A stretch of DNA of 64,000 nt from Ginglymostoma cirratum (taxonomy: Eukaryota), in NCBI GenBank assembly GCA_024137785.1, contig JAHRHZ010000022.1, positions 23,699,434 to 23,763,433 of the forward strand, given 5' to 3'. Of the stretch, positions 1 to 64,000 are shown piece by piece. Under the pieces are notes generated by a model. That model was not told where the DNA came from and searched no databases. It saw only the letters and a program-made list of their open reading frames with translations. Made by a program: the position numbers and the translations under genes. The number at the start of each line of letters is the position of its first letter. Positions within the stretch are counted from its first letter, which is position 1.

Positions 1-479
1 CCTGACCAACATTCCACCCTTAATTAATGGCAACGATTGTTTCCTAGTCTGTGTAAAAATGGGAGTTGAACTAGATATCACTTGCACATTGGCTGCAGTG
101 TGTAAAATAGCCACTTCTTTTGCTCATAAGCCTGTAATTATTATTTCAATATATATGCACTATCTTAAACATGTTTCAAAATCATTTGTTGTGTGCAATA
201 CATTTAGACATTTCAGAGATGCAAGCAAAATGCTCAGTCATTCCGTTTCCTGTAAAAATGTAATTATATTTACTGTTGAAGGAAGAGTGAGATAAATACT
301 TGAAAAAATTTGCAGATCTCTGTGGAAAGGAGAGAGGAATGGAATCAACTAGACAACTGCTTCTGGGAACTAGTGCATATACAGTAGGCTGAATGGTCTC
401 CTTCCATATTGTATGTACTATGTTTCTGTTCTGCATGAACTTGACAAAATCTCTTTTCGATAACTATTTTCTGCACATC

Positions 480-600
480 CCACCACACACACATATACAC
501 ATGCCACTAAAAAGCATACTCGTGTACATGCATGCACATATCCATGTACACAATCACATGTGCACGTGCCCCCAACATACGTGTACACACAAACACAATG
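480..600. repeat. CA/TG-rich low-complexity tract
   Basis: Degenerate (CA)n / CACATG units. Confidence 0.7.
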
Positions 601-1164
601 AGTTTGTACTTGAAGTCCAGCAGCAGGGGTTTAGAAGTGGCCCCAGTGACTATTAAAACAGTTCTCTAAAAGTCATCAATCTGAAAGCTAATATTGCCTT
701 ATATCCCAGCCTCTATTTGCCACAATTGGCAATGAAAACCATGATAATTATCAGAAGACAATCAGTAAAGTGTCCCTGACTTCCAGCTTGACATTGTAAA
801 TCACCTTTTTCTTGGTACTGAAAAGTTAGGTTCCACTGTTTAATGTGACAAAGACCTTTGCCTATAGGGAGCACGTTGCCTGGTCAGCTTGTTAACTGTC
901 TAGTCACAGGTTAAAGCTACCATAGATTTACAAAGAGAAGCTCATGACCTATTCTAGAACCTGCTCCATTGTGTCCTCCAGTACCTGACCTTCACCTGTA
1001 TGGACCATACTTAATTCATAAGGGGTTCAATCTTGGCTGGCCTGGGTGGCAAATTTGGTCTGCCTGTTTCAGTCCTTACTTGTCATAGGTACCCAGGTAC
1101 TCTCCTGAGTGAGCAATCAGAACAAGAAGCCTATTGATGTTTGTGCCCTTGAGCTCAGAATTAC

Positions 1165-1690
1165 AGAGAAAGAACTGACGTTATTTTCACAACCTCTGGA
1201 ATTTGTAAAATGCTTCATGGCCAATAGAGTGCTATTGTGTACCCTGTGTTGTAATATCAGAAACAAGTAGTCAATTTGCGCAGAGCAAGGTCCCATAAAT
1301 GACAACAAAATAGTTTTCCAGATAATCAGCTTTTTAGTGATGATGTTTGTGTTTTTACATTAGATGCGATGCTATGCTGTCCTTTGAAATATTGCCTTGG
1401 GATCTTTTAATGTTTACTTGAGAGGGGAGGTGGAACGTCAGTTTAAAGTATCATATGCAAATCAGCAACGCCCAGGCACTCCCTCAGGACTAGGTGAATG
1501 ATGATGACGGGTCTAGGCCCGAAACGTCAAGTTTTCCTGCTCCTATGATGCTGCTTGACCTGCTGTGTTCATCCAGCCCCACGCTTGTTATCTCGGATTC
1601 TCCTGCATCTGCAGTACCTTTTATCTCCCTCAGGACTGCACTGTATGCTCAGGTTTCTGGAATGTGACTGGAATTCACAACATTGACTCG
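1165..1690 (-). mobile_element. Deu-domain SINE (SacSINE1/AmnSINE1-like), degenerate, split by a Penelope-derived insertion
   Basis: Reverse-complement Deu-domain motifs caatttgcgcagagcaaggtcccataaa, cagataatcagctttttagtgatg and gcactccctcaggactgcactg. Confidence 0.65.
1492..1627 (+). mobile_element. Penelope-like 3' end (family A), 5'-truncated at the hammerhead core
   Basis: Near-identical to 3862-3955 plus the 33-nt tail; ctccctcaggact duplicated at 1479-1491 and 1625-1637. Confidence 0.85.
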
Positions 1691-1959
1691 TGGACAACTG
1701 ACAATAATGACAATTGCAGTTGCTGTGCCTTGTTGTATGACTTTATGACTGGGATCAATGTGCTTAGTATGATCCTTCCTGATCAGTGAGTCTGAGTCTC
1801 ACACAGGGATGTGCATTCACCCCATGAGCCACCAGTTTTTAAGCCTGTTTTCTCACACATTCCGTCTATAATTTATCCATTAATAGATTGCCTTCCAGAT
1901 GAAGAGGAGAAAGCCCATGTGAGATGCTGTACTTAGACTTCCAAATGAGCCTTCCTCCC

Positions 1960-2085
1960 GAAAGACTGTGACTGAGAGCAGTGATTATACTTCAGAAGAA
2001 AATATTCCATTGGCTGCAAATGCTTTGGGACATTCTGAGATTGTGACAGAAGCTGGATAAGTGGAAGTCCGTTCTTTCTTTTCAG
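1960..2085 (+). mobile_element. Deu-SINE/L2-type 3' tail fragment
   Basis: cattggctgcaaatgctttgggacattctgagattgtgacagaag...ttctttc. Confidence 0.55.
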
Positions 2086-2357
2086 TCACCCAGAGAAAAG
2101 GGCAATGCCACAATGTGGCAGCAATGTAAGCAAGGTCCACAATACTATCCTTGGAATCAAAAGGATTTACTTATGGCAGATTTACCTTTGCCAGTGAAGC
2201 AGATTTCTCAGGGACACTGCCTAAGAAAAATGTTCTCCAACAAATGAGACAAGTATACCTAAGAGATAAAAGGTACTGCAGATGCTGGAGAATCTGAGAT
2301 AACAAGCATGGGGCTGGATGAACACAGCAGGTCAAGCAGCATCATAGGAGCAGGAAA

Positions 2358-2393
2358 ACTTGACGTTTCGGGCCTAAACCCTTCATCAGAAAT
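2358..2393 (-). ncRNA. Minimal type I hammerhead ribozyme
   Basis: Reverse complement reads AUUU-CUGAUGA-A-GGGU(UUAG)GCCC-GAAA-CGUC-AAGU. Confidence 0.75.
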
Positions 2394-2647
2394 GGGGGAG
2401 GGGAAGAGGGTTCTGAAATAAATAGGGAGAGAGGGGGGGAGGCGGATAGAGGNNNNNNNNNNNNNNNNNNNNNNNNNNNNNNNNNNNNNNNNNNNNNNNN
2501 NNNNNNNNNNNNNNNNNNNNNNNNNNNNNNNNNNNNNNNNNNNNNNNNNNNNGAGATAAAAGGTACTGCAGATGCTGGAGAATCCGAAATAACAAGCATG
2601 GGGCTGGATGAACACAGCAGGTCAAGCAGCATCATAGGAGCAGGAAA

Positions 2648-2683
2648 ACTTGACGTTTCGGGCCTAAACCCTTCATCAGAAAT
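2648..2683 (-). ncRNA. Minimal type I hammerhead ribozyme
   Basis: Identical motif to 2358-2393. Confidence 0.7.
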
Positions 2684-3285
2684 GGGGGAGGGGAAGAGGG
2701 TTCTGAAATAAATAGGGAGAGAGGGGGAGGTGGATAGAGGATGGATAGAGGAGAGGATAGGTGGAGAGGAGGCAGACAAGTCAAAGAGGCGGGGATGGAG
2801 CCAGTAAAGGTGAGTGTAGGTAGGGGGGTAGGGAGGAGATAGGTCAGTCCAGGGAGGACGGACAGGTCAATGGGGCGGGATGANNNNNNNNNNNNNNNNN
2901 NNNNNNNNNNNNNNNNNNNNNNNNNNNNNNNNNNNNNNNNNNNNNNNNNNNNNNNNNNNNNNNNNNNNNNNNNNNNNNNNNNNNNNNNNNNNNNNNNNNN
3001 NNNNNNNNNNNNNNNNNNNNNNNNNNNNNNNNNNNNNNNNNNNNNNNNNNNNNNNNNNNNNNNNNNNNNNNNNNNNNNNNNNNNNNNNNNNNNNNNNNNN
3101 NNNNNNNNNNNNNNNNNNNNNNNNNNNNNNNNNNNNNNNNNNNNNNNNNNNNNNNNNNNNNNNNNNNNNNNNNNNNNNNNNNNNNNNNNNNNNNNNNNNN
3201 NNNNNNNNNNNNNNNNNNNNNNNNNNNNNNNNNNNNNNNNNNNNNNNNNNNNNNNNNNNNNNNNNNNNNNNNNNNNNNNNNNNGT

Positions 3286-3606
3286 TGTGGCTTCCTCTAC
3301 ATCGGGGAAACCAAGCGGAGGCTTGGGGACCGCTTTGCAGAACACCTGCGCTCAGTTCGCAACAAACAACTGCACCTCCCAGTTGCGAACCATTTCAACT
3401 CCCCCTCCCATTCCTCAGATGACATGTCCATCCTTGGCCTCCTACAATGCCACAGTGATGCCACCCGAAGGCTGCAGGAACAGCAAATCATATTCAGCCT
3501 GGGAACCCTGCAGCCCAATGGCATCAATGCGGATTTCACAAACTTCAAAATCTCCCCTCCCCCAACCGCATCCCAAAACCAGCCCAGCTCATCTCCACCT
3601 CCCTAA
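3286..3606 (+). CDS. C-terminal GIY-YIG endonuclease domain of a Penelope-like element (5' part lost in N gap)
   Basis: Open frame CGFLYIGETKRRLGDRFAEH...ANHFN...LQEQQIIFSLGTLQPNGIN...; YIGET, Arg, Glu and Asn motifs plus His ligands of the PLE CCHH motif. Confidence 0.85.
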   Translation, partial: CGFLYIGETKRRLGDRFAEHLRSVRNKQLHLPVANHFNSPSHSSDDMSILGLLQCHSDATRRLQEQQIIFSLGTLQPNGINADFTNFKISPPPTASQNQPSSSPPP

Positions 3607-3857
3607 CCTGTTTCTCCTCTCACCTCAAGCCACACCCCCATCTCCTATCTACTAACATCATCCCGCCCCCTTGACCTGTCCGTCCTCCCTGGACTGACCT
3701 ATTTCCTCCCTACCCCCCTACCTACACTCACCTTTACTGGCTCCATCCCCGCCTCTTCGACTTGTCTGCCTCCTCTCCACCTATCCTCTCCTCTATCCAT
3801 CCTCTATCCACCTCCCCTTCTCTCCCTATTTATTTCAGAACCCTCTTCCCCTCCCCC

Positions 3858-3893
3858 ATTTCTGATGAAGGGTTTAGGCCCGAAACGTCAAGT
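3858..3893 (+). ncRNA. Minimal type I hammerhead ribozyme
   Basis: CTGATGA 3862-3868, stem II GGGT/GCCC 3870-3881, GAAA 3882-3885, GTC with predicted cleavage after 3889, stem I ATTT/AAGT. Confidence 0.8.
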
Positions 3894-4182
3894 TTTCCTG
3901 CTCCTGTGATGCTGCTTGACCTGCTGTGTTCATCCAGCCCCATGCTTGTTATCTCAGACAAGTATACCTATCTGCTTTTTCAGAAAGCAGTGTGCATGTT
4001 TATGGGTGTCTGTGTGTATATGACAGATGCATGTTTGTGTATGATGCATATGTGTGTATGTCCACATGTGTGAATGCACAAGATTGTGTATGTGAGTGTG
4101 CAAATGTGTACACATTTGTATGCGAGTGTTTTTGTGTGCATATGAGTGTATTTGCACATGTGCATGTTTGTATTCATATGCA

Positions 4183-4363
4183 GAGCTCGCAGGAACTGCA
4201 GATGCTGGAGAATCTGAGATAACAAGGTATAGAGCTGGATGAACACAGCAGGCCAAGCAGCACCAGAGGAGCAGGAAGGCTGACGTTTCAGACCTGGACA
4301 TTCTGAAGAAGGGTCTAGGCCCGAAACGTCAGCCTTCTTGCTCCTCTGATGCTGCTTGGCCTC
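4183..4363. mobile_element. Mini fold-back Penelope-derived element (family A variant)
   Basis: Minus arm about 4183-4298, plus arm about 4301-4362; perfect 15-bp TSD ttgtattcatatgca at 4168-4182 and 4364-4378. Confidence 0.85.
4303..4330 (+). ncRNA. Hammerhead ribozyme core
   Basis: CTGAAGA-A-GGGT(CTAG)GCCC-GAAA-CGTC; stem I weak. Confidence 0.6.
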
Positions 4364-5254
4364 TTGTATTCATATGCATGTCTGTTTATGTATGTGTGCA
4401 CACGTGTGCGTGTATGTGTGTGTGCTTGCATTTGGCTGCATGTATGTCTATATGTTGGCACGTATGCATGTACATTTTGTGAATTCTTGCACATTTATGT
4501 CTGCGTATATAAGTGAGCATATTTTTCTATTTGTGTACAATTCATATGAATGAACACATGCTTGTATGTGTATATGTGTGGATGTATGCATGAACACTTG
4601 GGTGGGTATGTGTCCACATATGTGCATGTTCATTTGAGTGTGAGCATGCATGTGTGTGTATAACTGTTTGTGAGTGTGAATGCCTGTGTGTGTGAATGCC
4701 TGTGTCTGTAAGAGTTAGTATATACATAGAGGGGATATAGAGCTGGGAATTTCAGACACACAGAAGAACACAGCTGATAAAACAACCACATTAAATGGAA
4801 ACAATAACAGTTTCATTTGATGCCACTGTGATTTGGGACAGATTTCAAGTAATTTGTATAGATAAGCTGCCATTATCAACACAGCTATAAATAACGGTGA
4901 CTACAGAATCCAGGGTCAGAAAATCCCAAAATCAGCTAGAACTGGATTGTAATGATATCCGGTTTCTGATGTCGACCTGCTTGTCCTTATTACCAGCAGG
5001 AATGGTGCCAATGAGAAGATTAGACGTGCTGGCCCTCCTACTCTCACATTAACCCAGAGGCCAGTGCTTCTGTCTACTGCCACTATCTTTCATTACTTTG
5101 ACTTTATCCTCAAATTACCATCCCAGTTGCAGTGAAGCAGCTACTTCTTGCTGACTTGCCATTCTACTTGTCCCAGCAGCACTCCTGTACCTCAAGGTCT
5201 AACCTGGAAGGTGAGTGTTATAGCCCTCACAATAAGCAAAGAAACTTTCTTTCA

Positions 5255-5415
5255 GTTCAACATCTGCGATCCTCACCTGGTGTGGCCTACATGTGACTCC
5301 AAACACACAGCAATGCAGTCGACACTTAACTGCTCTCAGAAATTGCCCAGCTAGCAAGAGAGAGGGCAAGAAATGGTGGCCTTGCCTGTGATACCCACAT
5401 CTCATAAAATCCTAA
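5255..5415 (+). mobile_element. 3' half of a tRNA-derived SINE (same family as 6538-7065)
   Basis: atctgcgatcctcacctggtgtggcctacatgtgactcc...ggccttgcctgtgatacccacatc. Confidence 0.6.
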
Positions 5416-5659
5416 AGAATGTAATTTCATTAGCTGTGTGGCAAAGTTCTATGTAAATCCATGGAATGTAACACCTGGAAAGTGTCATGGAAATCTCAAA
5501 CAGAAAGATTTAAAAAGAAGAGATGAGAGGCTGACTCTCCTCTTCATCTCCCCTCACAAGCAGCAGAAAGCTATCTCCTGGGCATTATTTTCCAAACAGC
5601 AGGCATCTTTGTATTTTACCCTTCCAGGAACAAACCAAAGCAGGCTCAAAAGTCTTCCA

Positions 5660-6345
5660 CAAAGGATTCTGAAGGGGCTTGACAGGGTAAATATTAAGAG
5701 GATGTTTCCCCTCATGGGAAAGTATAGGACCAGAGGCATAGATCTGGAGTGGCACGGTGGCTCGGTGGTTAGCACTGCCCCCTCACAGTGCCAGGGACCC
5801 AGGTTTGATCCCACCCTTGGGTGACTGTCTGTGTGGAGTTTGCACACTCTCCCCATGTCTGTGTGGGTTTCCTCCAGGTACTCCGGTTTCCTCCCACAGT
5901 CCAAAAATGTGCAAGTTAGGTGGATTGGCCATGCTAAATTGCCTGTAGTGTTCAGGGATGTGTATTTTAGGGGGATGGGTCTGGGTGGGATGCTCCAAAG
6001 GTCAGTGTGGACTTGTTGGGCCAAAGGGCCTGTTTCCACACTGCAGGGATTCGATGGATTTAGAATAAAGGGGAGCCAATTTAAGACTGAGACAAGGAGG
6101 AATTTCTTGTCTCAGAGGGATGCGAACCTTTACAATTTCTTGCTGCGAGAGCTGTTGGGGCAGTGTCCTTGTGTATATTTAAGGCTGATATGGATAGATA
6201 GACTCTTGATCAGTAGGGGAATCAAGGGTTATGAGGAAAAGGATGTGAGGATTGTTGGATCAGCTATGATACTTTTGAATGGTAGAGTAGGCACAGGGGG
6301 CTGAATGGCCTACTAATGTTCCTGTTTCTTAATATCTTATGGTCT
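5660..6345 (+). mobile_element. CR1-type LINE 3' fragment interrupted by HE1 SINE
   Basis: Encodes ILKGLDRVNIKRMFPLMG and RIKGSQFKTETRRNFLSQR; CR1 3' UTR gggctgaatggcctact...tcttatg. Confidence 0.85.
5749..6052 (+). mobile_element. HE1-type V-SINE (tRNA-derived)
   Basis: Pol III A box tggctcggtgg 5758-5768, B box ggtttgatccc 5802-5812, V-domain tgtgtggagtttgcac...ggtttcctccaggtactccggtttcctcccacagtccaaa, CR1-like tail. Confidence 0.9.
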
Positions 6346-6537
6346 GGACTTGTCATTTTCAGAATTTTGTTCAACCTGCATATATTCTTTGCTATCCATG
6401 GTATATTTGTTATACTGCTTGTCTTATGTCTGCCTGAATTGTGATTGAGTGTGCATGTGTTTAGCGCTTGAAGGGGTTTAGTTCAAACTGAATAAATTAG
6501 GAATCATTTTTTGCTTTACATGTTAAACTTGAACAAG

Positions 6538-7065
6538 AGGCAATGGTCTCGTGGTATTATTGCTGGACAGTTAATCCAAAGACCCAGGTAATGTTCTGGG
6601 GACAAAAACAGAAGTTGCTGGAAAAGCTCAGCACTTCTGAGGAAGGGTCACCTGATCCGCAATGTTAACTCTGATTTTTCTTTCACAGATGCCGCCAGAC
6701 CTGCTGAGCTTTTCCAGCAACTTCTGTTTTTGTTCCTGAATTACAGCTTCCACAGTTCTTTTGGTTTTTATTAATGTTCTCGGGACCTGGTTTCAAATCC
6801 TGGCACGGCAGATGGTGGAATTTGGATTCAACAAAAATCCGGAATTAAGGTTCTAATGGTGACTATGAAATACTTACTGGGGAATAGCCCAGCTGCTTTA
6901 TTAATGTTCTTTAGGGAAGGAAATCTGCCATCCTTACTTGTTCTGGCCTTTATGTGACTCCTGAGCACAATAATATGGTTTACTCTTAACTGTTCTTGGG
7001 CAATTAGGGGTGGGCAATAAATGCTGCCAAGCCAGGAACACCTTCATCCTGCGAATGAATAACAA
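6538..7065 (+). mobile_element. tRNA-derived SINE with LINE-derived tail, split by a Penelope insertion
   Basis: A-box-like tggtctcgtgg, B-box-like ggtttcaaatcc, core ggaaggaaatctgccatccttac, tail gggcaattaggggtgggcaataaatgctg...gaatgaataa. Confidence 0.75.
6604..6771. mobile_element. Mini fold-back Penelope-derived element (family B)
   Basis: 32-bp perfect inverted repeat 6602-6633 / 6702-6733; degenerate hammerhead CTGAGGA-A-GGGTCA(CC)TGATCC-GCAA; 15-bp TSD taatgttct(g/c)gggac at 6589-6603 and 6772-6786. Confidence 0.8.
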
Positions 7066-7100
7066 CAAATAAGTTAGTTTTAGAATTCGTGAATTGTTTT

Positions 7101-7684
7101 TGTCACGAACTGTAGACTGTCAGGCAAATTGGTCAGTTTCACGGTTTCATTGGGAATTTTTGTGATGAGTTGTGGAACAACTCCCTCTTTTAAGTGCAGT
7201 CACGACATACCCGACACCCCTGCACTGCAGGTAAAAGAAAAACTACTTATAGCTATGAGTCTTAGAAGACAAGTAAGCCGATAAGTTGTTGTTGAGAAGG
7301 AAACAAGACAAAAGACTGTCAGCTAACTGCAGAGCCAAAAGTCTTGAAATCACCTGCTTCACTATCACAATCATTTTACCTAACATCTTTTCACTCAATT
7401 CGCACTTTTAATCTGTGTGAACGTGGGTCATGTTTTATCATCTTTTCCCACATTTAGCAACTGCTAAATTTACACTTCCTTTAGCTCAAGAAAGCCTTGT
7501 TAATGTGGCTCCTTTGGAAACATAAATACATTTTGATCAGGAAAATGGATCCATGAGGGAAGGTATCCCTTTGTTTAAATTAACCTTGTTACAACCAACC
7601 GAGAGAGGGGTTGAATTAAGAAGGGGAGTGAGTTCATCCATCCCCCCTCAGGAGTATAACCATTTGGGGTATATTGTCTGGAAT
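7101..7684 (+). mobile_element. Putative LTR followed by a degenerate tRNA-Pro-like primer binding site
   Basis: Begins tgtcacga, ends tataacca, followed by tttggggtatattgtctggaat (compare TGGGGGCTCGTCCGGGAT). Confidence 0.35.
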
Positions 7685-8249
7685 CATCATGAATTGAGTG
7701 AAGCTGCATCTATTGGCATGTCTAACCTTTAATTATTATGAGGCAAGATTTCCATCTCTCACTAGGAACGCAACTGGCCTCATATTGTTGGCAGCCAATC
7801 AGAGGTTAGTAATACTGTAATACTGGCAGTGCCACCAGCAGTGGTGGTCGCCATTGGTACTGCATCTGGACAAAGGAGGTAAAAAGGTAAAAACACCATA
7901 GTCTTATTAGACGATAGGGTTAGAGAGAGACTGATGGTGGGGAGGCATTCAGTGATGGCCTCAGACCTCCCATGACGTCTGGAAAGCCTCAGCAAAGGAG
8001 GTAGGCATGTTGGACCAGTTAGGAGATTGATGTGGAGGCACAAAACGAAGACGAGCCTCCAACTGGCACCGGAAGGAGGCACCCACTAGATTTCACAGGG
8101 TGGTATCCCCCAGGGTCAAACCTGCCAGGCTGCATGTTGGATACAGGCCTCTTCTGCTGCCTGTGTGACTGAGCAATAGCAGATTGTGGGCCATAAGCGG
8201 GCTATAATTGTCCATTTGAACACAAATCAGAATGATGTATTTGCCCACA

Positions 8250-8455
8250 GAATAATCCAATTTAGAATGCATTGCCTGAAAGGTGTGTGGAAGCAAAACT
8301 ATCACAAATAATGGAAGGGAAATTGGATTAAAAAAGTGAAATTGAATCATTCATAGGATTCTGGGAAAACAGAGGGAGAAATGGAACTAATTGAACAACT
8401 TCTTTCAAGAAGCTGGCATATCCAGGATGAGTGGATAGTCTCCTTCTCTGTGGTA
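8250..8455 (+). mobile_element. Old CR1 3' tail
   Basis: gaatgcattgcctgaaaggtgtgtggaagca...gagctggcatatccaggatgagtggatagtctccttctctg. Confidence 0.55.
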
Positions 8456-10329
8456 AATCTATCTCTGGACAATTTTGGTCTTAGGAGAGACTAAGACAGA
8501 GTTGAGAAAGTGCAGTGCTGGTTTCAATACAGGGAAGGCACTGAAAAGAACAGGAGCCTCCTGAGGCAGCATTCAGAGCAGCACTCACAGTGTTGGTGAT
8601 GAAATGGAGAAAAAAATCAGAACATCAGCCACAGATGGAGTGTTTGCAGGTTAAAAGAGTTGAGAGGATGATTGCTTGTCAGATGATGAGCTTTGCCTGT
8701 CCAGAAATGCGATTTGCCAAACAGTGTGTAATGTTTTAAAGATTTCCCATTCCATCGAGATCATTTTATACACATGGTTACTGAGAACCTGCCAGCGAAC
8801 CTGATACCTGACATAACCTTTATGTAATTGCTGAGACTTCAACCCTGCACAGTCTACCAGGATTCCCGTTGTGAATTCAGAATCCAAGAAGTTGAGTTGA
8901 AAGGAAATGTCCATAACACCCTGTTTACTCACAGAAATGGGAAGTCAGGCTCGGGGCAAGACAAATTTGAAAAAAATTATCTCCTGTTTTTAACTATAAG
9001 TAAGATAATTTTTTTAAAAATCAGTTTCAAGGGGCCTTGTAGCTGATTTTCAATTTACTGTTCAATCTCATTTTCCCCAGAGTAAGTTCATTCCTTTAGT
9101 CATAATGGGTCAGATATGTGGGATTCCTCCCTAAAAGCTCTTTGAAGCCCCCCAACCCCGCCCAAGCACCTCTGAAGAACGCCAAAACACAACGCCTCGT
9201 TTGCCCTCGTTACTTCTTACACTGAGACACGGTTCCAGAAGAGCAGATTCCATCTTTAAGTCTTAGCAAGCCGTTTAGTCAGGGGGATATTGTATTTGAA
9301 CCTGATGGTGTACACACACACATGCAGATGAATTCCAGGAAGGGCTAACGGCTGGGAACAGGAAACCTCCCTGATTTTGCCTGTTGAAGACTACGGGCTG
9401 CTTGCACATTCCTATAATTATCTGAATGAGAGTAGCGAAGACTTTGCTGATTAAGGTCAAACAGTAGGGGAAAGGGATGAGGAAGGGGAGGACTGTGTGG
9501 TGGTGTTGTTTAGTGTAGCTCCCTACTGGGCACTACATTTAGTTGCTAACCAGCATGGCAATGATAAAGGAGAGTGGAAACTAAAAAAAAAACCTTCAGA
9601 GGAACGTTTACTCAGGTCAGAAGGAAATATCATCTTCTCGGCTTAAGTATGACAACTTTAAGCATTCGGAGATCGTTCTGTGTTGAAAGCAGTGTGACAC
9701 GCTTGTGTTACGGCCAATTAAATACACTGTAAATATTTAAAGGCAAGTCATCGTTGGACAGTTGCTGTAGTCATGGGCCTTCTGTAACAGATTTAGCGTG
9801 ATCAAGTTCTGTTCCTATATTCTGCCACAGAGCTTTCTTTTCTCCAACTGTTTTTCACTCTCCCAACCCATTAATTCTAATTTTTCTCAGCATCAGCCTG
9901 GATGGTAAGCATGTGACAGGGTGGTGCACAGTCTGTATGAAGCTTAGACCCAGCATCACTTGCATGTAATCAAAGGCACCACTAACTCTGGCCTCCAGCT
10001 TCCCCTGTTCCATTAGGAGACAGCGAACAAAAGAAACTTTTCAGTACCTTATCACATCTTTCAGAAGCACAACAATGTCGTTTTATAAACATAAGCTGTT
10101 TTGCACGCAATAAGATGGATAGCAGGTTAATCCACCTCTGAAGATACCAGTTAAGGATCGAATATTGACCAGAACAATATGACAAACACTCTAGCCTTTG
10201 ATGAAACAACGCCCAGACGTTTTTAGCATTCACCTGCAGAAGACCGACACTCTTTGATAAACAATAAATTATGGGCTTGCCAAAACTGTCGACACCCTCA
10301 GAACAAGTAGAACAGGTTGTCTGGGACTC

Positions 10330-23226: not shown

Positions 23227-24689
23227 CTGTAAAATATACAATAGACTTGTCACTGCCTTGATCCCGAGGTGCCCACAAATCATCAGCGATTGACCCGTAC
23301 GTTCAAAGGGTCAGATTGACGTCCTGACCATGACTGGTGGGAGGTCTCCAATGGGAGCATACCACACACAGCAAGCTGGGAAAGGTGAATGCCCCATGCA
23401 ATCAAGAACTCATCACCAGGGGAGAGGGGTGGGGGATACATTCCGGGCTATCAACAAATCCCACCATCCATTCCGAGCTTTTGACACAGCTGCTCGATAC
23501 TTCACATATAATTCCCATCCCTTGGAATGACATTAATAGATAAACACATTAAAACAACATTGTTCTCCCTCTTTGGTTACAGGGGAAGGTTCCCCCCCCC
23601 CTTTAAAAAAATCTGTCTTTTTGTTTTCACACAACAGGTTAATGCAAAGGGCAACCACTGAAATTTACTTGCGCCGGCGAAGCCCTGAAACCAGTCTCAG
23701 TAGATCTATGAAACTCTCTCGGCACAAATGTGTTAATTTGCCATCTTCTCGTAAAACTCAAGTAACTCATTATGCAAGTTCTCTCTCTCTCCAAAGAGGC
23801 AGACTCCTGCAGGAAAATCGACTGTTTAGCTGTGCAGAAAGAGCCAAATGTCATCAGCGTAAATATGAAGTACATGATTTTACATAAACTGGTGTGCGCA
23901 GCAATTCACAAGTTAGCTGTTTACCGGTACAACTGAAAACTCCTCTCTGGATGGCTAATGAGGCTGCGTTGACAAAATGAATTTCCACTCTGTACTTTTG
24001 ACAAAAATACAACAAAAACCTAAAGCTCCAGGGATTTGCTGAACAGCTTTAACAATGTACGGGAAGCGCTTAACTGTCTGAACACATGAGCAATGACAGA
24101 TAGGGAAAAACCGTCTTCAAACTTGTTCCAAACATTTTTTGAGAGTTATGCATTCACCATATATGCCTTACCCATTTCAACCTACCCCAAAACATTGTGA
24201 TATCCGAGAGAAAGGCAAAAAGCACAGGTAAGTTCTGGGTCAAATTGAGAATGGAAAAACTGGAAGGTTCTTCTATACTTCCTTCGGCAATTGAATCTGT
24301 TCCAGGAGGTCAGTCCAACACCAGTTAATAGTAGGAAGTACCTACTTGTTGAAGAAAATGATGAGCCCAACCACATCCATGTTCACTACACATTTTGACA
24401 GGTTCACCTATATTAGAGTTTTTTTTGGATGAGACATTCAACTCAAGATCCTATCTCAGGTAGTCAGAGAAAAACTCCACTTCAGCGTTTGAAGACAAAC
24501 AGGGTGTCAAGCTTTTGCAAGGTTGACCACACCATCCCTCTTCAGCACTACAATCCAGGTGGATGGGACTGTGTTCACAAGGCTCCATTCTTATCTCTGC
24601 AGCCACGACCAGAGACTCATCTGCAGTCGTTTCTCCTCCTGCTCCTCTGGACAACCCAGGGATCTATCTGTGGCTCAGTCATATTTTTC

Positions 24690-25210
24690 ATTCAGCCCCC
24701 TGGTGGCATCATGTAAAAACACTGTATTCGTTTTCATGTGTACACTTGACAACACCCAGGTCTGTCTCCTCACCATCCCTCACACCTTTTCCACTGCCTC
24801 CTCAAGACTTTCTTGTCCAAGTACTAGATGAGGCAGAAGCAATTGCCTTTAATCCCTACACAAACTTCATTCCATAGCCACCAACTCAATCCCTCTTGCT
24901 GGCAGATGTCTGTGTCTGAACCAACCTGTCAGTGATATTTCACTCTGAATGAGATATCAAACATATACACAATCTCTAAGAGGATCTATTTTGCACCTCC
25001 TAACTTTGCTAACTTTGCCCCTGCTTCAGTTCATCTTCTCCTAAAAGTCTTCCTCCCACTTTTGTAAGCTCCAGATTTGTCTATTCCAGCGTGCTAATGG
25101 CTAGCCACCTATCTACCCCATCTGCACAAATTCTGCTGCCCCACCCAACTGTCACATTCTGTTGGATCCTGCCCCAGGAATGTCTCAATTTTAATATTCT
25201 CAAGCTTGAT
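24690..25210 (+). mobile_element. L2 LINE RT fragment (left part)
   Basis: cccctggtggcatcatgtaaaaacac...ttcatgtgtacacttgacaacacccaggtctgtctc resembles PLGDIIRKH..FHMYADDTQLYL. Confidence 0.6.
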
Positions 25211-25214
25211 ATTC

Positions 25215-26702
25215 TCAAGCTAATGTCACTCCAATATTCAAAAAAGGGAGATAGGGAGAAAACAGGGAATTATGGACCACTGAGCCTAATATCGATAGTG
25301 GGGAAAATTCTTGAATCCATTGTCAAAGATTTTATAGCAGAGCATTTAGAAAGCAGTGGCAGGATCAGACAGAATCAGCATGGATTTATTAAAGGGAAAT
25401 CCTGCTTGACAAATCTGTTGGAACTGTCTGAAGATGTAACTAGTAGATTTGACAAGGGGGAGCCAGTTGATGTTGTATATTTGGACTTTCAGAAAGCATT
25501 TGACAAAGTCCCACATAAGACATTAATGTGCAAGATTAAAACGCATGGGATTGGAGTAAGTGTATTGAGATTGATTAGGAAACTGGTTGGCAGAGAAGAT
25601 ACAGATAGTAGGAATTAATGGATCCTTTTCAAATTAGCAGGCAGTGACTAATGGAATGCCACAGGGATCAGTGCTGAGACCCCAGCTATTCACAATATAT
25701 ATTAATGATTTGGATGAGGGAACAAAATGCAACATCTCCAAGTTTGCAGATGATACCACTGTATCATCAGTGGATCACTGAGATCACTGAGAGGGTGAAC
25801 TGTAACGAGGATGCAGAGATCCTTCAGCATGATCTCGACAGGTTGGCTAAGTGGGCAAATTAATAGCAGATGCAGTATAATTTGGATAAATGTGAAGTTA
25901 TTTACTTCTGAAACAAAAACAAGAAGTCAGATTACTATCTGAATGGCTGTAAATTGGGAGAGGGGAGTGTGCAGTGGGACCTGGGTGTCCTTGTGCACTA
26001 GTCACTGAAGGTTAGCATGTAGGTGCAGCAGGAAGTAAAGAAGGCAAATGGTACACTGGCTTTTATTGCAAGAAGTTTTGAGTACAGGAGCAGGGATGTG
26101 TTGTTGTAGTTGTACAGGGCCTTGGTGAAACCACACCTGGAATATTGTGTGCAGTTTTGTTCTCCTTTTCTGAGGAAGGATACTCTTGCTCTCGAGCAAG
26201 TGCAGCGAAGATTTACCAGGCTGATTCTGGGGATGGTGGGCTTGACATATGAGGAGAGATTGACTAGGTTGGTATTGTTTTCACTGGAGTTCAGACGAAT
26301 GAGGGGGATTCTTATAGACACTTTTAAATTCTAACAGGACTGGACAGGGTAGATGCAGGGAGGATGTTCGCGATGGTGGGTGTGACCAGAACCAGGGGTC
26401 ACAGTATGAGGATTCGGGGTAGATAATTTAGGACAGAGATAAGGAGACATTTCTTCACCCAAAGAGTGTGAGCCCGTGGGACTCATTACCATAGGAGGTA
26501 GTTGATGCCAAAACATTGAATGTATTCAACAGCCAACTAGATATAGCACTTGGGGCGAATGGGATCAAAAGTTTATGGGGAGAAAGCAGGATTAGGCTAT
26601 TGAGTTGGATGATAAGCCATGATTGTGAAGAATGGTGGAGCAGGCTCGAAGGGCTGAGTGGCCTCCTCCTGCTCCTATCTTCTATGTTGCTATGTTTCTA
26701 TG
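25215..26702 (+). mobile_element. CR1 LINE ORF2 RT region to 3' UTR, inserted in L2
   Basis: KKGDREKTGNYGPLSL...QHGFIKGKSCLTNLLE...YLDFQKAFDKVPH; FADDT at about 25743; many stops; tail tctatgttgctatgtttctatg. Confidence 0.93.
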
Positions 26703-26939
26703 ATTTCAAATTCCTCCTAGGCCTCACTTATTACTCTGAAGTCATTGGGTTTTGTAAAGGCATGATGTGCACTGAGCTGTTATAAGTGCTATAAAGGCAA
26801 ATTTGCCATTGAGTAGGTCTCAGTGGCTTGTCCTGTCTTCCACTGAAGAAATAAGTTCTACAGAGTCAGAAGTTTCAATTAGCCTGATTAGTCCCTCAGT
26901 TGGCATTAACCTTCAACCTAACTCAGAAAATTCACAAAT

Positions 26940-27312
26940 GACGTATTCAACAAAAGGCTGAAGAGAAACTTATTTAACTTTAACACTGCATTCTCCTACA
27001 ACCATACAAGTTTCTATGAGCTCTGTGCTCCTCCAGGTCTGATCTCTTCCGTGTCCCTGATTTTAATTACACCATTTCTAATAGTTATGCTTTTAGATAC
27101 TTAAACGTTAACCTCTGGAAGACTTCCGTAAACCTCTCTACCTTTCTTCTCCTTTAGAATACTTTTACCTCTTTGTCCAAGCAGTTGGCCATTTCTCCTA
27201 ATTTCTTTCTTTGTGATTCGGTGTCAGTTTCTCTGCCTAATAATTATTCCTGTGATGTACTTTAGAATGTGTTACTATATGTATTAAAGGCACTATATAA
27301 ATGCAAGCTATT
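26940..27312 (+). mobile_element. L2 LINE 3' end
   Basis: ctctgtgctcctcc...aacctctggaagacttccgtaaacctctc...taaaggcactatataaatgcaag. Confidence 0.6.
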
Positions 27313-27838
27313 GTGTTTTCAAGTTGGTACTATGTGCTGACTATTAACTTCTAGCTGGCGATCTATGTTCTCATTGATCTAGACACTTTCAATCTGGCAC
27401 TATTTGTTCTCCTTTTGGGTTGTATAAGTCTATGGTACTGAATGGTCTCGGACAGTCTTTGGCCATTAATATTTGTTTTTACCATTAGAGTTCCCATTTT
27501 ACAGCAAAATATGGGTCTTGCATCTGCTCTATAGAACTGCCTCTGTAACACTTATTATCATGAAAGAAGGTTTTCATGGCAAACATTTAAGAACAAAGAA
27601 TTAGCAAATGATAGAGAAGATGGATTATTTTTACCACATTCCTTGAGTTTGTGTTGAAGTGCTGTGAGGTGGCTTGGCCCTTAAAACTGCTGCAAGGATT
27701 CAGCTCCTCCAGTGAAAGCCAGCTTCCCCCTCCCTGACAAACCAGTGTGGAATTCCAGGGCAGTGTCAGAAATAACTCCAGGAGAGAGGGTGAGTTACTC
27801 CTGGGGAATAAGTTAAGGAACAATTTGACATGGGTTGG

Positions 27839-27946
27839 AGGGTAGTAAGAACTGCCGATGCTGGAATCAGAGAGAACACAGTGTGGAGCTGGAGGAACAC
27901 AGCAGGCCAGGCAGCATCGGAGGAGCAGGAAAGTTGATGTTCTGGG
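27839..27946 (-). mobile_element. Penelope-derived 3' end (family A variant)
   Basis: agtaagaactgccgatgctggaatcagagagaacac...gatgttctggg; stops in the hammerhead. Confidence 0.75.
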
Positions 27947-28889
27947 ACTGTTGTGGTGGGGTTAGGAGCCCTGAGGGAGCGGAACGTGTGTTGGGGAGCC
28001 CTGTGGGAGGAACTGACATGCCTGTGGAAACCGGGACTATTGAGCAGGTGGGCGTTGTGTACCTGTGGGAGTGCTACCATAAAGCAGAAAACAGAGTGCA
28101 TGCAAAATCTGAGGATCAAAAATACAAGTCAAACAGTGTCATGATGGCAGATAATCTGAGACACGGGACAACTATCTCAAATGCAGGACAGTTGCACTTC
28201 CTGCCTGAAGATCACTGATTAAAATTTCTGGTCAGAACAGGGTCAGATCTGGGGTTTGAAAGGGGCCTGACAAGTTCAGAAACTCTAGCTGATCAAACTT
28301 TCCCTAACAACCACAGCCAACAGGAAAATCTAAGCCATACCCTAATGTCTACTCTTTAGGTTGGCAGAATATAAATAAAATGTGGCTTGGGGGACTAGGG
28401 AAGAAAACCATCTTGATATTAGCATTAAATTAAAAGAAAATGAGGCTATATTACAGTCAGGTTCTTTCTTAAAAATAGCAAATCTAAAACAAAGTATGGG
28501 GTTCCTTTAAGTGCCAAAGAATCCAATTACCAGTTATTCCATTCTTCAGGTTATTAACCTCCATTTTAGCTACTAACTACTAAATTACCCCAATTGAAAA
28601 CAACTAATATTATATTGAACCCAGCTGAAAGCAACAGAATCAACCATCAATAATGCAGATTTCCCACATGCGGTTTGAAAGGAACACATTAACTCTCCAA
28701 TATCAGTTAATTAAGAAGTAAAGTGGCTGTGAATGTCTCTCAATCACTTCACACAAAAGAATAGGTTATGCTGTGTGAAAGCAGGCACACACTATCAAAT
28801 GAAAGCTGCCACAATACAGCAACATTAGGTCTGGAATAGTAGATGCTGACAGCAAGGGTTCCATTGAGCTTCCACAGATGATGTGATAA

Positions 28890-29110
28890 ACAAAGGAACA
28901 GGAGTGGACCATTCAGCCTCTCAGGCATATTCCGTCATTCATTTAGGTCAATGCTGATCTGCAACCCTTACTACCTTTACCTAACAAAAAATCAATCAAT
29001 CACAGTTGTGAAATGCTCAGTTTTGAAATTTTCAATTGACGCCCACTCCCACTGCCACCTCAACAACTTCCTGAGGCGAACAGAGCTCCACAGTTTCACT
29101 CGCCTTTCCT
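28890..29110 (-). mobile_element. Old CR1 3' tail
   Basis: ggaacaggagtggaccattcagcctctc...cagagctccacagtttcac. Confidence 0.6.
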
Positions 29111-29247
29111 GGCGTCTCTCCAGGTTGATCAAAAGCTGTACAGGAGGAATGGTAGATTTCGGGAGCATTAAAGGGCGAGTCTGAGATTTGTTTTGAAATT
29201 TGATTAAGATCCTGAACCACCACATCATCAAACAGTATGACCTAAAG

Positions 29248-29394
29248 GAGATAACAAGCATGGGGCTGAATGAACACAGCAGGTCAAGCAGCATCATAGG
29301 AGCAGGAAAACTTGACGTTTCGGGCCTAAACCCTTCATCAGAAATGGGGGAGGGGAAGAGGGTTCTGAAATAAATAGGGAGAGAGGGGGAGGCG
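29248..29394 (-). mobile_element. Penelope-derived 3' end (family A, young, tail-less)
   Basis: Nearly identical to 2295-2445; gacctaaaggaga duplicated at 29239-29251 and 29395-29407. Confidence 0.88.
29310..29345 (-). ncRNA. Minimal type I hammerhead ribozyme
   Basis: Identical to the 3858-3893 motif on the reverse strand. Confidence 0.75.
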
Positions 29395-29525
29395 GACCTA
29401 AAGGAGAGTCATATTGGGCCTGAAACATTAGCTAGTTTCTGTCTGCCTAGATGCTGCCAGACGTGCTAAGTTTCCCCAGCATTCTGTTTTTGTTCATATT
29501 TACAACTTGGCAGTATTTTCATTTT
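29395..29525 (+). mobile_element. Older Penelope-derived 3' end (family B/C)
   Basis: ctaaaggagagtcatattgggcctgaaacatta...agatgctgccagacgtgctaagtttccccagcattc. Confidence 0.65.
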
Positions 29526-29755
29526 GTTAGGAGGAAATTGGACTGAAACTGGTCGGGAGCACCTGCGAAGCTGCTTCAGTGCTGTGCTAATGCCAACAAT
29601 CCCCCCTGCAGTGAGTGAGGGCTTATCCTCAAAGTGTAAGACTCAGCAGACCGCACTCTTCTCTAAGTTAGTCATTATGGGTTCAAGTCCAACTACAGAT
29701 ACTTGATTATATAATGCAGACAGATACGTAGTACAAAGGGAGCGTCGTACTGTCA

Positions 29756-30349
29756 GAGATAACAATGTGTAGAGCTGGTTGAACACAGCAGGCCAAGCAG
29801 CATCAGAGGAGCAGGAAAGCTGACGTTTCGGGTCGAGACCCTTCTTCAGAAATGGGGGAGNNNNNNNNNNNNNNNNNNNNNNNNNNNNNNNNNNNNNNNN
29901 NNNNNNNNNNNNNNNNNNNNNNNNNNNNNNNNNNNNNNNNNNNNNNNNNNNNNNNNNNNNNNNNNNNNNNNNNNNNNNNNNNNNNNNNNNNNNNNNNNNN
30001 NNNNNNNNNNNNNNNNNNNNNNNNNNNNNNNNNNNNNNNNNNNNNNNNNNNNNNNNNNNNNNNNNNNNNNNNNNNNNNNNNNNNNNNNNNNNNNNNNNNN
30101 NNNNNNNNNNNNNNNNNNNNNNNNNNNNNNNNNNNNNNNNNNNNNNNNNNNNNNNNNNNNNNNNNNNNNNNNNNNNNNNNNNNNNNNNNNNNNNNNNNNN
30201 NNNNNNNNNNNNNNNNNNNNNNNNNNNNNNNNNNNNNNNNNNNNNNNNNNNNNNNNNNNNCTCCTCTGATGCTACTTGGCCTGCTGTGTTCATCCAGCTC
30301 TACACCTTGTTATCTCAGATACTCCAGCATCGGCAGTTCCTACTATCTC
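29756..30349. mobile_element. Fold-back Penelope-derived element
   Basis: Minus arm 29756-29860, 400-N gap, plus arm 30261-30349; TSD gtc(g/a)tactgtca at 29744-29755 and 30351-30362, extended by gagat microhomology. Confidence 0.85.
29822..29849 (-). ncRNA. Hammerhead ribozyme core
   Basis: Reverse complement reads CUGAAGA-A-GGGU(CUCG)ACCC-GAAA-CGUC. Confidence 0.65.
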
Positions 30350-30757
30350 TGTCATACTGTCAGAGATGCCTTTTTTTTGGAGGAGGTGTTGATCCATGGT
30401 CTGATTTGGCCGGTCAGGTGTACATCAGAGACCTCATGGTACAACTTTGAGGATAGAAGCGTAGAAAGTAGAAGCGGGAGTGTGCCATTTGGCTCTTTGA
30501 GACTGTGCCGCCATTTAATATGATCATTATTAATCATCCAACTCAGTGCTCAGTACCTGATCGGATTTCTCCCTCGAGTTCTTATCAATATTTATCCCCC
30601 AGACAACATTGATGTAAAAAAATTATCTGATCATTACCAAAATTGCCTTGCTGTGGGACCTTGCGGTGTTGCACATATTCCAACAGTGACTCCACCTCAA
30701 AGTACTGAGTTGGCTGTAAAGTACTTTGGGAAGTTCTGTAATCATGTAAGCAGTTGA

Positions 30758-30935
30758 ACGAACAAAGAACAAAGAAAATTACAGCCCAGGAACAGGCCCT
30801 TCAGCCCTCCAAGCCTGCACTGATCCAGATCCTCTATCTAAACTTGTCACCCATTTTCCAAGGATCTGTATCCCTCTGCTCCCTGCCCATTCATGTGTCT
30901 GTCTAGATACTTCTTAAATGACACTATCGTGCCCG
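30758..30935 (-). mobile_element. CR1 3' tail
   Basis: gaacaaagaacaaagaaaattacagcccaggaacaggcccttcagccc; antisense SFKKYLDRHMNGQG. Confidence 0.8.
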
Positions 30936-31254
30936 CAATGAATGAAAGTCCATTTCTTTTATTATTAAACTGCCACCAAATCACCTGTGTCTCCAAGTTA
31001 ATGAAGTACAAGGAGGGGACTAAATTAACATGGAGTTGGTGAAGAAAATAATGCACTCCAACCCCCCCACTATGCTGATCTCTTCCTTCTTTTATGCTTA
31101 CCTCACCAATTTAGTCTTTATGGAAAAGTCAAAGTTCCTAATTAAGGGAAAACCAATTCTTGGCATGAAACAGTTATGGTCAATAGTCTGTGCCTATCAG
31201 AAGAATGTAACCTTTTTGTTTTTGTATCAAAAATCTACCAAACACTAAGTGTCA

Positions 31255-31390
31255 TTCTGACAAAGGGTCACTGGACACAAAACATTTACTCTATTTCTCC
31301 CACCGCAGATGCTGCCAGACCTGCTGAATTTCTCCAGCAATTTTTGCCTCTGTTTCAGATTTCAAGGATCCATAATCCTTTGTTTTATTG
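31255..31390 (+). mobile_element. Penelope-derived 3' end (family B), begins at a decayed hammerhead
   Basis: ttctgacaaagggtcactggacacaaaacattta...cagatgctgccagacctgctgaatttctccagcaa. Confidence 0.7.
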
Positions 31391-31526
31391 TATCACTAAG
31401 GTTAAGTCATAGGTGAAGCTATGATGAGTGGTGGTCCTAATTGTGAAGCCCAGAGGAAGGAAAATCAGACTTGTTCCTTTACAATTGTGTGGTCTGACCC
31501 ACCTGGTTCTGCCATGTGATCCATCG

Positions 31527-33006
31527 CCTTCCTTAATGACTACCACCCAGTGGCCCTGACCTCCATAATCGTGAAATGCTTCGAGATGCTGGTCATGGCC
31601 CGCATCAACTCGAGCCTCCCAGCCTGCCTTGATTCCCTGCAATTTGTGTACCTATGTAACAGGTCCACAGCAGATGCCGTTTCCCCAGCCCCGCACTCAT
31701 CCCTGAAACAACAAGGACACCTATGTCAGATTCCTGCTCATCGACAACAGCTCTGCCTTCAACACCATAATCCCCTCTATATTAATCTCAAAACTCTGAG
31801 ACCTAGGTCTCGGCTCCACCCTCTGCAACTGGATCTTCAGTGTCCTGACCCATAGTCCGCAATCAGTGAAGATAGACAACGGCACCTCCTTCATGATAAC
31901 CCTCAATGCTGGTTTAGGCCCGAAACGTCAAGTTTTCCTGCTCCTATGATGCTGCTTGACCTGCTGTGTTCATCCAGCCCCATGCTTGTTATCTCGGATT
32001 CTCCAGCATCTGCAGTACCTTTTATCTCTGATACAATTTTCACCCCCAAGGATGTGTTCTCAGCCCCCTACTATATTCCCTGTGCAACTGCGACTATGTA
32101 GCCAAATTCTGAAAGACCATATCAATAAGTTTGCTGATGACATCACCGTTGTAGGCCGGATATCAAACAATGATGAGTCTGAATACAGAGAGGAGATAGA
32201 GGACTGGGTGTTGTGCTCAATGATAACTATCTTTCTCTCAATGTCTGTAAAACCAAAGAACTGATCATTGACTTCGGAAAGAAAGGAGGAGAACACACCC
32301 TCATTTACATCAATAGAGTGGAGGTGGAGAGGGTTTAGAGCGTCAAGTTCCGAGGAGTAATGATAATTGACAAACTGTCCTGAATCTTCCATGTAGCTGT
32401 AACGGTTAAGAAAGCACAATAATGTCTCTTCTTTCTCAGGCGGCTGAGGAAATTCAACATGTCCATAAGGAACCTCATCAACTTTTACAGATGCACCATA
32501 GAAAGCATACTGTCCAGGTGTATAGTGGCCTGGTACAGCAATTGCTCTGCCCAGGACTGTTAAGAAACTACAGAAGGTTGTGTGCACAGTCCAGATGATC
32601 ATGGAAACCAACCTTCCATCCAAGGACTCCATTTACACTTCTCATTGCTGCAGAAAGGCTGCTAACGTTGTCGAAGACCCCTCCCACCCCAGTAATATTC
32701 CCCTACAATCTCTTCCATCATGCAGAAGATATAGAAGCTTGAACACATGCACCATCAGGTTCAAGAACAGCTTCTTCCCCGCTGTTATTGACTGATGAAT
32801 GGACTCTCTAACTTGCAATAATGTTGATCTTGTTAATGTTGATCTTCCTTCGCACATCTCCTGTGCGGTGTAACCTGTACGCCACACTCTGTCTAAGCAC
32901 CCTATAATCTGTATGTCCTTGCTTACTATGATCTGGCTGTACTGCTCGCAAAACAAAGCTTTTCACTGTGCTAAGGTACATGTGACCACAATAAATCAAA
33001 TCAAAT
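31527..33006 (+). mobile_element. Rex1/Babar-like LINE RT and 3' end
   Basis: LNDYHPVALTSIIVKCFEMLV...LDSLQF...NRSTADAV; KFADDITVVGRISNNDES; RFKNSFFPAV; (aaatc)n tail. Confidence 0.85.
31911..32028 (+). mobile_element. Penelope-derived 3' end (family A) inserted in Rex1
   Basis: Starts inside hammerhead stem II (ggtttaggcccgaaacgtc) and ends at the outer tatctc; no clear TSD. Confidence 0.88.
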
Positions 33007-34399
33007 CTTTGGGTGTGGATCCAAAAGACATCTCCATAGATAAGTTACATTTGAAGCCCAAATTATTTCTTATGTAGGGAGGGAAGGTTGAATGTTATGA
33101 AGCACTAGCATAAGATTTGCTATGGGCAGGTTGGAGATGGGGATTGGACACTTTTCCCCTTTTACCACATCTCAACTGGAGGGGGACAAATGAGTCTTAA
33201 AGGGAAAAATAGATGTTTAAATCTCTTAAATGCTGTTGTTCCAAGAACAGACAGAGGATGCATTTATTCATCACTTTAAAAAAACCGATAACTTTTTATC
33301 TGATACTCAACAATTGAATATATTCATCGCACCACCCACATAGACACATACAAGAAACAATTACAACAAATCGTATGCGCTTAGACCGTTAGAGTACAGA
33401 AGTTTTGCTGTCTGTCTTGATTGCATTGAAATGCAAGTTTGAAATATTTTAGGCTTAAGATTTTCTTTTGTGGTTTACTGAAGAAATGAATGTTTGATGT
33501 TTCTCATGGTAGGTACTCAGGGGCTTACTATTTGCAGTAACAAGTTTCTGGTTTCACTGAAATTGAGGTGCAGTTAAACCACTGTAGCAAAAACCTGGTT
33601 TTCTTCTTCAAATTAATAGGTAAAGGCTGCAGATGGGTTTTAGGCAAGGTTCCTTCTTTGTTGGTTTGGATCAATTCCCTTTCTCTTTCTCAGCTCTCAA
33701 TGTGTTTAAGTAAAAGTTCCTCATCAAAACTGCTTTCTGTGCCATGACTATAGTTTCAGTCTTCCATTGTCTAGATCTGATGACTTGGGCATTGACACAC
33801 AATGGTGTTTGAGTTTCACCCATTTTTATCTACTCATGATAGAATGGATTTCTTTTCATGGCCATTCCGTGGAATCCACTGCCTGGAGGTCTGCAGGTCC
33901 AGCACAAACTAACTTCTGCATTTATCTGGACAATGGGAACCATTAACCACCAGGAGAGACTTGTTGCATCTTATTGTGTTCTCAACAAAATGTCATTTGC
34001 ATTTCCATTTTCTGCTAGGCAAGCGATCTAGCTTCTAATCTTCTGTAGTTCCATGTATGTTGGAGAAATTAAAAGAGGCCACCTGACTTCTCAACACCAT
34101 TTTGTTCAAAGCCAAATGTCCCTGCTGTATTTTCTTTAAAAAGTGGTGTGTATTTTCCATAAGTGCATTAATATAACTGCAAAGTTGTGCCACATTTTGT
34201 ACTTGAATGTCTGAATAGCTTGGAAAATCTATATTTGGAGCAGGATTTGTTTAAAAAGATCACAAGGTAGAATTTGGTTTTCATTGTTGCCAGTCAGAAA
34301 ACAGACACAAAAGTCATCAATTTCAGAAGGCTGCACCTAAAGGTTAGGTAACTTTATTAAATACAAAAGAGTTGACAAAGATGCCCCCCAGAATCCAGA

Positions 34400-35968
34400 A
34401 ATTTTGATTGTGACTGAGGCCTTATGAAACAGTCACAGTTTAAGTACAAATGAAATGCCAGACTACTGCAGATGTTATTTGAAGGATCTCCATCAACAGT
34501 CCACACAGGAGGACAAAGATTTGCTCAAACAGCCAAGGACTTTGTGGCTTTAACCATTCACTATTTGAAATCTACCACAAAAAAGTTAGAGCTGTTTGGC
34601 AAGGCTTAGTTATGTGTTGGTGAATGTGCGTAGATCCACATGTTCTGTATGAAGGGCTAGGGGATTACTTTTCCGGTAACCTTTGGAAAAACACAGACAC
34701 ATCAGTATTATTGATGACTTTCTGGTGTACAATAAGCAGTGGGTGACCCATAGGGTCTCCATCTATACATCCTCCAGAAGACCAACCAGGGACACCTGAG
34801 TGTTTCTAAGTGCTGGGTCAGTGTACAACTGTTAACACAGTGGCCTGGTACCTCTCATTCCCTTAAGGAACTGCATCACCTCTGTTATGCATAGACAAAA
34901 GTAGAATAACCTCTGCTACCCTTTTCTTCACTCGCCCTAGACCATGGAACCACCATGGTGTTGATTGCTTTAAGTTCAAACAGATAGTTTTCCTAATCTT
35001 GGTCAACTGATATTCCTGTGATAGGGTTAGTTTGAAGCCCAGAAGCTCAGTTGATCCACATGTGAGGCCATGTCTCTTTGAAAACTATACTTTCCATGAG
35101 CAGAATTCCAGACATCATAATCTTATATGACTGCAGAACGGCTTAGACTCATGCCAGTTTTCGATAGGCCAAAGCTCGTGAACCCAACTTGCTCCTTCTT
35201 TCCCAGATGCTAGCACTGAGTGTCATGATAAGAGACAATGGACAATAAGTCTGAAAGAGGAACATTGGAGGACAGACCAAGCTCCCACCTTCAACCAGTG
35301 ACAAGGCGCTTGTGACCTACACCTGCTGGAATAAGATTCTTGACTGAGCAGGACACAGGCACAGTGCTAACATGGCTCCTGCAGCTGAGGTTAGATCTTG
35401 TTTGTACACAAAATGGTATTGTTCAAAGGAGCAGGAACACTTTGATTTTGTTAAAGGAGCAGCTGATAACTGGATAGGTGACGTTGCCAGATCCTCATGC
35501 AGATCCTATAACAACACAGCCACTAATAGCTCAGAGACCCAGTTTGGCATACACAACTCCAGAACTTGCAACTGAAGTCTGAAACATCAGCGAGATTGGT
35601 GAAACCGTTCTGCAGACTTTTCCTGTAAACGTCAATTTTGGGAAATCACTCCAGAAATAGCTTTTGAGCATGTGTAAAAGGAGCTATTGCATGAGCCTGG
35701 GTTTGTAGGGTTCCAGATAAAATGTCCTCTTTTCTGGATATAGTTATGTTCAATATAAACTGTTAATATTCACTCAGATGAGTAGGGACCTTATTCTACT
35801 ACAGAGTTGTGATGATGAAGAAAAGAGGAGATATGTGATAGTATTAGTAGGGCAGGAAAGACAAATGACAAAAAGAAAATGATGCTATGTCAAAGGGAGT
35901 GATAGTGGCACAAGTATACAGACTAAGGAAGTGACGCTGATATATAGAATCAGTTCATATTTACAACA
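34400..35968 (+). mobile_element. Degenerate, internally deleted Ty3/Gypsy element with possible short 3' LTR
   Basis: ISIIDDFLVY (RT-like) at 34701-34730; integrase-like PRPWNHHGVDCFKFK at 34936-34980; purine tract gaaaagaggaga then tgtgata...ttacaaca at about 35834-35968. Confidence 0.55.
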
Positions 35969-36391
35969 CTGAAACATCTCAAACAGCCCAGCTATACCAT
36001 TATATGTGCTCCATACAAGCCTCTCCCCACATGGCATCATCCAATCTGACCAATATCCTCATCCCTTTCTCCCTCAGACATCTTCCTCTGAAAAAATCAA
36101 TGTTATTTGCTTTGACTGTTCTGGGAGGATTTCTGGAATTACTATCCAGAGGCCAGCAGCTCCAGAACTCAGCAGTACTGTGACCGAGGACAGAACAATA
36201 CTCCAACACTCTCTCCCCACCACCCAGCTACCGCCCCACTGCCCACTGCCCACTGCCTTTCAGGAAGATTCTGGTCGATGTGACAGTCCAAGCCAAGTGA
36301 AAGGCAGGGGAAAGAAACATCTCATGATTTCATCAGAATCTAGTGAAAGGTCAGATAAGAATCAGACTAGGTACAACTGTGATCTTCCTCA

Positions 36392-36509
36392 CAGACACTG
36401 ATCCTAAAAAGTTAATTCTGACTTTTCTTCACAGATGCTGCCAGACCTGCTGAGCTTTTCCAGCAACTTTTGTTTTTGTTCTTGACTTACAGCATCTGCA
36501 GTTCCTTCG
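36392..36509 (+). mobile_element. Penelope-derived 3' end (family B)
   Basis: cagatgctgccagacctgctgagcttttccagcaac...cagcatctgcag; TSD gtgatcttc(c/t)tca at 36379-36391 and 36510-36522. Confidence 0.8.
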
Positions 36510-37354
36510 GTGATCTTCTTCATGTTTGTAAAGTCTGATACTCAGGCTCACACACAAGGAATAGCCATTTTAAGTTAGATTTCCTTTTTGACCTGAAGTG
36601 TAATGGATTGAAAAGCTGAAATGTAATGGAATTCAGATGTTGGGACAGCTTTTGGTAGAATCAGAAAATCACTCAGTCTGAAGTCTTATGGTTTAATGGC
36701 AATGTTAAACACCAGTATGGACAATTAAACATGATAGTTAAGATACACAATGAGATCCCAAAGAGCAACGGTGCCTATGAAGCCATAGCCCAGTAATATG
36801 CCGTACCTTCACAAGAGGGAGATAGAAAACCAGTGATCGTCATGACCTCTGATGACCCAAGGTTATGTCCCATGATTAGTATTACATCCAGGTTACCAGT
36901 GCGCTAATCACAAATAGCCTGCCCCATCTCATAGAAGACATGCAGTGTTATTATAAAGAAAAATATCACTTATCATTATAATGTGATTTAGGTGCCTCAA
37001 AACAGATGATGTGTGAATTTAATTTTGCAAAGATCTTTATGATGAAGACAGCTTTCGCTGTCAAACGATGCCACAGGGTTCTTAACTAAGTAGAGCGCAA
37101 GCCACTAATTAGGAATGTTAATACAACATTGCTGATAAATAGAAAATTAAAACTTCACCAAAAACACTAAACATATAATGCACACTTAGTGACTGTTTCT
37201 CGGCCCTGTGCTTAACTTGGCCATGAAACAGTGCAATAGCTTAATCCAGATCACCTGCTGTTACAACACAAGCATATAATTTGAGAAGCAAACAAAAGTG
37301 ATCATTCCAGATATTTGCGAGAAGTTAAAATTGCAATAGACAATACTGGAAAAG

Positions 37355-37990
37355 GAATAAAACAAAGAACTGCAGATGCTGGAGATCTGAAGCAAAAACA
37401 GAAATTGCTGGAGAAACTCAACAGGACTGGCAGCATCTCTGGACAGAAAACAGAGTTAACATTTCAGGCCCAGTGAAGTATTCAGCCAGTGAAAGTTTCA
37501 TGACGGCAGAGTCAAAACAGTGGTAATTGTTATGGTAAAGAAACTAAAGTTCAGGTGTGAATGGCTGGAATACAGGTGTGAATACAATGTGAAAAAAAAG
37601 GAAGAAATAAGACAAATTCAAACCAGCAGAAAGAGAAGCAGAGTCAGAGATTATGATCTAAACTTGGTTTAATTAATTCAACTTAAGCTTAATGTTGAAT
37701 CACAGAGTCACAGAATTGGTAAGGTGCAGAAGATGGCCATTCAGCCCATCATGCCTGCAATGTTCTATTTCCTAGGAACAATCTCCTGACATTTCCCCAA
37801 TATCTGCACAACATTTCCATCCAAAAACCCATCCAATGCCCTCTTGAATACCTCAGTCAAATCTCCACCACGCTTCCAGACAGTGCATTCCTGAGTCCAG
37901 AAGTCTGTTCAGTACCAATCTGATAGATAGGATACTGCTCCTCAAGCTCGTGTTTAAGCCTCACTGAAATGCTGTGACACAAACTGAAGC
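37355..37990 (-). mobile_element. Penelope-like element (family B) 3' end with decayed GIY-YIG end, interrupted by a CR1 tail (about 37700-37890)
   Basis: aacaaagaactgcagatgctggagatctgaagcaaaaacagaaattgctggagaaactc; gatactgctcctcaagctcgtgtt corresponds to an antisense RKLEEQ motif. Confidence 0.65.
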
Positions 37991-38445
37991 TCAGAGTCAC
38001 TCTCGAAGACATAGTTCCCTTGATTCCCTTGAGATGTTTGCAGTTATTCTCTTCACACTGAGACTAGATGAGATAGAAAATTAAATCCTGACCTGATCTT
38101 CAGGAGATGGACTGGTTGACTGAACCATTAATTGTTTAGCCTTTACAAGACTACAGTCCCACTATCCAGATCATAAACCCTAGTGGAAATGTTCCACTAT
38201 AGTGCATCATTCAGCAATGGGTAATATTCACAAGCCTGCCACCCTCAGTAAAACTGGGTTTCATGTGTAAACGTGTTGAATTGCCAACACCAAGTGCTCT
38301 AGTTACATACATAGAAGAGCAAATATTTGCATTTAATGCTGCCAATGCAGGATTTTGCATCTAGCAGTACTTCAGTTCATGTCCCCCATAATTGGTTATC
38401 TGTTAAACCATATTAGGCATCAAAGGCGGTTCAACTACAAGCTGT

Positions 38446-38540
38446 GATAACAAGGTGTAGAGCTGGATGAACACAGCAGGCCAAGCAGCATCAGAGGAGC
38501 AGGAAAGCTGACGTTTCGGGCCTAGACCCTTCTTCCAAAA
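38446..38540 (-). mobile_element. Penelope-derived 3' end (family A variant, tail-less)
   Basis: 15-bp TSD tcaact(a/g)caagctgt at 38431-38445 and 38541-38555; ends at the hammerhead core. Confidence 0.85.
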
Positions 38541-38554
38541 TCAACTGCAAGCTG

Positions 38555-38860
38555 TCCCTGAGTCAGAAGACGACGAGTTTATGTTGCATGCCATGCGAAG
38601 AATTGAGGATGATTCTCCACTGCAGTTCTGGCAGAGTGCTGTATTGTCAGAAGTACCATCTTTTGGGTGAGACATTAAATTGAGGTCTGTGTTCCATCTT
38701 AGGTGGCTATAAAAGATCCATTATTTCAAAGCAAAGCAAGGGAGTCTTCCCTGATGTCATGGCTTATATATATCCCTCAAGCAACGCTAGCAGAAAAACG
38801 TATCAGCTGGTTGCTGCTTATTTGTGTTGTGTGCAAATTAGCTGCCAATTTTCTTTATGA
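38555..38860 (+). mobile_element. Deu-domain SINE
   Basis: tgagacattaaattgaggtctg...aaaagatccattatttcaaag...tatccctcaagcaac...gtgcaaattagctgcc. Confidence 0.7.
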
Positions 38861-39629
38861 ATGGGCAGGTGAACCTGGCCAACCTACCTTAATCTCCAAC
38901 TCACCAGAATATTGGTGTTGAGAGATCAGGCCAGTCTTGACTGTGATTAGAAGAGGCCCTTAATCATTCCAGTTTATCATATTCCTGTTTCCCAAGCTAA
39001 TACTGTGCAGCCAAACATAAGCATTAGTTTATCATAATGGGGCTAACTCTCAATTAGCATTAGCCCATACTAATGCACAGGGAGCCTCTTACACACTCAT
39101 CCGATTCCACACCTTCCACACTTAATTTACCTCACGGATATTTAATGACAACAACAACACAAAAACATCAAATCCGGCTTCGTCATAAGAGATGATGGCA
39201 AAACAATGGGATCTCATTTCATTAAAGAGCGCAGACACACTCTATGATCGTTTGGGAATTGACATGGTTTTCAAAGCCTACACTAGAGAATTAATTAAAA
39301 GAATTTGGTGTCCTCGATTGTTTATTATTTTTGCTGACCTCACCGTGTGGATTAATATTTAATTAGCCTTTAGGAAGAATGGAAAGCACTTATTAACCAG
39401 CTCTGTCAATCTGTCAGAAGCCAGCCTTTCTGCAGACTCTGTTACTGATAGAGAGGAGGGGGTAGGGGGAATCCGAAAAAAATGAACAGAAGAAAGCTGG
39501 CCTAGCACAAAGGATGGGATGGGCTGATCACACCCATGGAAAATCATTCTTTTAAATTAAACCGTCTGGACAGGCCTATTAAGTGTACCCTTAACAATTT
39601 TTTTAATATTTCCCTCGCAATGTGCACGA

Positions 39630-39930
39630 TGGTATTGTGGTTATATTACGGTGCGGTACTCAGACTAGTAATCTGGAGAATGTGAGTTCAGAATGTGCCC
39701 TAGTACATTAACAGTTTGAATTTAGTCTGAAATAAAAGAAATGTGGTATTAATAAAAGTGGCCATATGCCATCAAGACGACTGGCTGACTGATTATATTT
39801 TAGGAAATATGTGTGACTCCAGTCGTATACCAATGAAGAAGAGTCATATTGGACTTGAAGCGCTATCTCTGTCTCTTTCATCACAGATGCTGCCTGACTT
39901 GATGAGTTTCTCCAGCACTTTCTGTGTCTG
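39630..39930 (+). mobile_element. tRNA-derived SINE fragment with a nested Penelope 3' end (about 39832-39930)
   Basis: actcagactagtaatctggagaatgtgagttcag; tgaagaagagtcatattggacttgaagcgcta...cagatgctgcctgacttgatgagtttctccagcac. Confidence 0.55.
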
Positions 39931-40369
39931 CTCCACACCAATGGGACTGGCTCTCAAGTGTTCCTTGAATTTGCCATTCAGTAGTCCCTTAACTGCTTTC
40001 CTTAATCCAAGATAGTGGACAAACACCCAATTACAGTGTAATAAGTGCCAGCTTTGGGGGACAATCTTTTTTAAATGAGATTTGAATATTTTAACTTACA
40101 GGCGTATTATTTTTCACAGATCTGACCTGAGGTTCAAAGAGTGGCTCTGGGAAGGCCACAGGATGAAGTACTGAGTGGACTACATGGGGTTAATAGCTAT
40201 ATGCTAATAGCTAGACTGCGTCACCAGTGATGCCACATGGAACAAGGTTCTAGCAATGTCCTGCTCAGCCATACCTCTGTATGTAGTGTGAACACTTAAT
40301 AAATGTTCAATTGGTTTGCACTAGTATAGTGTCCAAACGTCATCTCTCAAAAGCATCCAGAGCCTGGTC

Positions 40370-40770
40370 ATGATATTTACACATTGAGGGAGTGCTGTAC
40401 TATCAGAGTCTATTTAGATGTTAAAGTGAAGTCTTATTTGCACCAGACACCAGGAGTGACTGGACTCAAAACATTGACGCTGCTTTCTTCCCGCCGATGT
40501 TGCTAGACTTGGTGAGTTTCTCCAGCAATTTCTGTTTTTATTTCATTTGCCCTGTCAGGCAAACAGGAAATATCACTCTGCACTTATCTACCACAAGGAA
40601 AGGAAGATCAGGGACTATTTATTCTTCAATCAGCATCAAGTGACTATATTACTGCTTCATGTTGGCTCTTGCTGTGCATGAATTGGTTTCTGTGCCATGT
40701 TTGTCTGTAAAACAAAGCAATGAATGGACTGCAAAGTATCTCGGAGCTTTGAATATAAAGGCAAGAGGTC
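40370..40770 (+). mobile_element. Deu-domain SINE with a nested Penelope 3' end (about 40452-40545)
   Basis: gagggagtgctgtactatcagag; ggagtgactggactcaaaacattg...gagtttctccagcaatttctg; cttgctgtgcatgaattgg. Confidence 0.55.
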
Positions 40771-41887
40771 CTTCTTTCACAGTGAGAACTGAGGTTTAAA
40801 TGATGATAGAAAGGGTGGTGTGATGCTGCATGATCTAGCATTGCGGGGTGCAATCTCTGGAAGTGGGTGTAGTTTCAGTGCCCAACCTTAGATTTGCGGG
40901 GTGAGAGGTCAAACTAGTCAAACAGAGGGCTGTGGTGTAACCCAATGAAGGAGAAGAGGAACTTTGCAGGATAGTCAGAAGCTTGGTATCATTCTCATCA
41001 TTTAGAGAAGGCTGTGTTTCTGTCCTTGTAAGTACAGGCAGGCTGGGGTAAAGTAAAATTTCATTTCCTTTAAATGCAGATTGCTGGACAAATATTTCAC
41101 ATATTTTGGTATGTGATGGTGTTCTGCCATCCAATCATCTATTGGGTTTTTGGATGACAGTGACTCACTATCCCCACTCTTTTCAAGTCTCAACACTTTT
41201 TGTTAATCTCTGGACTGTACAGAAATGACATTGGTTGCTATGTGTGTAACAAATTCTCTCTAAAGTGATTCAAAGCTTCTAGTTCTGCCGTCCAGCTCTT
41301 TCTACAACTTTGATTACTTTCCTCAAAGTCCACACCCAGGCTTAACTAATCAATCAAGCACAGTATGCATCAATAGTAAGCAGACCAACATAATCACACA
41401 CCTAACAATTGAAACTACACTGTTGCCCTCTAGTAAAACTGAAGACCATATTTTAAATTAAATAATTTGAAACAATGAACATGGCCATTTCCTGGAGTTC
41501 AACTTTTTTGGTTTCTTTAAGTACAGGAAAAGCCTTTGAAATGCAAAGGGCCACACTGAGATCTATGAACTTGAGAGTGTGGCTCTTTGAGATCAACTTG
41601 TTTGCATGGGCATGCAAGTTACTGAACCTAGAGATCATACCGAAAGGAATGGGACCATTTGTGAATGCGTAGAGGTCGATGGCCAGCAACATAGTCAGCA
41701 TTTGATACTCAATGTAGAGAATGAACTTTTGACAATGGAATAAAGATGCAGGCCAGTGCCTCCCATTCTCCAGTAGGGTACTTGTATTTTAGGTTTTGAG
41801 AAATTGGGCTCAAAGCAAGAGCAATTGGTCACTCACTTTCTTCAATGCATTGCTAGCGGACAGCTCCAATCCCGTCTCCTAACACAG

Positions 41888-41975
41888 TGCTTTTTTTATT
41901 CTGTTCATTTGGGGGATGTGGGCGTTGCTGGCTGGCCAGCATTTCCTGCCCATCCCTAGTTGCCCTTGAGTGCTG
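41888..41975 (-). mobile_element. SINE/LINE shared 3' tail
   Basis: gggatgtgggcgttgctggctggccagcatttcctgcccatccctagttgcccttgag. Confidence 0.7.
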
Positions 41976-42624
41976 GTGATGTACATTTCCGTGTGAAGTT
42001 TGAAATCCACGTGGACTAATGAAAGTGCTACCTTTCGTCTTTCACTGTGTCACATGTTACTTTGCTGTTCCAGTTGTTCTTCTTTGCACAGCAGCTTTTG
42101 TTAGCGTCCATGATCTCAAAGTACTTAGTAATGAATTTGTGGTAAAAGTTGGTAGCTCTGGGGAACAGTGCCAACTTTCTCATGTTTTTATTATAGTATT
42201 GCATTGATCTCAATAAAACACTCCACCCTTAAGACAGCCAGACAATATCACAACATATGGCACTCGAGTATAAAAGGTTTCTGTCCAGCCAGTTAGACAG
42301 TTAGATAGCAAGCAATCAGTAAGTCAGACAAGCAGTGTATGTTAGTCATACAGTCAACTATGTATGCTGTACAGCAGTAATCTAAGCAAGCATGTCATGC
42401 AGACTGTTGAGAGATCTTGTGGTTGTGCCCTTACCTCTGAGTCAGGAGGCCAGAAACAAGTCTCACCTGCTCCAGAGCTGTGTAGTAGCCTCTCTGAACA
42501 GATGATTAGAATGTATCAATAACATGGACTATATCTAAATTTGAGTTTTTGTGACCTATTCTTCTAGGAGAAGAAGGTTATCTGATCATGATTCAAGAAA
42601 GAGAGGGGGTGGGGATTGTCCAAG

Positions 42625-43560
42625 TGTTCAAGCTAATATTCATCTCTCATTCAACATCATTGAAAAACAGATTGCCTGTTTGTTATTTCATTGCATTTTT
42701 GGATCTTGCTGTGCATATTTTGGCTTTCACGTTTCCAACATTACAACAGTGCTCATAATTCAACAGTTTTTCATTGGCTTTATGTGTCCTGACATTGTGA
42801 GCTGTGCTATATAAATGTAAGTCTTCCTTTCTCTTAAGCTATGGGTTAAGCTCCTGGTTCTTCTCTGAAACTGCTCATGGGTGTTAATTTTCTGTTGTCT
42901 TTTACTTTTGAGAAGGGGACAGAGTGCCCAATGTACTGTCTCATCTAAACCCTGTTCACTAATTAGCTGTGACTGGCATGAACAGAGTTTTTCATATAGT
43001 TTCTCTGTCTCAGTATTGGTTCTCTGTCTTGCAGGCCAAAGAAAGGTACCCTTGTATTTACACAGCACCTTTTGCAATCTCAGGATATCCCAAAGCTCTT
43101 TAGAGTCAAAAAATTAGTTTAAAGTATATTCAGAAATATAACCACCAATTTGCACACAGGAATCTCCTGCAGCAATGAGCTAATGGTAATATTTTTAATG
43201 ATGTTACTTGAGGGATAAATATTGGCTAGAGAGAGTTCTTCTCATTTTTCAAATTTATCTCCAGGGTCCTTGTCAATGTTTGGGGATAAGTAAATGGGAT
43301 AAATATTAGCCAATATATCCCTCAACTGACATCACTAAAAGAAATTTTCTAGTCAGTATTATGATGCTGAACATAGATTGGCTGCTGCTTTTTCAGCTTT
43401 GCAATGGTGACTACACTTCCAAATAATTTTTAATACGTTTTAGGATGTCTGGAATTCATGACCAGCCTGAATTATGTGCTCTAGTCTCTGGCGGGAGGAT
43501 TGAACTCATGACCTTCTGATTCAGTTGAGGGGATGAGAGAGCACCATCATTGAACCAATA
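42625..43560. mobile_element. Cluster of Deu-SINE fragments in both orientations
   Basis: Plus pieces at 42625-42830 and about 43305-43460; minus pieces at about 43050-43275 and 43460-43555. Confidence 0.5.
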
Positions 43561-44352
43561 TTTAGCAGACAGCAAACATGTACTGCCTCGTTTTGAGGTG
43601 AAGGCTTCAATTCAAGGACAGCTAATCTTTAACTCTCAGCATTTCTGATTGTTTCTCAGGTGTGTGTGTGTAACACAAAATCAGCATTGACTCTTTTCCA
43701 CTGGGTTAGCAACAGGGTCAGTGTCTTTTTGCTGCCCTGAAGCATGCCTTTTGTACAACACTTCAAGTGAGCCAGTCTTCTTAAACAGTTAAGACAATCA
43801 GATTGATCTTGTGTGCTTAATAAATTTTCCTCAATAGGGAAGAGCCTCTAATTGAGGTTGAGCATTATGTTTTAATAAACCACTACTTTCAGCCAAAGTG
43901 AGTTTATTCTCAGCTAGGACAGGCCAGTAACATATGAGGCCTGCTGCAACAAACGCATTTTTTTAACAAAATGTCCCCTTTTTCATTGGTGGAACCAGAT
44001 TCCAAAAAGTGCTCACATTTTTTTTTGCCTACATTCAAGCCAGAATCCTGGAGATCTACTTTGCTGGATAAATGCCTCATTTGCTCGATTCCTACAAGAT
44101 GAGGTTTTGGGGGAGACCCTCCTGCAGTGTGAATCTGCATTGAACCAGTTCAGACAAACCTCCACCTGTCCTCATCCCCACAGACTCAATAGTCATATGC
44201 TCGCTCCAAGTAAGAGTAAAAATGAGGTGCGCTTTTCTATCCAGAACTACATCATTAGTCAGTCATTACTACATATCATGAATTCCTTCTCGCACAGTCA
44301 GGACAAGAGGAAGACTGGAAGAGAAGCAGCTTCCAGTCAGCAACCTGCTTTT

Positions 44353-44465
44353 CAGCCCGAAACATTTACTTTCCTGCTCCTCAGATGCTGTCTGACCTGC
44401 TGTGCTTTTCCAACTCCATGTTTATTGACCCAAGCTTCCAGCGTCTGTAGTCCTTACTGTCTCCA
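44353..44465 (+). mobile_element. Penelope-derived 3' end (family A variant)
   Basis: Starts cagcccgaaacatt inside the hammerhead; 14-bp TSD agcaacctgctttt at 44339-44352 and 44466-44479. Confidence 0.8.
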
Positions 44466-45109
44466 AGCAACCTGCTTTTACCAGGAACCTTCATGAGGTC
44501 TTTCACTTGTAATTGACAACAACCATAAGGCCTCGTTTCTTCAAAGTGCCATTTTCCCACTTCAGATGGAGTCATCTCCCTACCACTAGGAGCTTTGTTG
44601 AAATGGAGACTTCTTCTTCCAATTGCTATCCTGGCCCATCCCTCCAGTCACCCTACACTAATCCTGATCTTTTCGAGAAATAAGACATAAAGATCTTGCT
44701 TTACGATAGTATCTTTCACAACAGCAGGACACCACAAAATACCTTAGAAGCAACGAAGTACATCCTGACCTTTAATCACTTTGAAATGTAGGGAGACATG
44801 GCAGCCAATTAGCATATAGCAGATTCCCATGGTGAGATTAAAAAGGCTAAGACTCTTTACTTTCTAAAGCAAGAGGTTGAGTGGTCAATTTATTGAGATT
44901 TTTACGATTAAGGAGGGTTTGGTAGGATAGATGTAGATAAGATGTCAACGAGAACTAATGGCCACAAGAAGGTAGGTATTAATAAATTCAATAGGGAATT
45001 CTGCAGTAACCTCTTGACCAGAGAGTGCTCAGATTGTAGAGCTCATTTCAGCTTAGAGTACAGCAAATGGCTTTGATGTGATTAAGGGGAAGTTAGTTAA
45101 GGGGGTCAT

Positions 45110-45335
45110 GGGGATCCATTAGCTCAGTTGGCTGTACAGCTGGTTTGTATTACAGAGTGACACCAACAGTGTACGTTCAATTCCCTCACCAGCTGGAGTT
45201 ATCATGAAGGTCCCGCTTCTCAACCTTGTCTCTCATCTAAGATGTGGTGACTCTCAAGTTAAACCACAACCCAGTCATCTCTCTCCAATGAAAGAACAGC
45301 CCCATTGTCCTGTGGGACCATGGCAACTTTACGGT
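45110..45335 (+). mobile_element. tRNA-derived SINE
   Basis: A box tagctcagttgg at about 45120, B box gttcaattccc at about 45176, followed by a non-tRNA body. Confidence 0.65.
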
Positions 45336-45554
45336 TATTACAAGTTCAGCACTGAAGGGTGAAAGGACCAATAGATTCAGTTGATGCTGGAACACAAAGC
45401 ATCATTATGGACCAGATGAAACAAATGACCTTTTCCTGTAGATGCAAATATTTTGTAAATAGCAGTGTGATAGTGACCAGATAATCTGCGTAATTCCACA
45501 CTGATGTCAGGTGAGGGCTATGTTGGCCTGTGCGTGGTCCCAATTTCCCCCAAT

Positions 45555-46570
45555 ACAAACTATTGCTGGAAACGGTCAGCAGGTCTGGCAGTATCTGTGG
45601 AGAGAGAAACAGAGTTACCATTTCAGAAATGGAAGAGTTGTGAAGACATGAGAAGGGGGAAGGGACGAACAAAAAGTAAGGTCTGTGAAAGGGTAGAGGG
45701 TAAGAGTTAAATAACAAAAGATTTCAGAATGTAAAAGCAGAGGAGTAATGGATATAGTAAAGAAACCAAAGGTTGTGTCCAGTTGAGGTGTGAATAGTAA
45801 CATAACTGCCATCTGAATGCAACACAGGAACAAAGGAATGACAAAAGAAACAGAGAGAGAACTTTTTTTTAAAAAAGACACAGATCAAAATAGAGGCAGG
45901 GGTTATGATCTAACCTTATTGATCTCCATTTTGAGTTCAGAAGATCATTGCGTGTTTAGGTGGAAGATGAGGTGCTGTTCCCCAAGTTTGTGCTGAGAAA
46001 GGTCAGAGTCAGGTGGAGAATTGAAATGACAAATCACTGGAAGCTCTGGGTCATGCTTTAGGCTGAATAGAGCTGTTCCACAAAGCAGCCACCCAGTAGT
46101 CGGTGTCACCAAAATGGGACAATTGTCGAATTGGCCACATTGTCAGCAGCCAATAGTAAAAGAAGCCTAAGTACAATATAGTGCCGCTTCATCTGGAAGA
46201 TGAGTTGAGGGCCTTGGACATTGAGAAGGCTGCAGATGAAACTGCAGTCATTGCATTTCCTGTACTTGCACGGAAAGGTGCTGTAAAGAAGGAAGGGATT
46301 ATAAGAAGTGGCTGAGCAATAGGGTGTCACAGAAGGAATGGTCCTTTTGGAAAACTGAAAGGGAACAGCAGAAAAGGATGTGTCTGGGGACTTCATGCTG
46401 GCACTGGCAAAAAAGGTGCTGGATGATCCTTGAATATACACCCTGGTGAAGTAGAAGATGAAGATAAGGGAAACTCACTATGATTCTGGGAGGGAGAGGA
46501 AAGGCTGAGATTAGAAGTGCATGACATTAATTGGACATGTTGGAAGTTGATGATGCTGAGTGGATATCCT
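45555..46570 (-). mobile_element. Neptune-type Penelope-like element remnant (Cys linker, GIY-YIG, 3' UTR)
   Basis: Antisense TFPCKYRKCNDC..VQGP and QHKLGEQHLIFHL; family B 3' end at 45555-45630. Confidence 0.7.
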
Positions 46571-46814
46571 CCGTTGAGGGGAAAATGGAAGGCATATCAC
46601 CAACACTGTGATGTTGCAGCTCTGATGGGTCCCCTTGTTGAGCTATTCCATGAAAGTGTTGAGCACACAGCAGATCTGCAATCACACCTCACTCCAAAAG
46701 GCAGGTATATCAGTGTTCATAAGTCTGCTCAAAATACTTGTGAAAGGGCCAGGCAAAAGAATCCATCAACAGCCTCTTTGAAAGCTTGAAAAAGCCTCAA
46801 AAAGACCTCCATAG

Positions 46815-48770
46815 GACATAGAACATAGAACAGTACAGCACAGTACAGGCCGTTCAGCCCACAATGTTGTGCTGACCTATTATCCTACTCTAAGATCAAT
46901 CTACCCTGCATACCCTACATTTTACAATCCTCCGTGTGCCCATCCAAGAGTCGCTTAAAAGTGTCTAAAGTATCTGACTCCACTAACACTGCCAGCAGCT
47001 CATTCTATATGCCCACCACTCTCTGTTTGAAGAAACTACCTCTGACATCTCCCCTATACCTTCCTCCAATCACCTTAAAATTATGCCCCCTTGTAATAGT
47101 CATTTCCACCCTGGGAAAAAGTCTCTGACTCCACTCTATCTATGCCTCTCATCATCTTGTAAATCTCTATCAAGTCACCTCTCATCCTTCTTTGCTCCAA
47201 TGAAAAAAGCCCTAGCTCCCTCAACCTTTCCTCATAAGACCTGCCCTCCAGTCCAGGCAGCATCCTGGTAAATCTCCTCTGCCCCCTCTCTAAAGCTTCC
47301 ACATCTTTCCCATAATGAGGTGACCAGAACTGAACACAATATTCCAAGTGTGGTCTAACCAGAGTCTTATAGAGCTGCAGCATAACCTCATGGCTCTTGA
47401 ACTCAATCCCCCTGCCAATGAAAGCCAACACACCATACACCTTCTTTACAACCCTATCAACTGGGGTAGCAACTTTGAGGGGTCTATGGACGTGGACCCC
47501 AAGATCCCTCCGTTCCTCTACACTGCCAAGAATCCTGCCATTAACCCTGTATTCTGCATTCAAATTTGATCTTCCAAAATGAATCACTTCACACTTTTCT
47601 GCATTGAATTCCATCTACCACTTCTTTGCCCAGCTCTGCATCCTGTCAATGTCCCGTTGCAACCTACAACAGCCGTCCACGCTGTCCACAACTCCACCAA
47701 CCTTTGTGTCATCGGCAAACTTACTAACCCACCCTTCCACTTCCTCATCCAAGTAATTTATAAAGATCACAAAGAGCAGAGGTCCCAAAACAGATCCCTG
47801 TGGAACACCACTGGTCACCGAGCTCCAGGCTGAATACTTCCATCCATAACACCCTCTGTCTTCTATTGGACAGTCAGTTTTGTATCCAGACAGCCAAATT
47901 TCCCTGAATCCCATGCCTCCTTACTTTCTGAATGAACCTACTATGTGGAACCTTATTGAATGCCTTGCTAAAATCCATATACGCCACATCCGCTGCTCTA
48001 CCTTCATCAATGTGTTTTGTCACATCCTTAAAGAGTTCAATAAGGCTGTGAGTCATGACCTACCCCTCACAAAGCCATGCTGACTATTTCTAATCAAATT
48101 GTGTTCTTCCAAATAATCACAAATACTATCTCTCAGAATCCTCTCCAATAATTTTCCGACCACACAAGTAAGACTGACCGGTCTGTAATTTCCAGAATTA
48201 TCCCTATTCCCTTTCTTGAACAAGGGAATGACATTTGCCACCCTCCAATCTTCTGGTACTACTCCAGTGGACAGTGAGGACGCAAAGATCATTGCCAAAG
48301 GGGCAGCAATCTCTTCCCTCACTTCCTGTAGTAACCTTGTGTATATCCCATCTGGCCCAGGGTACTTATCTATCCTCATGTTTTTCAAAATTTCTAGCAC
48401 ATCCTCCTTTCTAACATCAACCTGTTCGAGCATATCTGCCTGTTTCACACTGTCCTCACAAACCTCAAGGTCCCTCTCACTGGTGAGTACTGAGGCAAAG
48501 TGTTCATTAAGAACCTCCCCTACCTCCTCTGACTCTGCACACAAGTTCCCTCCACAGTCCCTGATTGGCCCTATCCTCACTCTGGCCATCGTCTTGTTCT
48601 TCACATAAGTATAGAAGGCTTTGGGGTTTTCCTTGATCCTACCCACCAAGGTTTTCTCATACCCACTTCTAGCTCTCCTAAGTTCATTCTTCAGTTCCTT
48701 CCTGGCTACCTTGTAGACCTCTAGAACCCTGTCCGATCCTTGCTTCCTCAACCTTAAGTAAGCTTCGTTC
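46815..48770 (-). mobile_element. CR1/HER1 LINE, 5'-truncated, frameshifted
   Basis: Antisense IKENPKAFY...DKYPGPDGIY...NYRPVSLT...SQHGF; [11 protein letters not shown]; KFADDTKV; (ttctatg)n tail. Confidence 0.95.
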
Positions 48771-48999
48771 ACCATGATTAAATTGTTTCTTTTAAGCATT
48801 CGGGTGTATTTGCACTGGAATAGAGCTTCCTGCTTGTAACCTAACAAAACAATAGGACAGTAGTGAAAGTGCCATAAATCTTAAGTGTAACATCAGGACA
48901 TTCTCATCCAAGGAACTGCAAACCACAGAATTTAAGCTCTGAAGAACTGTGCAAGCCTGAATGTTTGTTCCTGCCACAGATACTATCAAAACTTTTGTG

Positions 49000-50330
49000 A
49001 ATGGATGACTACAAAATGTCCATCCCTGAATTGGAAGGTGTGAGATCTCCTTATTGAGTTTAAGCTATTCAGACAACAAATGGAACTATAGCTGTCAAAA
49101 TCAAAACTGCTATTAGAAATGAAGGTTTCTGCAGACTGACTACATCAGGAGTGTCGACTGATTACTTCATAATGGTCTCCACCGGTTAATCACTTAAGAT
49201 TTAAGCTTGATCTTCACATGCCCTGTCTCCAATTTGTACTTCTTTTTTCAGACTACCAACCCCAGGAGTTGATAAAGCAGGAAATTCAGCAGGTGTGGCA
49301 GCATCTGTGAAATAGAAGCAGAGTTAATGTTTTAAGTCCACAGCAACCCAAAGTGAAATAGATCACTTCGTGAGCTGTAGCTGTGATAGTGAGATAAAAG
49401 CTGTGACTTTTCGGAAACAAAACTGGACAATAAAATCATTGAAATTTGTAATAGCTCCTACCCCTATCAAAGCATATTGAAAGGAACTTTCTAGACTAAA
49501 CCAAAGGTACGGCTTGGAAGTATTGCAATAAAGGTGTTGCAAGAATGAAGCGATCCTTTTGGGTAGAGAGAGTTTATAGCCTTTGTTTACAATGTTCACC
49601 ATAAGAACAATAACCAATTCACACAACCCTGGCAAGCCACACAGGGAGTGCAGCCTCATATGTACTACCTGAGTTTGTCAGGCTTCCTATGACATATGCA
49701 AGGCAAGTGGGACTGGGAATGCTGGAACACCAATGCTGGAGCTAGTACAGACGATTCAGTATTGTGACATGGCAGCTCCTACATTCCAGCAAACAAAGGA
49801 AGCATAGCAAATATCTCACACACCAGGTTCACTCAATGTCTTGCCAGGCTGCAAAGTTGGATGATGAGGGTAATCAGAACAATGACTGTATGGAATGCCA
49901 GCTCATGAACACACAATGTCTGAGAACTATTGATGTTGCACAAATTAAGGATGTCACCACTATTCATAATGTATTTCCACAAGAGCCTAGAAACTATACG
50001 CAGTGGACAAAATCAATCCAGGTGTAGGTGCTAATCTTCTTCCACTTCCCAGGCTGACAAGCTTGTACCTGCAGAAGTGGAAACTGATGAATCAACCAAT
50101 CACCACCAAGTCCACAGGCTACAATGGCTCAAAGATACCAGCTGTAGGATCCTTCATTCTTGAATGTTGCTGCAACAACTCACCATGGACATCTAAGATA
50201 TTCTGTGTGGTGGACAATGCAAGTCTAGTGATTACAGGCCTAGCAGCCAGCAGAGACCTGGCTTTGGTTAGCATTAATTGTCTCCACACAAAAATTGTGT
50301 GCAGATTGATTGCAGAAATCTTGCATTAAA
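49000..50330 (+). mobile_element. Ty3/Gypsy gag-protease remnant
   Basis: KINPGVGANLLP (decayed KIDTGAxANLLP), TGYNGSKIPAVG, FCVVD..VITGLAASRDLALV; Cys-rich knuckle-like segment near 49640-49720; small Penelope piece at 49265-49340. Confidence 0.55.
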
Positions 50331-50399
50331 ATAAATACCATCCAAACTCGCCAAACCTTTTCATGTGCCTTAACTGGCCTATAATTTTTATGCTCTTGT

Positions 50400-50950
50400 G
50401 ACTGACTCCCTTGCTGTCTTTTCTAATCTTGGTTGTACATCTCTCCCCTGCTGAACTCCTCTTTCTAGATACCCCCAATAAGTTAGTTTAAACCCTCCCC
50501 AAAAGCATTACCAAAGCCCCTTGAGTGGATGCTGGTCCCATTCTGGTTTAGATGCAACATGTCCACTTTGTGCAGGTCCCAACACCCCCAGAAACTGTCC
50601 CAACATCACAGAAATCTAAAGTGCTCCCTTCTGTACCATCTTTCCATCTGCACATTCACCTCTCCAATTTCTACACTCCATTAGCCTTTGGCACCAGAAG
50701 TAATCCAGAATTTTTGGGTCCTGTTCATTAATCTAATTCCTAGCTTCCTGATTTCTGCTTGCTGGACCTCATCCCTTTTTCCACTTATATTGTTGGAACC
50801 AATAATGTACCACAATCTCTGTTAGTTTGCCCGACCCCTTCAGAATGCTCTGCAGCCATTCAGTGACATCCTGACCATGGCACCAGGAAGGCAAATTGCC
50901 ATCCAGAGTCTCTATTTTTGTGCTAGCAGAAATGCCAGTCTGGCACACCC
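50400..50950 (-). mobile_element. Old CR1 ORF1/inter-ORF region
   Basis: ttagtttaaaccctccccaaaagcattacc (end of ORF1) and cctgaccatggcaccaggaaggcaa (CLPGA motif) on the reverse strand. Confidence 0.65.
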
Positions 50951-51019
50951 CTCCCCTGCACCCCCCAACCAACCATCCCCAACAATCCAGTGAAGTGTAG
51001 ATACTTTTTTTCAGTTTAG

Positions 51020-51140
51020 TTTAGAATCATAGAATCCCTACATTCAAAAAGAGGCTATTCAGCCCACCCAGTCTAGACTGACTCTCCAAACAGCATCCGA
51101 CCCTATCCCCATAACCCCACATTTTACCATGGCTAAACTT
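51020..51140 (-). mobile_element. HE1-SINE 3' fragment
   Basis: tagaatcatagaatccctacattc...cattttaccatggctaa. Confidence 0.6.
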
Positions 51141-51189
51141 TTGCTGTGTTTGTTTCTCTTAATTCTGCTCTTCATTGAGCAGTCCAATT

Positions 51190-51785
51190 CAGACCAGTTC
51201 AGCTTGTGTAACCCACTGCTGAACGGGTTCTGCCCACAAGCATGATCCCATGTTTCTGATTAGGCTGTCATCGGATTCCTGCGCCTTGTTTTCTTGCCAA
51301 ACTACCTGTTTCCCCAGCTTCCTTAAGTATTCCAGTAAAACTGTACGTAACTTGAAGAACAGACCGTAATCTTCCATTTGGTCTCTATATAGCCTTCTAG
51401 ACTGAACACATAGTTTAACAATTTCAGATTGCAAGCAATCCTCCCATTTTGTTTCAATTATCTTTATAAATTTTGATTCATTTTGTTTTTTTTGCATATA
51501 TTTCCGCTGGCAGTGATTCATCACTTTACCATTCTCACCTCTTCGTTCCCAATCCTCTTGTCCTTGCACCAATTGTTAATGAACCATTTCCCATCGAATC
51601 ACTCACCCGCTCTGTTGTCCTTTTCTCACATTCCCCCTTTCAGTTGCAAAGCACCCCTCTCACTTTTCCTGGTTTTGATAGACAGTTACAATCACAAGTT
51701 CTATTGTTCTCTACATATGCTGTAAGACCAATATTTTCAGCATTTCATTCTGATTTCCAGCATTCTCAGTATTGTTTTCTGTTCA
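51190..51785 (+). mobile_element. Old Penelope-like element, GIY-YIG end and 3' UTR
   Basis: LEEQTVIFHLVSI*PSRLNT*FNNFR; gatttccagcattctcagtattg tail. Confidence 0.6.
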
Positions 51786-52169
51786 AAGCAACCACTAGTT
51801 TGAGAGAAATTGTTCCTTCCAAAAAGTTAGCCTAAAACCCAATAACTGTTCAGTTCAATATGACACTATACTTGTTTAAACAATGTCCAGGCATCATTTA
51901 ATGCTTACTTGAGGCAAGCAAAGAATATCACTCATTACCTAATCATAAACAGTTCAGGATACTATTCATTTAACTGCTAAACGTAAACTCACTATAACAT
52001 TCACTGTCTATTCATTGCAATTCCAACACACCATTCAGTACCTCAATGCAACCCCAGCATATCATTGAATTCCTGCTGAATGCAACCCAAGGGCAGCATT
52101 CAGCATCTCAATGAAGCCCCATTGCACCATTCACTATCTGCTCAATGCAACTCCAGTGCATCATTACTC

Positions 52170-52445
52170 AGTGGAAGATGGACGGGAAAGATCCCAGGGT
52201 GGTATTTGAAGGAAGAGCAGGGTAATTTTCCCCCATGTCCTGCTCGATATTTGTCTCTCCAATCAACATTACCAAAACAAATTATCTACTTGAAAGCACA
52301 GTGCTGTTTTGGGGGGCTTGCTTTGTACAACTTGGTGCCACATCACCAACACTGCAACAGTAACTTCTAAGAGTAGGTTAAATTTATTGGCCATGAAGTA
52401 CTTCCAAGAAAGGCTCAATATGAAGTACAAGTCCTCCATTTTCTT
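52170..52445 (+). mobile_element. Deu-domain SINE
   Basis: ggaaagatcccagggtggtatttgaaggaagagcaggg...atatttgtctctccaatcaacattaccaaaacaaattatct. Confidence 0.65.
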
Positions 52446-53001
52446 TTAAATGCAAAATTAATAAGCATGTAGCAGCATGAATATGAGGAATGTGTTGTTT
52501 TGTGTAGGGAACACATGGTATTTACACGGGAGGTGGAGAGTACATCATTTATATGGCTACTGCCCATCCAAGATGATAAATAAAAATAGGCACCTCTATG
52601 ACCAACACAGCTTTTCATGCTCTTAAAATGTCTCGATCACTTGTACAGCTGGCTCTTTCTTCTGTACACTAACCATTCTACTGTGCTAAGTATTTCACTA
52701 CCTAAAGTCACAGTTCATTCATGTCAAATGTGACACATTGTGCAACAAAAGCTGCAGCATTTTCATATGTTTCTGAACTATTAACGTACAACATGCATGT
52801 ACTGAGAATCAAAACAGTTCCCTTCCTGAACTCACAGTCTCTGATCTAATGCCAAGTGTAACACATTAAACGTGAAGTGAAGGACAATACGGAAAGTGCA
52901 ATGATGAGAATCATTGTTGGTCATGGAACTGACTATCTGTCCTTTTACAATCAACAACAATAGAGTTTATGTAGCATATTTGACATGGTAAAACATCCAA
53001 G

Positions 53002-53463
53002 TGTTGTATAACATTATGGTTCTGAAAGAGTTAATGTTTAAGCTATAATGAGCACTGTCCAGTCTGATGATGTCCCATAAACTCTATGGGAAGAATCAGT
53101 TGGNNNNNNNNNNNNNNNNNNNNNNNNNNNNNNNNNNNNNNNNNNNNNNNNNNNNNNNNNNNNNNNNNNNNNNNNNNNNNNNNNNNNNNNNNNNNNNNNN
53201 NNNNNNNNNNNNNNNNNNNNNNNNNNNNNNNNGTCATTGTTAATGTGCCCAAGTGTTAATATAACCCAAAGTTACTGAGATGCAATAAACTACATCTAGT
53301 TAGCAAAGACAAGAATTTCTTTGCTGAGATGTATTCTTGGTCCGTTCTCCACCAGAGATTAACCTGCCCCTTAAACTAGCATAGGAAGGAGGATTGGTGA
53401 AAGCACTCTACCCAAACACAAGCCAACAGACATGGTATTCAGGCATCACAATATATTACAACA
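53002..53463 (+). repeat. 5' LTR (contains a 129-N gap)
   Basis: tgttgtataacattatggttctgaaagagttaatgtt...aaagacaagaatttctttgctgagatg...tattacaaca. Confidence 0.8.
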
Positions 53464-54173
53464 TGCTTATAGCAGGACATACCTAATACCCACCACCAGG
53501 AGAAGAACTTCAAAAGAGACAGAAGGAAAGGAGGAGCTTATTGTGCAGACATGGCTTACCACTTTAAGAGGATTGCTGTTTTAAGAAGAGCTCAGCTAGA
53601 CAGTCAGCATCTGAAACCAGTTAAACAGACACCAGTGGCTCATGGAAGCTGTAACAACTTGGAAGCTGTACTCCAAGCTGAAAGACAGCTAGACCTGGAG
53701 TATAAAGTGCAGATAAGCCAGTGTAGGCTACAATCATACTTGGTAGAAGGCAGCAGATATTAGTCAGTGTTCAACTACAGATTAAACGGACAGTAGGGCC
53801 TCCTTTAGTAAGTAAATATCAAATGGAAAAGGGTAGAAAACTTGCCTAACAGTGCAAAACACACAGATTAAGAGAGTGAAAAAATAAATTGGGAGTACTT
53901 ACTGGTAAAATGAACATTGCTGCAGCTGTAAACTTTAAAAGACGGCAATAGATCTAATTCAGATCAAAGTCAGGGAAATCAGAAACAAATTTAAACATTT
54001 TAAATCCACTGCAAAATAAGATTAAAAGCAGAAAAGAATTCAGGAGCAAGCAAAAGTGATTTTAAGAAATCAGAACATACTTTAATGCTGGAAAGCACAT
54101 GAATTTGCCATTTTGTCAGGGAGAAAAGACATGATTCATCCCAAGAAGAAGACTGAAGGACCCAAATCTTCCA

Positions 54174-54326
54174 GAGATAGTAGGAACTGCAGATGCTGGA
54201 GAATCTGAGATAACAAGGTGTAGAGCTGGATGAACACAGCAGGCCAAGCAGCATCAGAGGAGCAGAAAGGCTGACGTTTCGGGCTGAGACCCAAGAAGGG
54301 TCAGCCTTCCTGCTCTACACCTTGTT
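54174..54326. mobile_element. Mini fold-back Penelope-derived element
   Basis: Minus arm 54174-54293 plus a short rearranged plus arm; perfect 15-bp TSD gacccaaatcttcca at 54159-54173 and 54327-54341. Confidence 0.87.
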
Positions 54327-54571
54327 GACCCAAATCTTCCATTTTGTTCAAACAGGCAGGAAACTTCCCAACAAGCCGCAAAAGGATGGGAATCCTCCAT
54401 TTTGATTCCTAAAACTGAAAAGATCATATTACTTCAGATAAAAGTATTTAAGAGAGTTAGCAATTCTTGAAAAAATTAATAAAACTTTTATTTTAAAAGA
54501 CTATTGCTATAGTACATAAACTTAAAACTCAAAACAATTCTAAAAATGCAAGTGTTTTGCAAAAATGTATT

Positions 54572-55053
54572 GTGAACTTGAAAGGGCTCAGAGAAGATTT
54601 AACAGGATGTTGCCAGGGTTAGAGGGTTGGAGCTATCGGGAGAGGCTGAATAGACTGGGGCTATTTTCTATGGAGCATCAGAGGTGGAGGGATGACGTTA
54701 AAAGTTTGTAAAATCATGAGGGGAATGGATAGGGTAAATAGACAAGGTCTTTCCCCTGGGATAGGTGAATCCAAAAATAGAGGGCATAGGTTTAAGGTGA
54801 GAGGTGAAAGATTTAAAAAGGACCTGAGGGGCAACATTTTCACACAGAAGGAATGAGCTACCAGAGGAAGTAGTGGAGATTAGTGCAATTACAATGTTTA
54901 AGGGGTTTCTGGATGGGTACATGAATAGGAAGGGTTTAGAGAGATATGGGCTAAATGCTGGAAAATGAGACTAGATTAATTTAAGATATCTGGTCAGCAT
55001 GGATGAGTTGGACCAAAGGGTGTGTTTCCAAGCTATACAGCTCTATGACTCTA
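54572..55053 (+). mobile_element. CR1/HER1 3' fragment
   Basis: LERAQRRFNRMLPGLEGLSYRERLNRLGLFS; tail ctctatgactcta. Confidence 0.9.
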
Positions 55054-55329
55054 AGTCACTACAAAACAATCACTAAGCACAATGTAATGTTTCATAAGAA
55101 GTTGATACAGTTCAAAAGTGATGCAGGATTAACAAAGAATAATAAAGGAATGATAAAAAGACACTCACAAGCTTTATGATAATTTAAAATAAAAACACTA
55201 TTTAGTACCAAAAGACAAGCTTAGAACATCAGATTGAAAACCATTATGCAAATTTAAAACACCTTTTAAGCCTAAGGATTGATCAACACATTAGGAAGAA
55301 ATGATAAAAGACATTGTACTTCCTAATAT

Positions 55330-55830
55330 ATTCAAGGTCAGAGATGATCATAACAGAAGACAAGATTAGATTTCATGGCCAGAACAGTTCTGACGATACA
55401 AAACTGCTTGAAAGTTAAATACCAGTTTGGAAGCAAAACAATATTGTACAACACTGTATTCAGAAGATCCTAAAACTGATGATGTTCTAAATTGTCAGAA
55501 AATAAAAGATGATACAGATACTTATACTGGTGTCATAAAGAACTTCTTGAAAATCATGTTAATTTAACAAATAGAATTCTTGAACATGTAAGGTTTAACA
55601 GAAGTATTCAACATTCAGGGGAATTTTAGACAATGTCATTAATGACTTCTATAGATTAATTCAAACCTGTGAATATGAAAGAAGAGACAGAGTTGTCACA
55701 GGAATCTTTGATCAGTCTTTGGCAGATTAATGACAATCCAAAGAAAACTTAACTTCAGATTTGGCTATTGAAATTGTGTTAGAAGCAGAGATCAGGGAAC
55801 GTCACAGTCAAACCCTGAGAATAGAAAAAC
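55330..55830 (+). pseudogene. Gypsy gag remnant
   Basis: ILEHVRFNRSIQHSGE and DNVINDFYRLIQTCEY..RDRVVTGIFDQSLAD**QSKENLTSDLAIEI. Confidence 0.75.
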
Positions 55831-56814
55831 AAAATAATCACAGACTAGCAACAGAACCTATTAGCTTAATAACACCAAACACACTAAACAGATACATGAC
55901 AGGCAAAAACAAACAGTAGGCAGAATGTCAGATACTAAGAGACAAATATTACCTTCTTTTGTTAAATGTATGTTGTGCCATGGTTTTGGAGGGATTATCA
56001 CAATGAGCTTGCAGCATTTTCTTGCCAAATCATGTCAAATGCTCATTAATGACCTACCGTACCCCTATGATGTTCCTCAAGTCCAATTCTAGCACCACCT
56101 TTTCACGCACTGTTCCCAGAACAGCTTACCACTGTTGAGATATCCAGAACTGACCAGTAGCCCTTATGCCCATGTCATATTTAAAAGTCTGTTGTGCACC
56201 CAAACAAGGACTTTCAGTCCAGAGCTGCCCTGAATGGTTCCTGATATTTGGCCCAGATATGGCAGACAGGTATGGTGCCTCCTTCTGTGGGGAGATGTCC
56301 TACTGGATGGGTTGATGCACAAGTGGGCTGTCCTCTTCCCTCGGGACTAGCAAAGGAGGCAATGAGACCAGACCTGGTCTGAGGTTGCCACCCAGATCAG
56401 CCCAGTCTCAGCTGTCTGAAGTAATGCCCAGCAATGTACAAAGAACGTCATTGACTTCCTCCACACCACCAGCATAAGTGCCACTATTGTCTCTCTGATA
56501 TTTTACACACATTCTATCTCCACTACTGTACCCACCTGCCACCAAGTCTGATGCTGTACCAAGCTAACAATTGCAACATCTTCCCCACTTGTTCTCAGCC
56601 ACCCCAAACCCAATGGCACTACCTCTGTATGCCCCCCAGAGCTGCTACTCACTAGCTTGGGATACATCCCCACCTGTGCCAAAAATAACAGCCGTGCCAC
56701 CCACTTTCACATACCTTGATATCTGCTTCTCTCTCATTTCAAGAAGAAACAGCCCACAGTAGGGCAGAAAGAGTCAAACAGGTGGTAGGATGTCTCACAT
56801 TTGGCTCCTCCTCC

Positions 56815-57495
56815 AAAAGAAACAGGCAGACAGTGCAGGGATCCCCTGTGGCCGTTCCCCTCAATAACAAATATACCGTTTTGGATACTGTTGAGGGGGA
56901 CGACTTACCAGGGGTAAGACATTGGGTACAGGTCTCTGGCGCAGAGTCTGTCCCTGTTGCTCAGAAAGGAAGGGGGGAAAGGAGGAGAGCATTAGTCATT
57001 GGGGACTCCATAGTTAGGGGGACAGATAGGAGATTCTGTGGGAACGAGAGAGACTCGCGGTTGGTGTGTTGCCTCCCAGGTGCCAGGGTCCGTGATGTCT
57101 CGAATTGTGTTTTCGGGATCCTTAAGGGGGAGGGGGAGCAGCCCCAAGTCGTGGTCCACATAGGCACCAACGACATAGGTAGGAAAAGGGATGGGGATGT
57201 AAGGCAGAAATTCAAGGAGCTAAGGTAGAAGCTTAGAGCTAGAACAAACAGAGTTGTTATCTCTGGTTTGTTACCCGTGCCACATGCTAGTGAGGCGAGG
57301 AATAGAGAGAGAGACCAGTTGAACACGTGGCTACAGGGATGGTGCAGGAGGGAGGGATTCAGATACCTGCATAACTGGGGCTCATTCTGGGGTAGGTGGG
57401 ACCTCTACAGACGGGATGGTCTGCACCTGAACCAGAGGGGTACCAATATCCTGGGAGGAAAATTTGCTAATGCTCTTCAGGAGGGTTTAAACTAA
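56815..57495 (+). pseudogene. CR1 ORF1p SGNH/GDSL esterase domain (one in-frame stop near 57226)
   Basis: VIGDSIVRG, CLPGA, HIGTND, RDGLHLN. Confidence 0.9.
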
Positions 57496-57609
57496 TTCAG
57501 CAGGGGGATGGGAACCTGACTTGTAGCTCCAGTGTACAGGAAGTTGAGAGTAGTGAGGTCATGAATAAGGTTTCAAGGTCGCAGGAGTGTACCGGCAGGC
57601 AGGAAAGTG

Positions 57610-60350
57610 GTTTGAAGTGTGTCTACTTCAACGCCAGAGTATCCGGAATAAGGTGGGTGAACTTGCAGCATGGGTTGGTACCTGGGACTTTGATGTTGTG
57701 GCCATTTCGGACACATGGATAGAGCAGGGACAGGAATGGTTGTTGCAGGTTCCGGGGTTTAGATGTTTCAGTAAGATCAGGGAAGGTGGTAAAAGAGGGG
57801 CAGGTGTGACATTGTTAGTCAAGGACAGTATTACGGTGGTAGAAAGAACGTTTGATGAGGGCTCATCTACTGAGTTAGTATGGGCTGAGGTTAGAAACAG
57901 GAAAGGAGAGGTCATCCTGTTGGGAGTTTTCTATAGGTCTCCAAAATGTTCCGCGATGTAGAGGAAAGGATAGCAAAGATGATTCTGGATAGAAGCGAAA
58001 GTAACATGGTAATTGTTATGGGGGACATTAACTTTCCAAATATTGACGGGAAATGCTATAGTTCAAGTACTTTAGATGGGTCAGTTTTGCAGGAGGGTTT
58101 CCTGACACAATATGTAGATAGGCCAACAAGAGGCAATGCCACATTAGATTTGGTACCGGGTAATGGACCATGCCAGGTGTTAGATTTGGAGGTAGGTGAG
58201 CACTTTGGTGATAATGACCACAATTCGGTTACGTTTACTTTAGCGATGGAAAGGGATAGGTATATACCACAGGGCAAGATTTATAGCTGGGGGAAAGGCA
58301 ATTAAGAGGCAATTAGGCAAGACGTAGGATGCATAGGATGGGGAAGGAAGCTGCAGGAGCTGGGGACAATTGAAATGTGGAGCTTGTTCAAGGAACAGCT
58401 ACTGCGTGTCCTTGATAAGTATGTACCTGTCAGGCAGGGAGGAAGCGGTCGACCGTGGTTTACTAAAGAACTTGAATCTCTTGTCAAGAGGAAGGAGGCT
58501 TATGTAAAGATGAGGCGTGAAGGCTCAGTTAGGGCATTTGAGAGTTACAAGTTAGCCAGGAAGGACCTAAAGAGAGAGCTAAGAATAGCCAGGGGGGAAC
58601 ATGAGAAGTCTTTGGCAGGTTGGATCAAGGAAAACCCTAAAGCTTTCTGTAGGCATATCAGGAATAAAAGAAAGACTAGAGTAAGATTAGGGCCAGTCAA
58701 GGACAGTAGTGGGAAGTTGTGCGTGGAGTCTGAAGAGATAGGAAAGGCGCTAAATGAATATTTTTCGTCAGTATTCACAAAGGAAAAAGACATTGTGGTC
58801 GAGGAGAATACTGAGATACAGGCTATTAGACTACACGGGATTGAGGTTCATAAGGAGGAGGTGTTAGCAATTCTGGAAAGTGTGAAAATAGATAAGTCCC
58901 CTGGGCCGGATGGGATTTATCCTAGGATTCTCTGGGAAGCTAGGGAGGAGAATGCAGAGCCTTTGGCTTTGATCTTTATGTCATCATTGTCTACAGGAAT
59001 AGTGTCAGAAGACTGGAGGATAGCAAATGTTGTCCCCTTGTCCAAGAAGGGGAGTAGAGACAACCCTGGTAATTATAGACCAATGAGCCTTACTTCGGTT
59101 GTTGGTAAAGTGTTGGAAAGGATAATAAGAGATAGGATTTATAATCAACCAGAAAGGAATAATTTGATTAGGGATAGTCAACACGGTTTTCTGAAGGGTA
59201 GGTCGTGCCTTACAAACCTTATTGAGTTCTTTGAGAAGGTGACTAAACAGATGGATGAGGGTAAAACGGTTGATGTGGTGTATATGGATTTCAGTAAAGC
59301 GTTTGATAAGGTTCCCCGCGGTAGGCTATTGCAGAAAATTTGGCGGCATGGGATTGAGAGTGATTTAGCGGTTTGGATCAGAAATTGGCTAGCTGGAAGA
59401 AGACAGAGGGTGGTGGTTGATGGGAAATGTTCATCCTGGAGTTCAGTTACTAGTGGTGTACCGCAAGGATCTGTTTTGGAGCCAATGCTGTTTGTCATTT
59501 TTATAAATGACCTGGATGAGGGCATAGAAGGATGGGTTAGTAAATTTGTGGATGACACTAAAGTTGGTGGAGTTGTGGATAGTGCGGAAGGATGTTGCAG
59601 GTTACAGAGGGACATAGATAAGCTGCAGAGCCAGGCTGAGAGGTGGCAAAGGGAGTTTAATGTGGAAAAGTGTGAGGTGATTCACTTTGGAAGGAGTAAC
59701 AGGAATACAGAGTACAGGGCTAATGGTAAGATTCTTGGTAGCGTGGACGAGCAGAAAGATCTCGGTGTCCATGTGCATAGATCCCTGAAAGTTGCCACCC
59801 AGGTTGACAGGGTTGTTAAGAAGGCATACGGTGTGCTAGGTTTTATTGGTAGAGAGATTGAGTTTCGGAGCCAAGAGGTCATGTTGCAGCTGTACAAAAC
59901 TCTGGTGAGGCCGCACTTGGAATATTGCGTACAGTTCTGGTCACCGCATAATAGGAAGGATGTGGAAGCATTGGAAAGGGTGCAGAGGAGATTTATCAGG
60001 ATGTTGCCTGGTATGGAGGGAAGGCCTTATGAGGGAAGGCTGAGGGACTTGAGGCTGTTTTTGTTTGAGAGAAGAAGGTAAAGAGGTGACTTAATAGAGA
60101 CATACAAGATGATCAGAGGATTAGATAGGGTGGACAGTGGGAACCTTTTTCCTCGGATGGTGATGGCTAGCATAAGGGGACATAACTTTAAATTGAGGGG
60201 TGATAGATATAGGACAGATGTCAGAGGTAGATTCTTTACTCGGAGAATAGTAAGGGCGTGGAATGCCCTGCCTGATGCAGTAGTAGACTAGCCAACTTTA
60301 AGGGCATTTAAATAGTTGTTGGATAAACATATGGATGATAACGGAATAGT
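57610..60350 (+). pseudogene. CR1 ORF2 APE endonuclease and reverse transcriptase, frameshifted; 568-aa open segment at 58375-60081
   Basis: VAISDTW, GVFYRSP, MGDINFP, ATLDLV, DNDHN; KSPGPDG, NYRPMSL, QHGF, DFSKAFD, GVPQGS, FVDD. Confidence 0.92.
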
Positions 60351-60529
60351 GTAGGTTAGATGGGCTTCAGATTGGTTTCACAGGTCCGCGTGACATCGAG
60401 GGCTGAAGGGCCTGTACTGCGCTGGAATGCTCTATGTTCTATTATAATGAGATGCTACTGATTCTGCCAGTCCTGGGAAAACTGACCCTGTCCAAGACCC
60501 TGGACTGGTATAGGAAGCTTCTCTTGACC

Positions 60530-61008
60530 TACAAGAATACCTGGGGATGAACGGCTTGTTATACAAGGAGCAGTTGAGGACTCTGGGACTGTAGTTGATG
60601 CAGTTTAGAACAATGAGCAGGAATCCTATTGAAACTTGCAGAATACCGAGAGGCCTGGATAGAGAGGATGTAGGGAAGATACTTCCACCAATAGGAGAGA
60701 CTAGGACATGAGGGCACAGCCTCTCATTGAAGGGACAAACCTTTAGAACTGAGATGAGGAGGAATTTCTTCAGCCAGAGGGTGGTAAATCTGTGGAACTC
60801 ATTTTGTCACAGAAGGCTGTGGAGGCCAAGTCATTGAATGCATTTAAGACAAAGATCCATACGTTCTTTATTAATAAGTTGATGAAAGGCTAGGGGGAGA
60901 AGGCAAAAGAATAGGGTTGAGAAATACATCAGCCATGATCGAACAGTGGAGCAGATGTGATGTACTGAATGGCCCAATTCTGCTTTTATATTTTGTGCTC
61001 TTATGATC
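60530..61008 (+). mobile_element. CR1 3' fragment (different subfamily)
   Basis: FRTEMRRNFFSQRVVNLWNS; tail cttatgatctcatg. Confidence 0.85.
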
Positions 61009-61779
61009 TCATGCTTACTTTACCAAGAAAGCCTTTGTTCATACAGTAGCCTATCTTACTTGACCTGACTGTGAACTGCTGAGAACCATGACAAGTTTTC
61101 TGGTTTTGTGGTCAGGACTAAATGACAAGGCAAGACAGCAGTAATATGAGCAAGGTACCTCTGGCTGAGGGGGTAAAACACACAAAGGTGAGGTAATTCA
61201 AGGCAGGGTGCGATGATAGTTGCCAGTGCAGCATTGAAGTGCAGAAGCGTTCTGTAGTGGACTGGAGATGTGCCACAAGGGTTTATAGAGTCTGGACATG
61301 TTGGATGCCAATGTCAGTGGATGTTGGTTGTATGTGTCCGGAGCCTAGGGACCATGACATGAGATGTTAGTGCCCAGTATCCAACATGAAGTTCATTTTG
61401 GAGCAAATGGTGAGCTGAAATCGCCAGGTACCTGTTCCAACTTCCATGTTGAGATTTCTCGATATTGAGCTTGTTTAGCTTGCTTGGGAAAATAGGAGAC
61501 AGAGTATTCATGAAATGAGTTACAGTGTTAATAAGGTATTTAACAAGCTATAATCCTGCTTAATTGTTGACTTCTTGCGACGTAATAAGAAACTTGCTTT
61601 GCTACCAGGCAAAAGCATAAAAGATGCAGGAAAACAATCCCAACATTGAGATCTTCCTCACCAGATATCTTGTCCGACGCTGCCTCAAATTTTTCAGTAG
61701 CCCACATCCCTCATGCAGCTCTAAAATTGCACCCTAAGTTTCAGTGTCAGCGCTGTGGAGCAAAAAAGGCTCACAGACA

Positions 61780-62310
61780 AAGACACTAATCAGCTAAGAC
61801 AAAAGTGTATTCCAACTGGAACAAAATAGGTCACTTTCAAAAGATGTGCAAATGTCAAAAACCGTTCTCGAACAACAGCAGTACTTGTAGCTACACACAT
61901 AAAGAACTCTATACAGTAGAACACCTACCTCCATAAGAAGAGTTACCTGCATTTGAAGATACCTCTACTAATGGAAATTTATCAAAGATAGTCCTAGGGG
62001 AAATTGGAAAGCCATCTGAACTGGACAAAACCCTTAGTAATGTTAACGGACATCTTATTCAATTTATGTCTGACACAGGGACAAGTGTCACTGCCCTGTC
62101 CTACCAAATATCTTCGCCAAATCTCATGAAGCTGCAGCCAACTAATCCAGGCATATATAATGCAGGTGGAAGACCCCTAAAATCATTCTAACACAAAATA
62201 TACCAGATGTTTGAGAATGTGTATTTCGCCCAGAACCAACTAATCTTACTCTTGAATAAGGATGCATGTATGGCCCTCAATATCCTATATTTCATTGATA
62301 CAGTTCAACC
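61780..62310 (+). pseudogene. Gypsy gag zinc knuckle and aspartic protease remnant
   Basis: YSNWNKIGHFQKMC (decayed CX2CX4HX4C) at 61808-61849; VNGHLIQFMSDTGTSVTAL at 62042-62098. Confidence 0.75.
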
Positions 62311-63109
62311 ACTTCATTGGAAAACTACCATTGACTGAACTAGGGAAGCACAACATGTAGAAGACTTTATAGATTTTCTGAGACTTACAGCTGCACCTAA
62401 GTGATTTCCACTGTTTGAAAATTCTTCTTATGTAGGAAGCCGAGATTTATTTCCCACTGCCAGCAATGGAGGAAGGCACAGATTTCACTGGGCTATAGGG
62501 AATGTTTTCAATCCCCCATACGACTGAAGAATAGGATAACTATCAGCAAGACCTGAGACGACAACTAACTACCGCTGTTAAATTAAGCAAAGTAGTTCAC
62601 CTGAGATCAGTAGTGACAGCACAGCAGTCTGCCACACTTTAGTGTGATGCAAAAGAGTACACACCACTGATGACATTGCTGCAAAAGAGATTTATTACAT
62701 TAGGCAAGAGAATATACAACAAAATGGAAGACATCCACTATATCCAACTTTCTTACGTAGTACAAAGGATGAAAGTACGACACTCACAAAGATACTCCAG
62801 GTAAGGTAATGGGCTAACATCAATGTTGGTAAAGATTAGTGACATCTGCACAGGACATCCAGGACATGAAGCACCTTCCATCAGTGAAATGACATAACCA
62901 TCAGAATCAAAGTCAATCATCATCAAGCCAAAGACCTACTAATCTTCCGGGTTCAAAACAAACGTGTTCTAGAAAAATCGTGAAACCTCCAGACTCCTTG
63001 AATTTTGATGTCAGAGACTTAGAAAGAAAAGGGATAGTGCTAAATGCAATATTGTTAAATATATGATTGGATAATGGGTGAACTGAAGGGATTAGCATTG
63101 AGGGGGAGA

Positions 63110-63489
63110 TGTTGTAAAAGGTTATGGTTCTAAAAACGTTGATGTTAGAGTGGAACTGAAATCAGCTCAATTTAGTCATGTCACACCATCTCTGGGTAGA
63201 AAGCAGTTAATTGGGCTCTGACAGATTCTCCTGGTGGTGGGACATGTTTTCTTTATCTTTTGTTAATAACATTAAGCAGCTGGAGAGTTAAGGGATCCTG
63301 TATATGGTTAACTATACTTTGCTGTGAAAGGCAAGAACCCCTTCTGCTGAGACTGGTTCCTGGTCCATCTTCCATCACAGACTCCTGATCAGCCCCTTAG
63401 ACTTGCACAGTAAGGGCAATTGGCAGGATACTCTGTTCCAACAATCAACCACCGCTGGTGGTTCCCTGACATCATGTTGTATTACAACA
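63110..63489 (+). repeat. 3' LTR
   Basis: Preceded by gagggggaga; tgttgtaaaaggttatggttctaaaaacgttgatgtt...aaaggcaagaaccccttctgctgagac...tattacaaca. Confidence 0.8.
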
Positions 63490-63559
63490 CCAAAAGAATT
63501 CAGAGGAACATTATCAGACAAACATTGCTGTTTCTCCACACATCTGGGCAAATGACCAG

Positions 63560-63838
63560 AAAGGTTGTCTAAGATTACAAAGGGATCCTGATCAACTGGG
63601 CCCATGGGCCAAGAGTGGAAAATGGAGTTTAATTTATTTAAATGCAAGGTGTTGCACTTTGGTAAAGCGAACAAGGACAGGATTTATACAGTTAATGGTA
63701 GGGCTCTGAGGAGTTTTGTAGAATAAAGAAAGGGGTTCAGTTACATGGATCTTTGAAAGTTGGGTCACAGGTAGATAGGGTGGTTAAGAAGGCGTTCAGC
63801 ATGCATGCCTTCATTGTTCAGACCTTCAAGTACAGGAG
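63560..63838 (+). mobile_element. CR1 ORF2 fragment
   Basis: EWKMEFNLFKCKVLHFGK...KVGSQVDRVVKKAF. Confidence 0.8.
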
Positions 63839-64000
63839 ACAGAGAAAACTTAGGCTATGGAAGGATTTGAAGACAACAAGGGGAATTTTTAAATTGTGTC
63901 ATTGCTTGTCCAGGTGCCTCTGTAGGAAAGTGCCAATCCATTGAATCTATTCAAGAGGTGACCAGATATAGTACTTGGGGCGAATGGGATCAAAAGTTTA

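Follow-up and report, generated by a model that had tools for sequence, protein, structure and literature searches.

Fold-back insertions of Penelope-like elements bracketed by 13-15-bp target-site duplications in Ginglymostoma cirratum

The window, that is, the whole 64,000-nucleotide stretch of DNA that was analysed, contains 21 truncated loci of Penelope-like elements (PLEs), found by self-comparison and a sensitive search, and no full-length PLE copy. Five of these loci are head-to-head fold-backs with the element 3' ends pointing outward, and the remaining 16 are single-arm copies. In all five fold-backs the left part is an element 3' end on the minus strand and the right part one on the plus strand, a layout that the preliminary description of this DNA had proposed and that the self-comparison confirms for each of them. 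Most units are only 150-200 bp long and have no ORF. The loci fall into two related families, A (12 loci) and B (9 loci), which replaces the earlier picture of one family with about 18 copies in 64 kb; the copies at 6604 and 36392 belong to family B and are only 72-74% alike to A1 copies over ~76 nt. Family A comprises the young A1 loci (1492, 2262-3955, 29248 and 31911), the subgroup A2 (4183, 29756, 38446 and 54174) and older loci (17270, 20100, 27850 and 44353), and family B is found at 6604, 29400, 31255, 36392, 37400, 39870, 40480, 45600 and 49300. Positions within the element are counted from the first C of the hammerhead core. The fold-backs and their parts, including the target-site duplications (TSDs), are as follows.

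2247..2261, plus strand: left TSD of the large fold-back, 15 bp
2262..2452, minus strand: anchored left arm of the large fold-back, family A1, with tail, -61..+127; hammerhead core 2366-2389
2553..2883, minus strand: second left-arm copy of the large fold-back, between two N gaps, -204..+126, unanchored
3284..3955, plus strand: right arm of the large fold-back, with GIY-YIG C-terminus, 3' UTR/pLTR, hammerhead core 3862-3885 and tailless end at +93
3286..3606, plus strand: stop-free C-terminal end of the PLE ORF (106 codons), coding for the YIG half of the endonuclease and 92% identical to P0001
3956..3970, plus strand: right TSD of the large fold-back; the first 3 nt also match the element continuation
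4168..4378: A2 fold-back; tailed left arm 4183-4299 (minus), right arm 4300-4363 (plus, about -3..+61), 15-bp TSD
6589..6786: family-B fold-back; tailless 30-nt left arm 6604-6633, tailed right arm 6634-6771, 15-bp TSD with 1 mismatch
29748..30367: A2 fold-back; tailless left arm 29761-29860, 400-N gap, tailed right arm 30261-30354
54159..54341: A2 fold-back; tailed left arm 54174-54292, 34-nt right arm 54293-54326, 15-bp TSD

The arm junctions of the fold-backs at 2262-3955 and 29756-30349 fall inside 400-N gaps, so that only three arm junctions are readable; the other three fold-backs stand in unbroken sequence. The large fold-back has its left arm in two copies separated by a 100-N gap (2263-2452 and 2553-2740, 97.4% identical). 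The 331-nt piece at 2553-2883 begins at the element terminus and is identical to the right arm at 292 of 298 positions; it adjoins no unique flank, and is thus possibly an assembly duplicate. The 300-bp arms described earlier rest on this unanchored piece, the anchored left arm being 191 nt long. A further gap, of 129 N, is found at 53104-53232, and neither side of it shows a PLE arm.

The large right arm retains coding sequence. Positions 3286-3603 read without a stop as the YIG half of the GIY-YIG domain, in agreement with the uninterrupted C-terminus reported before (106 open codons). The window peptide, being half a domain, reaches E 0.0029 and 18.3 bits against Pfam GIY-YIG, under the 22.6 cut-off, which P0001 passes. 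Its best relatives are a whale-shark protein (P0001, 92% identical) and a zebra-shark protein (88% identical). The proposed Penelope-like origin is supported. Both relatives have RT sequence upstream (Pfam RVT_1 E 9e-5 for P0001), and further homologues are found among other shark, ray and invertebrate proteins, with no named reference PLE protein among the matches. These relatives make a shark origin of the window very likely. In the window the upstream part of the ORF, including the RT and linker positions, falls in an N gap. A CX2-5CxxC motif precedes the endonuclease (EN) in P0001 and in 111 of the 121 homologues with enough upstream sequence, and is degenerate in P0002. According to passages of PMC8557442, this linker marks Neptune and Nematis and is absent from Penelope/Poseidon. 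With the linker of the closest homologue taken as a proxy, the family would be of the Neptune/Nematis type, and the Penelope/Poseidon clade was ruled out by that same linker. Among public gene models, P0015, P0026, P0037, P0041 and P0120 contain PLE RT/EN sequence under host names (receptor-transporting protein 3-like, divergent kinase domain 1C, chitinase domain 1, XIAP) and are likely annotation chimeras.

Other repeats are also present in the window. A LINE-type RT remnant at 58306-60081 (plus strand) has an open frame of 591 codons (RVT_1 E 6e-32), a second at 47030-48880 (minus strand) is over 47030-48721 its inverted relative (75.6%), and a third fragment lies at 25013-25618 (plus strand). 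A pair of ~1-kb repeats (10626-11608 and 21464-22406, 81% alike, with more pieces at 54570-55053 and 59430-60020) is likely another LINE family.

The single-arm copies of both families, listed with their TSDs where these were found, are given below.

1479..1637, plus strand: A1 copy with tail, 13-bp TSD 1479-1491/1625-1637
29239..29407, minus strand: tailless A1 copy, 13-bp TSD, at the hammerhead of an older family-B copy
29408..29508, plus strand: decayed family-B copy into which the 29248 copy inserted
31911..32028, plus strand: A1 copy with tail, no TSD found
36379..36522, plus strand: family-B copy, 13-bp TSD with 1 mismatch
38431..38555, minus strand: tailless A2 copy reaching -3, 15-bp TSD with 1 mismatch
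44339..44479, plus strand: older family-A copy with tail, 14-bp TSD
17260..17372, minus strand: older family-A copy with tail; flanking repeat only 10 bp (within chance)
20034..20150, minus strand: older family-A copy with tail, no TSD
27843..27949, minus strand: older family-A copy with tail, no TSD
31248..31386, plus strand: decayed family-B copy, no TSD
37359..37475, minus strand: decayed family-B copy, no TSD
39834..39934, plus strand: decayed family-B copy, no TSD
40452..40542, plus strand: decayed family-B copy, no TSD
45562..45626, minus strand: decayed family-B fragment, no TSD
49280..49340, minus strand: decayed family-B fragment, no TSD

The sequence to the right of the TSD of the 29248 copy resembles the family-B copy at 39834. 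The 31911 copy lies inside a LINE-like remnant (31500-32632; the LINE family was judged by eye, with no Pfam match for 32063-32632) and has ~14 extra bases after its tail, and ten extra bases (1492-1501) separate the left TSD of the 1492 copy from its 5' end. A 21-nt element motif was found at 0 loci in the viral contigs searched; its one match in a metagenome contig (L001) shows similarity confined to the motif and was taken as chance.

The 3' ends of family A are found at two sites, about +89..94 and about +123..127, and the ~33-nt tail is one-sided. Exactly one arm carries it in 5/5 fold-backs (p about 0.025-0.03 if the arms chose their ends independently), while about 10 of the 16 single copies are tailed. 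In four of the five fold-backs the tailless arm terminates at the inner site, where tailless single copies also end (the 4183 arm ends at +61), and tailless arms show the same overlap with the target as tailless single copies. The 5' ends cluster at the front edge of the hammerhead, with 9 of the 11 resolved ends at -3..+16. None lies at the cleavage site (+28), and hammerhead cleavage was rejected as the cause of truncation.

The hammerhead itself is a prediction: the pLTR has a candidate minimal type I motif. The minimal core matches 10 times in the window against 3.05 expected (0/100 shuffles reach 10), an enrichment that supports the motif reported earlier, and 6 of the 10 matches are element copies. 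Helix II is 95% paired over 10 distinct copies, with one pair changed on both sides; the controls are modest (8/500 shuffles reach the score and 164/500 the pair count) and the copies are related. The GAA of the hammerhead is followed by the palindromic ACGT. Rfam gave no match at the gathering score, and the folded element ends, with z-scores between -0.9 and 0.9, show no stable structure. Parts of PMC4209133 describe the hammerhead motifs of PLE repeats as weak and dimer-dependent, and min-HHRs in fish Neptune elements. The two cores of a fold-back are located on opposite strands and would therefore not form that dimer.

In the three readable fold-backs the junctions can be compared letter by letter. 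At 4183 the arms differ at 5/50 positions, three of them at most 10 nt from the junction (p 0.04 given 3.7% divergence); RNA editing was dropped as a cause, the changes being of mixed kinds. In the case of 54174, the right arm (54293-54326) has two internal deletions and consists of pieces of about +3..12, +28..40 and +78..88, joined at short repeated words. One joint coincides with the hammerhead cleavage position (+28), which a repeated 3-nt word explains. At both of these loci each arm has sequence absent from its partner. The left arm of 6604, on the other hand, is 30/30 identical to the right arm and nested within it. All three junctions differ from one another, so that the fold-backs look like one-off products and not like a replicating unit, and the description of them as MITE-like elements is left unsupported.

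Every fold-back is bracketed by one TSD. The duplications 2247-2261/3956-3970, 4168-4182/4364-4378 and 54159-54173/54327-54341 are 15 bp long and exact, 6589-6603/6772-6786 is 15 bp with 1 mismatch, and 29748-29760/30355-30367 is 13 bp exact, or 17 bp with 1 mismatch. All five had been described (as 15, 15, 15, about 12-13 and 15 bp), and so had the 13-15-bp TSDs of five single-arm copies, all of which were found again: 1492 (13), 29248 (13), 36392 (13, 1 mismatch), 38446 (15, 1 mismatch) and 44353 (14). A TSD of 13-15 bp with at most one mismatch is present in 5/5 fold-backs and 5/16 single-arm copies, i.e. 10/21 loci, with element boundaries set by eye ahead of the TSD search. Random pairs reach 12 exact letters in 0/1500 cases and 13 with one mismatch in 3/1500 (0.2%); in the wider search, which gave the TSD of 44353, 0/400 random pairs reach 13. 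The other 11 loci, mostly older, show no flanking repeat of at least 13. Six of the nine testable 3' junctions show an overlap of 2-5 nt between TSD and element end (p 4e-6 to 2e-5). Six further junctions, at which the reference ended or extra bases intervened, were excluded; with these scored as none, the overlap is found in 6/15 (p 2e-4 to 7e-4). With the overlap bases counted as target the TSD lengths are 13-15 (sd 1.0), otherwise 8-15 (sd 2.6), and the empty site at 1492 includes the overlap bases. The TSDs are 57% A+T, equal to the window, and microsatellite targeting is absent at 9/10 TSD loci (judged by eye), 4183 lying in a TG-rich tract.

Contigs of 4 runs from four samples (of 13 runs with part of 3284-10500) were compared with the window over 1200-5800, a span that covers the three insertions at 1492, 2262-3955 and 4183. 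The flanks diverge by 3.7% (74/1992 in run X1), which places the contigs in a close relative. In 4/4 runs one contig passes from 2246 straight into 3956, so that precisely one TSD copy is left at this empty site of 2247-3955. The relative thus lacks both arms together with the other TSD copy, which supports the earlier claim of one integration event per fold-back. The position 1478 joins 1625 in 3/4 runs, the listed pieces of run X7 stopping short of the left flank. Between 4182 and 4435 there are 48 nt in 3/4 runs instead of the 252 of the window, so that the 4183 fold-back is absent from these runs; the X7 contigs break there. The empty-site check called for in the preliminary description finds 3/3 tested insertions absent; these either arose after the split or predate it as polymorphisms.

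Joints of fold-backs at other copies are found in read-derived contigs of all four runs, in more than 650 distinct joint rows, and the fold-backs are not an artefact at the family level. Among the 15 joint rows listed of the more than 650, there are 12 in which an arm terminates at -3..+1 relative to the hammerhead core, only 5 of which, at 2391-2392, are free of reference bias; the pile-up at 4301 is partly forced, as the reference copy starts there. The N gaps receive no depth from the relative's contigs, and none of the listed pieces crosses an arm junction of the window copy. The mirror-image repeats are real insertions of Penelope-like elements. That the arms inserted independently, or that the inversions are assembly errors, is very improbable: two junctions do fall in gaps and a left-arm segment is duplicated across one, but the empty sites keep one TSD copy, three fold-backs are unbroken, the joints recur in contigs of four runs, and independent insertion would need a second hit exactly at the 5' junction without its own TSD, five times. 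A non-autonomous MITE-like or retrozyme-like family copied whole from hairpin RNA or DNA masters also appears improbable, if somewhat less so. Such a replicating unit would agree with the recurrence of the joints 2392->3859 and 4262->4301 in 5 to 11 contigs per run of the relative; a stop hot spot, however, accounts for this recurrence, the three readable window junctions all differ, the joint rows are as diverse as stated above, and retrozyme-like tandem monomers are lacking.

We consider, with a probability of about 0.55, that the fold-backs are 5'-truncated insertions of two endonuclease-bearing families, each formed in one event in which both ends of a 13-15-base staggered cut were primed on element RNA. 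The element protein would cut both target strands 13-15 bases apart, and reverse transcription would likely start from both freed DNA ends. One cut end, primed at the outer start site, would give the arm with the tail, and the other, primed at the inner start site, the tailless arm; in many cases base pairing with the target over 2-5 nt would assist the priming. The cDNAs would stop mostly at the front edge of the hammerhead, perhaps the 5' end of the RNA; passages of PMC2377424 place the transcript start of the D. virilis Penelope inside the upstream pLTR. Joining of the two cDNAs head to head and fill-in would then produce the TSD, single-arm copies would be events with a lasting cDNA from one end only, and the products are likely dead on arrival. 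The priming of both cut ends, already proposed before, stands as the best reading, one to which the narrow TSD range, the one-sided tail, the target overlap, the two 3' end sites and the pile-up of ends at the hammerhead edge point. The arm-private sequence at 4183 and 54174 also argues for it. The evidence comes from 5 fold-backs, with 2 of 5 junctions in N gaps and 11/21 loci without TSD.

A more specific form of this reading is put forward tentatively, at less than even odds: a PLE dimer with a near-fixed 13-15-nt stagger, both RT domains of which would prime on one RNA at the two start sites, with 2-5 nt of pairing and run-off at the hammerhead edge. In parts of PMC11167929, the anole Poseidon protein cleaves and extends both strands in vitro, initiates at two sites that delimit the tail and is predicted to form a dimer, with hammerhead cleavage dispensable. 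Against priming of both ends on one RNA, the arm differences at 4183 fit two template RNAs or error-prone joining better. Two-end priming in general has further points against it: asymmetric deletion at the palindrome centre could mimic arm-private sequence, the right arm end of 4183 (+61) is not a start site, and initiation without target homology is reported, for another clade, in portions of PMC11167929.

The nested short arm of 6604, also counted against two-end priming, matches the prediction of a snap-back, in which one end would be primed on RNA and the cDNA would fold near the front edge of the hammerhead and copy itself, with endonuclease or repair resolving the product at the tail boundary. 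We regard this main rival of two-end priming as rather unlikely. It likewise predicts a single tail per fold-back, agrees with the 30/30 identity of the 6604 arms and with near-perfect palindromic joints at -3/-3 in 9, 5, 10 and 11 contigs of the four runs, and passages of PMC3846280 and PMC8557442 propose self-priming with EN-mediated resolution. Against it, the tailless arm extends beyond the tailed one in the 5' direction at 4183 (~12 nt) and 54174 (5 nt), the left arm of 54174 is intact where the right arm is deleted, and tailless arms share both end site and target overlap with tailless single copies.

The fold-back layout has already been described for PLEs and is not new, and the inverted pLTRs and hammerheads given as background in the preliminary description are in print (sections of PMC3846280, PMC8557442 and PMC4209133). 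Part of PMC3846280 gives as the typical Penelope structure an insert that adjoins an inverted pLTR, has a tail of 31 bp at one of the inverted ends and is flanked by a 9-bp TSD; text in PMC8557442 extends the layout to PLEs at large and notes assembly problems, and the curation guide PMC8969392 lists it. With the EN+ PLEs described in portions of these sources and of PMC2377424 (Pen2a_Av of Adineta vaga, PMC3846280; PLEs of PMC8557442; D. virilis Penelope, PMC2377424), the shark elements share the inverted, 5'-truncated head-to-head copy, the 30-40-nt tail on one end, the one TSD around the unit and the trouble in assembly. They differ in the TSD length (13-15 bp, compared with 8-10 bp in Adineta, from a part of PMC3846280), and in that the shark units are mostly 150-200 bp without ORF, with 5' ends clustered at the front edge of the hammerhead. 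The order of RT and C-terminal GIY-YIG, as seen in P0001, is shared with the Neptune/Nematis elements in the relevant text of PMC8557442, the linker being likewise seen in P0001 and falling in the N gap in the window. As far as sections of PMC11167929 describe it, Poseidon of Anolis carolinensis (PAc) likewise has its hammerhead close to the end of the element, a pair of RT start sites that delimit the tail and an insertion end not set by hammerhead cleavage (of the shark 5' ends, none is at +28), but it belongs to another clade and primes without homology at AT-rich targets, whereas in the shark 6/9 junctions overlap the target by 2-5 nt and the TSDs are 57% A+T. Non-LTR retrozymes, in a portion of 10.64898/2026.07.22.740005, are also non-coding, carry a type I hammerhead and derive from PLE pLTRs; they are tandem direct repeats, while the shark elements are inverted pairs or single stubs with TSDs, and sharks go unmentioned in the main text of that preprint. 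An assignment to retrozymes was rejected, as self-comparison shows dispersed and inverted copies, the sole adjacent direct pair straddling an N gap.

In L1 twin priming, both cut ends prime cDNA and an inversion inside one TSD results; the second primer anneals internally, which leaves non-overlapping inverted segments. The two arms of the shark fold-backs, by contrast, both copy the same terminal segment and form a palindrome. Searches of the openly accessible literature gave no paper that links twin priming to the inverted ends of PLEs and no description of this shark family. Passages of PMC8557442 state the origin of PLE tandem and inverted ends as unresolved, and in a section of PMC11167929 what follows first-strand synthesis is left without validation.

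For annotation, loci of this kind cause gaps in assemblies and may be taken for MITEs. For the biology of PLEs, young shark copies with empty sites place measurable bounds on integration (a 13-15-nt stagger, one tail, short target pairing and a stop at the hammerhead edge), and junction statistics together with empty sites make the model of two-ended priming testable. If the tentative reading with a dimer on one RNA is true, a single step would account for three features of PLEs, namely the inverted pLTR, the tail on one side and the TSD, and shark genomes would be a very large fossil record in which to test it.
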